Part shown: piece after piece, positions 1-64,000 of the stretch
How positions within the stretch are numbered: position 1 is the stretch's first letter
How the letters are laid out: the number at the start of each line of letters is the position of its first letter
Sequence record: OQ870555.1
Source: Escherichia phage PECP14
Length of the DNA stretch: 64,000 bases
Direction: 5' to 3' (one strand)
Notes under the pieces: model-generated
The model's database searches: none
Told to the model about the DNA's origin: nothing
The model's input: the letters and a program-made list of their open reading frames with translations, nothing else
Program-made: the position numbers and the translations under genes

Positions 1-28
1 AGTGTTTCTTCTCTAACTTACCAATATA

Positions 29-919
29 TTATACCAAATCTTTGAGCGATTCGGCAACTAAAATTTCAATACGTTGAGCCAACATATCGATCTCTTCTTT
101 ATTTAAATCACCTGGGTCTTTGCCTTCTGGAAGAAGGAAGTTACCAACTACAGGTGTTAAACGTGTTTTTGTACGAATTAGCTTCGCTAGTGCTTGAGCA
201 GCTTTATTACCAGAGGCATCATTATCTAATAGGATAACTACTACTCTTACTCCAGCAATAATGTAAGGACTGAACTTATCAGCAATGTTATCAGATGTAA
301 ACTGATGTGTACCAAAGCAGCAAGAAGCATAATCCACACCGTTATCTTCTAGATTTAACATATCAAAGATACCTTCAACTAGAACAAGAACTGGTGTATT
401 ATATCGTACAGGGAAAATCGGTGGTGAAACTTGTTTTGGTTTTACTAAGTATTTAGGAGGGGCAGAACCGTTTATAGAACGTCCCAGAAATAGGATATTG
501 CGTCCAACAGCATCTGTTATTGGGAATACAATTCTGCCTTCCCAGTCTGCTTGATGTTGGAAAGCAAAATATTTCTTCAAGGTCTTAGAACTGATACCTC
601 GGAAATCACCTTCGAAAAGGTAAGCAGATTCAGGAATTGCAAGATTCGTAGATCCATTCCTAATCTCTGAAATCTTTTTACGTACTTGTGACAATCTTGG
701 TGACTGTCTGTACTGAGTCTCATTAAAATAATGGTAAATGCTCGGTATTCCTCTACCGAAGCCACAACTCAAGCAGTGCATAATACCTGATTCAGGATCA
801 ATACGCAAACTTGGGTGTTTATCATCATGATCTGGATTGAGACAACAGATGAGGATGTCCCCACCTGTGTCTTTGTATTCAATGCCTTTCAGATCAAGTA
901 GTTCTGTTATTCTACTCAT
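29..919 (-). CDS. DNA primase (zinc-finger + TOPRIM-like)
   Basis: N-terminal Cys/His cluster (CCLNPDHDDKHP...HCLSCGFG) and acidic TOPRIM-like core (VLVEGIFDM, LLDNDASG); adjacent to helicase. Confidence 0.65.
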   Translation of the reverse strand: MSRITELLDLKGIEYKDTGGDILICCLNPDHDDKHPSLRIDPESGIMHCLSCGFGRGIPSIYHYFNETQYRQSPRLSQVRKKISEIRNGSTNLAIPESAYLFEGDFRGISSKTLKKYFAFQHQADWEGRIVFPITDAVGRNILFLGRSINGSAPPKYLVKPKQVSPPIFPVRYNTPVLVLVEGIFDMLNLEDNGVDYASCCFGTHQFTSDNIADKFSPYIIAGVRVVVILLDNDASGNKAAQALAKLIRTKTRLTPVVGNFLLPEGKDPGDLNKEEIDMLAQRIEILVAESLKDLV

Positions 920-2439
920 ATATCGCTGGCCTGTTCACCTGTTGAATTTTCAGCTTTGTCTTTCTTAGCACGTTTAGGTTGAGCTGGTTTATCCTTTTCA
1001 ATAGGAATAACGAACTCAGCTTCCATTTGCGCAATATCTTCCATTGCTAGGTTGGTAGTATTATCCATTCGCAGAGTTTCCCAGTTCATCTTAGGCATAA
1101 ACTTCACACTATCAGAGGAACGAGTCTTAACGAAGTCAAACATAATAGCACCTTGACCGTTATCAGCTTTTGCAGCATTAAGATTAGCAGCCATATCTGC
1201 GGAATCAAGAATCCCTTTAGACATACGCGTTCTACCATCTTGGTCAATCTGGTAAGGGGCAACACCAGCCACGTTATGTTTCTGGCAGATAGATTTGAAA
1301 GATGAACTAACAACCATCTGTTCTTTCCAGTCATACATATCAATGGTCTTTGAATCTGGAAGTCTTGTTTGGTTAATATAGTCTAGAAGAGCTACAGTAA
1401 CCTTATCACCATACTTAGCAACTAGTTTATTTAATTCTACGTCAACCGTCGTAATAGACAGTTCAGGATCGTAAACGATGATCATAGGAGTGTGAAGCTC
1501 ATAGCCTTCAAGGAGTTTACTTTCCATATCATAGAAGTCACTCATTTTAGCCATAGTGTATTGCTTAACGAAGTTATCGAAAAGCTCTTCACCACCATTA
1601 AACATCCTAGCCCTAGTTCTGGCTAATCTCAACAGAGCAGCACCTTCAAGAGTGTTATTACGCATTGCTAATGCAGATACTCCAGCTAACATAGCCAGAT
1701 TACGTCTAAACACTTCGTGCTCTTTCATCTCAATTGAGAAGTATGGAGCAATGTCTCCATTCAAATATTGCTGAACCTGTATGTTTGAACAGATAATGGA
1801 TTTACCAGTACCACGCCAACCACCAAGCAGTAACGTTTCTGTGCGAGCTAAACCAATTTGAGCGTCGAACTCATTACAAATACCAAGAGCGATCAAGTTC
1901 AGTTTGGTATCTTCTTCTCTCTGGAAAATACGCATTGTGTCTGCGTTGAATACCTTTCCAGTATTCGTTACTTTCTCTTCTAATTTTAAGTGAAGGGAGG
2001 CAACTCGGTTGAGAATTTCTCCCTGATCCAGCATTGTTAAATCTTGAAGCACGTCTGTTTCTAGAAGTTTCAGGAATAGATCCTGTGTATATTCGGCTTC
2101 TAGGACTTCAAGCGCCTGTTCCATGCTCACTTCTGGAATTTGAGTGTTAGCTAAGACGACAAGAGCTTGAGAAAGGCGGGCGTTCCTATTGGCCTCAAGC
2201 ATCAGTGCGTCAATGGACGGCATTGCGTTATATTTCTTATAATAATTCTGGACGGCTTGGTAAATTGAGGAGAAAGCGTCATTAAAATGATCTTTATGCA
2301 GTTTTGAGAATGTTTCCAATGCTATTTGCTTCTGTTCAGAAGCGAGAAGCATCTTCAACACTACAGCTTGCACGTTAAACAAGGTCATTCTCCTTTGCAC
2401 GCTTTCGTGCCTTCTAAATGCAAAAAGGGGAAGGAGCAT
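916..2439 (-). CDS. DnaB-like replicative DNA helicase
   Basis: Walker A-like GGWRGTGKS and FSIEM motif; 4-bp overlap with primase ORF; start may instead be the internal Met at 2388. Confidence 0.65.
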   Translation of the reverse strand: MLLPLFAFRRHESVQRRMTLFNVQAVVLKMLLASEQKQIALETFSKLHKDHFNDAFSSIYQAVQNYYKKYNAMPSIDALMLEANRNARLSQALVVLANTQIPEVSMEQALEVLEAEYTQDLFLKLLETDVLQDLTMLDQGEILNRVASLHLKLEEKVTNTGKVFNADTMRIFQREEDTKLNLIALGICNEFDAQIGLARTETLLLGGWRGTGKSIICSNIQVQQYLNGDIAPYFSIEMKEHEVFRRNLAMLAGVSALAMRNNTLEGAALLRLARTRARMFNGGEELFDNFVKQYTMAKMSDFYDMESKLLEGYELHTPMIIVYDPELSITTVDVELNKLVAKYGDKVTVALLDYINQTRLPDSKTIDMYDWKEQMVVSSSFKSICQKHNVAGVAPYQIDQDGRTRMSKGILDSADMAANLNAAKADNGQGAIMFDFVKTRSSDSVKFMPKMNWETLRMDNTTNLAMEDIAQMEAEFVIPIEKDKPAQPKRAKKDKAENSTGEQASDI

Positions 2440-2470
2440 AGCCCCCTCCCCTTAGGTTTAATTTACCAGA

Positions 2471-3238
2471 TTATTCAGCAGCCGCAGCTTTTGCATCCAG
2501 TTTAGCACGCTTAGCGGCACCATCATAGTCCTTAGCAACCAGACCACGACGAGACAGCATAGATTTAACACCGCGCTCAGACTTACCAGTTTTCTCAGCG
2601 ATCTCAGCAACAGTCATGTTAGCCAGATCCAGACCTTCTAACAGATCTTCACGAGTTTTAGCACTTGAAGTTTCCTGTACCGGCATAGCAGCGATACGAC
2701 CTTCACGAAGCAGACTCAGAGCTTTACCACGGATCTGCTTAATATTGCGACCGAAGTGAGCAGCGATAGCTTCAATAGTAGCACCAGCAACAACCTGATT
2801 AACGAAATCAGTTTCTTCGTCAGGAGTGAAGGAACGAACAGCAGCAGCTTTTTCGGTTGGCTTAACAGAAGCAGTCATTTCCAGACTCAGGATCTTACCC
2901 TGTACCTGCTTAGCACCGAACTGACCACCAGCTACAGCAGCAGCGATTTCAGCGTAAGTATACTGACCAGCATGAGCGTTCAGGAAATCAACCAGTTCAG
3001 CTTCCTGCTCAGGAGTCCACGGGGATTTCTGTACTTCGTTTGCTTTCTGTACTTCGAAACCTTCTTTACGCAGCTTAGAGCCAACAGAGCGAGCGGTAAC
3101 GTCTTTGCCAGTCTCGGTAGCCAATTCAGCAGCGATAGCAGCTACTTGTTCTTGAGAGATTACAGCAACACCCAGAGCAGTGGCTTTTGCTTTCAGAGAC
3201 TCGGTTACACCTTCTACGTTCCAGTTCAGTTTAGACAT
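2471..3238 (-). CDS. hypothetical protein with three HTH-like repeats
   Basis: three repeated segments (YAEIAAAVAGG.., IEAIAAHFGRN.., VAEIAEKTGKS..); E. coli-optimal codon bias. Confidence 0.5.
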   Translation of the reverse strand: MSKLNWNVEGVTESLKAKATALGVAVISQEQVAAIAAELATETGKDVTARSVGSKLRKEGFEVQKANEVQKSPWTPEQEAELVDFLNAHAGQYTYAEIAAAVAGGQFGAKQVQGKILSLEMTASVKPTEKAAAVRSFTPDEETDFVNQVVAGATIEAIAAHFGRNIKQIRGKALSLLREGRIAAMPVQETSSAKTREDLLEGLDLANMTVAEIAEKTGKSERGVKSMLSRRGLVAKDYDGAAKRAKLDAKAAAAE

Positions 3239-4013
3239 TATTATTTTTCTCCAATAGTTCTTTAATCGACAGGATTTCTATCCCATTCGTTTCGGCTTTC
3301 TTATAAGATGAGGAAGAACGTTTTGATTCATCCTCACAGATTAGGTATTTGACGTCTTTGGTAACGGACTTCTTAACCGTATATCCTAGACTTTCTAAAT
3401 AGTTTGTTGCATCCGTTCGATTTGCAAAATCTTGCAAAGATCCGGTAATACAGACCGTGATTCCATTTGGCTGGGTAACTAAATCATCTGTAATGATGAT
3501 ATCCGCTTTAGCACCTCGAATACCTGTTGAGAATTTCCACGGTAATTCAATAACATCCTTGCCTTGTGGGGAATTTAGCCAGGTTTTGTAATTTTCTCCA
3601 GCCTTGCCGTCAGCCTTCACATCGTGGAAGCTAGTGCAATTTTGGGACAGTTTCTTTGCTGCAACCTCTCCAATAAGAGGAATTCCTAAAGAACCGAGAA
3701 CTGAACCAAAGTCAGTGTCTCCGCGAACCTTAGTATTTAACTCGCTAATCAATTTAGCGGCAACCTTGCTACCCACAGCTCCGACCAAATCTTCTTCGGT
3801 CAGGTAAAACAGTTCTGAGATCTTAGTCAGCTCCAGCTTCTCAATAGTTTTCGGGCCAAAGCCCTTTAACTTCATTTTTGTGCAGAAGTTCTCGATTAAC
3901 TTACTTGATTGCGCTGGACAGTTGGACTTATTCCTACAGAATAATTGCCCGTTGACAAGATCTAGCTTAGAACCACAAGAGGGACATTGTGTTGGAATTT
4001 CGATTTTCATCAA
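3231..4013 (-). CDS. NAD-dependent DNA ligase, C-terminal fragment (Zn-finger/HhH/BRCT)
   Basis: CPSCGSKL..C..C zinc finger, HhH-like GIPLIGEVAAKKL, BRCT-like tail. Confidence 0.7.
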   Translation of the reverse strand: MMKIEIPTQCPSCGSKLDLVNGQLFCRNKSNCPAQSSKLIENFCTKMKLKGFGPKTIEKLELTKISELFYLTEEDLVGAVGSKVAAKLISELNTKVRGDTDFGSVLGSLGIPLIGEVAAKKLSQNCTSFHDVKADGKAGENYKTWLNSPQGKDVIELPWKFSTGIRGAKADIIITDDLVTQPNGITVCITGSLQDFANRTDATNYLESLGYTVKKSVTKDVKYLICEDESKRSSSSYKKAETNGIEILSIKELLEKNNNV

Positions 4014-4040
4014 ATTTCTTCCTTATCAATTTATATAAAT

Positions 4041-4069
4041 ATTATAACAAGTATTTAAGCATTTAGCAA
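4041..4069 (-). promoter_or_regulatory. leftward early promoter inside the ligase gap
   Basis: minus strand TTGCTA-17-TATAAT + TATAAATTGATAAGGAAG directly upstream of the ligase C-terminal ORF. Confidence 0.5.
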
Positions 4070-4212
4070 CTACAATTTTAACTAACTTTGCTTACCCTCG
4101 CCATAACTTTCTATCCCTCAACTGAATGATAATAGTATATACCTAAGCGGCGAAAATGTCAATAACCACTTTATAATTCCGACATGGTAAACGGGTAGCA
4201 AAGGGTTACGAA

Positions 4213-5184
4213 TTAGTCGTATACTCGCTCTACTATACAAGGGATTACACCACCAGCACGAATCACTCGAATCTGGCAACCGATCTCTAAATCGAGAGCG
4301 TTAATATAATCAACGTTATTAAGAGTTGCTTTAACGATTGTGGCATCATCAATAATCACCGGCTCGAAATAACCAACTGGAGTTACTTTACCAGAAGCCC
4401 CTACTTGCCATTCAACTTTAACAAGTGTGGTAATTTCGCCTTCTTCATCCTCTTTAATAGCAAATGCGCCACGAGGAAATTTATTAGTCCAACCTTCACG
4501 GAAGAATTTGTTGTTATCATTAATACGAACAACTTTACCATCTGTCGGAATCCATTTAAAGAAGGAACGAACATTAACAACTGTCAAGAAGTTCTCATTC
4601 TCTAGCCAAAGCATATCTTTTAAATAGGCTTCTGTAATACCGACTGTTTCCGCTGAACACTGGATACCATATGCAACGAAGATTAAACCACCTTCACCAA
4701 TACGTTGGATGAAATCATCGCTGTCTTTCAGGTTAATAGCACCTGAAGCGTAGTTACGTTTGTTCTCTACTTCTTTAGTAATGAGAACTTCACCAGTGAT
4801 TTGAGTTGGAACTTTTTGGGAAATAGTTTTAGGGATGTTCAGCATTTTAACATTATGCGTTACATCATTCCCTAGAATACCGTTACCACGAGTTAACGCT
4901 TGAACAAATTCACCATTAATATATAATAGAGAAATCGCACAACCATCTAACTTATCAGTTTCAACCTGACCTAATGGATTGAATGGAGCTTTATCACCGC
5001 GACCGTAATAGACTTTCTGCAAAGAATACATACGATACAAATGAGGAATATCACCTTTCGGTCCGATTTCTTCCTCCAGTGGGAATCTTTTAATCAGACG
5101 ATCATATTCTTCATCGGAAATAAGACTCATTCCCTGGTAGTACGCTTCTTGACAACGTTTGATAAAGTCTTTTACATTATTCAT
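4213..5184 (-). CDS. NAD-dependent DNA ligase, N-terminal adenylation fragment
   Basis: KLDGCAIS (KxDG adenylation motif), OB-fold region; separate ORF upstream of the C-terminal fragment. Confidence 0.7.
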   Translation of the reverse strand: MNNVKDFIKRCQEAYYQGMSLISDEEYDRLIKRFPLEEEIGPKGDIPHLYRMYSLQKVYYGRGDKAPFNPLGQVETDKLDGCAISLLYINGEFVQALTRGNGILGNDVTHNVKMLNIPKTISQKVPTQITGEVLITKEVENKRNYASGAINLKDSDDFIQRIGEGGLIFVAYGIQCSAETVGITEAYLKDMLWLENENFLTVVNVRSFFKWIPTDGKVVRINDNNKFFREGWTNKFPRGAFAIKEDEEGEITTLVKVEWQVGASGKVTPVGYFEPVIIDDATIVKATLNNVDYINALDLEIGCQIRVIRAGGVIPCIVERVYD

Positions 5185-5395
5185 CGTCTGCGATTTCCAT
5201 TTTGAGTTCTTTGTTATACTGAGCAGCCATACCAGCTAAATCAGCAGCTTCTTTCAACCACGCATCTTTGTACGCTTTCTGGTTTGGAGTGCCGATACTA
5301 TCCTGGTAATTGATTCTTGCTATGGAGAGCAAATTAAGTTTTGCTTGAATCTTTGGAAGTGTTATTGTCATTGCCATAATTGATCCTCTCATCAA
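5177..5395 (-). CDS. hypothetical protein
   Basis: ORF with early-type promoter immediately upstream (5407-5435); overlaps ligase start by 8 nt. Confidence 0.4.
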   Translation of the reverse strand: MMRGSIMAMTITLPKIQAKLNLLSIARINYQDSIGTPNQKAYKDAWLKEAADLAGMAAQYNKELKMEIADDE

Positions 5396-5406
5396 TTTAT
5401 ATAAAT

Positions 5407-5435
5407 ATTATATATGAAAACTGAGTCGAAAGCAA
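5407..5435 (-). promoter_or_regulatory. leftward early promoter cassette
   Basis: minus strand TTGCTT-17-TATAAT + ATAAATTGATGAGAGGA. Confidence 0.5.
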
Positions 5436-5462
5436 GTACATTTATAAAGAAAAAGCCAAGAA

Positions 5463-5771
5463 CTAGGCATTCTTGGCTTTGAGTTCTTCAGCTCGTTTCT
5501 GTACTTCATGCAAGACCTCGGATTCACTGAGGATTTGCGTAAAAGCGTAGAATAGCTGTGATGTAGTTTCTAGGGTATAAGGAAAAGAGAAGCCGGATTT
5601 CGTTGGAAACCACTCTCCAGTAATATCTTGGAGCCAGTAACGAATTCCCATGTATAGATTCCCACGAAATTCAGATACGGTTAGTCTTACTTGTTCCCCC
5701 TCCTTCTCCCAAAGCATGATGGACTGGTCGTCAACGTGTCCTTCATAGTTTTGATTTACCTGATCGCTCAT
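5463..5771 (-). CDS. hypothetical protein
   Basis: ORF in gene-dense minus-strand block; hairpin terminator just downstream (5794-5812). Confidence 0.5.
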   Translation of the reverse strand: MSDQVNQNYEGHVDDQSIMLWEKEGEQVRLTVSEFRGNLYMGIRYWLQDITGEWFPTKSGFSFPYTLETTSQLFYAFTQILSESEVLHEVQKRAEELKAKNA

Positions 5772-5789
5772 TTACATATCCCAAATACA

Positions 5790-5815
5790 CAAAAAGCCCC
5801 ATATAGGGGCTAATT
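5790..5815. terminator. hairpin, possibly bidirectional terminator
   Basis: AAAAAGCCCCATATAGGGGCT palindrome between minus-strand genes. Confidence 0.4.
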
Positions 5816-5821
5816 GGTTTC

Positions 5822-6118
5822 TTATCGGCCTACTGGAGAAGCACGATCTAACTCTGACTGGAGGCTCGTCACACGGCGAACTTTCGCAACAGGAATGAAA
5901 CGGAAGCTATCGTTAGTACGAGAGAAAACGAGGATTTCATCTTCTTTCGGCTTACGGATGCGCTCACGTTTAATACGCTCAGCCAGGTATTTATCCTGAG
6001 CTGGATCAAATTCCATTGTACCCTGAAGGTACGTGGTTCCTTTCTGACGAAGTTTTTCGTAATGAAGATAAAACTCACCAAATTTTTCGCATTGAGCAAT
6101 AATTTCAGCTTTATTCAT
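5822..6118 (-). CDS. hypothetical protein
   Basis: ORF, same strand as neighbours. Confidence 0.45.
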   Translation of the reverse strand: MNKAEIIAQCEKFGEFYLHYEKLRQKGTTYLQGTMEFDPAQDKYLAERIKRERIRKPKEDEILVFSRTNDSFRFIPVAKVRRVTSLQSELDRASPVGR

Positions 6119-6154
6119 AACTGTATTCCTTGTGTTGGTGGATTTATCTAAGAA

Positions 6155-6565
6155 TTACTTAGTGATAGCTCGGATAGCTTCTGCCAGATGAGCAGCTGCT
6201 TTACCGGTCAGCTTGTCGATGATTGCGTCGTCCAGGAAGTCCGGTGCTAAGCCAGCATCAGAGAATGCAGAGCGAAGATCGGAGTGAGCCTGAGCTTTGG
6301 AAGTACGAGAACCACCAGAAGCTTTTTCTCCAGTAGATGCGCTTGATTTAGAAGTAGAGCCAGCAGCTTTCTTGATATACAGACCTGCTTTGGTCAGCTT
6401 CATACGGAAACCGTTCGGAGTTACACCATTTTCCTGAGCAATTTCGCTAACAATTTCCATGCTAACGCCCGGACGCTCATCTTCTGGGAATTGCTCCATA
6501 CGAGCAACGTAGTCGGAAGACATTTTTTCGAACAGTTCATCAGTCCACTGAGTTGGAGTAGTCAT
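6155..6565 (-). CDS. hypothetical protein (Ala/Ser-rich, high-expression codon usage)
   Basis: ORF with early-type promoter upstream (6624-6652); GC3-rich codons. Confidence 0.5.
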   Translation of the reverse strand: MTTPTQWTDELFEKMSSDYVARMEQFPEDERPGVSMEIVSEIAQENGVTPNGFRMKLTKAGLYIKKAAGSTSKSSASTGEKASGGSRTSKAQAHSDLRSAFSDAGLAPDFLDDAIIDKLTGKAAAHLAEAIRAITK

Positions 6566-6623
6566 ATTTTTCGATTTCCTTAATTAAGAATTAAACAGAA
6601 TAGTTCTTTCAAACTATGAGAAT

Positions 6624-6652
6624 ATTATATCAAGAATTACAGGATTAAGCAA
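6624..6652 (-). promoter_or_regulatory. leftward early promoter cassette
   Basis: minus strand TTGCTT-17-TATAAT. Confidence 0.5.
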
Positions 6653-6672
6653 CTGAAATTTTTCAGTAACTG

Positions 6673-6927
6673 CTACACATCTAGTTCAACGATCTCCCAA
6701 TCGTTGGCCAGAGCTTCGTCTAGAGTTAGCTCAGTGGTTTTCCACGATGCATCGTCTAGCGTGAGTTTAGTGCGTCCATCTTTAGACCACCACCATGTAA
6801 ATTCTACGATGTCATTATTATCAACATCTACTTTGATAATAGTAGTAGAATAAGTATTGTTTTCCCAGCTATCTCGCTGGAGATATTTTACATCTCCAGC
6901 TTTTAACAGATCAGTTAGTTTACTCAC
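6673..6927 (-). CDS. hypothetical protein
   Basis: ORF; 8-nt overlap with upstream gene. Confidence 0.45.
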   Translation of the reverse strand: MSKLTDLLKAGDVKYLQRDSWENNTYSTTIIKVDVDNNDIVEFTWWWSKDGRTKLTLDDASWKTTELTLDEALANDWEIVELDV

Positions 6928-7624
6928 GGCGTTTTCCTTTCTCTTTATCGAGTTTCAGGGCAGCTTTAACAGCTTCATTAACCAACGTGATAACTTCTTC
7001 ACGACTCCACTTAAAGCCTAGAGCTTTAACGTCAACACCCAGCTTTTCCAGATGTTTAACAGAAGCTAATTCGTAGTGCATATAGTGCACGTTCTGTTGT
7101 TTACCTTCTGATAACAACCAAACACGATAACAACCAACTGGATTAGTCATTGCTTTCTTGATCTCACCAATACACTGATAGCCAGGAACCCAAACAAGTT
7201 CACCAACTTCAAACTCTTCTGCCATTGCATCATCAGGAATCAGCGGAGGATTCAATGGATCAACAATATCGTTTAAACGAAGCAGAGCACCATAACGTTC
7301 CAGAACAGATTTAATCATCGCTACAGAACGATAGTTACGATCAGCAATTTCTTCAAAAGAATCACCAGAAAGATACTGTTCAATTACGTTTGCAAGCTCA
7401 ACACCCTCAATCAGTGTTCCGCGCTTCTTCTTTTTCATTTCCGCAACTTGAACCTGACGATCTCTCCATTCTTCGATCATTCGTTCCATAGTTGGGTTAG
7501 AAGAAACACCGAGCATTTCACATGCTGCTTTCTTAGTACCACCATTCTCCAGATGTTCAATAACCTTTTTAAAGGTTTCATCAGGGATTTCATGGATAAG
7601 TTTCTTTCTACGAGAACCAGCCAT
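6920..7624 (-). CDS. putative DNA-binding protein (HTH)
   Basis: N-terminal HTH-like segment (TKKAACEMLGVSSNPTMERMIEEW); early-type promoter upstream. Confidence 0.5.
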   Translation of the reverse strand: MAGSRRKKLIHEIPDETFKKVIEHLENGGTKKAACEMLGVSSNPTMERMIEEWRDRQVQVAEMKKKKRGTLIEGVELANVIEQYLSGDSFEEIADRNYRSVAMIKSVLERYGALLRLNDIVDPLNPPLIPDDAMAEEFEVGELVWVPGYQCIGEIKKAMTNPVGCYRVWLLSEGKQQNVHYMHYELASVKHLEKLGVDVKALGFKWSREEVITLVNEAVKAALKLDKEKGKRRE

Positions 7625-7655
7625 ATTTAAACTCCTCTCTCAAATTTATGAATCT

Positions 7656-7684
7656 ATTATACAGAAAATTTTTCCTGAAAGCAA
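7656..7684 (-). promoter_or_regulatory. leftward early promoter cassette
   Basis: minus strand TTGCTT-17-TATAAT + AGATTCATAAATTTGAGAGAGGAG. Confidence 0.5.
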
Positions 7685-7693
7685 ATAAAATTT

Positions 7694-7927
7694 TTATGAT
7701 TCTTTGAGCAAAGAAGCAAGTTCAGCATAGACTTTATCTAACTCAAAGCCAATGCGAAGAGACACACGAGTCTTCCGTTGTTTAAGTAACCATATGGAGA
7801 CATTAGGGATGCCAGCGAGACGAGGTGGTACAACCCTACATAGTTTCTCCGCAGTATCGTAAACAGAAGTTTTACGTTCTTTTATGGGAAACTTCCTTGT
7901 TTCCCACTTTTTATTCTTCACTGTCAT
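7694..7927 (-). CDS. hypothetical protein
   Basis: ORF 7694-7978 trimmed to the internal Met to limit overlap with the upstream helicase gene; start uncertain. Confidence 0.35.
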   Translation of the reverse strand: MTVKNKKWETRKFPIKERKTSVYDTAEKLCRVVPPRLAGIPNVSIWLLKQRKTRVSLRIGFELDKVYAELASLLKES

Positions 7928-10700
7928 TTCTAGCTCCCAATTCAGCAAGAGCTTCCTCATGCATCTGACGTTCTTCATCTGTCATAAACTTAACTGGAAT
8001 CGGCATACATTCGATCTTACAGTAAGTTCTGTACCAGTCCACAATCTTTTCCGTATCCAGATCTTTACCGATACCCATCATGCCAAGATACATACGAGCA
8101 TATTTTGGGTTAGCGCTCTGACCTGTCTTAAGGAAGAAATCCTTCTTCTTATTCTTAAGAGCTTCGATAAACGGTTTGATTGTTACGTTTGAACACTTTT
8201 TAATATCTTCCCAGAACATCTCGTGCATCTTATGGAAAAATGCAGCTCGATCATTCGGTTTATCCTTGATATACTGTTCAACGTGTTCCACTGTTACATC
8301 TTTAATAGAATCCAGATGATAATAGCGAACCAGAAGTAACTTGGCTTCATAGGCATCTGCATGACGTGGTGCGCAATATTCAGGAGTTGAGTGCAGAATA
8401 GCTTTGATTCGCTCTTCTGTATACTCTTTGCCTGCACCTTCGATAGTCCCCCAGCTTTCACTGAAGATATCAATAGTTGCACCTTGATCGAGAAGATAAT
8501 AACGCAAAGTACTGGTATAGTTTCTAGATTCCAGCTCACGACGGCGTGCGTACAGTTGCTGAGCTAACTCAATCCAACCCTCGTCAATATTATATTGCTC
8601 GGAACCCGCAGAGAATCCACTCGTAGATTTATCAATAAAATAATAAATGTTCTGAGCACCACGGTCGCGCCTGATTGCTTGAAAACGCATGTTTGGCGCT
8701 TGGTTTGAGGTTCTAGTGATTACGAATACGTTATCAAAATAGTTAAAGTCAACACCACTCGTTACAGATGGACTACATAATAAACAATCAATCTGTTGAT
8801 CAATTAGCTCATTAGTTGTATAATCCAGAATACGTCGGATATCTACATCAGACGTAGAGTTTGAGTGAATTTCTTTAACTAACGCACCAGTATTACGACG
8901 TAATGCCATTCCCTTCTCATTCAGTTCATCCGGGCCACAGTCAGATACTAGGATTGATTTCTCCCCCATCTCTAAAGATGTTTGAAGTGCAACCCAAATA
9001 CTGGATTCATCAGGGAATTCATAAGCATGAGCTTTCGCCAGCATTTTACGGTGGTGATTATAAAATGCGACTGGTTTATCAAAATCAATCAAAGAACCAT
9101 AGGCTTCAATCGTTTCTGCACTGATATCACCATCGGATAAGATAACAGTTTTAGCAGTAATAAGGATATCACGAAGAACCTGAATACATTCACGACGGTT
9201 TTTAACAACCGGAGCGAATAACAGATCATTCATTACTGCGTCACATTCATCAATAAAGATCGTATCAATCTGACCCACAAAGCTCTTGAACTTATGGATA
9301 GAGTGAATAGTTGAAGACATACGATCAATGGCACCACGTTTGAAGTTCAGCATATCAACTGACTTATCATACTGACCAGCACCGAATTTCTTCGCGTTAG
9401 AAGATACAAGTGCCCTAGTATTTGTGATTGCAATAAAGTTTCCTGGAAGAACACCTGCATCTAGCCACTTAGTTACTGCTGTAGTTTTACCCGTACCAAG
9501 ACTTGCCTTAACAAATGTTAAATGTCCTTTTGGGGGTACAATGTTAATTTTCAGGTACGGAACTTCTGGTGGAGAATCTGTGTCTAGACGTTTTAATGGT
9601 ACACCTTTTAAGTTTGGTGGAATCTCACGTTTGGAGTTATTTACAAAGGCTTTGAGAGCCTGCTTACGACCGTTATTAAAGTAATCTTGAATATTACGAC
9701 TATTATCTTTAGTCGCAATATACTCAGATAAAGCTGGTTTAATCTCACGTTCTAACCACGTAAAGTCAACACCATCTTCTAACGCTCTGTGATAAAGTTT
9801 TGGGATAATACGCAGGTACACTCCATCCTCAGCTTCTTCTAGTTCGCTGATGGTTTCTTCCACTTTATCAGATGCAGCCTTCTTGCCTTTAATTTGATCA
9901 AGTAAGGAGTAGAACTCTTCTTTAAACTCACCTCTAGTTGTTTCAAAGTCAACTAGGTTATTAGGTAGATTCACCTTCGAACCCTTAACATATACAAGAC
10001 GTGGTTTATTCTCCGCTTTAAACGGATCGACTATACCATCATCAAATAAGGGATCTGCAAAATAGTGAAGCTGAACAGAAGAATAATAAGCTAAGTCAGC
10101 AATATCAAAGCCATACTTTTGCTTACTACTGTCATTGATAGATGTAAATAAGAACTTTAACTGTCCCTGCGTTACCTTGACATTAGATTCTAGCATTAAG
10201 TGCATTCGGATACCTGGTTTTAATCCAGCCGAAGACGATGCATGGGCAATAAACCCTGCATCAAGAGGAAACATATCCTCACTAATACTATTCAACATCT
10301 TAATAATATGACGTGCCATGCCAACAAGATTAAACTTGTCATAGCCACCAGTATCTACAATACCATCCACGTCCATAGCAATAATATGACTAGGATTGGA
10401 TACGTTAAAGTTTCCCCTGGTACGACGCACATTATCTTTTGGAGCTAAACATTTACCACGAATAGCTACAATATGCGGGTCTTTGGTAAGACGACGCATG
10501 ATAGGTAACATTTCAGCAAGGTTTTGCGGGTCAAGTTCTTCAAGTACATCAAATTTGAAGGGCATGGAAGCTGGTTTACCTTCTGGATGCTCTTTAGAGA
10601 ATCGCTTTGCAAAGGTGTAATCTTCCACTTTGATCTCTTTCCAGATGCCAGTGGCTTTATCTCTGGAAAATCCTGCGTGACCTTGTAGGATTGAGAACAC
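7911..10700 (-). CDS. SF2 helicase / replication-origin-binding-type protein
   Basis: Walker A VKASLGTGKTT, Walker B FIDECD; ORF is open to 10823 but GTG at 10698-10700 has an AGGAG 7 nt upstream. Confidence 0.55.
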   Translation of the reverse strand: MFSILQGHAGFSRDKATGIWKEIKVEDYTFAKRFSKEHPEGKPASMPFKFDVLEELDPQNLAEMLPIMRRLTKDPHIVAIRGKCLAPKDNVRRTRGNFNVSNPSHIIAMDVDGIVDTGGYDKFNLVGMARHIIKMLNSISEDMFPLDAGFIAHASSSAGLKPGIRMHLMLESNVKVTQGQLKFLFTSINDSSKQKYGFDIADLAYYSSVQLHYFADPLFDDGIVDPFKAENKPRLVYVKGSKVNLPNNLVDFETTRGEFKEEFYSLLDQIKGKKAASDKVEETISELEEAEDGVYLRIIPKLYHRALEDGVDFTWLEREIKPALSEYIATKDNSRNIQDYFNNGRKQALKAFVNNSKREIPPNLKGVPLKRLDTDSPPEVPYLKINIVPPKGHLTFVKASLGTGKTTAVTKWLDAGVLPGNFIAITNTRALVSSNAKKFGAGQYDKSVDMLNFKRGAIDRMSSTIHSIHKFKSFVGQIDTIFIDECDAVMNDLLFAPVVKNRRECIQVLRDILITAKTVILSDGDISAETIEAYGSLIDFDKPVAFYNHHRKMLAKAHAYEFPDESSIWVALQTSLEMGEKSILVSDCGPDELNEKGMALRRNTGALVKEIHSNSTSDVDIRRILDYTTNELIDQQIDCLLCSPSVTSGVDFNYFDNVFVITRTSNQAPNMRFQAIRRDRGAQNIYYFIDKSTSGFSAGSEQYNIDEGWIELAQQLYARRRELESRNYTSTLRYYLLDQGATIDIFSESWGTIEGAGKEYTEERIKAILHSTPEYCAPRHADAYEAKLLLVRYYHLDSIKDVTVEHVEQYIKDKPNDRAAFFHKMHEMFWEDIKKCSNVTIKPFIEALKNKKKDFFLKTGQSANPKYARMYLGMMGIGKDLDTEKIVDWYRTYCKIECMPIPVKFMTDEERQMHEEALAELGARNDSEE

Positions 10701-11196
10701 AACAATACTCCTATGTTGGTTATTCGGATATCTTTCTTTAGGACTATTCAAAAGAATAGAACAACTATTACTACCATTTACACAAACATTAATCATCATC
10801 AAGCAGTATGAATAAGTTATCATACCTCAGTGCTGCGCTCTCTTAACTCTTATCCAGATCAGAACCTAGGTCATTGGCCGCTAAGCCGATTCTGATTGCC
10901 CTCACTATCCTATTGGTAGGTGGCTACTGGACGTGTCACCATTCGCTGCTCTTTTCGTTCGCACCCCCATATAAAGCTCTGCCTATATAACGAGCTAAAT
11001 ATGCACGGTTTGGATTTACCTTTCCGAATTCAGGGTACGCAGATCACTTAATTGATAATTAACTAATGCAGTATAAACACTAGTAATAGTTAAAACAACC
11101 CTTAATGGGGCAGCCTAACTGTTCCGTATTGCGGATTGTAAACAAGAAAAATTAGCAAAATCAATTTTTACTAATGTCTCTCAATTCAATATAAAT

Positions 11197-11225
11197 ATTA
11201 TATCAAGATTTTGAGCATCCTGCAA
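11197..11225 (-). promoter_or_regulatory. leftward early promoter followed by long leader
   Basis: minus strand TTGCAG-17-TATAAT; ~500 nt ORF-free before the helicase ORF. Confidence 0.45.
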
Positions 11226-11316
11226 GTAAAATTTTTCCGAAGGTGCTATCAGTGTCTTTGAGCACAGAGAAAACCGAGTCAAAACGACTCGGTAATCAGG
11301 ATTGAGCTAATGAAAA

Positions 11317-11712
11317 TCAATCATCATTTAGGCCTGGGACATAGATTCCAATGCGATTTAATCGACCTTTAGCTTCTTCGAGAATATCTTCGGTGTACTC
11401 CCAAATATCATCTTCTACTTGCAAAAGATAAGGGGATTCACCAGTTTCGGGGTCACGTGTAATGGCTAAACCACGTGGATGGAATATAGAGAAGTTGAGG
11501 GCAACAATCAAGCCCATGCTGGACAATTCATTCCAGTCAGCTTCCCAACCATCATCTTCATCTTCGTCCACAAAGACACCTACACTAGGGTCTGTTACAG
11601 AAGTAAACGGAAATGTTACACTAACCTTGTCAACCCCCAACCAACGTGCAAGGAGCCCCTCAGCACGCTCTACCAAACTAGGATCTATCTGACGCCAAAA
11701 TACTTGTTCCAT
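11317..11712 (-). CDS. hypothetical protein (paralog 1 of tandem pair)
   Basis: shares DW.EL..MGL..ALN...F.P and C-terminal G(I/Y)x(V/I)PGL with the adjacent ORF. Confidence 0.5.
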   Translation of the reverse strand: MEQVFWRQIDPSLVERAEGLLARWLGVDKVSVTFPFTSVTDPSVGVFVDEDEDDGWEADWNELSSMGLIVALNFSIFHPRGLAITRDPETGESPYLLQVEDDIWEYTEDILEEAKGRLNRIGIYVPGLNDD

Positions 11713-11721
11713 TCTGCCTCC

Positions 11722-12150
11722 TTAAGCAGTTAAACCTGGGATCATATACCCGAAACGACGAAGTTTCTGAATCCCCTCATTTACTTCTTCGGGCGAGTAT
11801 GACCAGCCCTCACGTTCATTTACCTGGAAAGCAGGAGCTTCACCAGTGCGATAATTTACAATAAGACGGTGATTTGCAGGCATAAACAGCTTATGGTTCA
11901 AGGCAAAAACCAGACCCATTTCATCAAGTTCTTTCCAGTCTACAATCTCTTCTACTCCCTCGCCTAAATCCACACTAACTCCAATACACGGAGCTTCCTC
12001 TAGCGGGCCTTTAAAGGATAAGAAGATATCGTTATTCTCACACCAAATCTTGAGCAGATTGATGGTTTCATTATACATACCATTAGGGAGAGAGCGCCAG
12101 AAGTTGAGAAGCATAGGATTTACCTCTTTCATGAAAATATTATTGAACAT
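11722..12150 (-). CDS. hypothetical protein (paralog 2 of tandem pair)
   Basis: paralogous to 11317-11712. Confidence 0.5.
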   Translation of the reverse strand: MFNNIFMKEVNPMLLNFWRSLPNGMYNETINLLKIWCENNDIFLSFKGPLEEAPCIGVSVDLGEGVEEIVDWKELDEMGLVFALNHKLFMPANHRLIVNYRTGEAPAFQVNEREGWSYSPEEVNEGIQKLRRFGYMIPGLTA

Positions 12151-12152
12151 GC

Positions 12153-12692
12153 TTATACCTTAAGTTTCTGAAGAGCCTTACACATTTCAAGATCTGGACT
12201 AAATTCCAGCATATAGCTGATAGCATTTAAATCTTGAAGGTTTATTCCAGTCCTGCCATTTACAATAACAGTAGGAAATTGGTACATCATAGCACCAGCA
12301 TCATCTAGGACGCACCAATGCTTGAGCTTATGTTTTTCTACGAAACGTAAGACAGAATTACCCCGAGATAAACCACCTCCAGTAAAATCTGTTGTACCAA
12401 GAAAACGATCGATCAAACCGAGTCCGGTCATAATCTGAACGTTCTCCATTTCATTTCGTACAGAAAACCATGAAGATACCCCAACAATCATTATTGGGGA
12501 TGGCTTAAGAAAGTTCTGAAAAGCCTGGAGTAATGGCTTGTAAACCCAATCACCACCAAAGAATAGCTTCTCACTATCTGGAGCATGATGGTGAGAGATG
12601 CTCGAATTGAGCACCCCATCAATATCCAGGAAAATCACAGGAGTATTACTTATTTCCACCAGTAGCATCCCACGTCCAGACTTTAACTTCAT
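12153..12692 (-). CDS. HAD-superfamily hydrolase/phosphatase-like
   Basis: motif I VIFLDIDGVLN near N-terminus. Confidence 0.45.
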   Translation of the reverse strand: MKLKSGRGMLLVEISNTPVIFLDIDGVLNSSISHHHAPDSEKLFFGGDWVYKPLLQAFQNFLKPSPIMIVGVSSWFSVRNEMENVQIMTGLGLIDRFLGTTDFTGGGLSRGNSVLRFVEKHKLKHWCVLDDAGAMMYQFPTVIVNGRTGINLQDLNAISYMLEFSPDLEMCKALQKLKV

Positions 12693-12831
12693 CAGTAAAA
12701 GGAACTGGAACCTTCAATTCACCTTTACCCCACATAACAGATAGGAACAGAGAATAAATGGTAATCATACCGATTAGGTTGACAAACCATACTAGACCTT
12801 TCCAGATACCCTTAAAAATCTTCTTCACCAT
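12646..12831 (-). CDS. small membrane protein
   Basis: start reassigned to the Met preceded by AAGGAGGG; hydrophobic segment LVWFVNLIGMITIYSLFL. Confidence 0.4.
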   Translation of the reverse strand: MVKKIFKGIWKGLVWFVNLIGMITIYSLFLSVMWGKGELKVPVPFTDEVKVWTWDATGGNK

Positions 12832-12994
12832 ATTCTCCCTCCTTAATAAGGAACTCTTTCCATTCTGCTGTATCCTCATAGATAACGCAGAAATCATCAC
12901 TCTTCCATGAGAAGTCATCAGTAGCAAATTCGAAACGGTAGCACCAACTACCGTCTGGCCATACTAAAAGATCACACATGCTTTTCTGGGACAT
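12812..12994 (-). CDS. hypothetical small protein
   Basis: internal Met start with GGAGGG SD; acidic C-terminus. Confidence 0.35.
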   Translation of the reverse strand: MSQKSMCDLLVWPDGSWCYRFEFATDDFSWKSDDFCVIYEDTAEWKEFLIKEGEYGEEDF

Positions 12995-13823
12995 AAATAT
13001 TTCCCTCCATAAAAGCTTCAACTTGATCAATAAAGTGTTTATTACCAAAAACTTCGGCAGCTCCAGCACGCCATACAGTAACACCACGTTTCTCATACTC
13101 AAGCTGTTCGTCATAACGAACTTGTGGGTTAACAACCATCATCTTAGTTCCACGACATACAGCAGGAAATAGCTCCCAGTTGAAGTCGATTACTTGGTTG
13201 CTACAACCTACTACAATAACCATATCATTGCTAGTAAGTGTATCAAACAGGTTAATCTGACCCATATACCACGGAGCCGTCTCACCAAAGAATGTTACGT
13301 TTGGTTTTACCCATTCGTAATCCTCAGGGGCAATCGCAGTATACCCAACATCTTCGATGATTTGGTTGCGACCCTGACGATAGATCACCTCTTTCAAGTA
13401 CCCGTGAGCGTGAATGATTTCATCACGAGGGATACCAGCACGTTCCAGAAGGTCATCAACGTTAGTAGTGAAGTTCTTCACGCTATCCTCACCATAACGC
13501 TGGAACCATTCTGCAATTCGCAGATGGGCAATGTTAGGCTCAACAGTCTGTAATTCCTGACGACGCATGTTGTAGAACTCATGAGTCTTGAGATACAGAT
13601 CGTTACCATCTTTATCAATGCCAGGGAAACGAGCACTGAAGTAGTTAGGATCATCTTCACCACAGAAGCGACGGAAGCCAGCTTCAAAGTTAGGCAAGCT
13701 ACATACTTCCTCTAGATCGTACTCATCCCACAAGGATTTCCCACTAGCAGTATCAGTACGGAAAGCACGAACACCACTATCTACACTCAAACCTGCACCA
13801 CTAACAACGATTAGTCTACGCAT
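12972..13823 (-). CDS. Sir2-like NAD-dependent deacylase/ADP-ribosyltransferase
   Basis: GAGLSVDSGVRAFR (Rossmann NAD motif), TTNVDDL (TQNID-like), catalytic HG. Confidence 0.65.
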   Translation of the reverse strand: MRRLIVVSGAGLSVDSGVRAFRTDTASGKSLWDEYDLEEVCSLPNFEAGFRRFCGEDDPNYFSARFPGIDKDGNDLYLKTHEFYNMRRQELQTVEPNIAHLRIAEWFQRYGEDSVKNFTTNVDDLLERAGIPRDEIIHAHGYLKEVIYRQGRNQIIEDVGYTAIAPEDYEWVKPNVTFFGETAPWYMGQINLFDTLTSNDMVIVVGCSNQVIDFNWELFPAVCRGTKMMVVNPQVRYDEQLEYEKRGVTVWRAGAAEVFGNKHFIDQVEAFMEGNIYVPEKHV

Positions 13824-14017
13824 TATACGATTCCTTGCTTGAATCCTTCGATGATATTTTGGAGCAGAATTGCTTCTTCTGGGCGAACCTTCTCTTGCTT
13901 AATAAGCATATCCAAACCAGCAATACAGGTAGCTACTCCAGCATTATACCCAGCATTCCACTGCTCCATGAGCATATTTTCTAAATTACTTTTTAGATTC
14001 TGATTCAAGAAGTCCAT
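13823..14017 (-). CDS. hypothetical protein
   Basis: start set at the internal Met with GGAGG SD (ORF extends to 14101). Confidence 0.35.
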   Translation of the reverse strand: MDFLNQNLKSNLENMLMEQWNAGYNAGVATCIAGLDMLIKQEKVRPEEAILLQNIIEGFKQGIV

Positions 14018-14189
14018 AAAGTTTTTCCTCCAATTCCATAATACGATTTTCGTAAGAAGCACGCAGCTTCTCGATGGACAAAGCACGAACTGTAACTTCA
14101 TCTGAATTGATCGCTAGCTGAGCTAGATCTTCTGTTTCCATACGTCCGTTGTAAATTAAGCGATATTTAAGATGTTTTACGTTTTTCAT
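13986..14189 (-). CDS. hypothetical protein (coiled-coil)
   Basis: ORF with AAGGA SD. Confidence 0.4.
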   Translation of the reverse strand: MKNVKHLKYRLIYNGRMETEDLAQLAINSDEVTVRALSIEKLRASYENRIMELEEKLYGLLESESKK

Positions 14190-14198
14190 TCTTGTTCC

Positions 14199-14480
14199 TT
14201 AGTTCTGTACTGTAAATTCATTCTTATCACAGTGAGCATAATAATACCCATACATACGATAAATTTTCACAGCCTTAGTAGACCCCTTCGATTCTTCATA
14301 ATCAATCCAGAGCCACTTGTCTTTACCTACATAATGTACCCGAAACTTCTTAACTTTCTTATCATTCCATGTTGCAACAACACGACGATAATCAAATCCG
14401 CCCAACCAATCTAGAGCCTTACGTTCTTCACTAGGCTCTCCAAGATGGGAAACATCTACTTTTGGAAGCAATTCGCTCAT
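14199..14480 (-). CDS. hypothetical protein
   Basis: ORF with early-type promoter upstream (14509-14537). Confidence 0.5.
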   Translation of the reverse strand: MSELLPKVDVSHLGEPSEERKALDWLGGFDYRRVVATWNDKKVKKFRVHYVGKDKWLWIDYEESKGSTKAVKIYRMYGYYYAHCDKNEFTVQN

Positions 14481-14508
14481 AGCTTTCTCCTCTCAAATTT
14501 ATAAATCA

Positions 14509-14537
14509 ATTATACATAAGTTTTAGCTCGAAAGCAA
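14509..14537 (-). promoter_or_regulatory. leftward early promoter cassette
   Basis: minus strand TTGCTT-17-TATAAT + ATAAATTTGAGAGGAG. Confidence 0.5.
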
Positions 14538-14573
14538 ATAAAATAAAAGCCAGGTCGACTAGCAACCTGGCTG
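14535..14573 (-). terminator. intrinsic terminator after nrdD
   Basis: minus strand AGCCAGGT...ACCTGGCT + TTTTATTTTATTT. Confidence 0.55.
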
Positions 14574-14578
14574 ATTCA

Positions 14579-16453
14579 TTATTTAGCGCGAATGTCTTGA
14601 TGTTTCACTCGACCCATAACCTCATGTTGTTTACCTGGGTTAAACGGACGAGCACCTGGATTTCCAAGATATCCACAAACTCGACGAGTTACCTCAAGAG
14701 TCTCAGGATCATGATTGCCACAAATTGGGCATTTGAAACCATCCTCAGAAGCTATAGTTTCACCCAAGAACCCACATTCCCCACAAGAGTCTACTGGAGT
14801 ATTAATACCGAAGTAATGAACTTTACTTGCAGCATAGTTAATAACCCATTCCAGTGCATCAGGGAATCGTTTCATATCCGGTAATTCCACATAGGAAATG
14901 CACCCACCAGAAGCAATAGGAGTAAAGTTAGACTCATAATCAAACTTCACATTTGGAGCAACCTTACGTTCTACATCAAGGTGATGGGAATTAGTGTAAT
15001 ATCCTTTAGCCAGAATATCTTCATGCTCTGGGAAATACTCACGGTCTAGGCGACAGAAGCGATCACATAGAGATTCAGATGGTGTAGCATACAGACTATA
15101 CCCTAATTGAGTCTCTTCCTTCTTCTGATCAGCACGATCACGCATGTATTGTAGCACACGTTGAACGAACTTGATACAAGACTCAGACATTGTATCTACA
15201 TCTTTACCAAACATGAGCTGCAACATTTCGTGGCAACCAATATATCCTAGAGATACAGAAGCACGCTTGTAGAAATGATCAAATACATATTCATCTGGCC
15301 CCAGACGTAATCCAAAGGCTCCTGACATATAGAGGATGGGCGCAGCTTTAGCTTGAATGTATTTTAAGCGATCAACCCTCCACTCCAATGCTTTTAACGC
15401 GGTATCCACACGCAGCTCAAGCAGATCGAAGAATAGATCAATATTTCCTTCCGCTTCGATAGCGATTCGAGGAAGGTTTACGGAAACAACGCCTAAGTTG
15501 TTACGACCAGAAGTTTCACCATCTTCCGCAGCAGCCAGGAACGAACGACAGCCCATAGAGACTTTGTAGTCCCCCGTAACTTCTACAACCTTATCATAAC
15601 TGATGTAGTCAGGATACATACGTTCAGCAGTACATTTCATAGCTAACTTCTTGATATCATAGTTAACATCACCAGGTTTCATGTTTACGCCCTCACGCAA
15701 AACAAATACCAGTTTAGGGAAGATAGCTGTACGTTTATTGATACCCAAACCATCCATACGTACTTCTAGTATTGCTTTCTGTACAAGACGTGCTTCCCAA
15801 GAAGTTCCTAGACCAAAACCAAAGGTAATAAACGGACTTTGACCATTAGAGTTGAACATCGTATTGATTTCATACTCCAGGCCCTGACAGGCATCGTAAA
15901 CTTCTTTCTCAGTCATTTCCGTAGCCATTACAGATGCTTTGGCTTCATCCTTAGTCCAACGCTTTGCAAACGCATGATTCTTATCATAAGACTTACGAAC
16001 ATAAGGAGCCAATACTTCATCTAATCGGTCTACAGAAGTACCCCCATATTGATGTGAACTAACCTGAGTGATAATCTGAGCTGTGATAGCAGCCGCAGTA
16101 GTAATAGAGTTTGGTGTACTGATTTCAGCATTACCAACCTTCATACCATTCTTCAACATATCTTCCAAAGCAACCAGGCAACAGTTAGTCATACCTAATG
16201 CAGCGTAATCAGCATCATGGAAGTGAATATCACCAATCATGTGAGCATTTCGAATCTGGATTGGCATTTCTTCCAGAATCAGATATTTACTCAATTCCCC
16301 TGCAAGCATATCCCTTTGTGTAGGGAAACGTTCTGAGGGCTTATTGGCATTATTAAACAGCAGCTCTTCATCTGCTGAACCTTCGATAATTTCTTTGCAG
16401 TTTCGAATCAAGGACTGCATTCCTTTATACTTTAGTTCTTCATTGCGATTCAT
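14579..16453 (-). CDS. nrdD: anaerobic ribonucleoside-triphosphate reductase (class III)
   Basis: C-terminal Cys cluster (CGECG...CPICG) and glycyl-radical motif RVCGYLG. Confidence 0.85.
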   Translation of the reverse strand: MNRNEELKYKGMQSLIRNCKEIIEGSADEELLFNNANKPSERFPTQRDMLAGELSKYLILEEMPIQIRNAHMIGDIHFHDADYAALGMTNCCLVALEDMLKNGMKVGNAEISTPNSITTAAAITAQIITQVSSHQYGGTSVDRLDEVLAPYVRKSYDKNHAFAKRWTKDEAKASVMATEMTEKEVYDACQGLEYEINTMFNSNGQSPFITFGFGLGTSWEARLVQKAILEVRMDGLGINKRTAIFPKLVFVLREGVNMKPGDVNYDIKKLAMKCTAERMYPDYISYDKVVEVTGDYKVSMGCRSFLAAAEDGETSGRNNLGVVSVNLPRIAIEAEGNIDLFFDLLELRVDTALKALEWRVDRLKYIQAKAAPILYMSGAFGLRLGPDEYVFDHFYKRASVSLGYIGCHEMLQLMFGKDVDTMSESCIKFVQRVLQYMRDRADQKKEETQLGYSLYATPSESLCDRFCRLDREYFPEHEDILAKGYYTNSHHLDVERKVAPNVKFDYESNFTPIASGGCISYVELPDMKRFPDALEWVINYAASKVHYFGINTPVDSCGECGFLGETIASEDGFKCPICGNHDPETLEVTRRVCGYLGNPGARPFNPGKQHEVMGRVKHQDIRAK

Positions 16454-16483
16454 TATACCCTCCTTCTCTAACTAAGACTACTA

Positions 16484-16512
16484 TTATAACTCATTCGAAG
16501 GCGGATGTCAAC
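16484..16512 (-). promoter_or_regulatory. leftward consensus promoter for nrdD
   Basis: minus strand reads TTGACA-17-TATAAT, then GAAGGAGGG SD and nrdD ATG. Confidence 0.55.
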
Positions 16513-16562
16513 AATATTTTACTATAAAGTTCTGTAACATGATCTGAGTCAAAAAATTTTAT

Positions 16563-16591
16563 TTGCCAACCTCTACTAAAAATAGTATAAT
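16563..16591 (+). promoter_or_regulatory. rightward promoter in divergent control region
   Basis: TTGCCA-17-TATAAT on plus strand upstream of phoH. Confidence 0.45.
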
Positions 16592-16703
16592 CACGCACCC
16601 GTGTACGCGATATAAAATGATTATCTAGTACCATACATCTCCCAGTAAAAGCAAGTAAATTTTTTATTTAAATGCAATATCATAGGCTTATTTAAAATTG
16701 TAG

Positions 16704-16738
16704 TTGCCTTTTACTGTATATAATGGTATAATATATTT
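16704..16738 (+). promoter_or_regulatory. rightward promoter(s) upstream of phoH
   Basis: TTGCCT followed by two overlapping TATAAT hexamers. Confidence 0.45.
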
Positions 16739-16805
16739 GTAAGTTGATAAACAAGATCTTTTTGTTGATCCTCTGTTAGCGAAGTACACTATAGGAGTGT
16801 TATTT

Positions 16806-17558
16806 ATGGGAAAACCGCGTCAGAAAAGAGAGAACCGTAATGGTTCAAGAAAGCGTAGCAACAAGTACGAGAGTAACGTAATTCAGGCTGACTTTTCGAA
16901 TGATTACGCCAATCCAGTTGCTAAATCCCTAGTTGGTAAAAACCGTGAGCAAAAATCATATATCAATATGATCAAGAATAACACAGTGACTGTGGGTATT
17001 GGTGAACCAGGTACTGGTAAAACCTTCATCCCGTCAGTTCTTGCAGCTCAGGAACTCGTAGACATTCACTCAGATATTGAGCAAGTGATCCTCGTGCGTC
17101 CGAACGAACCTCTAGGTAAATCTCTTGGTATGCTCCCAGGTGATCTGGCAGAAAAGCTAGAGCCTTGGTTGGAACCAATAGCCGATGGCATGAAATGGGC
17201 AATCGGTGATCACGCCTACAAAGGATATGTCGAACGCCAGAAAATTAAATTCCTGGCTATCGAACATGCCCGTGGCCGAACTTTCAACAACTCCTATGTA
17301 ATTGTCGATGAAGCTCAGAATATCTCCGTTGAAGCAATGATCTGTCTCCTGACTCGTGTCGGACAGGATTGCCGTTTAATCATCTGTGGAGATATCGCTC
17401 AGAAAGACATTAAGGGTGACTCCGGTCTAGCACTTCTTATGGAAGTCTATGAGAAGTACGAGAACGCCCCTTTCTCAATGATCGAACTAATTGATAACGT
17501 TCGTTCTGTTGAGTCTAAAGCATTCTACGATATCTTTAAGGATATGGGGAAGGTATAA
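16806..17558 (+). CDS. phoH: PhoH-like ATPase
   Basis: Walker A GEPGTGKTF, Walker B VIVDEAQN; TAGGAG SD before ATG 16806. Confidence 0.75.
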   Translation: MGKPRQKRENRNGSRKRSNKYESNVIQADFSNDYANPVAKSLVGKNREQKSYINMIKNNTVTVGIGEPGTGKTFIPSVLAAQELVDIHSDIEQVILVRPNEPLGKSLGMLPGDLAEKLEPWLEPIADGMKWAIGDHAYKGYVERQKIKFLAIEHARGRTFNNSYVIVDEAQNISVEAMICLLTRVGQDCRLIICGDIAQKDIKGDSGLALLMEVYEKYENAPFSMIELIDNVRSVESKAFYDIFKDMGKV

Positions 17559-17559
17559 T

Positions 17560-17802
17560 ATGGGAAACGTCGTACATCTGCACCGCAAAACTAAGATCCA
17601 CCGTACTTCACTGAGTGCTGCTAATATGATTACACGCAAAGAAGGGGAAGAAAGTCCAAAGACTTCCCTAGCGTGGAAAATTGTAGCCTCTAACCCAAAC
17701 CGGCCATTCAATTATAACGAACTTTCAACATCAGTAGATATTCTTCTGAGGGCGAATGCGAAAGCAAAAGTAATTAATCAAGCCGAAAAACTAGACTGGT
17801 AA
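17560..17802 (+). CDS. hypothetical protein
   Basis: ORF starting at ATG 17560 directly after phoH. Confidence 0.4.
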   Translation: MGNVVHLHRKTKIHRTSLSAANMITRKEGEESPKTSLAWKIVASNPNRPFNYNELSTSVDILLRANAKAKVINQAEKLDW

Positions 17803-17923
17803 TATAGAAGGCCTGGGTATGAAAATACTCGGGCCTTTTCTATCAGAAAATTTTATTTGCCAAATGACTGAGAATAAAGTAAACTATTTCCTTAATCCTG
17901 ATAATTACAAAAAGGAAAGCCAA

Positions 17924-20254
17924 ATGAGCCATCGCATCGAAAAAGTAATTAAACGTGACGGTACTGTTCAGGACTTTGCTCCTGAAAAACTCAATGATTG
18001 GGCCGCATGGGCATGTAAAGATACTGACGTAAGTTGGTCTGCCGTAGTTATGGCTGCCCTGAAAAATCTACCCAAAGGTGTTGTAGACTCCGATACACTC
18101 CAAGATGTGTTAATTAAAGCCGCTGAAGGTCTTATCAAAGACAATCCAGCATATGATACTGTAGCAAAGGAATTACGTCTTGCGCAGATGCGTAAACGCC
18201 TATATGATTCCTTCGAACCACCTTCTCTGCGTTTCTTCCACGATCATATGGTTCGTGTTGGCGCTTGGGAAGACATGAGTGCATGGATTAGCGATGATCA
18301 GTTTGACGCTCTGAATCAAGTTATTGACCATGATCGCGATCGTTTATTCACCAGTGGTGGACTGAAACAGTTCTTCGACAAGTATTCCCGTCGTAATATT
18401 GCAACTGGTGAAATTTATGAAACCCCGCAGTTTGCCTACATGGGTATGGCAATGGCGATGTTATCTCAACCTAACTGGACAATTCTAGATGCAATCGACC
18501 TCTACAATGCAATGTCGCTCCACAAAATCAACGTTCCTACGCCGCCACTGGTTGGCCTGCGCTCTAGTGACCGTGGATTTGCTAGTTGCTGCCTCGTGGA
18601 TTCCACTGACACTCTGGATTCAATCGACACAGCCGAGCACATCGTCTTCAAAATGGTCGCAGCCAGAGCGGGAATCGGGTATCATCTTGAAAGCCGATCA
18701 ATTGCTGATCCGGTGCGAAATGGGGCATTCCCGCATTCCGGAAAACTGCCATATTATCGACACATTGACCGTTCAGTAAAAGCTAACACTCAGCAAACCC
18801 GTGGCGGTTCTGCTACTGTGTCTTATCCATACTTCGATCCTGAAATCATTCAGTTGATGCAGGTTAAACAGCAACGTGCTACAGACGAGAATAAAATCGA
18901 TAAAATGGATTACTCTCTGAGCTTTAACAACCTTCTGTTAAAACGTTACCTGAAAAACGAAGATATTACGCTAATGTCCTACTTCTACGCACCAGAAGTT
19001 CATGAAGCGTTTTATGGCGAAGATGAGGCTAAGTTTGAAGAAATCTACATGGCAGCGGAGAAACGTGTGGCATCTCTTACAAAGATCGACCACGAAGGGA
19101 AAACAATTCCAGCAGCTCCTAGAATCTCTGCAAAAGAAATCCTAGATACTTGGTTACGCATCCGTATGGAAACAGGGCGTATGTACGCTCATCATATTGG
19201 TGAATCTAACCGTCATGGTAACTTCCTTGACCCGATTCGTATGACCAACCTTTGTGTAGAGATTACTCAGCCTACTCGTCCATTCCAGCACATTACGGAA
19301 CTGTACAAAACTGCGGATCAATTAGATGATATGCGTCCAGAAGATATTGGTGAAGTATCTCTGTGTAACTTAGGTGGTGTTGTACTTGGACGCATGGAAT
19401 CTCTGGCTGAGTGGGAAAAAACTTGCTACATCCTACTGAAATTCGTTGATACAATTATTGAAATTCAGGATTATCCGTTCCCAACTATGGAATATACAGC
19501 TAAGAAACGTCGTAATGTTGGTATTGGCCTGATGAACGCAGCAGGTGCAATGGCAGCAGAAGGTCTGGCTTATGAAGGTATTGAAGCCCGTAACTGGATT
19601 CACCGTGAGGCTGAAAAACTGTCTTACTTCCTGCATAAAGCCTCTGTACGCCTAGCTAAAGAACAGGGTGCATGTGAGTGGTTTGATCGTACTAAACCAT
19701 CTAAAGGAATTCTGGTAATCGACACGTACAAGAAAACTGTTGATGAACTGGTATCCGTAGGTCTAGAAATGGATTGGGAGTCTCTGCGTGCAGATATTCT
19801 GAAATATGGTATGCGTAATTCTGTTCTGACTGCTCAGATGCCAGGAGAAAGTTCTTCTGTTCTGCTAGGAGTTACTAACTCTATCGAACCGCCTCGTAAG
19901 ATTGTATCTATCAAGGGTAGTGCAGTGAATAAAGTAATTGCAATTGCTCCAGGTGCAACCGATTGGGAAACGTTAATGAGCTATAAACTGGCTTATGATG
20001 TAGATCGTATCGAGTGGATCAAATGGGTAGCAACTATGCAGAAATTCTTCAGTCAGTCTATCAGTACGAATATGTACTATGACTACACCAAGTTTGATAA
20101 TGAAATCATTCCTGGCCCAGTAGTAGTTCGTGATTTCATGACTGCTGTTAAGTATGGGTGGAAAACTTTCTACTATGCAAACTTCAATACCGCAAATGGT
20201 GGAGGTGCTGGAGAAGAAGCAGCCGGTTGTGCATCCGGCGGTTGTACTATTTAA
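17924..20254 (+). CDS. nrdA: ribonucleotide reductase large subunit (class Ia)
   Basis: ATP-cone N-terminus (VIKRDGTVQDF), catalytic-site Cys motifs, C-terminal CxxC tail; start at Met with AAGGA SD. Confidence 0.85.
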   Translation: MSHRIEKVIKRDGTVQDFAPEKLNDWAAWACKDTDVSWSAVVMAALKNLPKGVVDSDTLQDVLIKAAEGLIKDNPAYDTVAKELRLAQMRKRLYDSFEPPSLRFFHDHMVRVGAWEDMSAWISDDQFDALNQVIDHDRDRLFTSGGLKQFFDKYSRRNIATGEIYETPQFAYMGMAMAMLSQPNWTILDAIDLYNAMSLHKINVPTPPLVGLRSSDRGFASCCLVDSTDTLDSIDTAEHIVFKMVAARAGIGYHLESRSIADPVRNGAFPHSGKLPYYRHIDRSVKANTQQTRGGSATVSYPYFDPEIIQLMQVKQQRATDENKIDKMDYSLSFNNLLLKRYLKNEDITLMSYFYAPEVHEAFYGEDEAKFEEIYMAAEKRVASLTKIDHEGKTIPAAPRISAKEILDTWLRIRMETGRMYAHHIGESNRHGNFLDPIRMTNLCVEITQPTRPFQHITELYKTADQLDDMRPEDIGEVSLCNLGGVVLGRMESLAEWEKTCYILLKFVDTIIEIQDYPFPTMEYTAKKRRNVGIGLMNAAGAMAAEGLAYEGIEARNWIHREAEKLSYFLHKASVRLAKEQGACEWFDRTKPSKGILVIDTYKKTVDELVSVGLEMDWESLRADILKYGMRNSVLTAQMPGESSSVLLGVTNSIEPPRKIVSIKGSAVNKVIAIAPGATDWETLMSYKLAYDVDRIEWIKWVATMQKFFSQSISTNMYYDYTKFDNEIIPGPVVVRDFMTAVKYGWKTFYYANFNTANGGGAGEEAAGCASGGCTI

Positions 20255-20263
20255 TAAAAACAA

Positions 20264-20290
20264 GGAGATCTTCGGGTCTCCTTTTTCTTT
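20264..20290 (+). terminator. intrinsic terminator after nrdA
   Basis: GGAGATC-TTCG-GGTCTCC hairpin + TTTTTCTTT. Confidence 0.6.
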
Positions 20291-20335
20291 GAAATTTTAC
20301 TTGCTAATCGCTACCAGATTTGCTATAATATCTAT

Positions 20336-20833
20336 ATGAAATTAACACAGAGTAGATTAAAAGAGCTAATCTCCTATGACCCTGAAACTGGCGAATTTAC
20401 CTGGCTCCCAAGAAAAACTTTAGCAAAGCATTTATGGAACGCTAAAGCAGGAACCTATGATAAATTAGGGTATCTTCGTATAAAAGTTGAAGGAGTTCAA
20501 TATTTAGCTCATCGCCTAGCCTTCTTGTATATGACTGGAGAAATACCAGAAGGAAAAATTGACCATAAAGATACTAATCCGTCTAATTGCGCCTGGGATA
20601 ATCTCCGTGAAGCCACGAGTTCTCAAAATTCTATGAACTCGTGTGCAAGATCGGATAACCAGCTTGGAATGAAAAATATTCGTGTAAAAGGCACTTCATT
20701 TCAGGTTAGGATAGGCAAAGACGGCAAATCTTATACAAAAACTTTTAAAACCCTAGAAGAAGCTATAGAATGGAGAGACACCAAACTACTAGAACTTCAT
20801 GGGGACTTTGCAAACAACGGAGAAGCTAAATGA
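20336..20833 (+). CDS. HNH homing endonuclease with AP2-like DNA-binding domain
   Basis: IDHKDTNPSNCAWDNLREATSSQN (HNH), NIRVKGTSFQVRIGKDGK (AP2-like); sits between nrdA and nrdB. Confidence 0.7.
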   Translation: MKLTQSRLKELISYDPETGEFTWLPRKTLAKHLWNAKAGTYDKLGYLRIKVEGVQYLAHRLAFLYMTGEIPEGKIDHKDTNPSNCAWDNLREATSSQNSMNSCARSDNQLGMKNIRVKGTSFQVRIGKDGKSYTKTFKTLEEAIEWRDTKLLELHGDFANNGEAK

Positions 20834-21975
20834 CTACTTTACTTAACTTAGAATGGGATCATACTAACGCTGATCTTTTCCTCGGTGATTCTTTGGGTAT
20901 CGCAGATTATGTGCGTGTGGCACACCCCGAACTAGAGCGATTAGCTCTGTTGCAGCGTTCCCAGTTCTGGACTGAAACTGAAATTAGTCTTGAAGCTGAT
21001 AAAAAGCAGTGGGGTAATCTCCCACGTGATATTCAGGAAATTACTCTCCTGAACTTAGCATGGCAGACCCAAACAGATTCTTTCATTAGCCGTGCTCCTG
21101 AAGCAGCTATTATGCCGCTTGTAAGCCGTCCTGAATTGGAGGGTATGCTCAAGCAGTGGAGCTACTTCGAAGATCTGCACAGCCGTGCGTATAGTAATAT
21201 TATTCGTAACGTTCTGACTGATCCAGCAGAATTTATTGATTCTGTAACTAAAAACCAAGAAGCATTTGCACGTATCGCAGATTCTGTTGAACTGTTTGAT
21301 GAATTGTATCTGTTAGGTCAGTATTTCCTTGCAGTACGTGATCATCGTGGTGATAATACTTATCCAGAAACTGAGTTCCCTGAAGTTAAACGTGAAACTC
21401 AGGCTAAGCTGTTAGATGCTTACTTTGCAATCTACGGTCTGGAAGCAATGCAGTTCTACGCATCCTTTGCATGTACCTTTGCTCTAGCAGAGAACGATAT
21501 TCTGCAAGGTATTGCTAAGAACCTGCAATTAATCGCTAAAGATGAAGCTCTACATACTCAAATGTCTAAAGCTATCATCCAGATTATGTTCCAGCAGTTT
21601 GATAAAGATCTGGTAGACGAAGCATTAGCTAAAGCACCAGCACAACTCCTAAAAACTCTGAAAACTGAGATTGAATGGGGTCACTTTATCTTTAAAGGCC
21701 GTAGTCTGATTGGTTTGAACGCAGAACTGCTTGAAGAATACCTTTACTTTGTAGGACGTAACGCATTTATGCACATTGGTGTAGAATGGCCAAGCCACTT
21801 ACCTGTAATTACTAAGAATCCGATTCCGTGGATCATGAACTGGTTGGATACTACTTCTCTACAACCTGCTCCGCAAGAGATTCAGATTGGTGCAGCCTAC
21901 CGCGTAGGTCAAGTCACAGAAACCTCTGCTGATACTCTGAAAGATCTTGGCAACGAATTTGAGGGTATGTTCTAA
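20830..21975 (+). CDS. nrdB: ribonucleotide reductase small subunit
   Basis: di-iron ligand E/H motifs (FEDLHSRAY, DEALH). Confidence 0.8.
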   Translation: MTTLLNLEWDHTNADLFLGDSLGIADYVRVAHPELERLALLQRSQFWTETEISLEADKKQWGNLPRDIQEITLLNLAWQTQTDSFISRAPEAAIMPLVSRPELEGMLKQWSYFEDLHSRAYSNIIRNVLTDPAEFIDSVTKNQEAFARIADSVELFDELYLLGQYFLAVRDHRGDNTYPETEFPEVKRETQAKLLDAYFAIYGLEAMQFYASFACTFALAENDILQGIAKNLQLIAKDEALHTQMSKAIIQIMFQQFDKDLVDEALAKAPAQLLKTLKTEIEWGHFIFKGRSLIGLNAELLEEYLYFVGRNAFMHIGVEWPSHLPVITKNPIPWIMNWLDTTSLQPAPQEIQIGAAYRVGQVTETSADTLKDLGNEFEGMF

Positions 21976-22505
21976 TGATAGCAGCAATCTATGCAACTGG
22001 GCCGAATGGGGAGTTCGGCCTCAATGGTAAGCTCCCCTGGGGTTCTTTCAAAGAAGAACTAGATATCTTCTATGCTACATTGGATTCTCTAGCACCTGAT
22101 AATATTATTGTAGGAGCAGGAACTTGGTTAGCCTTCCCTGAGACTCTGCAAAAAAGAATACTAGGAGATTCTGACCTATTTATTTATGCAAATAGACCAC
22201 TACCTAACTCTGTAGGATCAGCTACACGCATAAGCAACATTGGATACCGTCTGCCTGATTTTCTCAAGGAAGAGGTAACTGTAGTATTAGGGGGAGCAAC
22301 TCTGCTTCTTGAAATGTATGTCAAAAATCATCTAGATATGGCGTATATCTCTACTATTACTTCAGCCACACCATTATCCGCTGATGTACATCTGCATCAT
22401 CATATTACTTTAACTAATTCAATGGCAACTAGAATGGACTATGTGGCAGGACAGAATGCAGATAAAACGCTTTCATTCTTACAAGAATTGGTGATATTTA
22501 AATGA
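21975..22505 (+). CDS. frd: dihydrofolate reductase
   Basis: [23 protein letters not shown]-terminus typical of DHFR. Confidence 0.7.
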
Positions 22506-23356
22506 AGCAATATATTGAAACTGGAAAACGTATTCTTGAAGAGGGTGTATGGGTAACGAATCCTAGAACAGGGGTTCGTTGCCTAACCATTATTGATGCA
22601 GACTTTACCTTTAACGTAGGGGCGGGAGAACTGCCGCTAGTAACTACTCGTAAAGCATTTGCTAAACAAGCAATAATGGAAATGATCGGATATCTCCGTG
22701 GGTACGACTCAGCAGCACAATTCCGCGCTATTGGTGTTAATACATGGAATGCTAATGCAAATGAAAATATTGCCTGGCTAGGTAATCCATTCCGTAAAGG
22801 CGAGGATGATATGGGACGAGTCTATGGTGTTCAAGGACGTCATTGGACTAATTCTGATGGTATGGTATTTGATCAGTTAGCCAAAGTCTATCATAATTTG
22901 AAGAAAGGGATTGACGATCGTGGAGAAATTTTAACTTTTTGGAACCCTGGGGAATTTCGTAAAGGATGCTTACGTCCATGTATGCATACCCATCAATTCT
23001 CTATTTTAGGTGATACACTATACCTAAACTCTTTCCAGAGGTCTAATGATTTCTTGCTGGGCCAAGTATTTAATATGGTGCAATGTTATGCACTTCTAGC
23101 TATTATGGCACAGATTACAGGTCTTAAGCCAGGTATTGCTCGTCAAAAGATTATCAATCTTCATATCTATGAAGATCAGTATAATGTTCTGATGGAGCAC
23201 AAGCAATTCGATCGTAAACCTTTTGCATCTCCTACTTTAGAAATCAATCCAAATATCCAAACTTTGGATGATGTATTAACGTGGGTAAATAAGGATGATT
23301 TTACTGTTCGTGGCTATGAACACCATCCTGCTATTGCATACCCATTCACAGTCTAA
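22502..23356 (+). CDS. thyA: thymidylate synthase
   Basis: ThyA-like length and motifs including catalytic-site CLRPCMHT. Confidence 0.8.
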
Positions 23357-23362
23357 TTCAAA

Positions 23363-23388
23363 TAGCCCTTCGGGGCTATTATATTTAA
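23363..23388 (+). terminator. intrinsic terminator after thyA
   Basis: AGCCC-TTCG-GGGCT hairpin followed by AT-rich tract. Confidence 0.5.
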
Positions 23389-23396
23389 ATTTCATT

Positions 23397-23424
23397 TGCT
23401 TACTGAGTGAAATTCAAATATAAT
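23397..23424 (+). promoter_or_regulatory. early promoter cassette (TTGCTT -35, TATAAT -10)
   Basis: A-rich upstream tract, TTGCT, 16-18 bp spacer, TATAAT, then conserved leader; precedes 23450 CDS. Confidence 0.5.
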
Positions 23425-23449
23425 ATATTTTATAAATTGGAGACACTTA

Positions 23450-23703
23450 TGGGACTCTTTAAAAAGAAAGTTTATTTAACACAAAGTCAAGAACGCAGGT
23501 TCTTAGCTCTGTCTCAGTATTACCATTTACCTTTCGATCATTTCATAGAACGGGCGTTAGAACAATTCCTAGAAAAGGAATTAAGGGCAATTAGACCTGA
23601 ACCGCCAAGAGCACCAAATGATGCACAGAGAGGTCATCCACGTATCCCACCTATGCCGCCAGTTCCACCAGCGACTAGGGTCATTATAGAAGGTGATAAA
23701 TAA
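23450..23703 (+). CDS. hypothetical protein (Pro-rich C-terminus)
   Basis: start after promoter cassette and GGAGA SD. Confidence 0.45.
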
Positions 23704-23972
23704 TGTCTATTCTTTTATCTGCTTTAGAAGCAAAGCAAAATACTATTGCTAGTATTAAAAAGGAAGTAATTGATCTGGAATCACTTATCGCCGTAGAAAT
23801 CGATAAAGCCATTAAAGATAAAGAATTTAACTGCCACATCCAGGGACTGACTGAATACTCAGAAAACGCTAGAAATAGCGTTATGCAAAAACTTAGCAAA
23901 CTAGGTTATGTTGTAGAAGCTAAGTATGAACAGCGTGAAGGTTTTTGGCTTGAAATTGATTGGAGCAAATAA
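23703..23972 (+). CDS. hypothetical protein
   Basis: ORF. Confidence 0.45.
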   Translation: MSILLSALEAKQNTIASIKKEVIDLESLIAVEIDKAIKDKEFNCHIQGLTEYSENARNSVMQKLSKLGYVVEAKYEQREGFWLEIDWSK

Positions 23973-24448
23973 TGTCGGTTTTCCACATATATACAGATGG
24001 TGCATGTAAAGGCAATCCTGGTTTAGGTGCGTGGGGATTTGTTGTCTATAATGATAATGATGATCGTATTGGCTCTAAATCTGGCTTTAGCCCTAAAACT
24101 ACTAATAACGAAATGGAACTTACTGCAATTGTAGAAGTTCTTCGTTGGTCTACTAAGAAAGATAATCGTCCAGTAATTATCTACACTGATTCTGCTTACT
24201 GCAAAAATGGTATGGAAAGCTGGATGTGGTCTTGGCAGAAGAAAGGCTGGAAGAAGGGAGATGGTGAAACTCCTCTCAATTTAGAACTCTGGCAAGAAGC
24301 GTTTAAACTAACTCAACAGTATATTAATTTCCATGATACTAACCCAACCTTTGTTAAGGTTAAAGGTCACTCAGGTATTCGTGGTAATGAAGAAGTTGAT
24401 GCTCTATGCAATACTGTAATTACTGAGCAAGAACTTGATGAGATGTAA
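23972..24448 (+). CDS. rnh: ribonuclease H
   Basis: YTDGAC...ELTAIVE...YTDSAY RNase H motifs. Confidence 0.75.
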   Translation: MSVFHIYTDGACKGNPGLGAWGFVVYNDNDDRIGSKSGFSPKTTNNEMELTAIVEVLRWSTKKDNRPVIIYTDSAYCKNGMESWMWSWQKKGWKKGDGETPLNLELWQEAFKLTQQYINFHDTNPTFVKVKGHSGIRGNEEVDALCNTVITEQELDEM

Positions 24449-24468
24449 TAAATAAATTAAAAATTCAC

Positions 24469-24497
24469 TTGCTTAAAGCCCTCGAATTTAGTATAAT
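24469..24497 (+). promoter_or_regulatory. early promoter cassette
   Basis: AAAAATTCACTTGCTTAAAG...GTATAATATT; 17-bp spacer. Confidence 0.55.
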
Positions 24498-24524
24498 ATT
24501 CGTATTGAAAGTGAGGAGGGCTTT

Positions 24525-24803
24525 ATGCGAATTTACAACTCAAATTCATTAGGATTTAAACCTTTGAGAAAACGCGCACAATCTCCGCGTCAGATCAGAA
24601 AGGCAAATATTGGTGAGCCAGAAACTAGGCTTCCACCACCTCCGGAGCAACGTCTAGTTTACCTAGACGAAGAATTAGCCGAAAGGGAACGCAAAGCTCA
24701 AGAAGAAATTGAGCGTAAGAAACTATGTACTGCTCCTGCATATAATAAGGGTGGTTATCAGTACGTTTCCAGTGAGGAACAAGCTAAGATGATCGGCAGA
24801 TAA
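24525..24803 (+). CDS. hypothetical protein
   Basis: promoter cassette + GAGGAGG SD. Confidence 0.5.
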   Translation: MRIYNSNSLGFKPLRKRAQSPRQIRKANIGEPETRLPPPPEQRLVYLDEELAERERKAQEEIERKKLCTAPAYNKGGYQYVSSEEQAKMIGR

Positions 24804-24820
24804 TTTTTAAAAAATTCATT

Positions 24821-24849
24821 TGCTAAACGCTTCAAAATTTCGTATAATA
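24821..24849 (+). promoter_or_regulatory. early promoter cassette
   Basis: TTGCTA-17-TATAAT followed by ATAAATTGAT leader. Confidence 0.55.
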
Positions 24850-24887
24850 TATCTCATAAATTGATTAACAAAAAAGGAAAACAAATA

Positions 24888-25403
24888 ATGGCTAAGCAGA
24901 AAAACGCAAAAACTCAGGCAGCTCCGGCAGTTAAAACTTTCGCTCAGACCGAAGCCAATCGTAAGGCTCGTCTGGAACGTCATCTGCGTAAGCATCCTAC
25001 TGATGCTCAGGCTCAGACTGCCCTGAAGTCTGCGGCTCCGGTTCGCCAGAAGCCGAAGGCCAAGAACTCTACTCGCGCAACTGCTAAGCAGGTTGTGTTC
25101 ATCAAGGGTGAAGGTCATAAGTCTGTACCGGTAACTCTGAGCTTTAACGGCGGTGCTGAGATGTTCGCCCGCAACGGTATGGCTCTGAAAGACTACGAAA
25201 AAGCAGTCAATCAGAAGCGTAAGCCAATGGCTGACGTAATACGTGAATCCCGTGGACAGTTTGGCTCCGTTAAACCGAATATTTTCGGTGTAGAGTATAG
25301 CCGTGACAACGTTCGCGCTCTGTGCTACGGTATCGGTATTAAGTTTACTGGTGCTTCTGATCGTAAATCCGCTAAACCTACTCGTAAGCGTAAAGCGAAG
25401 TAA
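24888..25403 (+). CDS. highly basic Lys/Ala-rich protein
   Basis: promoter cassette upstream; GC3-rich high-expression codon usage. Confidence 0.5.
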   Translation: MAKQKNAKTQAAPAVKTFAQTEANRKARLERHLRKHPTDAQAQTALKSAAPVRQKPKAKNSTRATAKQVVFIKGEGHKSVPVTLSFNGGAEMFARNGMALKDYEKAVNQKRKPMADVIRESRGQFGSVKPNIFGVEYSRDNVRALCYGIGIKFTGASDRKSAKPTRKRKAK

Positions 25404-25408
25404 TGATT

Positions 25409-25432
25409 GATGGGGCGAAAGCCCCATATACT
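25409..25432 (+). terminator. GAAA-tetraloop hairpin (terminator/stability element)
   Basis: GGGGCGAAAGCCCC; same hairpin recurs at 25689-25704. Confidence 0.4.
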
Positions 25433-25464
25433 AACTCTTTCTCTGACTAATTAAGGATATTTTT

Positions 25465-25680
25465 ATGTTCTCTAAGAAACCACGTTCCGTTACTGAAATC
25501 GTTGCTTCCTTTACCACTATTACTGATGAACTTCAAGCTCGTATTGAAGCTGACCAGAAAACTGCTGCTGATATTCAGAAACAGCAGGAAGAACTCGCTC
25601 TGAAACTGGCTGAAACCAATAAGAGTGAAAAATCTGCTCAAACTATTAAGGAAAATATCCTTAAACTGCTGGACAAGTAA
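25465..25680 (+). CDS. hypothetical small coiled-coil protein
   Basis: ORF with SD; between two GGGGCGAAAGCCCC hairpins. Confidence 0.45.
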   Translation: MFSKKPRSVTEIVASFTTITDELQARIEADQKTAADIQKQQEELALKLAETNKSEKSAQTIKENILKLLDK

Positions 25681-25688
25681 TTTAAATC

Positions 25689-25712
25689 AGGGGGCGAAAG
25701 CCCCTCTTATTT
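25689..25712 (+). terminator. GAAA-tetraloop hairpin (terminator/stability element)
   Basis: GGGGCGAAAGCCCC + CTTATTT. Confidence 0.4.
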
Positions 25713-25721
25713 GGAGAAACT

Positions 25722-25934
25722 ATGCGTAACTTCGTTGCAAAGAATGATTTTAACCGTGCTAGCACTCACAAGTCTGCTAGAGACTACACTCGTCTTTCTA
25801 AACATGAGCTTCTAGAAGAAATCATGGAAGAAAACTGGGATGTTAGTGAAAATGGAACAGACCTGTTTGAAGAAGAGGAACTTCCTCTGAAAGACCCCAA
25901 ACAGTGGGAGTCTATTAAAGAGACAGCTCTTTAA
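25722..25934 (+). CDS. hypothetical protein
   Basis: ORF. Confidence 0.4.
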   Translation: MRNFVAKNDFNRASTHKSARDYTRLSKHELLEEIMEENWDVSENGTDLFEEEELPLKDPKQWESIKETAL

Positions 25935-25964
25935 TAGTTTTCTACAACAATAAAGGACATAATT

Positions 25965-26666
25965 ATGAAATTCAAGCCCTTTGGTATGCTGGACATTGAA
26001 TCTCTAGGTACTCCAGGAAATTGCGGTACTACTCATATTGCAATGCCTTCTTTCGCTTTTGTAGCGATGCACGGAATTGATAAAGATCCTGATCTGGTAT
26101 TCGTTACTCTAGACGTTCAAGATCAGCTTAATGCGGGTGCTAAGGTAACTGCCTCTACTATTGCATTCTGGATGGATCAAGCTAAAAACAGTCCATCTGC
26201 GCTCCATATTATGGAGGCTCTAAATGGTCGTAATCCTAAACTGATTGCCTTCCGTGATGGTAAGCATCACTGCACTAATGACGTAGGCTCTAATTATGCT
26301 GCCTTCTCTATGGCTCAGAACATTATGGAATTGTCTCTAGGAGATAATGCTCTGTATTACGGCAATGGCCCAGAGTTTGATATGACAATCTACTCTGCAA
26401 ATACGTTCCATGCCGGAACCCATGAAGAAATAGTTCCGTGGAAATTCTGGAACTTAGGTAACGTTCGATCTTTCCGTAATCAGTGGATGCAAGCTGGTTA
26501 TAGCTATAAAGATCTAGAAGCCGAAGGTGCTAGCTGGGCAAAAGCTAAAATGGAAAAGATGGACACCATTCGTTATGGAATCTATCCTGTGAAGCATGAT
26601 CCAGCATTCGATGCTTTAGTTGAAAGTTATTGTGTAGCCGTCATGATCGAAAAAATCAAAATTTGA
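25965..26666 (+). CDS. putative DEDDh-type 3'-5' exonuclease
   Basis: MLDIESLG (exo I-like) and HDPAFDALV (exo III-like H..D) motifs. Confidence 0.45.
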   Translation: MKFKPFGMLDIESLGTPGNCGTTHIAMPSFAFVAMHGIDKDPDLVFVTLDVQDQLNAGAKVTASTIAFWMDQAKNSPSALHIMEALNGRNPKLIAFRDGKHHCTNDVGSNYAAFSMAQNIMELSLGDNALYYGNGPEFDMTIYSANTFHAGTHEEIVPWKFWNLGNVRSFRNQWMQAGYSYKDLEAEGASWAKAKMEKMDTIRYGIYPVKHDPAFDALVESYCVAVMIEKIKI

Positions 26667-26667
26667 T

Positions 26668-26696
26668 TTGCTTTCAGCTCCAAAATTCTGTATAAT
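26668..26696 (+). promoter_or_regulatory. early promoter cassette
   Basis: TTGCTT-17-TATAAT. Confidence 0.55.
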
Positions 26697-26736
26697 ATAT
26701 TCATAAATTTGAGAGAACAACAAAAGGAAAACAATT

Positions 26737-26919
26737 ATGCCAGTATCTAAAAACGTCCGTAAAAATGGTAAAGTAGCAAAACGTAACCTGGGTCTGCGTC
26801 GTATGGCTGAACGTCAGTCCGGCATCCAGAAAATCTTTAACGTACTGAATCGCGCCAATCCGAATATTGATAACAGTTCTGATACTGTTCTGCGCACTCT
26901 GCTGGCAATCGGTCTGTAA
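26737..26919 (+). CDS. small basic protein
   Basis: promoter cassette upstream. Confidence 0.45.
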   Translation: MPVSKNVRKNGKVAKRNLGLRRMAERQSGIQKIFNVLNRANPNIDNSSDTVLRTLLAIGL

Positions 26920-26973
26920 TAGACCGTTTTTAAAACAAATTCAAATCTCAAACTTCATATAAGGAAGCAAATA

Positions 26974-27612
26974 ATGACTACTCGTATCTCTAAAACTCGT
27001 GCTCTGGCAACTATCAAGTCTCTGGAAGCTAAAATCCGTAAAGCTACTGAACAACAGCTTTTGATTGCTGTTGGTGAAGGTAAAGACAAGAATCAAGTTG
27101 TCGTTGGTGCTGCAATCGAAGTAGATGCTCTGTCTACTCGTATTAAAACTGATTTCCAGTCTCTGCTGGATATGATGACCCAGCGTGATCATCTGAAAGC
27201 AGCGCTGATCAAGAGCAATGCTGAAACTGTTGTAGAGATCGGTTCCCGCTCTATGACTGTTGCGGAAGCAATCGAAGCTAAGCGTTCTATGGAACTCAAA
27301 GCTCAGTTGCTGGCTAACATGCGTAAGCAGTTCCATGCTGCTACTGTTAAGTTTAACACTCAGAAGGCTCAGTTTGATGCCAAGTATGAGCGTTTGCAGG
27401 ATACCATGGCTACCCGCGACAAGAAGACTTCCGAGGATGAAGTTAAGATGCAGCTTAACCTGCTGGAACTCAAGAACACTCCGTTCCTGATCGATCCGCT
27501 GGAGCTGGAAAAGCTGATCAAGCAACACGACGAAGAATACCAGGACTTTGCAACCAACGTTGACTTTGTTCTGTCTGAGTCCAACGCCTCTACTTTTATC
27601 GAAGTAGAGTAA
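26974..27612 (+). CDS. hypothetical protein (coiled-coil)
   Basis: ORF with strong codon bias. Confidence 0.5.
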   Translation: MTTRISKTRALATIKSLEAKIRKATEQQLLIAVGEGKDKNQVVVGAAIEVDALSTRIKTDFQSLLDMMTQRDHLKAALIKSNAETVVEIGSRSMTVAEAIEAKRSMELKAQLLANMRKQFHAATVKFNTQKAQFDAKYERLQDTMATRDKKTSEDEVKMQLNLLELKNTPFLIDPLELEKLIKQHDEEYQDFATNVDFVLSESNASTFIEVE

Positions 27613-27996
27613 TAATTTAAAAGACTAGTAAATCGGTAGACGAAAGCCCAAGCATCTTACCTCGCAGCAGCGGTTGAAATACGAGGTTAAATAAGACCGC
27701 TGACCATACTATAAAGTATAATCTATTGGAGATTATGTTTATTACATCAGACATTTAATCTGACACGTAAAAACAAAAGGTCGTTGGTAGTACCAACACA
27801 ACTTCAAAGATCAACGCTCAAGTATGAAAGCTGAAAAGTTAAAAGCACTCAAACTTCTAACCTTCTAAAGCTAAAAGATGCAAAGTATTCGTTGATGATT
27901 CAAACCCTAGATCAAAGGTACATGGCTCATAAGATATGGCCTGTGGCGCCTCTAGGCTGTTTATCGGTTTACTAGTCTCTCAATTTAAAAATGTAT

Positions 27997-28025
27997 TTGC
28001 TAATTAGTTTAGTTTTCTGTATAAT
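27997..28025 (+). promoter_or_regulatory. early promoter cassette
   Basis: TTGCTA-17-TATAAT + ...TAAATTGATGAGA. Confidence 0.55.
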
Positions 28026-28055
28026 ATATTTTTAAATTGATGAGACGAGGCTATT

Positions 28056-28373
28056 ATGATTTTTCATATTCTGATTGATGATGTGCGTAACCTTCATGGA
28101 ATGGACATTATCATTCGAACCCCCGAAGCCGCTGTTGAGTTTCTGAATAAAACCGATACCACAGGTCATTTCGTTTATATGGATAACGATCTGGCTGTAG
28201 ATGGTATGGAAGGTTATCAAATTCTTCGTTTACTCCTAGAATTTGGTCAGAGACCCAAGAAAGTGGTACTAGTAACCTCGAACCCAGTAGCTAAAGAGAC
28301 CATGCGTAATGATCTCTTAGACGAAGGGTATCAAGAAAGCCCTAATCGTATTGAGTACGATTGGCCGGAGTAA
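28056..28373 (+). CDS. standalone receiver (CheY-like) domain protein
   Basis: ILIDD ... FVYMDNDLAVDGMEGYQIL ... KVVLVTSNP matches receiver-domain landmarks. Confidence 0.45.
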   Translation: MIFHILIDDVRNLHGMDIIIRTPEAAVEFLNKTDTTGHFVYMDNDLAVDGMEGYQILRLLLEFGQRPKKVVLVTSNPVAKETMRNDLLDEGYQESPNRIEYDWPE

Positions 28374-28378
28374 ATAAA

Positions 28379-28828
28379 ATGAAGGCAGCTTTGCTTTTAA
28401 TAGCTGCCCTAACCTATAGCTTCAATAGTCATGCGACCTACGACTCAAAGCAGATTGATTGCATTGCAAAAAATATCTACTTCGAAGCACGAGGTGAGGG
28501 CACTAAAGGAATGATCGCAGTTGCACAGGTTACTAAAAACCGTGTTAACTCTGGTACTTTTCCTGATTCTTACTGTAAAGTAGTATATCAGTCTAACCAG
28601 TTCTCTTGGGTGGCCAAGAGACCAAAAGTTGATAAAACCGATGAGGCTTGGCAAGTTGCTAAGAATTTAGCTAGAGTGATATACTACGTTGATTTACCAC
28701 AAGATCCAACACATGGAGCGTTATACTTCCATAGTGGTAAAGATAAACCGTACTGGACAAAGAAGTTTAAGAAAACAACGAAGATTCAAGGCCATACGTT
28801 TTACAAGCCTGTGGTTAAGAAAACTTAA
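28379..28828 (+). CDS. SleB/CwlJ-type cell-wall hydrolase, secreted
   Basis: signal peptide MKAALLLIAALTYSFNSHA; NIYFEARGE...AVAQVTKNRV...QFSW motifs. Confidence 0.7.
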   Translation: MKAALLLIAALTYSFNSHATYDSKQIDCIAKNIYFEARGEGTKGMIAVAQVTKNRVNSGTFPDSYCKVVYQSNQFSWVAKRPKVDKTDEAWQVAKNLARVIYYVDLPQDPTHGALYFHSGKDKPYWTKKFKKTTKIQGHTFYKPVVKKT

Positions 28829-28837
28829 AAAATTCGA

Positions 28838-28866
28838 TTGCTTAAAGCCTTAAATTTCTGTATAAT
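28838..28866 (+). promoter_or_regulatory. early promoter cassette
   Basis: TTGCTT-17-TATAAT + ATAAATTAATGAGAGGA. Confidence 0.55.
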
Positions 28867-28897
28867 ACTTTCATAAATTAATGAGAGGAAGCGAAAT

Positions 28898-29068
28898 ATG
28901 AAATCAGTTGTAATTATTGGTGTTAATACTCGTGGTATCCGTACTACGAAAACAGTTAAAACTACTAACGTTGCTGAAATTACTACAAACCCTAAGAAGT
29001 TTGATTTCGCCAAAGTCTCGGCAGTTATGACAGAACAATCTTTTAACCAAGCACTGGGAATTAAATAA
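28898..29068 (+). CDS. small hypothetical protein
   Basis: 56-codon ORF after promoter cassette and GAGAGGA SD. Confidence 0.3.
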   Translation: MKSVVIIGVNTRGIRTTKTVKTTNVAEITTNPKKFDFAKVSAVMTEQSFNQALGIK

Positions 29069-29517
29069 TGGAAGAGAATATTCTAGATGTTTTGCGTAGG
29101 GCTTTGCAGGAATCTAAGGTTGATGGTTCTGATAAAGAAGTAGCTAAAAGCTACCAGACCATAATCGGAGATCTTCAGCGTGTTGATAAAGACTTCATTA
29201 CTTCTGAACAGTTTGTATCTTATCTAAAAGCTCAACTGAAAAGCATTAATCAGACGAAAGCTAAACTTCACGGTCAAGACCTTGATAATTATAGCTTGCA
29301 GTCTGCTCAGTATGAATATATACTGAACAAATGGTTACAACAGTATCTGCCGCCTCAGCTTTCTGATTCTGAGATTCGCAAATACTTTGCAGAATTAGTT
29401 AAGTTGAACCCTGGGATTACGAAGGGTATGCTGATGAAAGCGATTAAGGAAGAATTCCCTGGTCGTTATGATGGTGGTATTGCTGCTCAAGTTGCTGGCG
29501 AATTCAATAAAAATTGA
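29068..29517 (+). CDS. GatB/YqeY-domain-like protein
   Basis: C-terminal GMLMKAIKEEFPGRYDGGIAAQVAGEF. Confidence 0.4.
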   Translation: MEENILDVLRRALQESKVDGSDKEVAKSYQTIIGDLQRVDKDFITSEQFVSYLKAQLKSINQTKAKLHGQDLDNYSLQSAQYEYILNKWLQQYLPPQLSDSEIRKYFAELVKLNPGITKGMLMKAIKEEFPGRYDGGIAAQVAGEFNKN

Positions 29518-29518
29518 T

Positions 29519-29547
29519 TTGCTAAACGCTTCAAAATTCTGTATAAT
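29519..29547 (+). promoter_or_regulatory. early promoter cassette driving a non-coding region
   Basis: TTGCTA-17-TATAAT; no ORF downstream until tRNA-Arg at 30382. Confidence 0.55.
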
Positions 29548-29569
29548 AGATTCATAAATTAGAGAACAG

Positions 29570-30381
29570 CGAGCCGATTACGCTGAGTGAGTTTAGTGAT
29601 TCCTAATAGGATAGCTATTCCACTGAATAGAGTCGGTGAGTTGGAGACTAGTAAGTACTCTGAGAGAGGCTACGAGCTAACGCTTATTGCTATTGATAGG
29701 GAACTGAAAATCTGCGGAAAACTCGGGAGCTGTCCCGAAATCTCGTAAACTCTTCTCTAGTTTATGTTAGTGGGGTGTCGAACTGACTTATGTGATAACA
29801 CTGCCAGATGCTCACAGGCTGACATTGAGCTTTACTGCTCCTTCTGGAAAGAATCGGATAACTCGGGCTTATACCGGATAAGCATTCGCTGCTGGAGTAC
29901 ATACTATGACGGTTCAGGAGGTACGCCACCTGATCAGTATTAGGTTAGAATCGAAACAGCTAAACCACGAGGAAACCTGACGGCCTCAACCAAACTCGGA
30001 ACTCGGGATCACTGCCTAGTGTGTACCCCGTTTAACCTGAGACTAGGCATCCAGCTTCGCATCGAAAATCGGAGGTGCGATTCTAACAGACCGCGTAACT
30101 ATGAGAGTGGGAAACGCTGACATGAGAGATGTCACTAATGGTGCCCAATAGTACAGGTAATTCGCGATAATTCCTGTTGAGCGGCAGCAGTAGGCTGGGA
30201 GTCATGACCTAAGCCTAACCGAGTTCTTCACATACGGAGAACATAACCACAAAGTCACCCTGACTTAAACTGGAAGATATTGTCTGACGGAAGGGCTGCA
30301 GAGCTTAATCTGAGGGGGCTGACCCTACCTACCGTCGGGTATCTTTAAGAGCTTTTATAAGAGTTCTTAAAAATACCTAAA
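29570..30381 (+). ncRNA. candidate long structured non-coding RNA / leader co-transcribed with tRNA-Arg
   Basis: ~810 bp downstream of an early promoter with no ORF of 60 aa or more on either strand; visibly GC-richer than flanking coding DNA. Confidence 0.35.
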
Positions 30382-30456
30382 CGGGGTGTAGTCTAAGGGA
30401 TAGGCAGGAGTCTTCTAAATTCCTTTATGCAGGTTCGAATCCTGTCACCTCGGCCA
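30382..30456 (+). tRNA. tRNA-Arg(TCT)
   Basis: hand-folded cloverleaf; AC loop CTTCTAA; T-arm GCAGG-TTCGAAT-CCTGT; CCA encoded. Confidence 0.6.
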
Positions 30457-30694
30457 ATTTTATTAACTGCTAGGAAAATAAAGTGAAAACACGATATATA
30501 GTAAAAGTAGTAGGTGAACATTCACAAGTAAATACCACCGATGTTACAGCGCTAGCATTTGAAGTAGTCTCCGGTATAGTCATATTTCATAACGGAGATA
30601 TCAAAGCTCCTGAATTTGCTGTGGATGCTAGCCTGTTTATTTCTGCAACTAAAGTAACTGTAGTAGCTAACTCTTCTAAATAATAAGGAAATAT

Positions 30695-31639
30695 ATGTTT
30701 ACTAAAAACACTAAAGAACTGACTTCCGATCAAAAAGTAATTCGTACTATTAAACGTTGGGGTGTTGGTGCTGTAGTTGGTCTTGGCGCTCTTATTCTGG
30801 CTCTCAATTCCTATACAGTTGTTCAGGACGGTACGGTTAAAACTCAGACTTTCCTGGGTAAAGTTAGTCCTAATCCTGTATTGCCGGGGTTCCATATTGT
30901 CAACCCATTCGCCTCTTTTGATACTTTTAGTACGAAAGATATTTCTATGAAACTGGATAAACTTCAGGTTCCTAGCCAGGATAAGTTTAAGTCTACAGTT
31001 GACATTACCGTTATGTTGCAGTTTGATGGTGCTAAAGCTCCTATGAACCGTGTTAACGCAGGTACTCAGGATCAAGCTCTGAACAAGTACGTTGAAGAGA
31101 AGATGCTGTCTACGATTCGTGAGTTTGGTAAGTCTGTACCAAAAGCACAAGATCTGTTCGACGCTAAGATTCAGGCTCAACTGCAAACCGCTATTCAGCA
31201 AGAAGTAGAAGAGTATGCGCGTCCTTATGGTTACACCGTTAAGCAAGTATTCCTTCAGGATATTACTCTGCCACCGGTAATCATGGAACAGGTACAGAAC
31301 ACCAAAGTTCGTGAAGAACAAGTTAACGCTGCAAAAGCTGAACTGGCTCGTGTTGAACAAGAAGCACAGCAGAAAGTTAAGCAAGCTGAGGCAGATCGTT
31401 CCGCTCGTGAAAACATGGCAGTAGCTAACGAACGTGACGCAGATGCTAAACTGTACGCAGCTAAGAAAGAAGCTGAAGCTAACGCCGCTCTGCAACGTAC
31501 CATTACTCCTGAAATGATTCGTTGGAAGCAGCTGGAAGTTGAAATGCTTCGTGCTGAAAAATACCAAGGGGGTGTACCACAGACTGTTGTCGGTACTGGC
31601 TACGATGGTCAAATGATCATGGATATGCGTAACAAGTAA
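30695..31639 (+). CDS. SPFH/band-7 (prohibitin/HflK-like) membrane protein
   Basis: N-terminal TM helix, SPFH core, long Ala/Glu/Gln coiled-coil tail; two terminators downstream. Confidence 0.65.
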   Translation: MFTKNTKELTSDQKVIRTIKRWGVGAVVGLGALILALNSYTVVQDGTVKTQTFLGKVSPNPVLPGFHIVNPFASFDTFSTKDISMKLDKLQVPSQDKFKSTVDITVMLQFDGAKAPMNRVNAGTQDQALNKYVEEKMLSTIREFGKSVPKAQDLFDAKIQAQLQTAIQQEVEEYARPYGYTVKQVFLQDITLPPVIMEQVQNTKVREEQVNAAKAELARVEQEAQQKVKQAEADRSARENMAVANERDADAKLYAAKKEAEANAALQRTITPEMIRWKQLEVEMLRAEKYQGGVPQTVVGTGYDGQMIMDMRNK

Positions 31640-31662
31640 TAGTTACACGTAATCTTCGAACC

Positions 31663-31698
31663 AAGCCCGCGTTTCCTTCGAGAGCGCGGGCTTTTCTG
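31663..31698 (+). terminator. intrinsic terminator after SPFH gene
   Basis: AGCCCGCG...CGCGGGCT stem + TTTTCTG. Confidence 0.6.
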
Positions 31699-31714
31699 TA
31701 TTTAAGGCAAAAGA

Positions 31715-31754
31715 AAAAGCCCCTTACCTTTCGGCAGGGGCTTTTGTTTTTTGG
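31715..31754 (+). terminator. second, possibly bidirectional terminator
   Basis: AAAAAGCCCCT...AGGGGCTTTTGTTTTTT at the convergence point of plus and minus genes. Confidence 0.6.
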
Positions 31755-31959
31755 TTTAGAACCATACTCTCTTGTTACAACAACCACTCATACGGGAGAC
31801 CAATCTTGACTGAAAATCTACTCTAGGGGGCAGGATAAGAGTAGGCTTAAAGGCAAACGGATTGAACACCGGTATTTGTGTAAACATTGCTGGAGAGCAA
31901 CAACGTGCTACAGGTATTGGGCAGCACGAAACAGATTTTCTGCAACACATAATTCCTCC

Positions 31960-32376
31960 TTAGGAGTTATTACCGCCATTTTGAGCTTTTGCAACTTGGC
32001 TTTGGCAGAAGCTATTAAACTTACCCATAAGTGCTACAAGCTGTTTCCCATCCTCTGTCTTTGCGAAGTCTTCGAAAAGGGCTAGTACTGCCTGTCCTTC
32101 CGCAGAAACCTGCGGTTGTTGGGTTTGTTGCTGAACTTGCTGCTGAGGCACCTGTTGCTGCATTTGTTGAGGCATTTGCGACTGCCCGCTCATTTGCTGC
32201 ATCATTTGCATAGGACTCACACTTCCAGGGTTTTGCTGGAGTTGCTGCTGCATCTGTTGCGCTTCTGCTAAACGCTGTTGCAACTGTTGTAGGTAAGGGT
32301 TATCCAGACCCGGAATGGGCTGCTGAGAGCCCATTGGTTGATTAAATCCGTTGTTCACAAAACCATATTTACTCAT
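31960..32376 (-). CDS. glutamine-rich low-complexity protein
   Basis: over 30% Gln with poly-Q(M/P) tracts; convergent with neighbouring plus-strand genes. Confidence 0.45.
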   Translation of the reverse strand: MSKYGFVNNGFNQPMGSQQPIPGLDNPYLQQLQQRLAEAQQMQQQLQQNPGSVSPMQMMQQMSGQSQMPQQMQQQVPQQQVQQQTQQPQVSAEGQAVLALFEDFAKTEDGKQLVALMGKFNSFCQSQVAKAQNGGNNS

Positions 32377-32398
32377 AATGGGCTCCTCCCCTTAAAGA

Positions 32399-33400
32399 TT
32401 AGGCTGGTACTTTAGCCTGTAGAGCTGCTAGAGTCTGAGTAATTGCACCCAGGCTTACAGCGATTTGATTGATTACCTGACCGTTTGCACCGCTACCTGC
32501 AGCGATTGCTTCACGCAGACGGCATTCATTCAGTTCGTCTTGGATACGCGCAGTAGTTACACCAGCAATCGCAGTCTGAAGTTCGCAGCAGCACTCAGCA
32601 AGCTGACGTTCGATAGCGTTCTGGTTAGCACACATCTGAGCCTGAACAGCGGCAAACTGGTTGTTAGTCTGAAGAGACTGCTGGAAAGCAATCTGGGCAG
32701 AGTCAAACTTGTCTTGTGCACGAGCGATCTGGTTAGCAGCGAAAGCTTGATCCATCTGGCGAGAAAGATCGAACTGACCCTGAATAACGTTACGAGTTTC
32801 CTGACAGATCTGGTTGGACAGGTTAGCACCAGTACCATACACAGTAGTCAGAATCTGTTGAGTGCTAGAAGCTTGAGCAGCACCTACACCATTAACAGCG
32901 CTCAGAACAGCACCAGTACCTTGATTCGCTTCGGTACGAGCAGTGTTGATTGCAGCTAGAATACTTGCAGTATCCTGGTTAGATAGGATAGCATCCACAG
33001 CAGTTCCCTCAGCGGCAACACCAGCACCACGTCCGAAACCACCGAAACCACCGAATCCGCCTGTTAATAGAGCACCAATCAGGATAGCTCCGAATAGACC
33101 CATACCTTCACCGCCGAAAGCACCATTTGCTACTGCTGGGTAACCACCCATCAGACCTGGGAAGCCGCTAGTGAATACGTTTACTGGTTCTTGCATTTTA
33201 TGTTTCCTATGTTTATGACAGCCCTCATGGTCGTCATCTTCATCATCTTCATCGTCATCATCGTGATCACGATGTTTCTTTTCGTAGGCCTTGACCTTCT
33301 CCCACTTATGTTTGTCTGATTCCTCATGACGTCTCAGTTCTGCTGCGACTTCACTGACGGTCTCAGGTTTCTTAGTTGCTTCTTCTGTCATTTTTGACAC
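32399..33400 (-). CDS. hypothetical protein: acidic/His-rich N-term, Gly-zipper segment, Ala/Gln-rich domain
   Basis: DDDDEDDEDDDHEGCHKHRKHK then GGFGGFGGFGRG; TTGACA-type promoter and AGGAGGTG SD upstream. Confidence 0.5.
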   Translation of the reverse strand: MSKMTEEATKKPETVSEVAAELRRHEESDKHKWEKVKAYEKKHRDHDDDDEDDEDDDHEGCHKHRKHKMQEPVNVFTSGFPGLMGGYPAVANGAFGGEGMGLFGAILIGALLTGGFGGFGGFGRGAGVAAEGTAVDAILSNQDTASILAAINTARTEANQGTGAVLSAVNGVGAAQASSTQQILTTVYGTGANLSNQICQETRNVIQGQFDLSRQMDQAFAANQIARAQDKFDSAQIAFQQSLQTNNQFAAVQAQMCANQNAIERQLAECCCELQTAIAGVTTARIQDELNECRLREAIAAGSGANGQVINQIAVSLGAITQTLAALQAKVPA

Positions 33401-33459
33401 CTCCTAGTATATAGAAAATGTGTGTCTCTTTGATCACTCATCTATAACATATACTTTAC

Positions 33460-33500
33460 ACTACCCCAGCGAAAATGTCAAGGGGTCTTTAAAAATTGCC
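33460..33500 (-). promoter_or_regulatory. leftward sigma70-like promoter for the convergent module
   Basis: minus strand CCTTGACATTTT...TAAAGT, then TAGGAGGTG SD before 33400 ATG; coordinates approximate. Confidence 0.4.
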
Positions 33501-33597
33501 CCCGGATTTTTAGTGGGATAACAATTTCTGGACCTCACCACTCACCTGCTACCCTTAAGTGCCCTGCGATTTTCCACTAAAAAGTTTAAAAATTCGA

Positions 33598-33626
33598 TTG
33601 CTTGAATGCTAAATTCTCTGTATAAT
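33598..33626 (+). promoter_or_regulatory. early promoter cassette
   Basis: TTGCTT-17-TATAAT + TTATAAATTTGAGAGAGGAA. Confidence 0.55.
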
Positions 33627-33656
33627 ATATTTATAAATTTGAGAGAGGAATCAAAT

Positions 33657-34712
33657 ATGATTAAGACTGGTCTAGTAATTGGTAAGTTCGCACCATTAAC
33701 GCGTGGTCATATTAACCTAATAAACACAGCAGCAACTATGTGTGAACGAGTTATTGTTGTAGTTAGTCATGATAATCGTTGGCTGGATAAGCAGAACACA
33801 CGTGATCAGGAAGTATTACAGTTAAAGAATCGACTTCGTTGGTTAGAACAAACTTACGCGGATATTGAGCACGTTTCGGTAGAGTACATTATTGAAGATG
33901 ATATTCCTGAATATCCGAATGGTTGGCCGGAATATGCTAGAATCCTTAATGAAAATTATGGACATTTGCCTGAGATCACCATTTTCTCTAGCGAACTAGA
34001 CTATGATGCAGAATATAAGAAATATCTGCCGAAGTTTGGTCATTATATTGTAGATTCTGATCGGACTCGTGTTCCAATCTCAGCTACAATGATTCGTAAT
34101 GATCTTATGAAGTATTGGGAGTTTCTTCCTAGCGTAGTTCGTAAAGATTACGTGCGTAAGGTTGTAATCATTGGGACTGAAAGCTCAGGCAAAACAACTT
34201 TAACAAAGTACCTTGCGAAATTATATAATACTTCGTGGGTAGAAGAATATGGTCGTACTTACTGCGAAGTTGATCTAGTTGGTAATGAAGAACTCCTGAC
34301 TAGCGAGGACTATAATAAAATTGCATTCAGGCACAAAGAGCTAGAGTTTGAGGCAGAACGTACTGCAAATAAGATCATGTTTGTAGACACAAATGCTTTC
34401 ATTACAGAGTTTTATCACAGACTTTACGAGCATCGTAAAAATCCGGTTGTAACAGCTATTGCTAAAGAAGAGCATTATGATTTAGTTATAGTTTTAGCAC
34501 CTACTGTTAAGTGGGTAGATGATGGTTTACGTATTAACTCCGATCGTTCAATTACTTCTGAACTGTTCGAGCAGATGAAGAAAGAATTTCCTAATCAGTT
34601 TCCAGAAGGGCGTACTGTATATATTGACTCCCCGGACTATAAGGTTCGTATGGACGAAGCAGTAAACGCAGTAGACTGGCTGATTCATCACTTTAACGTT
34701 GGAGAGTTTTAA
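33657..34712 (+). CDS. NadR-like NMN adenylyltransferase / ribosylnicotinamide kinase
   Basis: GKFAPLTRGH (HxGH nucleotidyltransferase) and GTESSGKTTL (Walker A kinase). Confidence 0.65.
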   Translation: MIKTGLVIGKFAPLTRGHINLINTAATMCERVIVVVSHDNRWLDKQNTRDQEVLQLKNRLRWLEQTYADIEHVSVEYIIEDDIPEYPNGWPEYARILNENYGHLPEITIFSSELDYDAEYKKYLPKFGHYIVDSDRTRVPISATMIRNDLMKYWEFLPSVVRKDYVRKVVIIGTESSGKTTLTKYLAKLYNTSWVEEYGRTYCEVDLVGNEELLTSEDYNKIAFRHKELEFEAERTANKIMFVDTNAFITEFYHRLYEHRKNPVVTAIAKEEHYDLVIVLAPTVKWVDDGLRINSDRSITSELFEQMKKEFPNQFPEGRTVYIDSPDYKVRMDEAVNAVDWLIHHFNVGEF

Positions 34713-34713
34713 T

Positions 34714-35391
34714 ATGACTAACTATCTTGTAAATGACTTTAAAAACTGGAAACCTTTGGAATATCTGTGGCTGTTTATAGCAGTCGCCTTTATTAGTTTA
34801 GCTAACTATAATGGTACAGCTCTAGATTGGGCTACTGCAATAACCAACGTGGTTTGTGTTATTCTGGTTGCAAAAGGACGTGTTTCCAACTATATTTGGG
34901 GCTTAGTTGGTGTTCTTACCTATGGTATTACAGCTTTAAACGCAGATCTTTATGGTAACGCTGCACTAAACCTGCTATACTACGTTCCTATGCAGTTTTA
35001 TGGAATGTACTTATGGCATAAAAATAAGCCAAGTAATCTGCCAGATGTTCCAACTAAGGTTCTGACTAAAGCCCAAGCTCTGCTGACTCTAGGGATTCTA
35101 GCAGTAGCCACGTTAGGGTATGGTAGTTTCTTAGCTACTACGGCTGATCCATTCCCAATGTTGGATGCATTTACTGCGGTAGGTAGTGTGATCGCTATGT
35201 GGCTTATGGTTAAGCAGTATGCCGAGCAGTGGCTGATCTGGATTGCTATTAACATTGGTACTGTATATATTTGGCTTGTAACTGCCCAGTCTACGGGTGC
35301 TTCTTATGCAATCCTAGCAATGTGGCTGGTGTTCTTAGGTAACTCTATTATGGGAGCCTATAAAGGCTACTTTGTAAGAGTTAACAAATAA
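34714..35391 (+). CDS. pnuC: PnuC-like nicotinamide riboside transporter
   Basis: polytopic membrane protein with PnuC-like W/Y-rich helices; directly follows NadR-like gene. Confidence 0.6.
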   Translation: MTNYLVNDFKNWKPLEYLWLFIAVAFISLANYNGTALDWATAITNVVCVILVAKGRVSNYIWGLVGVLTYGITALNADLYGNAALNLLYYVPMQFYGMYLWHKNKPSNLPDVPTKVLTKAQALLTLGILAVATLGYGSFLATTADPFPMLDAFTAVGSVIAMWLMVKQYAEQWLIWIAINIGTVYIWLVTAQSTGASYAILAMWLVFLGNSIMGAYKGYFVRVNK

Positions 35392-35396
35392 AGTAG

Positions 35397-35425
35397 TTAT
35401 AGCCCTCTAAGCGAGGGCTATTATA
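35397..35425 (+). terminator. hairpin terminator after pnuC
   Basis: ATAGCCCTC-TAAGC-GAGGGCTAT. Confidence 0.5.
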
Positions 35426-35438
35426 CAGAAATTTTCAC

Positions 35439-35467
35439 TTGCTTTATATAGAAAATTTCTGTATAAT
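35439..35467 (+). promoter_or_regulatory. early promoter cassette
   Basis: TTGCTT-17-TATAAT; near-identical leader to the 33598 copy. Confidence 0.55.
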
Positions 35468-35497
35468 ATATTTATAAATTTGAGAGAGGAATCAAAC

Positions 35498-35794
35498 ATG
35501 AAACACATTGTACTTGCATTGACTCTAGTATCTACTTCTGTATTTGCTGCTCCACAACAGGAACTTTGTCAAGTTCAAGTTTGTAATAAGCTAGAACGAT
35601 TTACTCTAGACATTTGGTCGCACATTAAAGATAATATGGGTGAACAGTGTTTTGATATTGTTCTGCCAAAAGAACAAGCTGTTCCTGGGGCTGTTCTCAG
35701 CTCAGAATCACGTTGGTGGCAGGGTTCTTCTATCAACCCAACTAAGAAGTCAGTGACACGTATCAAACAAGTATATCAGTGCAATGTTCAGTAA
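35498..35794 (+). CDS. small secreted Cys-containing protein
   Basis: signal peptide MKHIVLALTLVSTSVFAAP. Confidence 0.45.
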   Translation: MKHIVLALTLVSTSVFAAPQQELCQVQVCNKLERFTLDIWSHIKDNMGEQCFDIVLPKEQAVPGAVLSSESRWWQGSSINPTKKSVTRIKQVYQCNVQ

Positions 35795-35802
35795 AATTTC
35801 AC

Positions 35803-35831
35803 TTGCTTAATGCCGAAATTTTCTGTATAAT
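35803..35831 (+). promoter_or_regulatory. early promoter cassette preceding tRNA-Ser
   Basis: TTGCTT-17-TATAAT. Confidence 0.55.
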
Positions 35832-35845
35832 ATATTCATAAATTC

Positions 35846-35939
35846 GGAAGATTAACCCTAAAGGTAAGGGAGCTGTTTGCTAAACAGCCAGTAGCTGTGG
35901 AGACACGGTGTGCCAGTTCGAATCTGGCATCTTCCTCCA
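35846..35939 (+). tRNA. tRNA-Ser(GCT)
   Basis: acceptor GGAAGAT/ATCTTCC; AC loop TTGCTAA; long variable arm; follows promoter. Confidence 0.7.
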
Positions 35940-35944
35940 AATTT

Positions 35945-36022
35945 GGTTCTCAAGCTCATTTGGTATGAGCCGTCGCCTCATAAGCGAAAGGTAGGTAGGT
36001 TCGAATCCTCCGGGAGCCACCA
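35945..36022 (+). tRNA. tRNA-Met/Ile2(CAT)
   Basis: D-stem GCTC/GAGC; AC loop CTCATAA; T-loop TTCGAAT; CCA encoded. Confidence 0.55.
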
Positions 36023-36039
36023 ATTAACTAGGAGACTAT

Positions 36040-36225
36040 ATGTCTAGATTCTATGAAATGAAGAAAGCATTAGAAGAATGTCGGTGTAAGGATTGTCATG
36101 GTGGTGGTAGGCAGGATGATGCAGAACCTGGGGATATTTTCTGTAGAGAATGGGAATGTCCTACATGTAAAGGTACTGGTATCAACCCTGAATATGCAAT
36201 TTGTCTAGACATTGAGCGAGGCTAA
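36040..36225 (+). CDS. small Cys-rich (zinc-ribbon-like) protein
   Basis: CRCKDC...CREWECPTC. Confidence 0.4.
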   Translation: MSRFYEMKKALEECRCKDCHGGGRQDDAEPGDIFCREWECPTCKGTGINPEYAICLDIERG

Positions 36226-36565
36226 GATGGATATTTTTACTACTCCGGCAATAAACCTTTTAGGTGTTGGCTTGTTCCAAGCTACGGTGTATCGTACTGA
36301 TGATTCTACTGATGTGGTAACGTTCATCGTACCTGAGTTCTTCCTAGAAAAGTTCTTTGAAGAGTTTGAGCAGTTCCGTGAAGAACACAATGCTCATTCC
36401 GATATGGAAGATCTAGCAGCTATGTTCCCTGTGGTTTACGGCTATATCTTTGAAGGTAATGGCCTAGATCTTAATAAATCTGAACTCGTTGAACTTAATT
36501 GGGGCATCAATTTTGAAGTTGGCTCTCCATTCCCTCGATATTTCCAGGGTTTAGAGATTCGCTAA
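36212..36565 (+). CDS. hypothetical protein
   Basis: ORF. Confidence 0.45.
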   Translation: MSEAKMDIFTTPAINLLGVGLFQATVYRTDDSTDVVTFIVPEFFLEKFFEEFEQFREEHNAHSDMEDLAAMFPVVYGYIFEGNGLDLNKSELVELNWGINFEVGSPFPRYFQGLEIR

Positions 36566-36573
36566 GATTACAT

Positions 36574-36650
36574 GGGGGTGTAATCGAATTGGCATAGGTA
36601 CTGGACTTAAAATTCAGGTTTTGTGGGTTCGAATCCCACCACCCCTACCA
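36574..36650 (+). tRNA. tRNA, anticodon TAA (isotype uncertain)
   Basis: acceptor GGGGGTG/CACCCCT; T-arm GTGGG-TTCGAAT-CCCAC; AC loop CTTAAAA with short variable loop. Confidence 0.5.
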
Positions 36651-36665
36651 AATTAAGGAAATAAA

Positions 36666-36788
36666 ATGAAAGCTATTAAGAAAGCACTACGTAAATTTAT
36701 GTACTGTCGTTTTCATAGCATCAAGACTTCAACTAATGGTACGACTTATGATCGCTATGATCCTAAGTTTGGCTTACATTCTAAATAA
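36666..36788 (+). CDS. small hypothetical protein
   Basis: 40-codon ORF with AAGGAAA SD after a tRNA. Confidence 0.3.
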   Translation: MKAIKKALRKFMYCRFHSIKTSTNGTTYDRYDPKFGLHSK

Positions 36789-36801
36789 CTGGAGATAATA
36801 A

Positions 36802-37008
36802 ATGGCTAATCCTGAAATTACTGCACAGCGCTTTATGCTGAAAGGTATTATTGCTGAAGCAGGCATGACAGAAGAAGTTGCAGATTTTCAAAAGCAGTTC
36901 CTAAATATTCTCACTCAAGCCAAAGAGCTAGGAGAGAAAGAACATGGCGCGGCTATTATGGCAATCACATTGGTTGGGCTTGATCTGGCAGAAGAATCAG
37001 GAGTTTAA
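36802..37008 (+). CDS. hypothetical protein
   Basis: ORF. Confidence 0.4.
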   Translation: MANPEITAQRFMLKGIIAEAGMTEEVADFQKQFLNILTQAKELGEKEHGAAIMAITLVGLDLAEESGV

Positions 37009-37038
37009 CTCCTCCAAGCAGAAATTTTAAAAATGTAC

Positions 37039-37068
37039 TTGCTTTTTACTTAAGATTTCTGCTATAAT
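37039..37068 (+). promoter_or_regulatory. early promoter cassette
   Basis: TTGCTT-18-TATAAT. Confidence 0.5.
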
Positions 37069-37098
37069 AGTTATATAAATTGATGAAGGAGTTAACGA

Positions 37099-37374
37099 AT
37101 GTCAAAACGTGTTACTGCAACTGGTGTTGAAAGTGCTGTTTGTAAATCCTGGGGTGGCTGGGAAGGTGAGATTGAATGGCTTTATTTCTACGATGTAGAA
37201 CTTCTGCCGGAAGTCAAAGCTAAATGTGTGGAAGCTGGTATGGCTCCTGATGCAAAGGCTGATATCGAAATCACCATGACTAAGCTAGAAGGTCGTGTAA
37301 TTACGCTCAATGATGATTATGAAGAAGTGTTCGAGCTTCCATTCAAACTGAGTGTCACCCCTAGCTTCGAGTAA
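37099..37374 (+). CDS. hypothetical protein
   Basis: promoter cassette + AAGGAG SD. Confidence 0.45.
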   Translation: MSKRVTATGVESAVCKSWGGWEGEIEWLYFYDVELLPEVKAKCVEAGMAPDAKADIEITMTKLEGRVITLNDDYEEVFELPFKLSVTPSFE

Positions 37375-37410
37375 CTGATATAGCACTGAGCAAGTTCTTT
37401 AAAATTTGAC

Positions 37411-37439
37411 TTGCTCAGTCCTTCAAAACTTGATATAAT
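37411..37439 (+). promoter_or_regulatory. early promoter preceding tRNA cluster
   Basis: TTGACTTGCTC / TATAAT. Confidence 0.5.
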
Positions 37440-37503
37440 AGTTATCTAATTTGGAAAACATATTTAAAAGTGTTTAAACTAGTATTTGAATATTTCTAAA
37501 TAT

Positions 37504-37594
37504 GTTGGATTAGTATCGTAGAGGTAGCGAAGCAGACTGTAAATCTGCCGACTCGGAAGGGTCTCGGGTGGTTCGACTCCATCATCCAACACCA
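37504..37594 (+). tRNA. tRNA-Tyr(GTA)
   Basis: AC arm GCAGA-CTGTAAA-TCTGC; long variable arm. Confidence 0.6.
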
Positions 37595-37601
37595 AATTTA
37601 A

Positions 37602-37678
37602 GTCCTGTTAGACAAACTGGTAAAGTCACTACCCTTTCAAGGTAGGATTTGCGGGTTCGATCCCCGCACAGGACGCCA
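37602..37678 (+). tRNA. tRNA-Glu(TTC)
   Basis: acceptor GTCCTGT/ACAGGAC; AC loop CTTTCAA; T-arm GCGGG-TTCGATC-CCCGC. Confidence 0.7.
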
Positions 37679-37687
37679 AATTCTGCA

Positions 37688-37763
37688 TTCCTAGAGTGTT
37701 ACTGGACAGCATGTCGGTCTCCAAAACCGTACGGTCTAGGTTCGAGTCCTAGTAGGTTTGCCA
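37688..37763 (+). tRNA. tRNA-like, anticodon CCA (Trp?), non-canonical acceptor
   Basis: AC arm TCGGT-CTCCAAA-ACCGT and T-arm CTAGG-TTCGAGT-CCTAG are good but acceptor stem does not pair. Confidence 0.35.
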
Positions 37764-37769
37764 ATATTT

Positions 37770-37844
37770 GCACCTTTAGCTGAGATGGATTAGCGCTTGC
37801 CTGAAGAGCTTGAGAGGTTGGATCGTTACCAACGGGGTGCACCA
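37770..37844 (+). tRNA. tRNA-Phe(GAA)
   Basis: acceptor GCACCTT/GGGGTGC; AC loop CTGAAGA; T-arm GTTGG-ATCGTTA-CCAAC (atypical loop). Confidence 0.5.
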
Positions 37845-37846
37845 AT

Positions 37847-38134
37847 TTGAAGGAGATGCTGATGCATCCTGAAAACTTCTTTATTTACTGTGCGGATAAG
37901 TCACTGAAACGCAGAATTAACAAAGTCTATCATTATCGTGCTAGTCAACAGCCTTATGTTTATGCTTTTGATGGAGAAACCATTCCACTAGAGCAGTTGG
38001 CTTGTGATTACATGGTATTGAAGAACTTTGATGAGACAAAGATCTCAAGCGTTCATAATCGACAGAACCCATTAACGTGGAAGTATAAGAAGAAAAAGAA
38101 AGGCATCATATTTCTGAAAAATGTAGTTGCTTAA
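37847..38134 (+). CDS. hypothetical protein
   Basis: ORF after tRNA cluster. Confidence 0.4.
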   Translation: MKEMLMHPENFFIYCADKSLKRRINKVYHYRASQQPYVYAFDGETIPLEQLACDYMVLKNFDETKISSVHNRQNPLTWKYKKKKKGIIFLKNVVA

Positions 38135-38155
38135 CCGCTTAAAGTTCTGTATAAT
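38127..38155 (+). promoter_or_regulatory. early promoter cassette
   Basis: TTGCTT-17-TATAAT. Confidence 0.5.
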
Positions 38156-38184
38156 TATTACATAAATTGAACTGGAGAAGCAAC

Positions 38185-38409
38185 ATGACAGAACAAGAAT
38201 TGAAAGAACGTAAGCTGGTAATGCTTCGCTTACTAAACATTTTCTCTGGTATGGATGGTGGTATTGACTTCGTTAATCTACGTTGCTTTGTAGAAGAAGC
38301 AGAAGGTGAGGCTATCACTAGGATTCTTAAACATATGGGTTTGTTATTAGATGTTGCTAATGTGGCTACTCAATATAAGCTCGAAGATTTACCGGAGCGT
38401 GTTAAATGA
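38185..38409 (+). CDS. hypothetical protein
   Basis: promoter cassette + GGAGA SD. Confidence 0.4.
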   Translation: MTEQELKERKLVMLRLLNIFSGMDGGIDFVNLRCFVEEAEGEAITRILKHMGLLLDVANVATQYKLEDLPERVK

Positions 38410-38597
38410 AAATGTTAGTTAAATTTAAGTGTTGTGGTTCTGAACATATTTTCACTCGTTATAGAGAGTTTAAGATGTGTGAGTGTGGTAAGTCAGGCTA
38501 TGATGCTGGAGATGGCTATTATGCTAGATCTATAGGACATTATAAAGATCTAGAGTTTACTAATCTCGAAAAGCAAGATAAATCGACCGTTGGCTGA
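38406..38597 (+). CDS. small Cys-containing protein
   Basis: ORF overlapping previous stop. Confidence 0.4.
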   Translation: MKMLVKFKCCGSEHIFTRYREFKMCECGKSGYDAGDGYYARSIGHYKDLEFTNLEKQDKSTVG

Positions 38598-38659
38598 ATG
38601 GCTTAGGCGGAGGCCTGCAAAACCTCCTTATGTGAGTTCGAATCTCATGCGGTCGTCCA
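38584..38659 (+). tRNA. tRNA-Cys(GCA)
   Basis: acceptor CGACCGT/GCGGTCG; AC loop CTGCAAA; T-loop TTCGAAT. Confidence 0.6.
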
Positions 38660-38666
38660 AATTTTA

Positions 38667-38749
38667 GGGTCGTTAGCCAAGCGGTTTGGCGGTGGACTGT
38701 TAATCCATGTCGAAAGACAACGTAGGTTCGAATCCTACACGGCCCGCCA
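38667..38749 (+). tRNA. tRNA-Asn(GTT), extended variable region
   Basis: acceptor GGGTCGT/ACGGCCC; AC arm GTGGA-CTGTTAA-TCCAT; T-arm GTAGG-TTCGAAT-CCTAC. Confidence 0.55.
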
Positions 38750-38852
38750 TATTCTGTGTAGAGTTAAGTAAACCGGTAGCCAACCAGCTATCATTACTGA
38801 TATCGAATTCAGTCACAGATACCATTTTTCATTAACAACTGAGGAAATAGAT

Positions 38853-39038
38853 ATGACAACTCGTGCAATTGCTCGACTAGAAGCTGATCGTGATAATCTG
38901 ATTAATAATATTAAGGTTCGTGGTAATATTATTAAGGCTCTGAAAGCTGAACTTCTTGAAGAACTTCAAGGTCAAGTAGAGCGTCGTGAAGCTCTAAAAG
39001 AGGTTGAGGAAGCTATCGAAAAACTCAAAACTGAGTAA
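38853..39038 (+). CDS. small coiled-coil protein
   Basis: ORF with GAGGAAA SD. Confidence 0.4.
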   Translation: MTTRAIARLEADRDNLINNIKVRGNIIKALKAELLEELQGQVERREALKEVEEAIEKLKTE

Positions 39039-39047
39039 ATAAATTAT

Positions 39048-39124
39048 GCGATCGGGGCTGGCTTGGTAATGGTACTCCCCTGTCACGGGAGAGAATGTGG
39101 GTTCGAATCCCATCGGTCGCGCCA
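39048..39124 (+). tRNA. tRNA-Asp(GTC)
   Basis: AC arm CTCCC-CTGTCAC-GGGAG; T-arm GTGGG-TTCGAAT-CCCAT. Confidence 0.7.
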
Positions 39125-39138
39125 ATTTAGGCTATAGT

Positions 39139-39330
39139 ATGACACGCAAATATTTAGTTATTAAAGGTGAACATGCAGGACAAACTGTATACTCATTGAA
39201 ATTTCATGATTATGGTTTAGCCTCAGATGATACTCGATATACTGGAATAGAGCATACAAGTGTAACATTAGACGAAACAGGTGATTATCCTAGTTTTACT
39301 ATTCCTAAAGATTTCTTAAAAGAGATTTAA
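39139..39330 (+). CDS. hypothetical protein
   Basis: start moved downstream of tRNA-Asp. Confidence 0.4.
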   Translation: MTRKYLVIKGEHAGQTVYSLKFHDYGLASDDTRYTGIEHTSVTLDETGDYPSFTIPKDFLKEI

Positions 39331-39331
39331 T

Positions 39332-39408
39332 GCTTCCATAGCTCAACTGGTTAGAGCTACCGCCTCTTAAGCGGAGGGTTGAAGGTTCAAGTCCTTCTGG
39401 GAGTACCA
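39332..39408 (+). tRNA. tRNA-Lys(CTT)
   Basis: D-stem GCTC/GAGC; AC loop CTCTTAA; T-arm GAAGG-TTCAAGT-CCTTC. Confidence 0.6.
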
Positions 39409-39611
39409 AACAAATAGAGTAAAGGCTACAGTAGGTGCACCCTTACGGACTGCTACACCGGACTCTATTCATTAACAAACATTCTAGCGTGGTGGAGAGG
39501 GGACACCAGCTTGCCGAGGGTAGAAGCTCGTTCGATTCGAGTGAAAGAATGGTTCTCGTAAATCCGCACAAGTGATAGCAGGTTCAAGTCCTGCCTAGAT
39601 TGACTTATTAT
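39409..39611 (+). other. degenerate tRNA-like elements
   Basis: two T-arm-like hairpins (CTCG-TTCGATT-CGAG; GCAGG-TTCAAGT-CCTGC) with no complete cloverleaf. Confidence 0.3.
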
Positions 39612-39685
39612 GCGTTCGTAGTTAAAAGGTATAATTTTTGGTTGCCAACCAGAAGTTGAGGGTTCGATTCCCTCCGACCGCACCA
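39612..39685 (+). tRNA. tRNA-Gly(GCC)
   Basis: AC arm TTTGG-TTGCCAA-CCAGA; T-arm GAGGG-TTCGATT-CCCTC. Confidence 0.6.
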
Positions 39686-39933
39686 AATTTAGGTTTCTGC
39701 TTCCTAGAGAACGAACTCCTAGATAAACAAGGTGATGAGTTTCCGGCCGGTTCTAGTCGCTGAAAATCCTCCCGACCAGGTAGGTGTAAGTAAACGAAAG
39801 TTTACTTATTAAGTAAGTCCGACACATCGGCGGGTGTGTTCTAGTACTTAAAGAAGGTCTAGCAAACTTTCTCGCTAGCATGAGTTGATAGCTCGGTGAC
39901 TTACCTAATAAGTAAATTTATTAAAAAATGTAG

Positions 39934-39962
39934 TTGCTATTTAGCTTAATTCTCTGTATAAT
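39934..39962 (+). promoter_or_regulatory. early promoter preceding tRNA-Pro/Met cluster
   Basis: TTGCTA-17-TATAAT. Confidence 0.5.
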
Positions 39963-39994
39963 ATATTTTATAAAGTGAGTTAACAAAGAATATT

Positions 39995-40072
39995 CTCCGT
40001 GTAGCTCAGTTTGGCCAGAGCGTTTCGTTTGGGGCGATAGGGTCGGGGGTTCAAATCCTCCCACGGAGACCA
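39995..40072 (+). tRNA. tRNA-Pro(TGG)
   Basis: acceptor CTCCGTG/CACGGAG; D-stem GCTC/GAGC; AC loop TTTGGGG. Confidence 0.7.
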
Positions 40073-40078
40073 AACAAT

Positions 40079-40156
40079 TGCGGGTTAGATCTCTGGTAGA
40101 GATCGCTAGTCTCATAAGCTAGAAAGAGGTAGGTTCGATTCCTGCACCCGCTTCCA
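40079..40156 (+). tRNA. tRNA-Met(CAT), possibly initiator (1:72 mismatch)
   Basis: D-stem GATC/GATC; AC arm CTAGT-CTCATAA-GCTAG; T-arm GTAGG-TTCGATT-CCTGC. Confidence 0.55.
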
Positions 40157-40177
40157 ATTCAATAGAAGGATTTCGAA

Positions 40178-40342
40178 ATGAAATTATTTCGCTTAAAAGT
40201 AAGTGATCTACGTTCTAGTAAAGATCGTAAGAAGTATCTATTAGCCCATTACGGTAAAGATAAAAATGAAGTAATGGCGGAATTTGGTATTAATCATCCT
40301 TACTTGAAAGTCTACTCTATTAAAGAAGTATACATGTACTAA
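40178..40342 (+). CDS. small hypothetical protein
   Basis: 54-codon ORF between tRNAs. Confidence 0.3.
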   Translation: MKLFRLKVSDLRSSKDRKKYLLAHYGKDKNEVMAEFGINHPYLKVYSIKEVYMY

Positions 40343-40344
40343 AT

Positions 40345-40423
40345 AGATCGCTAGCTCAATTGGTTTAGCAGCACCCGGCTTTTAACCGGAAGGTTCTGGG
40401 TTCGAGTCCCAGGCGGTCTACCA
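40345..40423 (+). tRNA. tRNA-Lys(TTT)
   Basis: acceptor AGATCGC/GCGGTCT; AC loop CTTTTAA; T-arm CTGGG-TTCGAGT-CCCAG. Confidence 0.65.
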
Positions 40424-40440
40424 ATTTAAAGGAATTTGTT

Positions 40441-40758
40441 ATGAATATTAACAAAGTTCTAGAAACAATATCAGAAATGTCTGGTAGAGCTGGAAAACGC
40501 TTTACTGAACTATGTATTAAAAATCAAAAAGTACCAGAACATCAATGTCATTATTGTCGAGATTGTGAACAATACCATGAAATGTGTATGGTTGAAGATT
40601 GGGTCTGGAATCAGATAAGAAAAGAACAACCCAAAGATATTGTTCTATGTTTTACTTGTATGGAACGACGTTTAGGACGTAAAATTACTCTTAAAGATCT
40701 TAAACATGTTCCCTGTAACGCTCCTTACTTCATTGGCTTTAGAATGGAGAGATTTTAA
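40441..40758 (+). CDS. Cys/His-rich protein, possible HNH-type nuclease
   Basis: CHYCRDCEQYHEMC...CFTCMERR. Confidence 0.35.
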   Translation: MNINKVLETISEMSGRAGKRFTELCIKNQKVPEHQCHYCRDCEQYHEMCMVEDWVWNQIRKEQPKDIVLCFTCMERRLGRKITLKDLKHVPCNAPYFIGFRMERF

Positions 40759-40891
40759 TGACTATCTGGTTTTACTTAATGAAGCAGAAAATAAAAGATC
40801 CCTATGTATTCTCTGCCGATTTTACAATAGGTATGTTTATAGCAGGTTTCTGTGAATTTGTAGTTGAAGCCTACATTATAGGAAGTCTTTT

Positions 40892-40965
40892 GCTCGGTTA
40901 GTTTAATGGGAGAACCCCGTCTTTACACGGCGGTTGCGATAGTTCGATTCTATCACCGAGTACCA
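40892..40965 (+). tRNA. tRNA-Val(TAC)
   Basis: AC arm CCGTC-TTTACAC-GGCGG; T-arm GATAG-TTCGATT-CTATC. Confidence 0.65.
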
Positions 40966-40990
40966 ATTAACTCAAAATAAGGAATTGCAA

Positions 40991-41344
40991 ATGCAATTAT
41001 CAAGCAAGGTTCAAGGCTATTTCGGACATGTAACAATGGAGTTCGCTATCTCTAAAGGTTGGGACTTCGAACAAGATTTAGCTGAGTTCTACAAAGATAT
41101 TGATCTGAACGTACCGTACATGGGACTCTCAACTGGTCAAGAGATCACAGAAGCCGACGTGTTCAAGGCAAGTCAAGGTGAGGTAACACCTAGTTTTGCC
41201 GAGTTCTGGTTAGGTATCACACTGAAAGAAGATGCACCGGATAGTGGAGTACTAATGACTAGTATGCACTCTGGAAGCTCTGATTACCTTTTCGTTAGTG
41301 ACGTTAAGGAAATACAAGAAATCTGCAAAAATGTACTTGCTTGA
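40991..41344 (+). CDS. hypothetical protein
   Basis: ORF after tRNA-Val. Confidence 0.45.
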   Translation: MQLSSKVQGYFGHVTMEFAISKGWDFEQDLAEFYKDIDLNVPYMGLSTGQEITEADVFKASQGEVTPSFAEFWLGITLKEDAPDSGVLMTSMHSGSSDYLFVSDVKEIQEICKNVLA

Positions 41345-41365
41345 TGCTTAATTTCTTGTTATAAT
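41337..41365 (+). promoter_or_regulatory. early promoter driving a non-coding stretch
   Basis: TTGCTT-17-TATAAT; next ORF starts 360 bp downstream. Confidence 0.5.
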
Positions 41366-41725
41366 ATTTATATAAATTGATGTGAAAATAGCTGCCTAGA
41401 TATTAGGTGTATGACGTCTACACTAGCAGAGCTACCGAAAAAAGAGATCCTCAGGATAAACGCCGTAGCAAAATTAGTCTGATATCCATCAATTTAGTTC
41501 ACTAAGGTATTAGCTCGACCTAGGACTGGCTGCCAAAAAGCACGGTTGCAATTAGACCCATAATGGCGGGGGATACTTTGCAAGAAGTTCTAGATTAGTC
41601 CACTAGATTCAGCGGCAACTGAATAGTGTATCGGGTTTGTGGAGAGCGGTTATCCTCTACTGGCTAATGTCTGAGGGTAATACGCACACCGAGCTAATAG
41701 CCTTAGTAAACTAGAAGGAATATCT
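41366..41725 (+). ncRNA. candidate promoter-driven non-coding RNA
   Basis: 360 bp with no ORF after the promoter at 41337-41365; GC-rich. Confidence 0.3.
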
Positions 41726-41989
41726 ATGTTTGATCTTAAAGATATGGCTAAGAAACTAATGTCGCAACGTTATCAACAAAGAACCCTCCATAAACGAGTT
41801 TCCGATATGAAGAAACGTTGCAATAATGCTAAGTATTATAATAGTCTTAATAAACTATCTGATATAGATCTTGCTAAAACTGAAGCAATATATAATCACT
41901 TAGTAGTAGAATCTGATATAGTGAATAAAGATATTGCTAGGCTAGAAGCTCAGATTGTAGCAACTGTTCTCGATATGTATAGAGAATAA
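41726..41989 (+). CDS. hypothetical protein
   Basis: ORF. Confidence 0.45.
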   Translation: MFDLKDMAKKLMSQRYQQRTLHKRVSDMKKRCNNAKYYNSLNKLSDIDLAKTEAIYNHLVVESDIVNKDIARLEAQIVATVLDMYRE

Positions 41990-41998
41990 ATAAATTTT

Positions 41999-42077
41999 GG
42001 GGAATGGGTCTGCATGGAGTGGACACCTCGCTTGCACCGAGGACATCAGAACGGTTCGATTCCGTTATTCTCCACCA
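41999..42077 (+). tRNA. tRNA-Ala(TGC)
   Basis: AC arm CCTCG-CTTGCAC-CGAGG; T-arm AACGG-TTCGATT-CCGTT. Confidence 0.6.
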
Positions 42078-42083
42078 AAATTC

Positions 42084-42159
42084 GGGGTCATAGGTTATTT
42101 GGTTAAACTTACTGCCTTGCAAGCAGTGGAACTCAGTTCAATTCTGAGTGACTCCACCA
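42084..42159 (+). tRNA. tRNA, anticodon TGC (second Ala-type)
   Basis: AC arm ACTGC-CTTGCAA-GCAGT; T-arm CTCAG-TTCAATT-CTGAG. Confidence 0.55.
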
Positions 42160-42178
42160 AACAAATTAAGGAAATAAT

Positions 42179-42397
42179 ATGGTATTCTTAGCAGCCTCTG
42201 TAGTTCTTGCAGCTTTAGCACTAGCTATCTATTTTAGAACTATTAAAGATTTAGCTAAAGAAAAGAAAACTTTCTTTACTGATTATTCTTGGGGCGCTCC
42301 ATATACCGTCCGCTTTATCAGCTTAGAAGCTATGCTGATAATGGTATTCAGTGGTATAGGTTCCGTTGTTACAGGGTTACTATTTATTTCTAACTAA
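42179..42397 (+). CDS. small membrane protein
   Basis: two hydrophobic helices. Confidence 0.45.
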   Translation: MVFLAASVVLAALALAIYFRTIKDLAKEKKTFFTDYSWGAPYTVRFISLEAMLIMVFSGIGSVVTGLLFISN

Positions 42398-42404
42398 ATA
42401 AAAT

Positions 42405-42485
42405 GGGGATGTGGCGAAATTGGCAGACGCGCTAGATTTAGGTTCTAGTCTTCGGGTGTGGGTTCGAGTCCCTCCATCCCTACCA
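42405..42485 (+). tRNA. tRNA-Leu(TAG)
   Basis: AC arm CTAGA-TTTAGGT-TCTAG; long variable arm. Confidence 0.6.
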
Positions 42486-42659
42486 AACATTGGATTAACT
42501 CATGATGAAAACTCCTATAACTGATATCTGGTTAGCTGTTAATACATTAACTAAAGAGTATGTGTTTATAGAGTATGGTCAGAGGTATGACCAAAAGATG
42601 TATAATCTCATACTTCCAGTATCCGCTAATGAAGTTTATGATTTAATCCTGAGATCTAC

Positions 42660-42750
42660 GGAAGAGCAAATCGATTAGGTGACGAAAACCACTTGGAAAG
42701 TGGCTGACTGGTAAAACGGCTTGAGAGTTCGAATCTCTCTTCTTCCGCCA
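42660..42750 (+). tRNA. tRNA-Ser(GGA)
   Basis: AC loop TTGGAAA; long variable arm; T-arm GAGAG-TTCGAAT-CTCTC. Confidence 0.55.
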
Positions 42751-42757
42751 AACAACT

Positions 42758-42847
42758 GGAAGGTAGGACATAGTGGTATGTAACAGGTCTTGAAAACCTG
42801 CCCGCTGTAGCGATATGGTGATGGTTCGACTCCATTACCTTCCTCCA
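42758..42847 (+). tRNA. tRNA-Ser(TGA)
   Basis: AC arm CAGGT-CTTGAAA-ACCTG; long variable arm; T-loop TTCGACT. Confidence 0.65.
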
Positions 42848-42865
42848 ACTAATAAGGAAAACCTT

Positions 42866-43069
42866 ATGAAACACATTGTTAAGTATACCGAAAGCGAACG
42901 TGGCTGGGGTGGTGAAATCTGGTATCGTCCATTTGACACCGAGGCCGAAGCCTTGATGGAAGTTAATGATGTAAATAAAGATCTACCTAAAGATCATGTG
43001 CCAACATACTACATCCAAGCTGAGTATATTGGTGTTAAGGATAAGGTTCCCGAAGGTTACAAGTTTTAA
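42866..43069 (+). CDS. hypothetical protein
   Basis: start after tRNA-Ser with AAGGAAA SD. Confidence 0.45.
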   Translation: MKHIVKYTESERGWGGEIWYRPFDTEAEALMEVNDVNKDLPKDHVPTYYIQAEYIGVKDKVPEGYKF

Positions 43070-43388
43070 ATAATTCTTGAAGTATGCCGGAATCGGTAGA
43101 CGGGGCTTCCTAAAGGGCGTAAGGGGAACATCCACTCCTCATAAGATACCCGAAAACGAGGCTGAGATAAATGGTCTATCTCGTGAAGGTTCAAGTCCTT
43201 CTGCTTCTTGATACATCAATGGCTCAAAGAGTAACGGTGCACCTTTCTAGAGAATTTCCTGGGCGAGAATCCAGGTGTAATCAACTAGTTGTTAGTGTGA
43301 TGAGTTTCGGAGAGCCGCCACAATTGAAGTCTTTAGAATGGGTATCGCCCTTTAGCCCCTCCGAAAGGGATAACTAGAGATTTCAATT

Positions 43389-43465
43389 GTGGCTATATCA
43401 TAATTGGTTAATGATCCTGATTGTGAATCAGGCCTATGTGGATTCGAATTCCACTAGCCACCCCA
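43389..43465 (+). tRNA. tRNA-His(GTG)
   Basis: AC arm CCTGA-TTGTGAA-TCAGG; T-arm GTGGA-TTCGAAT-TCCAC. Confidence 0.7.
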
Positions 43466-43471
43466 AATATT

Positions 43472-43546
43472 GCGTCCTTATTTCAATGGAAAGAATGTAA
43501 AGCTACGAACTTTACGATCGGGGTTCGATTCCCTGAGGATGCACCA
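43472..43546 (+). tRNA. tRNA-Arg(ACG)
   Basis: AC arm TAAAG-CTACGAA-CTTTA; T-loop TTCGATT. Confidence 0.65.
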
Positions 43547-43570
43547 ATTAACTTATATAGGAACTAAAAT

Positions 43571-43771
43571 ATGGCTGATTTCTGCAAAGAATGCTCTATC
43601 GATATGTGGGGCAAAGATACTGGTGATCTTTCTGGTCTGATTACAGAAGCCGAAGTTAAAGAAGGCTATGGTGCTGTTGTAATCTGTGAAGGTTGTGGTA
43701 TTATTCGTGTTGATCATAATGGTAAACGTCTAGAAGAACCAGATCCAATTGCCACGGTTCCTGTAGAATAA
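43571..43771 (+). CDS. small Cys-rich protein
   Basis: CKEC...CEGCG. Confidence 0.4.
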   Translation: MADFCKECSIDMWGKDTGDLSGLITEAEVKEGYGAVVICEGCGIIRVDHNGKRLEEPDPIATVPVE

Positions 43772-43778
43772 AAATTAT

Positions 43779-43854
43779 TGGGATGTAGATCAATTGGCAG
43801 ATCGTCGGCCTCTGACTCCGAAGGTTCCACGTTCGATCCGTGGCATCCCAGCCA
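43779..43854 (+). tRNA. tRNA-Gln(CTG)
   Basis: AC loop CTCTGAC; T-arm CCACG-TTCGATC-CGTGG. Confidence 0.65.
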
Positions 43855-43860
43855 AATACT

Positions 43861-43936
43861 TGGAGAGTAGTGTAACGGTTAGCACAACGGCCTTTGACTC
43901 CGTTAATGGTAGGTTCGATTCCTCCTTCTCCAGCCA
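43861..43936 (+). tRNA. tRNA-Gln(TTG)
   Basis: AC loop CTTTGAC; T-loop TTCGATT. Confidence 0.6.
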
Positions 43937-43942
43937 ATTTAT

Positions 43943-44017
43943 GCGTGATTAGTTCAGTGGCTAGAATAACTGGCTTCCAACCAGTAGACACGAGTTCGAC
44001 TCTCGTATCCCGCACCA
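43943..44017 (+). tRNA. tRNA-Gly(TCC)
   Basis: AC arm ACTGG-CTTCCAA-CCAGT; T-arm ACGAG-TTCGACT-CTCGT. Confidence 0.65.
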
Positions 44018-44033
44018 AATATAAGGAAACGTT

Positions 44034-44255
44034 ATGCACGTTTTTGAGTTTCGTAATAAAAACCCTAATAGACGAGTTTTAATTATTGGTGAAACATATC
44101 GAGCTTATGAGCAAGAAGATGGTTCGGTTTTATTAAATGATGAAAAGCAAGGCTATAGTTTTCATCCAGAAGAAACATATGAGGAATTTCGTACTAAGTT
44201 TCTTTTACCAGACTGGCTAGCAATAGCTGAGCAAAGAGAACCCGAAGATGGCTGA
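44034..44255 (+). CDS. hypothetical protein
   Basis: ORF. Confidence 0.45.
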   Translation: MHVFEFRNKNPNRRVLIIGETYRAYEQEDGSVLLNDEKQGYSFHPEETYEEFRTKFLLPDWLAIAEQREPEDG

Positions 44256-44422
44256 TAATCTAAAGCTAAAGGTAGATAAACAAATGAAGTGCGTTGAGGT
44301 TGAGTTGGGTGAAGAACGTTTAAAACTCTCCTTCGAATTCTTACAACAGTTGGCTATGACAGTAATGTCTGATAAGTCTCCTGTATTTGAAAAAGAAATT
44401 CCGTTGAAATAACGGGTTTATT

Positions 44423-44497
44423 GCTCCTAAAGCATTGCTGGCAATGCAGTTGCCTTGTAAGCATCTGAACCGGGTTCGATTCCTGGTGGGAGCACCA
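44423..44497 (+). tRNA. tRNA-Thr(TGT)
   Basis: D-stem GCAT/ATGC; AC loop CTTGTAA; T-loop TTCGATT. Confidence 0.65.
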
Positions 44498-44512
44498 AAT
44501 TTAAAAATTCAT

Positions 44513-44541
44513 TTGCCTTCTCTCTTATTTCTTGTTATAAT
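44513..44541 (+). promoter_or_regulatory. early promoter cassette
   Basis: TTGCCT-17-TATAAT. Confidence 0.5.
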
Positions 44542-44571
44542 ATTTATATAAATTAATGAGAGGGAAGGCAA

Positions 44572-44865
44572 ATGAAACGTTATCTTTCTGTCGTATTCCA
44601 AACGGGTGGTCAACGCTACACTTACGAATTTCCTGAGTCTTGGAAAATCAAAGAGGGTGATCAAGTTGTTGTGCTAACACCTCGTGAAGGCTTCAAAGTA
44701 GTAACGGTTAAACAAGTATTTCCAAAAGATCACGAACCATCTAAGTCTATTAACTATAAGATGATTCATGGTCTGGTACGAAAAGTACCTAGAACAGAAG
44801 TCGAAGTAGATAAAACTGGAGAAGCTAAATACCAGTATACCTCTTACTTAGACGAAATGATGTAA
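44572..44865 (+). CDS. hypothetical protein
   Basis: promoter cassette + GAGGGAAGG SD. Confidence 0.5.
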   Translation: MKRYLSVVFQTGGQRYTYEFPESWKIKEGDQVVVLTPREGFKVVTVKQVFPKDHEPSKSINYKMIHGLVRKVPRTEVEVDKTGEAKYQYTSYLDEMM

Positions 44866-44866
44866 T

Positions 44867-44942
44867 GCTCCGATAGTTCAAACGGTTAGAACAGGCGACC
44901 GATAATCATCAAATCTTGGTTCGATCCCAAGTCGGAGTACCA
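44867..44942 (+). tRNA. tRNA-Ile(GAT)
   Basis: D-stem GTTC/GAAC; AC loop CCGATAA; T-arm CTTGG-TTCGATC-CCAAG. Confidence 0.55.
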
Positions 44943-44948
44943 AATTAT

Positions 44949-45021
44949 AGTTAGTTGGCAGAGTGGTTATGCACCTCCTTCATACGGAGTGACTACAGTG
45001 GTTCAAATCCACTACTAACTA
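44949..45021 (+). tRNA. tRNA-Met/Ile2(CAT), CCA not encoded
   Basis: acceptor AGTTAGT/ACTAACT; AC loop TTCATAC; T-arm AGTGG-TTCAAAT-CCACT. Confidence 0.55.
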
Positions 45022-45393
45022 CTAAACAGAGGATCAGGTCATTGTACCAGATCCTGCTGAGAAGAGAGTCCACATTCTATAAATGCCCGGGCGTGACAGC
45101 AGGAAGTAGACTGCAACTCCATGCTATCCAGGAGTATAAATGTAGAAGCTAGGACTTTAGATAGACATTGTCTTAGCGTGAGCAATCACGTAGTTGCAAC
45201 AGACCTGGAAGATCGCAACGTTAAAATCAAAGTTCCAGTGCTTATTTATCTAATCGAGACCATCAATCTCACCGGAATGCTAGCACCCCAACAGTAGCTA
45301 GTGATTAGATAATAAGCAAGCCTGCCTTCCAGTTTTTATCTTGCTTCTGGGTTAACAAAAAGCTGAGCCAAATTCTAACATCAGGGAGATCTA
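45022..45393 (+). ncRNA. candidate non-coding RNA downstream of tRNA cluster
   Basis: 370 bp ORF-poor GC-rich stretch between the last tRNA and the grcA-like gene. Confidence 0.25.
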
Positions 45394-45762
45394 ATGAAAG
45401 CATATCAAAGTCTTAAGTCTGGCGTAATTAACATTGTTCATAACAATCAGATCATTCAACTATATTCTAAAGATGGTGAACTTAAACAGAAAGTTCTAGT
45501 CGAAGATCTAGAAGGTATCACACCTCACTTTGACCCTGAGGCCTTTCGCATTGTAGATGTGGAAGTGGTTCCTCAAGTCGAGGGTGGTCAGCACCTAAAT
45601 GTCAATGTGTTAAGCCGTGATCAGCTTTTGGATGCACAGAAACATCCTGAAAAATATCCTCAGTTGACCATCCGTGTCTCTGGCTATGCTGTTCGATTTA
45701 ACGCATTGACGCGTGAACAACAGAACGACGTTATTAGTCGTACATTTACTCAGGCGATATAA
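45394..45762 (+). CDS. grcA: autonomous glycyl-radical cofactor (GrcA/YfiD-like)
   Basis: C-terminus [35 protein letters not shown] (glycyl-radical motif RVSGY). Confidence 0.75.
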
Positions 45763-45843
45763 TGGGGTTTGGATACGATTTCTCCCAGCTACGCAAGGTA
45801 GTCGAGCAAACTCCATTTATCTCCCAAGTTTTAGGAGAAATGT

Positions 45844-46137
45844 GTGGATCGAGCATTAAGACGCCATCACCGGCAACGTGTGAAAAACAATCGCAAGAAG
45901 TATTGGACAGTCTTCCCACATGAAGAAAGCCCTAAGCGGTTAGGCATTATCACTACCACTCCTTGCATCTGTTCTTGTTGGATGTGTGGGAATCCTCGCA
46001 AATACCATAAGAATAGTAAAGCAGGCATGAAAATCTCGGAGATTAAAAAGATGGATGCAATGATCTTAGGTATCGGATACGGCGAAGGTATTTCAAATGA
46101 TGAATTTGATGGCTTCGTAGGTTTCGGTGAAGGTTAA
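45844..46137 (+). CDS. hypothetical protein
   Basis: ORF followed by hairpin terminator. Confidence 0.4.
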   Translation: MDRALRRHHRQRVKNNRKKYWTVFPHEESPKRLGIITTTPCICSCWMCGNPRKYHKNSKAGMKISEIKKMDAMILGIGYGEGISNDEFDGFVGFGEG

Positions 46138-46145
46138 TTAATAAC

Positions 46146-46184
46146 AAACCCCAGCTATTGAATAAGTAGTCTGGGGTTTTCTTG
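46146..46184 (+). terminator. intrinsic terminator
   Basis: AACCCCAG...CTGGGGTT + TTTCTT. Confidence 0.55.
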
Positions 46185-46201
46185 TATATAGGATTTTCGA
46201 A

Positions 46202-46387
46202 ATGAAAATTTTTAAAGTGAACTATAGCGGCCTGTGGTTAGGTGGTACAGCTATTGTTGTTGCGGAAACTGCGGAAGAAGCAATCGAACTGGCTAGAAAC
46301 CATAGAAGTTCTATAGAATTCGAGAATGTGACAGTAGAAGAACTCCCTAGCAGTGGGGTAGTGTACAACGACAACGGAGATTACTAA
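46202..46387 (+). CDS. hypothetical protein
   Basis: ORF. Confidence 0.4.
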   Translation: MKIFKVNYSGLWLGGTAIVVAETAEEAIELARNHRSSIEFENVTVEELPSSGVVYNDNGDY

Positions 46388-46445
46388 TGTTATATTTTGA
46401 AGTTCGTCCACATTAAGTTAATTTAAGAGACTTAATGGAGGTAAT

Positions 46446-46841
46446 ATGAGCCGTACATATCGTAAACAATCTGGTAATCGTCACTGGCGTGATGCACATC
46501 GTTCTACTTATAATTTTCATAGCACTAATATCCGTATTCCATATATCTACACGGATAGGGATGGTAAGCAGTGGAAATATTATCAAGTTCGATCCAATGA
46601 AGCATGGGCTAAAACTTGGGATGAAATTGAGAAGGAGATCCAGGAAAACATCATTCGTAACGAGAAGAAAGATGGGCACTGGTGGGATTCTATTAGTAGA
46701 AGTGTTAAGTGGCATTCTAACAAAATGGTTCGTCAGGGAAACCGTCGTGAACTTCACCGTGTGATGAAAGATCCAGAAAATTACGACTATAATCGTGATC
46801 ATGACCTGCGTAAGCGTGGGTTATGGTGGGTTTACGACTAA
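46446..46841 (+). CDS. hypothetical protein (basic, Trp-rich)
   Basis: ORF. Confidence 0.45.
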   Translation: MSRTYRKQSGNRHWRDAHRSTYNFHSTNIRIPYIYTDRDGKQWKYYQVRSNEAWAKTWDEIEKEIQENIIRNEKKDGHWWDSISRSVKWHSNKMVRQGNRRELHRVMKDPENYDYNRDHDLRKRGLWWVYD

Positions 46842-46858
46842 TTTCATAAATAATTCAT

Positions 46859-46888
46859 TTGCTAAAACCCTCTCCTTTTGATATAATA
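46859..46888 (+). promoter_or_regulatory. early promoter cassette
   Basis: TTGCTA-18-TATAAT + ATAAATTGATGAGAGGG. Confidence 0.5.
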
Positions 46889-46917
46889 TTTATATAAATT
46901 GATGAGAGGGCTTTGAA

Positions 46918-47190
46918 ATGAAAGAAGCAGAAATTAATGAAATGGCTAGAGTATTCATCGTTTCCTATATGCAAGGCAGTTGCAATAGTTTATTCGAGTC
47001 TGCTGTAGTATTTCAGGAAATGTTAGCCGAGAAAGGCGTACATATGGAAGATACTGAAATTGAAGATCTTCTAATGGAAACTTGTAGTAGTGCTGAAGTC
47101 TTCCAGTGTGGTAACTGTAATTGGTGGTGTCCAGAGCATGACCGTTCTGAAGAAGGTTCCTACTGTTCCGATTGTGAAGGAGAAGAATAA
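46918..47190 (+). CDS. Cys-rich hypothetical protein
   Basis: CGNCNWWC...CSDCEGEE. Confidence 0.45.
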   Translation: MKEAEINEMARVFIVSYMQGSCNSLFESAVVFQEMLAEKGVHMEDTEIEDLLMETCSSAEVFQCGNCNWWCPEHDRSEEGSYCSDCEGEE

Positions 47191-47489
47191 TGAATAAGTT
47201 TATTATTGCTCTGGTAATTTCAGCAGTCAGTTTCGGTTCTCTGGCATCTACCAAAGTTTCTATGAAAAATGGTAATGTTAAAGTTCAGCAGAATGGCATT
47301 ACCACCGAATATGGTAAAGTACGTGATGTAAAAGAACGTAATGGCAAAGTAGAAATATATACTAATAAAAACTTCTCTACTCCGGCTGTTACTGTTAGTA
47401 AACGTGGTGAAATCACTACTCAACGTACTAATAGTTCTGATTCTTTTACTTGCCGTTATGACTGCGGCTTTGAAGGTGAAGATGAGTAA
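47190..47489 (+). CDS. secreted hypothetical protein
   Basis: signal peptide MNKFIIALVISAVSFGSLAS. Confidence 0.45.
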   Translation: MNKFIIALVISAVSFGSLASTKVSMKNGNVKVQQNGITTEYGKVRDVKERNGKVEIYTNKNFSTPAVTVSKRGEITTQRTNSSDSFTCRYDCGFEGEDE

Positions 47490-47901
47490 TTTAGACCCTA
47501 GAATTAAACATGCAGTTGAAGAAATCCAAGATCAAATCGATGAGGATTTCACTGTTTGGTCAAGATTTGGTAATGGTGAAGGTTGTCAGCTTTATAGCAT
47601 GAAAATGGGTATCTCGATTGAACTTAGTATCAATCCCGAGGGTAACGTAGAAGCCCAACCCATGTTCAGTGTTCCAGGCTTCTCTGGATTTGTTATGGGC
47701 ATGAAACTATGTCTACCAAATAAACATCTTTACCGTGTTATCTGTCAGCTAGAAACAATTAAACATTTCTTGCCAGAAGATAACATTAATGACTACTATC
47801 ATGAAGTTGTAGCAGCTTACATGATGAAAGAACGCAAACGTCGGAGAGCAGAACGTGAAAGAGCTAAATCTCAACAGTCTAGTACAGATTCCAGCAACTG
47901 A
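47482..47901 (+). CDS. hypothetical protein
   Basis: start set to the internal Met overlapping previous stop. Confidence 0.4.
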   Translation: MSNLDPRIKHAVEEIQDQIDEDFTVWSRFGNGEGCQLYSMKMGISIELSINPEGNVEAQPMFSVPGFSGFVMGMKLCLPNKHLYRVICQLETIKHFLPEDNINDYYHEVVAAYMMKERKRRRAERERAKSQQSSTDSSN

Positions 47902-48151
47902 TGCTGTACTAGACTTCCTCAAGCAGGAACATATTAAGTTCTGGACTAACTATGCAGAACAGTACGAAGAAACTTCTAGTGCAATAACATTCGCGGATAA
48001 ACGAATAGCTGAGTATACAGATCCTAGAGTTAAGAATGGTATGATTACTTTACCGCTTTGGGATGTAATGGAAAAGTTTGGTAAAGATTTGTGCCCAGGT
48101 TGTATACCATTATTTGTTACTATTCTAATTGATGAAAAGGATCTTAAATGA
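47855..48151 (+). CDS. hypothetical protein
   Basis: GTG-initiated ORF. Confidence 0.35.
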   Translation: MKELNLNSLVQIPATDAVLDFLKQEHIKFWTNYAEQYEETSSAITFADKRIAEYTDPRVKNGMITLPLWDVMEKFGKDLCPGCIPLFVTILIDEKDLK

Positions 48152-48432
48152 TTATCTCTCCATTTGCTTTGTGGTTTGTTATTGGTGCAGTTGTCGCGAT
48201 TTACAGTCTGATTGATGATCTGTATATCTCTAAAAATAAAGATGTTATTCTTTATGTTATAAACAAATATCGTCCACCAGAATTAGCAGAATTTGACGAT
48301 GAAAAGATGTTCAAATTCATTATGTCAGGTATGCTTATTATGGACACCTTGTTCGGGCCAGTAGCTACTTATTTCTTCTTCCGTAAAACTCGTAAGATGA
48401 AAAAGTTCCGTGCTGAAATGCAGAGCAAGTAA
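48148..48432 (+). CDS. small membrane protein
   Basis: hydrophobic helices. Confidence 0.45.
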   Translation: MIISPFALWFVIGAVVAIYSLIDDLYISKNKDVILYVINKYRPPELAEFDDEKMFKFIMSGMLIMDTLFGPVATYFFFRKTRKMKKFRAEMQSK

Positions 48433-48548
48433 AGAACTCGCGTAGGACCGAGTTGCGTCACCTGCAACTGTTACGGATAAGGGAGTCGTGCCCCTTAGTG
48501 CGGTAAGTGGTGAGTTGGTCGCTGACCTCAACTTTAACTGGAGATATC

Positions 48549-48896
48549 ATGAGCTTTATTTTATTCATTGTAGCAACATGGTTTATTATTGGTTTAGGCT
48601 ATGCTATTGCAGTTATTCGTCATCTGGATGAATACTCTGCTGAATGGTTTATTAAGTACCTACGTTTAGACGATCAAGAACACGAGTTCGACAGTGCTGA
48701 GGAAAGGCAGGCTGTCCAGTCAATGACTCCCAAAGAATGCTTGCTTTACATGCGTGTAATTGGTTTCTTTGGACTGTTGGTAGCAGGGCCATTAGGTCTT
48801 ACTATTGCTCCCTACAAAGAAGTTGTTGACGACATTAAACTATGGAGAACCGCTGGATCGCTACGTCGTGCTAGAGAATTAAGTAAACAAGAGTGA
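48549..48896 (+). CDS. membrane protein
   Basis: GGAGA SD; TM helices; terminator follows. Confidence 0.45.
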   Translation: MSFILFIVATWFIIGLGYAIAVIRHLDEYSAEWFIKYLRLDDQEHEFDSAEERQAVQSMTPKECLLYMRVIGFFGLLVAGPLGLTIAPYKEVVDDIKLWRTAGSLRRARELSKQE

Positions 48897-48930
48897 TGAT
48901 AATCACCTCCTAGCAAGAATAATAATGACA

Positions 48931-48968
48931 AAGCCCAGCCTGCAATTTTGCGACTGGGCTATTTTTGT
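48931..48968 (+). terminator. intrinsic terminator
   Basis: AGCCCAG...CTGGGCT + ATTTTTG. Confidence 0.55.
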
Positions 48969-48981
48969 AATAAAATTTCAG

Positions 48982-49010
48982 TTGCTCAGATGCCACAAGT
49001 ATTGTATAAT
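48982..49010 (+). promoter_or_regulatory. early promoter
   Basis: TTGCTC-17-TATAAT. Confidence 0.5.
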
Positions 49011-49041
49011 ATGTTTATAGATTGAGGCAAAAGGATAATTT

Positions 49042-49740
49042 ATGAGAATCATTTCAAAGTTCAATGATGTATACGATTTGCAGAATAGTTTATTTGATCC
49101 AGATCGTGTCTGGGAGCGTAAAACTGAAGAGCTGCTAGTAAAAGTAACTGACGATGTAGAAAAGAATATCGTTCATAATCGTCAGGTGTTTCGTGAGGGT
49201 TCCTTATCCTTCCGTGGTGACTTCGAATACTCAGTAAATCCACTGTTTATTGCAGGTGAAGTTTACTGGTTACATGAACTGTCCTGCTGGCATCCAGCAT
49301 TCAGTTTCAAAACGTTCAACATCGATGCTGTGTTCGATAAAATGGAAGAAATGGGATTACATGCCCGTTCTTACTTACTAGATAAGAATCGTGGTGATGT
49401 TCGTGAAACCATGCGAGATATGTTGGTTGAAGCAAAACCTAAAGCAGAACGTATCTTATCTGAACTGCGCGTACCAATTGCATATGTGAAGGGTATTAAG
49501 AAGAACGATAACGACGATGTTCGTAACTTCGTAATTCAGACCAACATTCGTTTCCACCAGTCGGGTATTCCGTGGCAGGAAATTGAAAGTAACTTATACC
49601 GTTTACACCAAGTTCTCGAACAGTATATTTTCGGTGTACTAGGAACTGGTGAGCCTGATATGATTACCGTATCAGATAAAGACAGGTTAGCAGCACATGG
49701 ATTTGATACAAAAACTTCTTTCAGGAATATGGCAAGGTAA
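49042..49740 (+). CDS. hypothetical protein
   Basis: promoter cassette upstream. Confidence 0.5.
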   Translation: MRIISKFNDVYDLQNSLFDPDRVWERKTEELLVKVTDDVEKNIVHNRQVFREGSLSFRGDFEYSVNPLFIAGEVYWLHELSCWHPAFSFKTFNIDAVFDKMEEMGLHARSYLLDKNRGDVRETMRDMLVEAKPKAERILSELRVPIAYVKGIKKNDNDDVRNFVIQTNIRFHQSGIPWQEIESNLYRLHQVLEQYIFGVLGTGEPDMITVSDKDRLAAHGFDTKTSFRNMAR

Positions 49741-50146
49741 GTGGTATATCCTGGGAGCTGGTCTTGCGATAGGTATCGGATTCGGTGCTTATCACTTAGT
49801 AAGTAAGGTTGAAACTCTAGCTGGAGATCTTGCAGTTGCGACTAAAAAGATCTCCACTCTAGAGACTTCCCTTAATAAGGTGAAAACTGAGAGTGAACTT
49901 CGTGAGACTCGAATGAACCAGTATTTCACAATGAATAATATTTCGCAAGCAGATCTAGACAAAAAGATTAAGCAGCTAGATAAAGCTCTTAGTCGTCAAG
50001 ATGTTATCGCTGCAAAGCCTGGATTGGTAACATTAATTGCTAAAAAGCAGAATAAAGAGTTCGAGGAAAGATTAGCATGTTTAACTGGAAACTTGGAGTA
50101 CTGCTCGCAGCCGCAATCACAATCACAGGCTGTGCAGAAGAAATAA
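49697..50146 (+). CDS. membrane-anchored coiled-coil protein
   Basis: N-terminal TM then coiled coil. Confidence 0.45.
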   Translation: MDLIQKLLSGIWQGKWYILGAGLAIGIGFGAYHLVSKVETLAGDLAVATKKISTLETSLNKVKTESELRETRMNQYFTMNNISQADLDKKIKQLDKALSRQDVIAAKPGLVTLIAKKQNKEFEERLACLTGNLEYCSQPQSQSQAVQKK

Positions 50147-50430
50147 AACCAGAGCCATCTCATGAGTTAAAGCAAGCTCATGTTGACTGGCCTAAAGGAC
50201 TTCAGCCGTGTAGCTTTGATTTCAAATTCGAAAAGAAATTAGCTACAAATGGTGAAGATGGCGTAGTAGTTGTTGTACCTTACAAAGATTGGAATGCAAA
50301 AGCAAAATGCGAGGAAGCAGTTTACTCTTACATTTCACGACTGACCGGTATGGTTTGCTTCTATCGTCAAGATTTACAAGAAAAACGTTGCTTAGTTTAC
50401 TATCCACCCATTACAAATAGGAAAGATTAA
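50077..50430 (+). CDS. putative lipoprotein
   Basis: lipobox LAAAITITGC. Confidence 0.45.
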   Translation: MFNWKLGVLLAAAITITGCAEEIKPEPSHELKQAHVDWPKGLQPCSFDFKFEKKLATNGEDGVVVVVPYKDWNAKAKCEEAVYSYISRLTGMVCFYRQDLQEKRCLVYYPPITNRKD

Positions 50431-51182
50431 TGTCAGTATTAGTCGGTTTACATGGTGAGGCTGGTGCGGGAAAAGATACCGTTGCAGAATTAATGATTGA
50501 CTGGTGTAATGACACGTTCCCAACGTGTTTATCCCGTCGTTACAGTTTTGCTAAACCCGTTTACGAACTTGCATCCGTAATCCTCGGGGTAACTCCAGAG
50601 TTTCTGGGAGAGCGCAGGGGAAAAGAGATTGACCAATGGTTTACGGTCACACAATCTCAATTGGAGCGAGCTAGAGACGTATGGTTTAAGTATGGTATCG
50701 ATAAGTTTGAGGACTTCTCGTACGTTTGGCCGATTTTTGAAGGAAAATACCTTGATCCTCAGCAGTTAATTGGGCAAGCTGATGATGCGCTGTATAGCGT
50801 ATTTATCTCCCCAAGAAAAATGCTACAGCTTGTAGGTACTGAGTTAGGAAGGCAGCTGGTGCATGAACGCATTTGGCTCATAATTCTGGAGCAATCCATC
50901 GATAAAGACGACCCAGACGTCGCAATCGTTACCGATGTGCGTTTCCCCAATGAGGGAGAGCTAATCATGGAAACCAATACTCTAGATATGGATTCCATGC
51001 TTATTAAGGTTGAATCTGGTATTACTAATAAGTATCGCATCGAGACAGATCATCCGTCTGAAAGCGGTATTCCTGAAAAATACATTTCTCATAAATTTGA
51101 GAATACCTTCAACGGACTTGATGCACTTCGTACTGATGTGTACCACTTCTGTGACTTAGAGCTAGAACCACTAGTTGGATAA
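50430..51182 (+). CDS. deoxynucleoside monophosphate kinase-like P-loop kinase
   Basis: P-loop GEAGAGKDT at N-terminus. Confidence 0.55.
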   Translation: MSVLVGLHGEAGAGKDTVAELMIDWCNDTFPTCLSRRYSFAKPVYELASVILGVTPEFLGERRGKEIDQWFTVTQSQLERARDVWFKYGIDKFEDFSYVWPIFEGKYLDPQQLIGQADDALYSVFISPRKMLQLVGTELGRQLVHERIWLIILEQSIDKDDPDVAIVTDVRFPNEGELIMETNTLDMDSMLIKVESGITNKYRIETDHPSESGIPEKYISHKFENTFNGLDALRTDVYHFCDLELEPLVG

Positions 51183-51194
51183 TTAAGGATCACT

Positions 51195-51794
51195 ATGACT
51201 AATAAGAAAGAAGAAAAGACTAACCTGTTTCACACTGTTCGCCAATCTAACGAATATACCTTTTTCTTTGATGAAGAATTAGGCTCACCGGATGAGTATC
51301 GTGACCTATCCATGATACTGATGCAGGCTGGTGAAGATGATGAAATTAATCTGATGATTAATGGGCCTGGTGGTTACGTTGATACTGCTGCACAACTATC
51401 TAATCTAATCGCTAACTGTCGTGGAACGGTTATTGGACACCTGCTCGGTCCTAGTGCTTCTGCTTACTGCACAATCTTCCTGTCTTGCCACGGTTGGGTT
51501 GTACATCCACATGCTACGCTTATGGGACATACGTTCTCTGGCGGATTCTGTGAGAAAGGTCAAGAAATCAAGAAAGCCTATGAATCTTACAACCAGTTTG
51601 TAGAAGATATGATGCTCGATGTTTACTTCCCGTTCTTCTCTATTGACGAGATCGAGGACATGGTAAAAGAGAATAAGAATATCTACCTCAACAGCAAAGA
51701 AATCAATAAGCGTATTGAAATTTTGGCGAATTATCGCAAAGAGCAATATAGTAAAGCTCAAGCTCCACATCCAGAAGAACATGGAGAAGTGTAA
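51195..51794 (+). CDS. ClpP/S14-like peptidase domain protein (tentative)
   Basis: INGPGGYVDTAAQLSNLI...GPSASAYCTIFLSC resembles ClpP core. Confidence 0.35.
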   Translation: MTNKKEEKTNLFHTVRQSNEYTFFFDEELGSPDEYRDLSMILMQAGEDDEINLMINGPGGYVDTAAQLSNLIANCRGTVIGHLLGPSASAYCTIFLSCHGWVVHPHATLMGHTFSGGFCEKGQEIKKAYESYNQFVEDMMLDVYFPFFSIDEIEDMVKENKNIYLNSKEINKRIEILANYRKEQYSKAQAPHPEEHGEV

Positions 51795-51802
51795 GTAGTT
51801 TT

Positions 51803-51836
51803 AAGCCAGAGTTGTTAAACTCTGGCTTTTCTTTTG
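51803..51836 (+). terminator. intrinsic terminator
   Basis: AGCCAGAGTT-GTTA-AACTCTGGCT + TTTCTTTT. Confidence 0.6.
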
Positions 51837-51897
51837 CCTAAAATTCTTCTTGACAACGACAAAAAATTATGCTCCAGAAGTGATCTTTAAAAACACG

Positions 51898-51926
51898 TTG
51901 TAATTTTCCTCTAGAATTAGTATAAT
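51898..51926 (+). promoter_or_regulatory. sigma70-like promoter upstream of holin-like gene
   Basis: TTGTAA-17-TATAAT followed by GGAGG SD and GTG start. Confidence 0.45.
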
Positions 51927-51950
51927 GGTAATGGTTAGAGGAGGTTACAA

Positions 51951-52607
51951 GTGGAAAAGTTTCTACAACTATTAACGGTACTGCTCCAAGAAGCGAAAGA
52001 TCCAGCTTCGCTACTAAAACGTCTGCTAACTATCTTAGTTGCTGTCATTATTTTCTTGTTTGTAAGTAACACTAGCGAGGTGATGTCATTTTTAAAGACT
52101 TTCTCCACGTCTGCGGTTTTACAGGATGTTCAAACCCAAAGGATAGATAACTTTCCTAATGTAGCACGAGAAAAGAGCATGGTCCTTTTCTCTCAGACGG
52201 GTGCGGATGCTGTTTTTGTAGTCAAGTATAAACCCGATGCTATAAACGATTATTCGAACATTATTGCATGGGAAAGCAATGCGCAATTGGATAGGGCTGA
52301 CTTGGCCGATAAAGCAGTAAACAAGACGTCTGAACTTTATAGACGTCACCTGGAAGGCTTTAACTACGCTTCGGATTTAAGTGTAAAAGTAAATAAATAT
52401 ATGGGGTCAAATATACCCGCGTTTAAGAACGTTACTTTTAATTACGTCTACACTTGTCCGTATTTCAATCTAAATAATATCTATGCTGGATACATAGGTA
52501 TTGCCTGGAAGGATAAACCCGTAGATACAGCTGACTCGGAACAATTTAATGAGTACTTAACAAAGCTTTGCTCACCGCAGCAAAGATCATTAGGTAGATC
52601 TATATGA
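51951..52607 (+). CDS. membrane protein, holin candidate
   Basis: GTG start with GGAGG SD; N-terminal TM; immediately upstream of endolysin. Confidence 0.4.
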   Translation: MEKFLQLLTVLLQEAKDPASLLKRLLTILVAVIIFLFVSNTSEVMSFLKTFSTSAVLQDVQTQRIDNFPNVAREKSMVLFSQTGADAVFVVKYKPDAINDYSNIIAWESNAQLDRADLADKAVNKTSELYRRHLEGFNYASDLSVKVNKYMGSNIPAFKNVTFNYVYTCPYFNLNNIYAGYIGIAWKDKPVDTADSEQFNEYLTKLCSPQQRSLGRSI

Positions 52608-53017
52608 GTTTTAAATTTGGTAAAAATAGCGAAAAACAATTAGCAACTGTTAAGCCCGAGCTACAAAAGGTAGCTCGTAGGGCTTTAGAACTATCTCCGT
52701 ATGATTTCACAATCGTACAAGGTATTCGTACAGTAGCACAAAGTGCCCAAAACATTGCTAATGGTACTTCATTTTTGAAAGACCCTAGCAAGAGTAAACA
52801 TGTAACGGGAGACGCTATCGATTTTGCACCATATATTAATGGTAAGATTGATTGGAAAGATCTGGAAGCATTTTGGGCTGTTAAGAAGGCTTTTGAACAA
52901 GCTGGTAAGGAACTTGGTGTCAAACTTCGTTTTGGTGCCGACTGGAATAGTTCTGGTGATTATCATGATGAGATCGATCGTGGTACTTACGACGGTGGTC
53001 ACGTAGAATTAGTCTGA
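52604..53017 (+). CDS. lys: endolysin, L-alanyl-D-glutamate peptidase (M15-like)
   Basis: SKHVTGDAIDF ... DGGHVEL zinc-ligand H/D/H pattern; 137 aa. Confidence 0.65.
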   Translation: MSFKFGKNSEKQLATVKPELQKVARRALELSPYDFTIVQGIRTVAQSAQNIANGTSFLKDPSKSKHVTGDAIDFAPYINGKIDWKDLEAFWAVKKAFEQAGKELGVKLRFGADWNSSGDYHDEIDRGTYDGGHVELV

Positions 53018-53027
53018 TAATAAATCA

Positions 53028-53052
53028 AGGCGGGGTAATTCCCGCCTTTTAA
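53028..53052 (+). terminator. intrinsic terminator after endolysin
   Basis: GGCGGG-GTAATT-CCCGCC + TTTT. Confidence 0.55.
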
Positions 53053-53092
53053 AGCAAAGGGGGCTTTAAAAACTTAATGATAGGAGAAAGCC

Positions 53093-53509
53093 ATGTTTGC
53101 AGAACTATTCACCATGATATTACTAGGAATATGGAAAATAAGCCTAGTAATTTTCATCTTAATGATAATTCTCACTATTGTCGCACTAGTTACCCAAAAT
53201 GATACATTAAAGAAAGTCGTTCATGGGCTAGAGTATATAATTATGGGCACATTCGGCGTTTGCAAATGCAACTGCCAGAGGAATACGAAATATTGTTGGC
53301 TTTGGATGGAGTTAGAGAACTGCATCACAGTAGCCCTGGCTGTCTCATTCGGTATGATTCTTATGGCCCTTACTCTAGCATTGATACCACTAATGTTAGC
53401 TGGGGGAGTCACGGCTTATTTCACCCTTTTCTCCCCTATACTTATGTATTCAATATATCCAATAACTATGTACTTAGTTAGGAAGAGATTCCCACATCAA
53501 GCACACTAA
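53093..53509 (+). CDS. polytopic membrane protein
   Basis: four hydrophobic helices. Confidence 0.45.
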   Translation: MFAELFTMILLGIWKISLVIFILMIILTIVALVTQNDTLKKVVHGLEYIIMGTFGVCKCNCQRNTKYCWLWMELENCITVALAVSFGMILMALTLALIPLMLAGGVTAYFTLFSPILMYSIYPITMYLVRKRFPHQAH

Positions 53510-53522
53510 TATAAAAAAGTAG

Positions 53523-53551
53523 TTGACTTTCCGCTGAAATTTTTATATAAT
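53523..53551 (+). promoter_or_regulatory. early promoter (TTGACT variant)
   Basis: TTGACT-17-TATAAT + ATAAATTGAATCAGAGGAG. Confidence 0.55.
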
Positions 53552-53584
53552 ATTTGTATAAATTGAATCAGAGGAGTTTCACAA

Positions 53585-53995
53585 ATGTCAGATCGTTACT
53601 ATACTCAGATGGCTAACCATTACAATATGGCTCCGTATGAATTGAACATCGCATTACGTGACCTCGATTCACCAGAGCGTGCAAAACTTGAGAAAAAGGC
53701 GGGAATTCGTATGTCTAGCAAGGGCAAGAAACTTACTCGTATTGACTTAAATACCATGCTAATGGAAGAGCTTGGCGTGAATATTGAAGGTCAGAAGTTG
53801 CCTCTCAATGTTCTTGAAACGATGCTGGATAAAGTCAAAAAGAAAACCTATAAGAAAGTACAAGTACCGGAAGGCAGGCTAAAAGCCCCTTATCAGGCTG
53901 CTGTATCTGAGTGCTTAGGTGCTACCTTAGATCTTAGCACTGCAACAGTAAAAGTAATGAAGGCATTTTTGGAGGCCATTAATAAACATGAGTAA
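53585..53995 (+). CDS. hypothetical protein
   Basis: promoter cassette upstream. Confidence 0.5.
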   Translation: MSDRYYTQMANHYNMAPYELNIALRDLDSPERAKLEKKAGIRMSSKGKKLTRIDLNTMLMEELGVNIEGQKLPLNVLETMLDKVKKKTYKKVQVPEGRLKAPYQAAVSECLGATLDLSTATVKVMKAFLEAINKHE

Positions 53996-54278
53996 ATTAG
54001 TATATCTATTGAAGGGATCTACCTGCAATCCATGCAAGATGTTTGAGCCTGTATTTGATAAAGTAGTACAGGATTACAGTTTAGAAGTTCATAAAGAGAC
54101 TGATAACACAGAACTTATGCAGAAATTTGGCGTTCGTCAGGTTCCTGTAGTAGTTCTAGCAGATCGTCTCCCGAATGGTCGTGTGGAAGCCAACCACATT
54201 CTGATTGGTCGTCAGCTTCGTAAGGAAACTATGCACGATGCAATCAAAAACTTCCTGGAAGATAATCCAGAAGATTAA
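53988..54278 (+). CDS. thioredoxin/glutaredoxin-like protein
   Basis: CNPC active-site-like motif. Confidence 0.5.
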   Translation: MSKLVYLLKGSTCNPCKMFEPVFDKVVQDYSLEVHKETDNTELMQKFGVRQVPVVVLADRLPNGRVEANHILIGRQLRKETMHDAIKNFLEDNPED

Positions 54279-54284
54279 TACCCA

Positions 54285-54316
54285 AAGCCTAGTCTTAGCT
54301 GACTAGGCTTTTTTAT
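54285..54316 (+). terminator. intrinsic terminator
   Basis: AAGCCTAGTC...GACTAGGCTT + TTTTT. Confidence 0.6.
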
Positions 54317-54319
54317 TAC

Positions 54320-54349
54320 TTGCTTTCTGCTAAAAATTTTGATATAATA
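54320..54349 (+). promoter_or_regulatory. early promoter cassette
   Basis: TTGCTT-18-TATAAT. Confidence 0.5.
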
Positions 54350-54379
54350 TATGTATAAATTGATGAGAGGAGTATCACA

Positions 54380-54760
54380 TTGAATTACGCATATCTTATA
54401 ATACATAACAACGTGGTCTGTGGTACTCGTGCTGTAGAAATGGGAATCACAGAAGAAAAATATAAGTCACTGCCTGAAAAGGAGCAAGAATATTATGTTG
54501 AGCAAGCTGCTTGGGAATATGCTGAAGTTTATCCCGAAGAACGTGAAGGCCGTGTTACTATTGTTGTTGCTCTGGGGCTGGTGGGCTGTGATACCGAAGT
54601 TGATACAGATCTAGAAACACTTGAAGAATGGGAAGGATTGGATATTGCAGAACAAAATGCTATCATCCGTCAATCTTTCTGGGAAGTAGTAGACTGTCAC
54701 GTTGTCTTTGAGCCAAATGATACAGAAGCTGAAAAACACACTAATTGGATGACTCGATAA
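54380..54760 (+). CDS. hypothetical acidic protein
   Basis: TTG start after promoter cassette. Confidence 0.4.
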   Translation: MNYAYLIIHNNVVCGTRAVEMGITEEKYKSLPEKEQEYYVEQAAWEYAEVYPEEREGRVTIVVALGLVGCDTEVDTDLETLEEWEGLDIAEQNAIIRQSFWEVVDCHVVFEPNDTEAEKHTNWMTR

Positions 54761-55623
54761 TGAAAAAAGAATTTAACCTGCACGAAATGTTAGTAGTACC
54801 AGACGATGTTAACCTGTTCTTCGTAGGAGATATTCACGGCTGTAATGATATGCTGGAAGATGCTCTTAAACTAGCAGGATATAAAGAAAAGCGTGACTAT
54901 GTTGTCTGTGTTGGCGACTTAATTGACCGTGGCCCGCAGAACTTACAGGTTCTAGCCAAATTCTTATATAACCCACGCTTCCGTAGCGTTCGTGGCAACC
55001 ATGATCAGTTTATGATTGCCGGGGATTATGCCAACTGGATGTATAATGGTGGAATGTGGGCAATGAATGATCTGGATACCGATACAATTAAAGGTATCGC
55101 AGAAGATATGGCAGTTAAAATGCCAGTATTCATGACTGTACTCCATCGTGGCAAGAAATACGGTGTTGTTCATGGTGGAATACCATTCCAGTATAAAGAT
55201 GCGGGATTCGATGTACATACACCTAATTGGGACGATATTATTGATCATATCGCTGCAAGTGAAAATGATCCTAATGATCATCCTAGTTATTACATTGAGC
55301 CATATCTATGGGATCGTGATGTAATTCAGGAAATTGGTTTTCATCTGTCTAAGCAAGGTGCAGAGCACCCCTATTTCCAGCGTTATGCAGGATTTAAAGA
55401 TGAATTGACTGTGGAAGTACCAGAAGTTGAGAGTGTGGATTTCGTATTCCACGGACACACTGGTGTTCCTTACCCAATTCTGTACAAGAACCGTGTTTAT
55501 CTCGATACTGGCGGTGTTTTCAACGGGCAGTTGACGGTTGCGCAAGTTAATGATGAAGCTGGTAAGATTATGACATTTACCACTGACAAAGATGATAGCT
55601 GTGGTGTACAGAGGATTCTATAA
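54760..55623 (+). CDS. Ser/Thr protein phosphatase (PPP-family metallophosphatase)
   Basis: GDIHGC, GDLIDRG, RGNHD motifs. Confidence 0.75.
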   Translation: MKKEFNLHEMLVVPDDVNLFFVGDIHGCNDMLEDALKLAGYKEKRDYVVCVGDLIDRGPQNLQVLAKFLYNPRFRSVRGNHDQFMIAGDYANWMYNGGMWAMNDLDTDTIKGIAEDMAVKMPVFMTVLHRGKKYGVVHGGIPFQYKDAGFDVHTPNWDDIIDHIAASENDPNDHPSYYIEPYLWDRDVIQEIGFHLSKQGAEHPYFQRYAGFKDELTVEVPEVESVDFVFHGHTGVPYPILYKNRVYLDTGGVFNGQLTVAQVNDEAGKIMTFTTDKDDSCGVQRIL

Positions 55624-55991
55624 TGGAACGTGAAGAACGTTATGTAGTTATAAAGCTGTCTGATATTGAGAAAGCCCTAGAATTAGGGCATATCACTCAA
55701 AGTAACTTTACCACTTTGGAACATATCTTGTCCAAACTATGGTATAGTCGAGCACAACGTGGTAAAGAAGATCTCAAAACCGTCGTGGTAGAGCATGATT
55801 GGCCAGAGTACGAAGAAGTCTGGAAAATGCTAGAGAATCGTGTTGGTTTTGAGCAAGCACGACAGGAAGAACTTGACAAAGGATATCAAGAAGCGAAAGA
55901 GCACCATGAGGTTTATGATGAAATATTCAAACTTCGTGGTATTAGTAGTTATTGTCAGGGTTGGAATAAATATGCGGAGGAAGTTCTGTAA
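55623..55991 (+). CDS. hypothetical protein
   Basis: ORF. Confidence 0.45.
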   Translation: MEREERYVVIKLSDIEKALELGHITQSNFTTLEHILSKLWYSRAQRGKEDLKTVVVEHDWPEYEEVWKMLENRVGFEQARQEELDKGYQEAKEHHEVYDEIFKLRGISSYCQGWNKYAEEVL

Positions 55992-56197
55992 TGAAGAGAT
56001 TACTACTATTATCAGTACTAATACTAGCTGGATGTGATTCCTACGATGATAATATGAGATTTACTGCAGAAGATACAAAACACTTATGTGATGTAGCTGG
56101 AGGTGAGCTAGATTATTCCAGTATTCAAATTGGACTCACAAAAGGTATATTCTACGATAGTTATACTATTACATCCACATGTGTAAGGGATAAATAA
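55991..56197 (+). CDS. putative lipoprotein
   Basis: lipobox LILAGC. Confidence 0.4.
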   Translation: MKRLLLLSVLILAGCDSYDDNMRFTAEDTKHLCDVAGGELDYSSIQIGLTKGIFYDSYTITSTCVRDK

Positions 56198-56787
56198 TGA
56201 AAGTTAAATTCTGGAGTGAACTCCACTTAGACCACCCAGGGATTCTTCGTTTTCGCCCCTGGTTTAAGAACATGAAAGAGCACGATGAGTATATCCTAGA
56301 TACTTTGTCCAAGCACATTGGCAAGCGTACAAAACTTGTGCTGCTAGGAGATAGTGCCGTGGGGCGAGAAGGGTTGGCCAAGTTGAAGTCGGTTATCCAC
56401 AACGTGCCTAACCAGCTAATTATGGGAAACCACGATGCAGAGCGTCAGGGTCTACGTATTAAAGATCTTGTAGACGTTTATGACGATATTCAGGCTCTAG
56501 GTAAGCAAACAGGTGGTGGCAAGAAGTTCTGGCTGTCGCACTGTCCTTTACACCCAGAGGAACTTCGTGGTAAGCTGAACATTCACGGACATGTGCACAC
56601 CAATTCTGTGCGTGACCCACGTTATATCAACGTCTCTTTTGAGATGAGCAAGACTCCTATTCCTTTAGAGGATATTGTGTCTGGCAAGTTCACAAGCTAT
56701 GATAAAGTGGTTAACTGCACTACTGGTGAAGTACTCCAAATCGATGAAGATGTGGTAGCGGTATTGAGGGAAGATATCAATGTTTGA
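56197..56787 (+). CDS. calcineurin-like metallophosphoesterase
   Basis: LLGDSAVG, GNHD, GHVHT motifs. Confidence 0.55.
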   Translation: MKVKFWSELHLDHPGILRFRPWFKNMKEHDEYILDTLSKHIGKRTKLVLLGDSAVGREGLAKLKSVIHNVPNQLIMGNHDAERQGLRIKDLVDVYDDIQALGKQTGGGKKFWLSHCPLHPEELRGKLNIHGHVHTNSVRDPRYINVSFEMSKTPIPLEDIVSGKFTSYDKVVNCTTGEVLQIDEDVVAVLREDINV

Positions 56788-56849
56788 TTTTGATGGCATG
56801 GCTCGTGAGATATTTATAGCAATAGGGATAGTAGTTCTTATCTCTTTCT

Positions 56850-56880
56850 TTATAGGCCTAGGCTTAGGCCTTTTATTTTA
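56850..56880 (+). terminator. palindromic hairpin + T-run
   Basis: GGCCTAGGCTTAGGCC + TTTTATTTTA. Confidence 0.45.
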
Positions 56881-56888
56881 AAACTTCA

Positions 56889-56918
56889 TTTGCTAAAACG
56901 CTTAGTTTTCTGTATAAT
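56889..56918 (+). promoter_or_regulatory. early promoter cassette
   Basis: TTGCTA-18-TATAAT. Confidence 0.5.
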
Positions 56919-56948
56919 TACTTTATAAATTGATGAGAAGGAATCAAA

Positions 56949-57380
56949 ATGCAAAAGATTGATAAAGCACTCTTAATCGCAACAGCAGATAAGTTTGAGC
57001 AAGTTAAAGCTACTTTTAAGGCAGTCTTTCAGTCCTATGTTCAAGACAAATCGAACCCGATTTCTGAGCGTTTGATGATGTGGGAATGTTTTGCTTGCAA
57101 TGCTCTGCTAATTTCCGATTATAAGGGAGAAGTATCTGAGGAATTGCATGAGATCTTTATTAATGAGGATACTCCACGCTATCAGTTAGTGAACTTCCAA
57201 GATCTAGCTGAGCAAGTTATTCCTGATGATCTTTGGGACAAGTATTACGGTGATCCTGAAGAAGATGGTATGGAACCTGAGAAGTGCATTGAACTGATCT
57301 GTAAGGATCATCCTGAAATTGCTGAGAAATTTGAGTTAGTATTTGCTTCTGAGTTCTCAGGTTTCGTTAACGATTGGTAA
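56949..57380 (+). CDS. hypothetical protein
   Basis: promoter cassette upstream. Confidence 0.5.
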   Translation: MQKIDKALLIATADKFEQVKATFKAVFQSYVQDKSNPISERLMMWECFACNALLISDYKGEVSEELHEIFINEDTPRYQLVNFQDLAEQVIPDDLWDKYYGDPEEDGMEPEKCIELICKDHPEIAEKFELVFASEFSGFVNDW

Positions 57381-57397
57381 GTAAATAAAAAATTCAG

Positions 57398-57426
57398 TTG
57401 CTTTTAGCTTTAAAATTCTGTATAAT
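57398..57426 (+). promoter_or_regulatory. early promoter cassette
   Basis: TTGCTT-17-TATAAT. Confidence 0.5.
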
Positions 57427-57458
57427 AAGTTCATAAATTAATGAGAGAGGAAATTCTA

Positions 57459-57710
57459 ATGGAAAACATGACTAAAACTGAAATGGCTAACGTTCTGGCA
57501 ATTCTCCTCGATATGCAGGGTTTTGAAGGTCAGCTCATGAAGATGTCTATTCCGGCAATGAAAAAGATGTACGATTCTCTGAACAAGAATGCTATGGCAT
57601 TCAACCTCGCAAAACAGGAAGCACGTTTTGCGAAAGAGCATCAAGCAACTGCCGAACGTCGTGCAGCATCTTTTGAGCGTGAAGTTAAGCAACTAAAAGG
57701 TAAGAAATAA
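57459..57710 (+). CDS. hypothetical protein
   Basis: promoter cassette + GAGAGAGG SD. Confidence 0.45.
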   Translation: MENMTKTEMANVLAILLDMQGFEGQLMKMSIPAMKKMYDSLNKNAMAFNLAKQEARFAKEHQATAERRAASFEREVKQLKGKK

Positions 57711-58123
57711 TGACTTACAGCCAATTCTTCTATTCACTAGGGCTTGGTGCCTTAGTTTCACTCTGTATTTCGATGGGCACGACGGGCTATATGCTTAGTC
57801 AAAGAGATGCAGATTTACCAAAACCAGTAACTAAAGAAGTATACGTTTATTCTAGTCCTGAAGTACAAGCAATAGCGGAACGTAATAGAGTGCTCGCAGA
57901 AGCAAACGTTGCACTTAAACAAACAGAATTAGATGAAGCGTTATCGAAATATTCTGGGGTTGAAGTAGTAGATGCCTACAAAATGGAAGACTCAATTGAA
58001 GTCAAGCTTCAAATTGAAGAGGGTAAAAGATTCTGTAAAATGAATGATTCCTCCTTATTAAAAATTAAGTTTTATGAAACTATAAGCCCCTACATTAAAT
58101 GTAGTAATGGAGTAACGGATTAA
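57710..58123 (+). CDS. membrane-anchored protein
   Basis: N-terminal TM. Confidence 0.45.
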   Translation: MTYSQFFYSLGLGALVSLCISMGTTGYMLSQRDADLPKPVTKEVYVYSSPEVQAIAERNRVLAEANVALKQTELDEALSKYSGVEVVDAYKMEDSIEVKLQIEEGKRFCKMNDSSLLKIKFYETISPYIKCSNGVTD

Positions 58124-58404
58124 TGATTACAGAAATTTTAATTGGATTGCTGGTTCTCACGACTTTAGCAGCAATTGGTGGAATCATTGGCATTCTTAAT
58201 GCTAATAAAAATATGGAAGCAATGAAGGCCACCAATAATGCGCTTTGGGAAAAATATATAGCTGCTGAAAAAGATATCGAAGACACGCAAAGACGTTCAG
58301 ATCTTCTTAAAGAAAAGCTAAAGAATGTTGAAGCTCTTGTTGGTAACACTAAACTTCCTATTAAAGTCCTGCGCGCTCAGGTAATCACGGAGATTAAGAA
58401 ATGA
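58123..58404 (+). CDS. small membrane protein
   Basis: ORF. Confidence 0.4.
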   Translation: MITEILIGLLVLTTLAAIGGIIGILNANKNMEAMKATNNALWEKYIAAEKDIEDTQRRSDLLKEKLKNVEALVGNTKLPIKVLRAQVITEIKK

Positions 58405-58646
58405 TGTTAATTATCTTAGCTTTTTATCTGGTTATTATTGGTGTTCTGGTTACTAAGTATCACACCTGGACTCCAAAGAACGTTGGTAAAGTAGCACTGT
58501 TTGTTCTGCCAGTTCCTATCATCATTGTTGCTATGTTGTTCACGATGTTGGCAGGTAAAGTGACAAAAACTGACGTAAAACGCATTGTAGACGAACTACA
58601 GCAATCTTCTGACCTGATCGAGGATATTCTGAAAGATGAAGCTTAA
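58401..58646 (+). CDS. small membrane protein
   Basis: ORF. Confidence 0.4.
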   Translation: MMLIILAFYLVIIGVLVTKYHTWTPKNVGKVALFVLPVPIIIVAMLFTMLAGKVTKTDVKRIVDELQQSSDLIEDILKDEA

Positions 58647-58968
58647 TTTTAGTGAATTAACCCTGCTGGACGAGTTTCTAGGTTTTGTTACTGAACGTGG
58701 GTTTATTAACGTAGACCCCCAGACACTAGAAGTCCTTCAATCTATCCAGAATAAAACTAAAACAGATCTGGAAGACTTATGGCGACCGCTTTCTGAGTTA
58801 ACTCCTCTTAATATGAAGGTGATTGTTAAAAATATTGAAACTGGTGAAGAACGTGAGATGGTTCGTAAAGAACTAGCTAATAGTTATTCTCCAGAGTCCT
58901 TAGTGATGCATCATGACGATGAACCAGAAACACTTTGGACAGCCCATTACGTTTGGCGTCTACCTTGA
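58636..58968 (+). CDS. hypothetical protein
   Basis: ORF. Confidence 0.45.
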   Translation: MKLNFSELTLLDEFLGFVTERGFINVDPQTLEVLQSIQNKTKTDLEDLWRPLSELTPLNMKVIVKNIETGEEREMVRKELANSYSPESLVMHHDDEPETLWTAHYVWRLP

Positions 58969-59067
58969 TTGATTTAACAACTGTTACGGCAATCCTAATC
59001 TTCGGTTTAGTGGTTGCCGTTTTCATAATCGTTGAGCAGGCCAAAGTAATACGGAGACTTAAAAACA

Positions 59068-59268
59068 ATGCTAAGACTTCTTAGTTCTAAGCTCTCCCAA
59101 TCCATTTGGGAGTATTTTATAATTTTACCAGCTTTTATGTTAAGTTGTGCAATCATTAACATTATGTATCAAGAAGCTGGTTGGACAGTTCAAGATTTCC
59201 ACATTTCACAAGTTCTTCCTTTCATGTATGAAGGCGTTATCGCAGCAATAAATGGAGTTCGTAAATGA
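59068..59268 (+). CDS. small membrane protein
   Basis: ORF. Confidence 0.4.
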   Translation: MLRLLSSKLSQSIWEYFIILPAFMLSCAIINIMYQEAGWTVQDFHISQVLPFMYEGVIAAINGVRK

Positions 59269-59732
59269 CAGCACTGCAAAGATTACAGAATTACTGGTTT
59301 GATGGCCAATTTAATGATCTATTCATCCAGTTGTTTGTCGAAACGAACGGACGTTTTAATTACCGCTTCTTTAATACTTTCCATGAGACGAAGTTCTCGC
59401 ATACAGAGATTAATGCAGCGATTCAAGATCTCACCGGTTCTAAGGTAATTCCTTATCGTGATGTAGATTTTGCACCTGATTGTTTTGGTTTTGAACTGTT
59501 TAAGAAAGCGTATAAGTTCGGTAAGTTCGAAGATGCACGACATTGGATTCATGACTTCTGGTATAACACCGATATCGTTCCTAGCCGTGTACTGATCCTC
59601 AACTGGATTGCTAAACAACATCCGCCGAAAGCACAGTCGGCATTCCTTCCAACTGATACAGGAAATCTTTACCATGACACAAAAGAAAAATCCAGTGCTA
59701 GAGCAGATGAAGCAGTTGGAGAAGCAGATTGA
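59265..59732 (+). CDS. hypothetical protein
   Basis: ORF. Confidence 0.45.
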   Translation: MTALQRLQNYWFDGQFNDLFIQLFVETNGRFNYRFFNTFHETKFSHTEINAAIQDLTGSKVIPYRDVDFAPDCFGFELFKKAYKFGKFEDARHWIHDFWYNTDIVPSRVLILNWIAKQHPPKAQSAFLPTDTGNLYHDTKEKSSARADEAVGEAD

Positions 59733-60057
59733 GGAAGGAAGCGTTGATGGGCAGTCAATTGTCAATCATGCTTTCGATCTTACAGTAGGATGTGCTAATC
59801 CGCTGGTGGCAGGTGAAACAGCAGATATTCTTGGGCTTTTAATGGCAGTTGGCCAGTTAATCGAGATTACCCAAGAAGAGCTAGATAATGATGAAGAAGT
59901 AACTGTTCATGATGTTCTCGGTGCTCTAGATCTGATTGTTAATGCTTATGCCTATAAACGCCGCCACTCAATTGATGAATATCTAGTTTCTCGTGAGATT
60001 ACTGAATCTCTTCTGGAAACTGCTGATATGGCCTTAAACGGCAAGCAACTTCACTAA
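59674..60057 (+). CDS. hypothetical protein
   Basis: internal Met start; overlaps previous ORF by 59 nt; terminator follows. Confidence 0.35.
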   Translation: MTQKKNPVLEQMKQLEKQIEEGSVDGQSIVNHAFDLTVGCANPLVAGETADILGLLMAVGQLIEITQEELDNDEEVTVHDVLGALDLIVNAYAYKRRHSIDEYLVSREITESLLETADMALNGKQLH

Positions 60058-60062
60058 TCCTA

Positions 60063-60092
60063 GAGGCCAGGACTTAATTGTTCTGGCCTTTC
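60063..60092 (+). terminator. hairpin terminator
   Basis: GGCCAG...CTGGCC + TTTCGTG. Confidence 0.45.
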
Positions 60093-60614
60093 GTGTATAC
60101 TATGAGAGATAAAATAAACGAATTACTTTATGAGGAAGCATTACAATTCCCCATAAATAGATTCACTAAATCAGATGGATCTATTAATAGAACTAAGCTC
60201 AAACAACTTCATCCAGACTTCCAGCAAGATGCACTTAATCTTATCTTTATCAGGAGAGCTGTAGAAGCACATGGTAAGTTCTTTGGATATGAAAGAGTTA
60301 AGTATAGAACTATGCAGCAGCAGGTTGAGATCTATTGCCCAGATCACGATGGTTACTTCTTGCAAACTGCACGGTCTCACTTAGAAGGACATGGTTGCCG
60401 ATTATGCGCTCATAAAGTTGTGACACGCTTAACAGAATATGGAGTGTACACCGTACCAGCACCTTTCCACAAATTTGTAGTTGACGGTGAGCATATAATT
60501 TGGTATAATAAAGATCAAAAGTTAAAACAGGAGTTAAAGAAAGATGGAGTACGTAGTCTGGTCAAACCCATTAGCTCTACTCTCCCACAAACTGTTCAAG
60601 ACGACGTGGGGTAG
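60078..60614 (+). CDS. hypothetical Cys/His-containing protein
   Basis: YCPDHDG...HGCRLCAHK. Confidence 0.4.
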   Translation: MFWPFVYTMRDKINELLYEEALQFPINRFTKSDGSINRTKLKQLHPDFQQDALNLIFIRRAVEAHGKFFGYERVKYRTMQQQVEIYCPDHDGYFLQTARSHLEGHGCRLCAHKVVTRLTEYGVYTVPAPFHKFVVDGEHIIWYNKDQKLKQELKKDGVRSLVKPISSTLPQTVQDDVG

Positions 60615-60828
60615 GAATGAGATAACTGTTAATGAGAATCCACTTAATCATCAACATCCTTTAGTCCCAATTCTCTATAAGATTATTATAAATGGTACAG
60701 AATACTTATTAGATGATTTTGGTAAAGAGTTTGTACAAGAAGCCATAGAAGATAATAGTATCTCTATGCGTGAAGTAATTAATAGAGCAGCCAACTTTGA
60801 TAAGAGTTGGATGCTAATCTGGGGTTAA
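60544..60828 (+). CDS. hypothetical protein
   Basis: ORF overlapping previous by 71 nt; start uncertain. Confidence 0.3.
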   Translation: MEYVVWSNPLALLSHKLFKTTWGRNEITVNENPLNHQHPLVPILYKIIINGTEYLLDDFGKEFVQEAIEDNSISMREVINRAANFDKSWMLIWG

Positions 60829-60829
60829 T

Positions 60830-61063
60830 ATGGAAATTATAGCAAGTGTCTTAGTAGTTATGTTATTCATCGTAATACTTGTATCTTTCGTTATTATGCG
60901 TAGAGCTAGAGAACTAGCGGAGGACGTAATGAAGTTACGTGGCGAGGTGGCTACTCTTAAATTACAGCGTGAGTCTCTTAAGTTATTTGTGGCTCAAGGT
61001 AGCCTAGAACATACAGCGGAAGACTTCATCGTATATCTTAAACGTTACATGGGAATCAAATAA
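60830..61063 (+). CDS. small membrane protein
   Basis: ORF. Confidence 0.4.
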   Translation: MEIIASVLVVMLFIVILVSFVIMRRARELAEDVMKLRGEVATLKLQRESLKLFVAQGSLEHTAEDFIVYLKRYMGIK

Positions 61064-61248
61064 TGGAAACACTACTTCTTGTACTACTAGGTGGCTCACT
61101 CTTAACCATTCTAGGCTTGATAATTGTATGCAGTCGCCTCAATGTTAAGAATCTAGAATTAAATAGTGAGAATGAGATTCTTAACCGAGAAATTAAACAA
61201 CATAATATCGCAGCTCGTAAGCTATTAGATAAACTGGAGAATAAATAA
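61063..61248 (+). CDS. small membrane protein
   Basis: ORF. Confidence 0.4.
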   Translation: METLLLVLLGGSLLTILGLIIVCSRLNVKNLELNSENEILNREIKQHNIAARKLLDKLENK

Positions 61249-61859
61249 TGTTTACACAACAAACCATTAAAGTAGTTGCAGATCATGAACTAGACACATG
61301 GGATTACAGCTTTAAAGATCTGACTGCTACAGTACAGTTTAAATCTATGCAACTGTCGTTTTTACACACTGATCTTCAAGGTTGTAAAGAGTTTCAGGCT
61401 AAACTCATGAATGCTCGTGCTATCTTTGGCACAGCTCGCATTCCGGCTGATAATCTGATTAATGCACTGATCGATGCAGGATACAAACTTGTGAAGACTG
61501 AGGTGAACCGCCCAAGTACTCCAGTGACTATTCGGGATCCGTGGCAGTCAGGGCCAATCGCAATGCTGAATAATTCTGATAAAAGATTAATGTCGGATAT
61601 GCACAATGTTCCTTGTGGTGGCGTGGTAAGTAATACGCAATCATATAAGTTTGGGGAAGATTGCAGTCCTTCTGTACAATTGAAACATACTCAAGAAGCT
61701 CTCGAATCTGATATGCGAAGCGTAGCACCTGCGGATGCTGGAGTTTCTAGGAACTCATATACTATTCATCTGAGCACGCCATCTAGTAAGAATGAGAGCT
61801 TAGCTGATGCTGTTATGGAAGCTCTTGTTGATCTGACTAACAGTAAGGGTTTTAATTAA
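61248..61859 (+). CDS. hypothetical protein
   Basis: ORF. Confidence 0.5.
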   Translation: MFTQQTIKVVADHELDTWDYSFKDLTATVQFKSMQLSFLHTDLQGCKEFQAKLMNARAIFGTARIPADNLINALIDAGYKLVKTEVNRPSTPVTIRDPWQSGPIAMLNNSDKRLMSDMHNVPCGGVVSNTQSYKFGEDCSPSVQLKHTQEALESDMRSVAPADAGVSRNSYTIHLSTPSSKNESLADAVMEALVDLTNSKGFN

Positions 61860-62590
61860 TGAAAGATTTGGCTGTAAAGTTTAAGAATATTCTAGCCCTC
61901 GCTAAGGGGGCAGATCATCGCTGTTTCTCTGATCTAACCGCTGAGGAGAAACATGCAGTAATGTTTGTTTGTGAGATGTTCCCTGCTAGATGGGAAGGTG
62001 GTAAGATTAAGTATGATAACAAAGCTGCAAAAGCTGACCTTGCTTACTCTTACGTTGATATGAATAAACTTCTCAAGTCTTTAGACCCAACTGCTAAAGG
62101 CCACATGGGAAACTATATTCACGTTATTATTGATGAACCTCTCCCAGCTTATAGAGAAACATCCGCTAGAGAAGCATTAGAAGCATATCCAGAACAATTG
62201 TACATTCCACCTAAGAAATGTAAGTTCGATCATCTTCCAACATTAGCATTTGAAACTAGCATCACATTTGAAGATATTTATAGAACGATTGGAGCTGTAG
62301 TAGCACGGATTGCAGTGGCACATCATCGTGATATAGAACTTACTACAGCGGAAGATTATATTCTATATGCTATTCATGATGAAAAGGATTCTTTCAAACG
62401 TTTAATGGATGCCCTAGGATTAGGTAGTCTCACTGCGCTTGTGCTTAACCAGGCTCCTAGAACCAAGCGTTATGCAAAAGGATCTATTACTCTCGAAGAA
62501 ACAGGATCTACATCTTCATTCCTTGCTACATATATTTATCTAGCATCTAAAGGAATCTATCTAAAGGCTAGAAAGAATGTCACTATATAA
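61859..62590 (+). CDS. hypothetical protein
   Basis: ORF. Confidence 0.5.
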   Translation: MKDLAVKFKNILALAKGADHRCFSDLTAEEKHAVMFVCEMFPARWEGGKIKYDNKAAKADLAYSYVDMNKLLKSLDPTAKGHMGNYIHVIIDEPLPAYRETSAREALEAYPEQLYIPPKKCKFDHLPTLAFETSITFEDIYRTIGAVVARIAVAHHRDIELTTAEDYILYAIHDEKDSFKRLMDALGLGSLTALVLNQAPRTKRYAKGSITLEETGSTSSFLATYIYLASKGIYLKARKNVTI

Positions 62591-62933
62591 AGTATATATT
62601 CTTGCAAATAGGGATCTGACGAAGATCCCTAAGAGAACAAAGATCGGTATTAGTATGAATCCACATAATAGGATTCAAACACTAAACTTAGATAAGATAG
62701 TTTATCGAGGTTTTGACGATCTATATGTATATGGAATCTATGAAACCCACAATCCTAGAGATCTAGAAGCCGCTGCACATATCTACTTTAAGAAATACCG
62801 CTGTAACTTAAAAGGATTCGAAGGATGCACAGAGTTCTTTGATATTCACCCACAACTTGCAGAACGATTCCTATTAAATACAGGAGCCAAGAAGATTTAC
62901 GAACCCAATATCAATCTCGAAGAGGATGTATAA
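62577..62933 (+). CDS. GIY-YIG-like (T5orf172-type) domain protein
   Basis: YKVYILAN...KIGISMNPHNRIQTLN resembles GIY-YIG/T5orf172 core. Confidence 0.45.
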   Translation: MSLYKVYILANRDLTKIPKRTKIGISMNPHNRIQTLNLDKIVYRGFDDLYVYGIYETHNPRDLEAAAHIYFKKYRCNLKGFEGCTEFFDIHPQLAERFLLNTGAKKIYEPNINLEEDV

Positions 62934-62950
62934 ACGTTAACAAAATCTTC

Positions 62951-62980
62951 TTGACAACTCATTGCGGCACATGTTATAAT
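62951..62980 (+). promoter_or_regulatory. sigma70 consensus-like promoter facing the repeat region
   Basis: TTGACA-18-TATAAT; no ORF downstream within the window. Confidence 0.5.
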
Positions 62981-63256
62981 AATCTCATAGATTAAAAACA
63001 ACTCTTGTTTTGAACTCTAGGGGCGATGATTATTACACTTAGTATTACGTCTATACGTTGCGACAGCACGAGTATAGATCTAATTACTAAGTCTTCCGTA
63101 ATACTCACGCGCCCCACGGGTAAGCTCTCATGAAATGGGGGCTACTTTACTTTTTTATTTATATGAATATATTTAAAGGCAATATTTGTGTTCAAGATGA
63201 TACACTTGTTGCCTCCGCTCTTCCTAGGATGGCACAACACTTTCTAGTAGACTCCT

Positions 63257-63880
63257 AAGTTTCTAGGAAAACTCTTGCATTCTAGGGCAGTTTCTCACCT
63301 ACTATAAATATCCTAGGCCGGTTTCCTATACAGGGCGGTTATAGGGAGGGCGGTTATTTCTAGAAGACATTTTTCCAAAACACATTTCTGGAAATTGCTA
63401 TCGGATTTGCACATTATGTTTCTAGAAATTTATGGTCGGATTTGCACATTGATAGGAGTCTCCGAAGTTTTTAGGAACACTGAAAATAGCAGCATTATTT
63501 CGGGCCGAAGGCCCATGATTGCCTGAGTTTTTAGAGCCACAGGAATTTTCACTTGTCAAGCGATTTTGCCCCATTTTGCTAATAAAATTTCGCAGAATCT
63601 CCACTAATCTCAATTCTAGCCAAAACATCTCACATTATCCCCAAAAACGCAGCAAATCGGTGCTAAAGCACCAACACCGCTGCTCCTCTCGTAGTTCCTC
63701 CCAAAATCTCGTCGAATTCGCACTTCTCCCCAAACTCACACAATCACACACCCTCTCATCGAAGTCACAAAAATCTTGTCGGATTCGCACACCTTAACAC
63801 TTGCCAGATTTGCACATATTCTAGCTAATTCCACAAGAATCGAGCCGCGCTCGTGATTGCTGGAGTTTTTAGGAAAATTC
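63257..63880 (+). repeat. second dispersed repeat family (A/G)AGTTT(T/C)TAG(G/A)
   Basis: copies near 63257, 63463, 63525, 63862; plus GGGCGGTTAT tandem pair at 63335-63358 and GGGCCGAAGGCCC hairpin at 63501-63515. Confidence 0.55.
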
Positions 63881-64000
63881 ATTGTCGGATTCGCACATAT
63901 AAAAAATATTTCCCATCGGATTTGCACACTACCAAAAATTGTCGGATTCGCACATGCACGCTGGCACGTAATCCGTGGGGGCAAATGTCGGATTTGCACA
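63401..64000 (+). repeat. array of 8 direct copies of a ~15-bp motif (T)GTCGGAT(T/C)(T/C)GCACA
   Basis: copies near 63401, 63435, 63777, 63807 (partial), 63883, 63915, 63939, 63986; same orientation, irregular spacing, no ORF. Confidence 0.7.

What the first reader, a model, noticed from the sequence alone, without database searches (positions are those of the whole stretch)
62577..62933. GIY-YIG-like small protein bordering the repeat array
The last ORF before the repeat-rich non-coding region has a GIY-YIG/T5orf172-like core (YKVYILAN...KIGIS.NPHNR). A nuclease-type domain next to a repeat array could be a homing or nicking function acting on that region.
Basis: partly seen in the sequence, partly recalled or inferred. 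Interest (0 to 1): 0.35.

Follow-up and report, generated by a model that had tools for sequence, protein, structure and literature searches.

The report
Small homing-endonuclease gene in T5-like phage
The ORF is a real, already-annotated selfish nuclease gene (a T5orf172/GIY-YIG "homing endonuclease") that comes and goes as a ~400-bp cassette among T5-like phages; it is not tied to the neighbouring repeat array, which every T5-like phage has with or without it.

Summary
The window is a T5-like phage (Demerecviridae; closest to Sds2, S113 and Sepoy). The 118-aa ORF at 62577-62933 (+) is real. It matches Pfam MUG113 (5e-12) and T5orf172 (3.5e-8) above their curated cut-offs, and PHROG 18411 "homing endonuclease" (2e-48). 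Identical proteins are annotated "homing endonuclease" in S113 and SmurfNell, and the DT57C orthologue is named P-TflXVII.

Comparative evidence supports a mobile, free-standing homing-endonuclease gene:
- Its DNA is in 55 phage records, against 445 that match the surrounding 2.2 kb.
- Empty-site twins exist in two different flank backgrounds (EH2/Th1; ESCO30/VEc33).
- It stays 94-99% identical where the upstream gene is only 50-65% identical.
- Decayed copies (JLBYU40) and chimeric copies (Kenya-K36) exist.
- Intact copies are under purifying selection (dN/dS about 0.07).

It is only the nuclease domain. More distant relatives carry N-terminal Zn-finger DNA-binding repeats.

The repeat array (9 copies of GTCGGATTYGCACA, 63400-64000) belongs to the conserved injection-stop region at the inner end of the terminal repeat. 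T5 and BF23 have the array and genome nicks but lack this gene at this locus, so a nicking or array-acting role is not supported.

Verdict: ordinary and already known. No cleavage activity or target site has been shown.

The parts
62577..62933 (+). 118-aa stand-alone T5orf172/MUG113 (GIY-YIG superfamily) nuclease gene; orthologue of 'putative homing endonuclease P-TflXVII'
   Evidence: ORF found. Pfam and PHROG matches. Protein 100% identical to those of S113, Sds2 and SmurfNell. Family-invariant residues K22 G24 R32 E64 H68 G83 E86 F88, with Y7 nearly invariant. AlphaFold2 model with mean pLDDT 84. dN/dS about 0.07.
62566..62969 (.). Approximate extent of the mobile cassette (~404 bp). It holds the last codons of the upstream gene as rewritten by the insert, its own AGG ribosome-binding site, the nuclease ORF, and a replacement -35 element and spacer for the downstream promoter.
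   Evidence: Junction comparison of HEG-plus phages (window, phA11, E22, GEC_N5) with HEG-minus phages (ESCO30, VEc33, EH2, Th1). The island of 94-99% identity is flanked by 50-67% identity in the phA11 group.
62564..62567 (+). AAGG Shine-Dalgarno-like motif, 10-13 nt upstream of the ATG. It is carried by the cassette; empty-site alleles read AAAGCC here.
   Evidence: Sequence. An RBS is annotated at the equivalent place in Sepoy.
61859..62590 (+). Upstream resident early gene (243 aa, PHROG 8993, function unknown). Its last ~8 codons are altered by the insertion. It overlaps the nuclease ORF by 14 nt, so the two are probably translationally coupled.
   Evidence: dN/dS 0.067.
62951..62980 (+). 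Perfect extended sigma-70 promoter (TTGACA-18-TGtTATAAT) immediately downstream. Its -35 element and spacer are part of the cassette. The -10 element and everything downstream are shared with empty-site phages.
62988..63160 (+). Neighbouring candidate structured RNA (small 5' hairpin, ~96-nt long hairpin, terminator-like hairpin plus T-run). It is not part of the nuclease gene. It separates the gene from the repeat array.
   Evidence: MFE -58 kcal/mol, z -8.0. No Rfam match. Present in both HEG-plus and HEG-minus phages, with four different hairpin interiors that each fold (z -3.8 to -6.5). T5 has an analogue of unrelated sequence.
63400..64000 (+). The repeat array: 9 same-strand copies of GTCGGATTYGCACA (up to 2 mismatches), interspersed with other short repeats. 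It belongs to the conserved injection-stop region at the inner end of the direct terminal repeat, whose boundary maps to about 63534-63553. Context only; not functionally linked to the gene.
   Evidence: 11 matches in the window against 0.39 expected. Boundary mapping. T5 annotation. Davison preprint.

Best explanation
The ORF is a free-standing homing-endonuclease gene (HEG) of the T5orf172 branch of the GIY-YIG nuclease superfamily. It sits in a T5-like phage as a ~400-bp cassette, inserted between the last gene of an early operon and the strong promoter that precedes the terminal repeat.

Shown here:
- It is a T5orf172/MUG113-domain protein that keeps all residues invariant in its family.
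- It is present or absent at exactly the same site in otherwise collinear phages.
- It has moved between diverged flank backgrounds.
- Intact copies are under purifying selection, while a few copies are frameshifted or recombined.
- It has no promoter of its own. It carries its own ribosome-binding site and overlaps the upstream gene, so it should be expressed with the early operon.

Inferred mechanism: during mixed infection with a phage that lacks the cassette, the nuclease cuts the empty allele near the junction. Candidate target sequences are CTCAAAGCCAA at the end of the upstream gene and CTTGACGTT at the -35 element. Both are altered in cassette-bearing alleles. Recombinational repair from the HEG-plus genome then copies the cassette and some flanking sequence into the cut genome.

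Because the protein is only the catalytic domain, specificity must come from elsewhere. Possible sources are the domain's own insertions (residues 11-20 and 39-46), the C-terminal tail, oligomerisation, or a partner protein. That step is not established.
For: Domain identity:
- Pfam MUG113 E 5.4e-12 and T5orf172 E 3.5e-8, both above the curated cut-offs.
- PHROG 18411 'homing endonuclease' E 1.9e-48.
- Invariant K22, G24, R32, E64, H68, G83, E86, F88 and nearly invariant Y7 across 19 family members.
- AlphaFold2 model with mean pLDDT 84.
- Five top PDB matches are all the GIY-YIG nuclease Slx1 (probability 0.77-0.94 but E 0.06-0.3). Predicted viral structures of T5orf172 proteins match at E 4e-10 to 1e-4.

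Mobility:
- The ORF's DNA is in 55 records, against 445 for the 2.2-kb neighbourhood.
- Empty sites exist in two backgrounds. In EH2/Th1 the upstream gene abuts the promoter. ESCO30/VEc33 have an upstream gene 98% identical to that of HEG-plus phA11.
- In phA11, E22, VAH1, GEC_N5 and JLBYU40 the ORF is 94-99% identical to the window. The upstream gene is 50-65% identical and the sequence after 63000 is 67% identical.

Life-cycle signs:
- JLBYU40 has a frameshifted copy annotated as two CDS.
- Kenya-K36 has a chimera. Its first ~66 residues are the small nuclease, joined at an LDAAH/LEAAAH microhomology to the tail of another allele of the upstream gene. A 242-aa T5orf172 endonuclease follows it.
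- The same locus holds diverged T5orf172 genes in the PRF-SP13 group (53-56% identity), Klebsiella T5-like phages (40%, 129 aa) and the SP3 group (37%, 242 aa). The locus is therefore a hotspot.

Selection: 13 of 13 sampled full-length copies are intact. Median dN/dS is 0.066, equal to the resident upstream gene at 0.067.

Literature: T5orf172 genes are treated as HEGs, are abundant in T5-like phages, sit at boundaries of genetic exchange, and in one case have nuclease activity that depends on the conserved glutamate (PMC10448857).
Against: - No cleavage, target site or super-Mendelian inheritance has been shown for this protein, here or in the literature searched (one search found no paper naming P-TflXVII).
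- The protein lacks the DNA-binding module that most T5orf172 HEGs have. 87% carry CapR-like Zn fingers according to PMC10448857, and the more distant relatives carry them too.
- The PDB fold match is weak (E 0.06).
- Within the window-type flank allele the gene is fixed: all records at least 90% identical in the upstream gene carry it. Its synonymous divergence there is similar to that of the neighbouring gene. That fits long vertical co-inheritance as well as ongoing homing.
- Purifying selection as strong as on a resident gene would also fit a domesticated function.
Confidence: 0.72

Rival explanations
1. It is a domesticated or accessory stand-alone nuclease. The gene arrived as a homing-endonuclease gene but is now kept for another job, such as excluding co-infecting relatives, attacking host or satellite DNA, or DNA processing. 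It may no longer home.
For: There is no DNA-binding domain: 118 aa, with the nuclease domain spanning residues 6-97. dN/dS of 0.07 equals that of a resident gene. The gene is fixed in one flank lineage. T5orf172 domains are also found in candidate defence proteins (PADLOC PDC-S57, E 4e-7) and in the anti-satellite nuclease of phage ICP1 (papers listed).
Against: The gene is absent from most T5-like phages, including T5 and BF23. It is polymorphic within the phA11-type lineage, with near-identical empty sites. It has been transferred as a discrete cassette. Decayed copies exist. This pattern is what a selfish element shows, not a needed function.
Confidence: 0.17
2. The nuclease nicks or cuts within the adjacent repeat array or injection-stop region. 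It might, for example, make the T5-type single-strand interruptions or process the terminal repeat.
For: The evidence is proximity only. The ORF ends 467 nt from the first repeat copy and about 600 nt from the terminal-repeat boundary. T5 has a major nick annotated inside the iss region.
Against: T5 and BF23 have nicked genomes and the terminal-repeat/iss architecture. Their best matches to this protein are 31.5% and 40.4% identical and lie at other loci. T5 has a different cassette at this locus. 445 records match the 2.2-kb query that includes the array, against 55 with the ORF. The array is conserved across T5-like phages regardless of this gene. The insertion junctions are not in the array.
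Confidence: 0.03
3. It is an inactive remnant of a longer homing endonuclease that lost its DNA-binding domain and is drifting towards loss.
For: More distant relatives are about 220-240 aa with Zn-finger repeats. The 242-aa SP3-type enzyme occupies the same locus. Some copies are broken.
Against: 13 of 13 sampled full-length copies are intact, with dN/dS of 0.07, and every family-invariant residue is kept. Homologues of 118-129 aa with the same stand-alone architecture exist at 40-73% identity, so the short form is old and maintained.
Confidence: 0.06

Closest known systems
'Putative homing endonuclease P-TflXVII' of coliphages DT57C, DT571/2 and T5_ev219. The same gene is annotated 'homing endonuclease', 'GIY-YIG nuclease' or 'T5orf172 domain protein' in S113, SmurfNell, Sepoy, GEC_vB_N5 and VAH1.
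   Same: It is the same gene at the same locus, with 94-100% amino-acid identity.
   Different: Nothing substantive differs. Those names are annotations, not experiments.
T5orf172-family homing endonucleases of vibriophage ICP1 and other phages (Barth, Dunham and Seed 2023, PMC10448857)
   Same: They share the nuclease domain and the conserved Glu. They are free-standing genes found sporadically at boundaries of genetic exchange, and the family is reported as enriched in T5-like phages.
   Different: 87% of those proteins carry one or more CapR/DUF723-type Zn-finger DNA-binding domains. This protein has none. Sequence identity is low.
The 242-aa T5orf172 endonuclease of Salmonella phage SP3, also in SE11 and Kenya-K36, at the same locus
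   Same: It occupies the same position, as the last gene before the promoter near the terminal repeat. It has a T5orf172 domain 37% identical to this protein and a strong structural match (SE11 protein, E 4e-10, TM 0.85).
   Different: It has a 128-residue N-terminal domain, 60% identical to the N-terminus of the resident T5.023-like protein (window 60078-60614).
Classical GIY-YIG homing endonucleases (I-TevI and the SegA-G proteins of T4); basis: general knowledge
   Same: They belong to the same superfamily and have the same free-standing or mobile lifestyle in lytic phages. They spread by double-strand break, repair and co-conversion of flanking sequence.
   Different: Those enzymes are about 200-250 aa, with a C-terminal DNA-binding domain joined by a linker. 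No sequence-level match was found here: PDB sequence searches were negative.
Slx1 structure-specific endonuclease (PDB 4xlg, 7cq2)
   Same: It is the best solved-structure match to the predicted fold, through its GIY-YIG domain.
   Different: The match is weak (E 0.06, TM 0.41). Slx1 is a eukaryotic repair nuclease that needs Slx4 and a RING domain. It is not a relative in any functional sense.

Membership tests
T5orf172 / MUG113 families (GIY-YIG nuclease superfamily) | Profile-HMM match above the curated threshold | tested here: met
   MUG113 scores 46.6 bits against a cut-off of 22.3. T5orf172 scores 34.3 bits against a cut-off of 20, covering residues 6-97. PHROG 18411 gives E 1.9e-48.
T5orf172 / MUG113 families (GIY-YIG nuclease superfamily) | Conserved motif residues: the Tyr of the first strand ('GIY'), the 'KIG' counterpart of 'YIG', the Arg after it, and the catalytic Glu in the 'TEFF' motif | tested here: met
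   Y7, K22-I-G24, R32, E64, H68, G83, E86 and F88 are invariant or nearly invariant in the 19-sequence family alignment, and all are present in this protein. Equating E86 with the catalytic Glu of GIY-YIG enzymes rests on the literature and general knowledge. It was not tested by a structural superposition here.
T5orf172 / MUG113 families (GIY-YIG nuclease superfamily) | GIY-YIG-type alpha/beta fold | tested here: inconclusive
   The model is confident (pLDDT 84, pTM 0.78), with strands at 5-11, 21-26 and 49-56 and helices at 29-35, 60-70 and 92-101. The five best PDB matches are all Slx1, but at E 0.06-0.3 and TM about 0.4. Matches to predicted viral T5orf172 proteins are strong, but those are models, not solved structures.
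T5orf172 / MUG113 families (GIY-YIG nuclease superfamily) | Metal-dependent nuclease activity | not testable with these tools
   This needs purified protein.
Free-standing homing-endonuclease gene | Sporadic presence among close relatives, with precise empty sites at the same position | tested here: met
   55 records carry the ORF's DNA, against 445 for the neighbourhood. Empty sites are seen in EH2/Th1 and ESCO30/VEc33, with junctions resolved to a few bases.
Free-standing homing-endonuclease gene | The gene is more conserved than its flanks and has transferred between diverged backgrounds | tested here: met
   There is an island of 94-99% identity within flanks of 50-67% identity in five phages.
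Free-standing homing-endonuclease gene | A DNA-recognition module giving site specificity | tested here: not met
   No domain other than the nuclease domain was found. The protein is 118 aa, whereas relatives of about 220 aa have N-terminal Zn-finger repeats.
Free-standing homing-endonuclease gene | Cleavage of the HEG-less allele and super-Mendelian inheritance in mixed infection | not testable with these tools
   No experiment on this protein was found.
Nuclease serving the T5 repeat array, injection-stop signal or genome nicks | Co-occurrence with the array and with nicked genomes | tested here: not met
   T5 and BF23 have the terminal-repeat/iss architecture and nicked genomes. Their best matches to this protein are 31.5% and 40.4% identical at other loci, and T5 has a different cassette at this locus. 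About nine tenths of the records matching the 2.2-kb query that includes the array lack the ORF.

The most novel reading that the evidence does not exclude
The 118-aa protein may be a functional homing endonuclease that gets its specificity without any fused DNA-binding domain. One route is that it is one of the smallest autonomous site-specific nucleases. The other is that it is the catalytic half of a two-part enzyme that borrows a separately encoded DNA-binding protein.

A candidate partner is the resident T5.023-like Zn-finger protein at window 60078-60614. Its N-terminal domain is found fused to a T5orf172 nuclease in the SP3-type enzyme at this very locus. The target would then lie in the promoter of the adjacent conserved structured RNA. 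That would link homing to the swapping of that RNA's hairpin interior.
Probability: 0.1. Interest if true: 0.5.

Novelty: already known. Interest (0 to 1): 0.18.

Why it matters
It matters little beyond correct annotation. It is one more example of T5orf172 homing-endonuclease genes marking mosaic boundaries in T5-like phages. It shows that the junction between the early operon and the terminal repeat is a hotspot, occupied by at least four diverged T5orf172 genes.

It is a clean natural test case, because HEG-plus and HEG-minus twins such as phA11 and ESCO30 are in hand. That allows a direct test of whether a bare T5orf172 nuclease domain can home. The answer bears on how these enzymes gain and swap DNA-binding modules.

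The result also removes a tempting but wrong link between this nuclease and the T5 injection-stop repeats and nicks.

Tried and rejected
- Sequence searches of the PDB with the protein and with the family profile found nothing relevant.
- NCBIfam gave no match.
- Rfam gave no match for 60000-64000.
- Word-indexed homologue searches returned only a narrow clade. The exhaustive representative search gave 20 proteins, mostly about 220 aa with Zn fingers.
- IMG/VR added only four loci, all already known phages.
- The literature search for 'TflXVII' found no paper. Searches for a T5 nicking enzyme and for a T5-like small RNA were unproductive.
- I considered that the upstream 243-aa protein might be a HEG-specific partner. 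I rejected this because HEG-minus phages have it too.
- I considered that the T5.023-like protein (60078-60614) co-occurs with the small nuclease as a split enzyme. It is present in T5, which lacks the nuclease, so co-occurrence gives no support. The idea is not excluded.
- T5.018, which occupies the locus in T5, shows only marginal similarity to the 243-aa protein (E 0.015) and none to the nuclease.
- MAFFT first placed the empty-site gap wrongly. The junctions were re-read by eye against a second empty-site background.
- RNAalifold on the structured element is unreliable in the variable interior, because the variants are not alignable. I therefore folded each variant separately.

Full report
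**What the window is.** The 2.2 kb around the finding matches 445 phage records. The best are 94-97% identical: Phage vB_SabS_Sds2, Salmonella phages S113 and Sepoy, and Escherichia phage SmurfNell. These are T5-like phages (Demerecviridae, Markadamsvirinae). In the window's orientation an early operon runs on the + strand towards the inner end of the direct terminal repeat. Mapping the annotated repeat ends of Sepoy, T5 and Kenya-K15 onto the window puts that boundary at about 63534-63553.

**The observation.** The ORF at 62577-62933 (+) exists and encodes 118 aa.
- Its ATG is the first in the frame, which opens at 62565.
- An AAGG motif lies 10-13 nt upstream.
- The ORF overlaps the stop of the upstream 243-aa gene by 14 nt.
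- It matches Pfam MUG113 (E 5.4e-12, 46.6 bits against a cut-off of 22.3) and T5orf172 (E 3.5e-8, 34.3 bits against 20) over residues 6-97.
- It matches PHROG 18411, labelled 'homing endonuclease', at E 1.9e-48.

**Domain anatomy.** I aligned the protein with 18 relatives found by exhaustive HMMER search.
- The invariant positions are K22, G24, R32, E64, H68, G83, E86 and F88. Y7 and F81 are nearly invariant.
- These correspond to the first-strand Tyr, the KIG counterpart of 'YIG', the following Arg, and the Glu of the C-terminal TEFF motif.
- The literature treats that Glu as the catalytic residue of T5orf172 nucleases (PMC10448857).
- An AlphaFold2 model built from a 14-sequence alignment is confident (mean pLDDT 84, pTM 0.78).
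- Its five best PDB matches are all the GIY-YIG nuclease Slx1, but only weakly (E 0.06-0.3, TM about 0.4).
- Against predicted viral structures it matches T5orf172 proteins strongly (E 4e-10 to 1e-4).
- Sequence searches of the PDB find nothing.

The protein is essentially the nuclease domain alone. Most of the more distant relatives are about 180-290 aa (two are larger), with the T5orf172 domain at the C-terminus preceded by CxxC/H-type Zn-finger repeats. Barth et al. report such repeats in 87% of T5orf172 homing endonucleases. Compared with those relatives, this protein has short insertions (residues 11-20 and 39-46) and a 20-residue tail.

**Distribution.** The ORF's DNA is found in only 55 phage records, 44 of them near full length. 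The 2.2-kb neighbourhood matches 445 records, and the 257 nt just downstream match 282. At the protein level 48 records have an orthologue at 80% identity or more.

Phage T5 has no counterpart at the locus. Window 61750-63190 has no blastn match to T5, which carries T5.018 there instead. T5's best protein-level hit is 31.5% identical, at 105.8 kb. BF23's best is 40% identical, at 37.2 kb.

**Empty sites and cassette limits.** Empty sites exist in two flank backgrounds.
- In EH2, Th1 and SE3, the upstream gene (about 73% identical to the window's) runs straight into the promoter region.
- In ESCO30, VEc33, SaI_NFG_5581, UTK0010 and BSP22A, the upstream gene is 93-99% identical to that of HEG-plus phA11, and the nuclease gene is absent.

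Reading the junctions gives the following:
- HEG-minus: ...AAACTCAA|AGCCAAAGTAAAAGAATAA|ACGTTA|CTTGACGTTCATCCATCTG|CATGTTATAAT
- HEG-plus: ...AAACTCAA|GGCTAGAAAGAATG...[ORF]...GTATAA|ACGTTA|ACAAAATCTTCTTGACAACTCATTGCGGCA|CATGTTATAAT

The mobile unit is therefore about 404 bp, window about 62566-62969.
- It rewrites the last ~8 codons of the upstream gene.
- It brings its own AGG ribosome-binding site.
- It replaces the -35 element and spacer of the downstream promoter.

**Transfer between backgrounds.** I computed identity to the window in 100-nt bins. In phA11, E22, VAH1, GEC_N5 and JLBYU40 the upstream gene is 50-65% identical. The ORF is 94-99% identical. Identity falls to 67% again after 63000. 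The cassette has therefore moved between diverged genomes.

**Selection and decay.** All 13 sampled full-length copies are intact. Median pairwise dN/dS is 0.066, and most replacements fall in the C-terminal tail. The resident upstream gene gives 0.067 over the same genomes.

Broken copies also exist.
- JLBYU40 has a 1-nt insertion and is annotated as two CDS.
- Kenya-K36 and K42 carry a chimera. The first ~66 residues of the nuclease are joined at an LEAAAH/LDAAH microhomology to the last ~68 residues of the SP3-type allele of the upstream gene. A 242-aa SP3-type T5orf172 endonuclease follows.

The same locus holds 123-aa homologues in the PRF-SP13 group (53-56% identity), a 129-aa homologue in Klebsiella T5-like phages (40%), and the 242-aa SP3-type enzyme (37%). 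The site is a hotspot for T5orf172 genes.

**Mechanism.** The pattern fits a free-standing homing-endonuclease gene. It shows precise presence or absence, an island of high identity, a hotspot with competing occupants, occasional decay, and purifying selection on intact copies.

I infer expression from the early operon by translational coupling. I infer cleavage of the empty allele in mixed infection, followed by recombinational repair that copies the cassette. Two short sequences are shared by both empty-site backgrounds and altered in cassette-bearing alleles: CTCAAAGCCAA and CTTGACGTT. They are the obvious candidate recognition or cleavage sites, but this is inference only.

How a bare 118-aa catalytic domain finds a site is unexplained. 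Within the window-type flank lineage the gene is fixed, with synonymous divergence similar to its neighbour. Long vertical inheritance, or a domesticated role, therefore cannot be excluded.

GTCGGATTYGCACA (up to 2 mismatches) occurs 9 times on the + strand between 63400 and 64000. The whole window has 11 matches against 0.39 expected.

This stretch lines up with the inner end of T5's terminal repeat. That is where T5 has its injection-stop region (iss annotated at 9140-10149). Davison describes this as 'Repeat Region 3', with nine DRD direct repeats, overrunning the terminal repeat by about 270 bp and conserved across T5-like phages (preprint 10.1101/866236). Equating the window's motif with the DRD repeats is my inference from the copy number and position.

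The array is separated from the ORF by 467 nt. T5 and BF23 have nicked genomes and the terminal-repeat/iss architecture but lack this gene at this locus. The gene is missing from about nine tenths of the records that match the 2.2-kb query including the array. A nicking or array-directed function is therefore not supported.

**Comparison with known things and verdict.** The protein is 100% identical to proteins annotated 'homing endonuclease' in RefSeq records of S113 and SmurfNell. It is 94-97% identical to 'putative homing endonuclease P-TflXVII' of DT57C, DT571/2 and T5_ev219. T5orf172 homing-endonuclease genes, and their enrichment in T5-like phages, are described in PMC10448857.

The finding is real but already known. 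What this analysis adds is detail: the cassette limits, the two empty-site backgrounds, the hotspot, the Kenya-K36 chimera, and the dN/dS estimate. No experiment on this particular protein was found.

**Side observation.** Immediately downstream lies a perfect extended sigma-70 promoter (62951-62980). After it comes a ~170-nt stretch that folds into a small 5' hairpin, a ~96-nt long hairpin and a terminator-like hairpin (-58 kcal/mol, z -8.0). It has no Rfam match.
- All 21 T5-like loci examined have it, with or without the nuclease gene.
- The promoter, the 5' hairpin and the base of the long hairpin are conserved.
- There are four unrelated hairpin interiors, each of which still folds (z -3.8 to -6.5).
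- T5 has the same architecture with unrelated sequence (z -6.8), at T5 10639-10844, outside Davison's Repeat Region 3.

This looks like an undescribed small structured RNA, or a DNA-level hairpin, of T5-like phages. It may be more interesting than the nuclease gene.

Noticed in passing
window 62951-63160 (+); also L004 1538-1726, L012 1896-2083, L017 1882-2115, L003 3380-3140 (-): There is a candidate small structured RNA between the nuclease gene and the repeat array. It has a perfect TTGACA-18-TGtTATAAT promoter, a small 5' hairpin with two compensatory changes, a ~96-nt long hairpin and a terminator-like hairpin (MFE -58 kcal/mol, z -8). The long hairpin has a conserved base (GGGGCGATGATTATTACA...CGTAATACTCACGCGCCCC) and an interior that exists in at least four unrelated versions that all fold. 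There is no Rfam match. It is present in HEG-plus and HEG-minus phages, and T5 has the same architecture with unrelated sequence. The small ORFs overlapping it are not conserved: the 42-aa ORF at 63130 is only 8 codons long in Sepoy.
   Followed up: partly
window 60078-60614 (+): This 178-aa ORF is the homologue of T5.023 (about 71% identical to T5). Its residues 9-111 are 60% identical (E 2e-45) to the N-terminal, probably Zn-binding (C..H...H.GC..C), domain of the 242-aa SP3-type T5orf172 endonuclease, which sits at the nuclease locus in other phages. A resident gene and a homing endonuclease have therefore exchanged a domain. It has no Pfam match.
   Followed up: partly
L018 (Salmonella phage Kenya-K36) 1774-2929: The annotated CDS K36_014 is a chimera. 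It has the N-terminal ~66 residues of the small nuclease, fused at an LDAAH microhomology to the C-terminal ~68 residues of the SP3-type upstream gene. The 242-aa SP3-type T5orf172 endonuclease follows it. This looks like one homing cassette having invaded and truncated another.
   Followed up: yes
L006 (Escherichia phage JLBYU40) 1443-1800: The orthologue has a 1-nt insertion (358 nt against 357 nt) and is annotated as two CDS ('putative homing endonuclease' plus 'putative GIY-YIG nuclease family protein'). It is either a decayed copy or a sequencing error.
   Followed up: partly
window 61600-61900: There is a mosaic patch in the C-terminal third of the 203-aa gene (PHROG 5271) and its junction with the next gene. 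Identity to the otherwise near-identical phage Sepoy drops to 60-69% here, against 93-100% on both sides. This is a second recombination boundary, about 700 nt upstream of the nuclease gene.
   Followed up: no
window 63400-64000, with a boundary at about 63534: Two of the nine GTCGGATTYGCACA copies (63400 and 63435) lie outside the mapped terminal-repeat boundary and seven lie inside. This fits Davison's remark that the repeat region overruns the terminal repeat. T5's annotated major nick (T5 9748/9749) would map just beyond the window's end. One further copy with a single mismatch lies inside a gene, at 61592-61605.
   Followed up: partly
window 62577-62930 against PADLOC: There is a weak match to candidate defence-system protein models PDC-S57 (E 4e-7 and 8e-5). 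It probably reflects only the shared T5orf172 domain.
   Followed up: no

What the first reader, a model, noticed from the sequence alone, without database searches (positions are those of the whole stretch)
62934..64000. Gene-free repeat array at the right edge of the window, fed by a consensus promoter
The last ~1.07 kb has no credible ORF. It begins with a near-consensus promoter (TTGACA-18-TATAAT at 62951-62980) and carries at least 8 same-orientation copies of TGTCGGAT(T/C)(T/C)GCACA, 4 copies of a second motif and a GGGCGGTTAT tandem pair. Spacing is irregular, so this is not CRISPR. T5-type phages are known to carry repeat-rich non-coding DNA near the terminal-repeat boundary (injection-stop region), so this may be that locus, or a protein-binding array such as an origin or partition-like site. 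The window truncates it.
Basis: partly seen in the sequence, partly recalled or inferred. Interest (0 to 1): 0.8.

Follow-up and report, generated by a model that had tools for sequence, protein, structure and literature searches.

The report
T5-type terminal-repeat junction repeat region
This gene-free, repeat-rich stretch is the already described non-coding junction between the left terminal repeat and the unique DNA of a T5-like phage (the "injection stop signal" region), and the strong promoter at its start most likely makes a separate, so far unannotated, small structured RNA instead of transcribing the repeats.

Summary
The last 1.07 kb holds a 12/12 sigma-70 promoter, nine same-strand copies (seven exact, two degenerate) of RTCGGATTYGCACA, four copies of AGTTTYTAGGAA, a GGGCGGTTAT pair, and no conserved ORF.

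The window is a T5-like (Epseptimavirus-type) phage read in reverse. The region maps to T5 about 10.95 to 9.75 kb. [quoted passage not shown] The motif is T5's annotated "direct repeat D" (DRD, nine copies).

The terminal-repeat boundary falls inside the array, at window 63533|63534. The window ends on DRD copy 1. The nick site, the DRC repeats and the paired DnaA boxes lie just beyond the window edge. The array is therefore already known and its function is still unproven. I favour a protein-binding array that marks the repeat's right end (terminase recognition), possibly also acting in the injection pause.

One result is new. The conserved promoter is followed by a roughly 170-nt, three-helix RNA (62987-63160) that ends in a terminator-like hairpin. 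Relatives carry about eight very different sequence versions that keep the same fold, with compensatory changes. It has no Rfam match, no annotation and no paper found.

The parts
62951..62980 (+). Sigma-70 promoter TTGACA-18-TATAAT with TGn extended -10; predicted start about 62987
   Evidence: 12/12 match. The -35, the TG and the -10 are conserved in all aligned T5-like relatives, T5 itself included (TTGACAGATAG...TGTTATCAT), and in more distant relatives.
62987..63160 (+). Candidate ~170-nt structured non-coding RNA. H1 is a hairpin at 62995-63011 (outer pairs 62988-62991 with 63016-63019). H2 is a long irregular hairpin at 63020-63115. H3 is a terminator-like hairpin at 63118-63147, followed by a U-rich run to about 63160.
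   Evidence: MFE -58 kcal/mol, z = -6.8; the opposite strand gives -48. About 8 sequence types in relatives, with ~50-58% core identity between major types, give the same three-helix fold with z from -3.9 to -7.7, and the + strand is always the more stable. Compensatory changes are seen. The terminator-like site was flagged. Covariance model R1 finds only this locus in the window. No meaningful Rfam match.
63161..63332 (.). AT-rich spacer followed by a conserved block rich in TTCTAG/CTAGG
   Evidence: The invariant TTCAAGATGATACAC block is. TTCTAG occurs at 8.6/kb here against 0.61/kb in the window.
63333..63357 (+). GGGCGGTTAT direct pair (period 15)
   Evidence: D8. Invariant in relatives and present in distant T5-like phages.
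63400..63448 (+). DRD copies equivalent to T5 DRD8 and DRD7 (63400-63413 and 63435-63448). They lie in unique DNA, outside the terminal repeat.
63501..63533 (+). GC hairpin (GGGCC-GAA-GGCCC) plus GATTGCCTGAGTTTTTA, directly abutting the terminal-repeat boundary on its unique side
   Evidence: Near-invariant in relatives. The T5 LTR and RTR end exactly here.
63534..64000 (.). Start of the terminal repeat (the right end of T5's LTR). The boundary is at 63533|63534 and the repeat continues beyond the window.
   Evidence: T5 10219 (or 10139 in AY587007) maps here. Sepoy's PhageTerm boundary lies at the same offset from DRD. Several genome records end at this base (query position 958). A distant relative has its boundary at the homologous TTTTCAYTTGTCAA...TTTTGCCCC block.
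63550..63800 (+). C/A-rich, G-poor tract, including the equivalents of T5 direct repeat A copies 2 and 3 (about 63609-63647) and one DnaA*-type box TTATCCCCA (63635)
   Evidence: GC skew down to -0.57. DRA positions are mapped.
63711..64000 (+). Seven DRD copies inside the terminal repeat: 63711-63724 (degenerate), 63778-63791, 63803-63816 (degenerate), 63884-63897, 63915-63928, 63941-63954 and 63987-64000 (= T5 DRD copy 1)
63841..63872 (+). Second copy of the unit 'short hairpin + GATTGCTGGAGTTTTTAG'
   Evidence: D7. The hairpin arms differ among relatives but stay complementary (CGAGC/GCTCG, TCGAA/TTCGA, GATGC/GCATC).

Best explanation
SHOWN. The region is the homologue of T5 'Repeat Region 3'. 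This is the conserved non-coding junction between the early genes and the left terminal repeat, and T5 records annotate it as the injection stop signal region. The repeated 14-15-mer is T5 'direct repeat D'. All copies point the same way. Two lie in unique DNA and seven lie inside the terminal repeat. The physical repeat boundary (the site where the genome's right end is cut) sits between the two groups, next to an invariant hairpin + GATTGCCTGAGTTTTTA.

INFERRED. The DRD copies are binding sites for one sequence-specific DNA-binding protein. My preferred role is to mark the right end of the terminal repeat for the packaging machinery. T5 injects its left end first, so the right end should be packaged first. 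The terminase would then have to recognise and cut exactly here. A one-orientation array flanking the cut would give both position and direction. Because the same sequence is present in the left repeat, about 50-750 bp beyond the point where first-step transfer stops, it may also take part in the pause or restart of DNA entry.

The promoter at the start of the region is not primarily there to transcribe the array. It makes a ~170-nt structured RNA that ends at a terminator-like hairpin.
For: Identity:
- 445 T5-like phage records match, 191 of them over at least 80% of the query.
- Relatives annotate this stretch as iss, LTR end and DRD1-9.
- The published description of Repeat Region 3 lists nine DRD repeats and an overrun into unique DNA.

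Non-coding: ORFs are broken in relatives.

Cis-element behaviour: the motif is about 100-fold over chance and strand-uniform. In the parts of T5 scanned directly (1-13 kb and 72-121.75 kb), the motif clusters only in this region of the LTR and RTR, with two solitary copies on the same strand. The 13-72 kb interval is covered only by the homologous DNA of this window, which has no further copy apart from one 1-mismatch match at 61593.

Link to the boundary: the boundary lies between the outer and inner DRD groups in T5, Sepoy, several IMG/VR genomes and a distant relative with 3 copies outside and 4 inside. The array survives in distant T5-like phages whose surrounding sequence differs.

Promoter product.
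Against: No binding protein is known, and nothing here tests binding. The left boundary of the terminal repeat has no DRD array, so the array cannot define both cuts. 'Right end packaged first' is an inference from injection polarity, not a measured fact for T5. The literature treats the region as iss-related and, as of 2026, calls the mechanism unknown. Five copies are 8/9 matches to the DnaA box, so a host-protein reading remains possible. The H3 terminator has an interrupted U-tract, so read-through into the array cannot be excluded.
Confidence: 0.75

Rival explanations
1. The DRD array is part of the injection stop/restart device. The sites would be bound by a host factor or by a pre-early protein such as the A2 DNA-binding protein as the DNA threads into the cell. 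Binding would either hold the DNA after 8% has entered or give A1/A2 a handle to restart transfer.
For: T5 records include most of the array in the annotated iss (9140-10149). The estimated first-step shear point (~7.9%) and major nick 1 lie within tens of bp of DRD copy 1. The region is far better conserved than the neighbouring pre-early genes. The iss mechanism is still open.
Against: The array lies on the not-yet-entered side of the shear point, whereas iss is argued to lie to its left. Three T5 copies (two here) lie outside the terminal repeat. Davison's candidates are IRD'-spacer-IRC' and DRE, and his model assigns no role to DRD.
Confidence: 0.3
2. The DRD copies are low-affinity DnaA boxes. 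They would extend the DnaA-box cluster of the iss region, so that the array loads or titrates host DnaA (membrane anchoring, or an origin-like structure).
For: ATTTGCACA matches TTWTNCACA at 8 of 9 positions in five copies, all on one strand. One-mismatch boxes occur at 6.6/kb here against 2.3/kb in the window. True paired DnaA boxes lie about 320-400 bp further on in the closest relative. A DnaA-based model is published.
Against: There is no exact DnaA box in 62934-64000. The conserved motif extends 5 bp beyond the box (RTCGG), and half the copies carry C at a consensus T position (7/9 match). Davison counts eight boxes and none of them is a DRD. T5 origins were mapped near the genome centre.
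Confidence: 0.1
3. The array is a target of transcription from the consensus promoter. Read-through RNA or the act of transcription across the repeat boundary would be the functional event, for example transcription-coupled processing of the concatemer junction as in T7, or R-loop formation.
For: The promoter points at the boundary, about 550 bp away, and is conserved everywhere. H3 has an imperfect U-tract. A C-rich, G-poor tract follows the boundary. It could serve as a Rho-loading site on this transcript or favour R-loops for the opposite one.
Against: A stable three-helix RNA with a terminator-like 3' hairpin lies between the promoter and the array in every relative. No data on transcript ends are available.
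Confidence: 0.1

Closest known systems
Bacteriophage T5 'Repeat Region 3' / injection stop signal (iss) region, with direct repeat D (Heusterspreute 1987; Wang 2005 annotation AY587007; Davison, bioRxiv 10.1101/866236)
   Same: Homologous sequence in the same genomic position: the LTR/unique junction, next to the leftmost early genes. It has the same 15-mer in the same orientation, the same GGGCGGTTAT pair, the same boundary hairpin and the same order of elements.
   Different: This phage lacks the T5 DRD9 copy, because of a deletion near 63275, and has an extra degenerate copy at 63711. The window stops at DRD1, so the nick site, DRC/DRE repeats and the IRC'/IRD' DnaA-box pairs are not included.
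Terminase recognition sites built from short repeats flanking the cut (phage P1 pac with 4+3 hexamers; lambda cosB R sites; SPP1 pacL/pacR). Recalled from my own knowledge, not tested here.
   Same: Several copies of one short motif lie on both sides of a fixed cleavage position, in a non-coding stretch. The motif occurs as one cluster per genome unit.
   Different: The array spans about 600-740 bp, much more than those sites. All copies are in one orientation with irregular spacing. No terminase binding data exist for T5.
DnaA-box clusters such as E. coli oriC
   Same: A 9-mer resembling TTWTNCACA is repeated on one strand, near genuine DnaA boxes of the iss region.
   Different: No copy is an exact box, the conserved motif is longer than a DnaA box, and no AT-rich 13-mer unwinding element or initiator gene was identified.
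Small structured phage RNAs of unknown or structural role (phi29 pRNA, ~174 nt, encoded next to a genome end; T4 stable 'species 1/2' RNAs). Recalled from my own knowledge.
   Same: For the RNA at 62987-63160: similar size, its own strong early-type promoter, a highly base-paired fold, and a location within about 400 bp of a genome-end processing site.
   Different: No sequence or covariance-model similarity to any Rfam family. T5 packages with a classical two-subunit terminase. Expression and function are untested.

Membership tests
T5-family Repeat Region 3 / iss region | Non-coding DNA at the junction of the left terminal repeat and the early region of a T5-like genome | tested here: met
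   Synteny and 83-94% identity to T5-like genomes. Boundary mapped to 63533|63534. ORFs not conserved.
T5-family Repeat Region 3 / iss region | Series of about nine same-orientation 'direct repeat D' 15-mers | tested here: met
   Nine copies here. Copy-by-copy correspondence with the T5 DRD1-8 annotation.
T5-family Repeat Region 3 / iss region | IRD'-spacer-IRC' inverted repeat with paired DnaA boxes, DRC/DRE repeats and the major nick site | not testable with these tools
   These lie beyond base 64000. They are present at the expected place in T5 and in the closest relative, Sds2.
T5-family Repeat Region 3 / iss region | DNA transfer actually pauses here during infection | not testable with these tools
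   This needs blender/shear experiments. The mechanism is still described as unknown in 2026 papers.
CRISPR array | Near-identical repeats at regular spacing, with unique spacers of similar length | tested here: not met
   Spacings of 25 to 276 bp. The only Rfam CRISPR hit is far below threshold and lies elsewhere.
DnaA-dependent replication origin | Cluster of consensus DnaA boxes TTWTNCACA | tested here: not met
   Zero exact boxes in 62934-64000; only one-mismatch versions.
DnaA-dependent replication origin | Adjacent AT-rich unwinding element and origin activity | tested here: inconclusive
   An AT-rich stretch exists at 63144-63205, but it is also the tail of the RNA terminator. T5 origins were mapped near the genome centre.
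Plasmid/phage partition site (parS-type) | Centromere repeats next to parA/parB-type genes | tested here: not met
   Of the two neighbouring ORFs scanned, one has a T5orf172/MUG113 endonuclease-type domain and the other has no Pfam domain. The relatives' annotations show no partition genes.
Terminase recognition (pac/cos-type) site | Repeated motif flanking a fixed genome-end cleavage position | tested here: met
   Two to three copies lie outside and four to seven inside the repeat boundary in this phage, in T5 and in a distant relative.
Terminase recognition (pac/cos-type) site | Specific binding by the small terminase subunit and requirement for packaging | not testable with these tools
   No data found.
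Independent small RNA gene | Own promoter, conserved secondary structure supported by covariation, and an intrinsic-terminator-like 3' end | tested here: met
   Promoter and terminator-like site. Fold z = -6.8. In alignment A4, 91% of cells are paired, 12 of 39 pairs changed on both sides, 0 of 500 shuffles reach this, and slid controls give 38-50%. The T5-type group shows 3 compensatory and 3 wobble changes against 1 break.
Independent small RNA gene | Detected transcript | not testable with these tools
   No transcript data could be read here. Public RNA-seq PRJEB101990 (a T5-like phage) could be re-mapped.

The most novel reading that the evidence does not exclude
The conserved consensus promoter drives a previously undescribed ~170-nt structured RNA found throughout the family. 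It is the first gene of the second-step DNA and lies about 400 bp from the terminal-repeat cut site. It exists as about eight discrete, highly divergent sequence versions that preserve one three-helix fold. This pattern suggests a structure-read function under diversifying selection or modular exchange, for example a decoy or anti-defence RNA, or a cofactor in end processing. Separately, the DRD array may be the long-sought T5 packaging recognition site and not part of the injection stop.
Probability: 0.45. Interest if true: 0.6.

Novelty: already known. Interest (0 to 1): 0.35.

Why it matters
The repeat array adds nothing new. It is one more copy of a region sequenced in 1987, annotated in 2005 and compared across 25 phages in 2020.

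It still matters in two ways. First, how T5 stops and restarts DNA entry, and how it cuts its 10-kb terminal repeats, are both unsolved. This analysis shows that the DRD array brackets the physical repeat boundary in close and distant relatives. That gives a concrete alternative to test (terminase recognition) for a motif that has no assigned role.

Second, the promoter that looked like the array's driver marks an unannotated, structurally conserved small RNA present across the family. If it is expressed, it would be a new non-coding gene in a classic model phage.

Tried and rejected
- Coding explanation: five ORFs of 42-92 aa were checked against 11 relatives. All are interrupted in most relatives, and the three of them scanned against Pfam had no match. 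The 35-aa ORF inside the RNA is not conserved between RNA types (read from the sequences).
- CRISPR: irregular spacing.
- tRNA/tmRNA: none past 45 kb.
- Rfam: nothing at E <= 1 over 60-64 kb. Only sub-threshold noise at E <= 10 on the RNA region and on its T5 counterpart.
- Exact DnaA boxes and the IHF consensus: none in the region.
- MAFFT + RNAalifold over all RNA types failed because the core does not align. MAFFT's structure-aware Q-INS-i mode could not run, because the MXSCARNA component it needs is not installed.
- Covariance model R1, built from the window-type RNAs, reached the L013 and L007 types. It did not reach the T5, L093 or distant types. For those, homology rests on position, promoter and fold.
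- A metagenome scan and a second viral-contig scan for the conserved downstream block gave no new RNA types.
- Davison 2015 (Bacteriophage 5:e1086500) could not be retrieved by DOI or PMC id, Wang 2005 is not in the searchable library, and the Davison preprint's supplement is not held.
- Literature searches for a T5 small RNA or for a T5 packaging signal found nothing specific.
- The GC-skew profile gives no origin-type switch, only a local C-rich tract.

Full report
**What the window is.** The 1.1 kb at the right edge matches 445 phage records. Nearly all are Salmonella or Escherichia T5-like phages, and the best match is Sds2/PYC03 at 94.5%. The window also carries 28 tRNA genes at 30-45 kb, which is typical of this family. 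Matches in records deposited in the canonical T5 orientation are on the minus strand at about 9.8-10.9 kb. [quoted passage not shown] - The promoter at 62951-62980 is a 12/12 match with a TGn extended -10.
- TCGGATTYGCACA occurs seven times exactly, only on the + strand and only between 63401 and 64000. The expected count for the whole window is 0.07. Two degenerate copies bring the total to nine.
- The AGTTTYTAGGAA motif (four copies) and the GGGCGGTTAT pair are also there.
- The ORFs in the stretch are not conserved. Relatives that are 80-95% identical in DNA have stops or frameshifts in every one of them, and none has a Pfam match.

**What it corresponds to.**
- T5 RefSeq annotates 'injection stop signal (iss)' at 9140-10149, the end of the LTR at 10219 and a major nick at 9748/9749.
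- The Wang et al. record AY587007 annotates 'direct repeat D' copies 1-9, 15 nt each, at exactly the positions of the motif. It also annotates direct repeat A copies 2-3, several palindromes and 'major single-stranded nick 1, 7.9%' right next to DRD copy 1.
- A motif scan of T5, Sepoy, S114, Sds2 and Lindwurm shows copy-by-copy correspondence, and the multiple alignment confirms it.
- Davison's comparison of 25 T5-like phages calls this 'Repeat Region 3' (T5 9194-10409). [quoted passage not shown]

The array is therefore a known, named feature. The window ends exactly on DRD copy 1. In T5 and in the closest relative the sequence continues with AAAGCGCAGGGC (nick consensus), DRC-type repeats, two pairs of DnaA boxes separated by 3 bp, and a terminator, about 480-560 bp in all. 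Those missing parts, not the DRD array, are the published candidates for the stop signal itself.

**The terminal-repeat boundary lies inside the finding.** T5's LTR and RTR end with ...TTTCTGTGGCTC, and in the LTR copy this is followed by TAAAAACTCAGGCAATCATGGGCCTTCGGCCC. On the window this places the boundary at 63533|63534. The repeat runs from 63534 to the window edge. Supporting evidence:
- Sepoy's PhageTerm boundary is at the same offset from the DRD pair.
- Several complete-genome records stop at this very base.
- A distant T5-like genome (122 kb) has its end at the homologous TTTTCAYTTGTCAA...TTTTGCCCC block, with three DRD copies outside and four inside.

In this phage two copies are outside and seven inside. 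In the parts of T5 scanned directly (1-13 kb and 72-121.75 kb), the motif clusters nowhere else. There are two solitary copies, on the same strand, and none at the left boundary of the repeat. The remaining 13-72 kb of T5 is covered only by the homologous DNA of this window, where the only other match is a 1-mismatch copy at 61593. More distant relatives keep arrays of RTCGGATTTGCAC although the surrounding sequence has changed.

**How it probably works.**
- What is shown: a strand-uniform, family-wide conserved, non-coding array that brackets the physical right end of the terminal repeat.
- What I infer: the copies are binding sites for one sequence-specific protein. T5 injects its left end first, so by the usual last-in-first-out logic the right end is packaged first. 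The terminase must then recognise and cut at this boundary. A one-orientation array on both sides of the cut would supply position and direction. P1 pac has a comparable 4+3 arrangement (from my own knowledge).
- The rival reading follows the literature's label: the array helps to stop or restart DNA entry. In its favour, the shear point and nick 1 lie next to DRD1. Against it, the array sits on the not-yet-entered side, and Davison's models give it no role.
- A DnaA reading is possible but weak. Five copies are 8/9 matches, none is exact, and the conserved motif is longer than a DnaA box.
- Papers from 2026 still call the mechanism unknown.

**The promoter and what follows it.**
- The promoter is conserved in every relative, T5 included, and in four more distant T5-like phages.
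- The 170 nt after it are the least conserved part of the whole region. About eight discrete versions exist, with only about 50-58% identity in the core between the major versions, while the flanks are 80-100% identical.
- All versions nevertheless fold into the same layout: a short 5' hairpin, a 95-150-nt irregular hairpin, and a 3' hairpin with a GGGGG arm followed by a U-rich run.
- The window's version folds at -58 kcal/mol (z = -6.8) against -48 for the opposite strand. All nine versions tested have z from -3.9 to -7.7, and each has a more stable + strand.
- Within the T5-type group, 3 pairs show compensatory double changes, 3 show wobble changes and 1 is broken. In the L013-type group, variable sites fall in 9 of 64 unpaired columns but in only 1 of 132 paired columns.
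- A covariance model built from the window-type sequences recovers two other types. On that alignment 91% of cells pair, 12 of 39 pairs have changes on both sides, no shuffle out of 500 reaches this, and slid controls give 38-50%. The caveat is that the alignment was fitted to the model.
- The model finds no second copy in the window.
- There is no meaningful Rfam match. No feature is annotated here in three T5 records or in the relatives examined. No paper was found.

I conclude that the promoter most likely makes a discrete small RNA. Its 3' hairpin ends about 240 bp before the first DRD copy. Read-through into the array is possible, because the U-tract is interrupted, but it is not the simplest reading. 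The RNA's function is unknown, and expression has not been shown.

**Verdict.** The locus is already described, so the array itself scores low for novelty. Two things are added here: the bracketing of the repeat boundary by the DRD copies, which leads to the packaging-site hypothesis, and the candidate RNA gene.

Noticed in passing
window 62987-63160 (+); T5 NC_005859 ~10.6-10.85 kb (-): Candidate ~170-nt three-helix non-coding RNA directly downstream of the conserved consensus promoter. It occurs as about eight very divergent sequence types among T5-like phages, all with the same fold and with compensatory changes. It has no meaningful Rfam match, no annotation and no paper found.
   Followed up: yes
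window 63501-63534 and 63841-63872: Two copies of a unit 'short GC hairpin + GATTGCYKGAGTTTTTAG'. The first abuts the terminal-repeat boundary on its unique side and is near-invariant. The hairpin arms of the second differ between relatives but stay complementary.
   Followed up: partly
window 63550-63800: Strongly C/A-rich, G-poor + strand just inside the terminal repeat (GC skew to -0.57). On a leftward transcript it would resemble a Rho-loading tract. The opposite transcript would be G-rich.
   Followed up: no
window 63190-64000: TTCTAG is about 14-fold enriched (7 copies in 811 bp against 0.61/kb in the window), and GATC is absent (0 copies against 4.4/kb). This suggests further protein sites or avoidance of Dam sites.
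   Followed up: partly
window 61593-61605; T5 12165 and 78962: Solitary DRD-like copies inside genes, on the same strand as the array: a 1-mismatch copy in the 203-aa ORF here, and exact core copies in T5 at 12165 and 78962 (coordinates within genes T5.019 and D13 as annotated).
   Followed up: partly
window 62577-62933: 118-aa T5orf172/MUG113-domain protein that several relatives annotate as a homing endonuclease. It overlaps the upstream gene by 14 nt. T5 and S114 annotate no equivalent gene at this place, so it is probably a mobile insertion right next to the variable RNA.
   Followed up: partly
window 30382-45022: 28 tRNA genes in one cluster, as expected for a T5-like phage.
   Followed up: no
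L004 (Sds2) 4099-4580, just beyond the window edge: The closest relative continues with the nick consensus AGCGC, DRC-like repeats and two DnaA-box pairs (TTATCCACA-N3-TTATTAACA and TTATCAACA-N3-TTATCAACA). The window is missing the half of the region usually proposed as the stop signal.
   Followed up: yes
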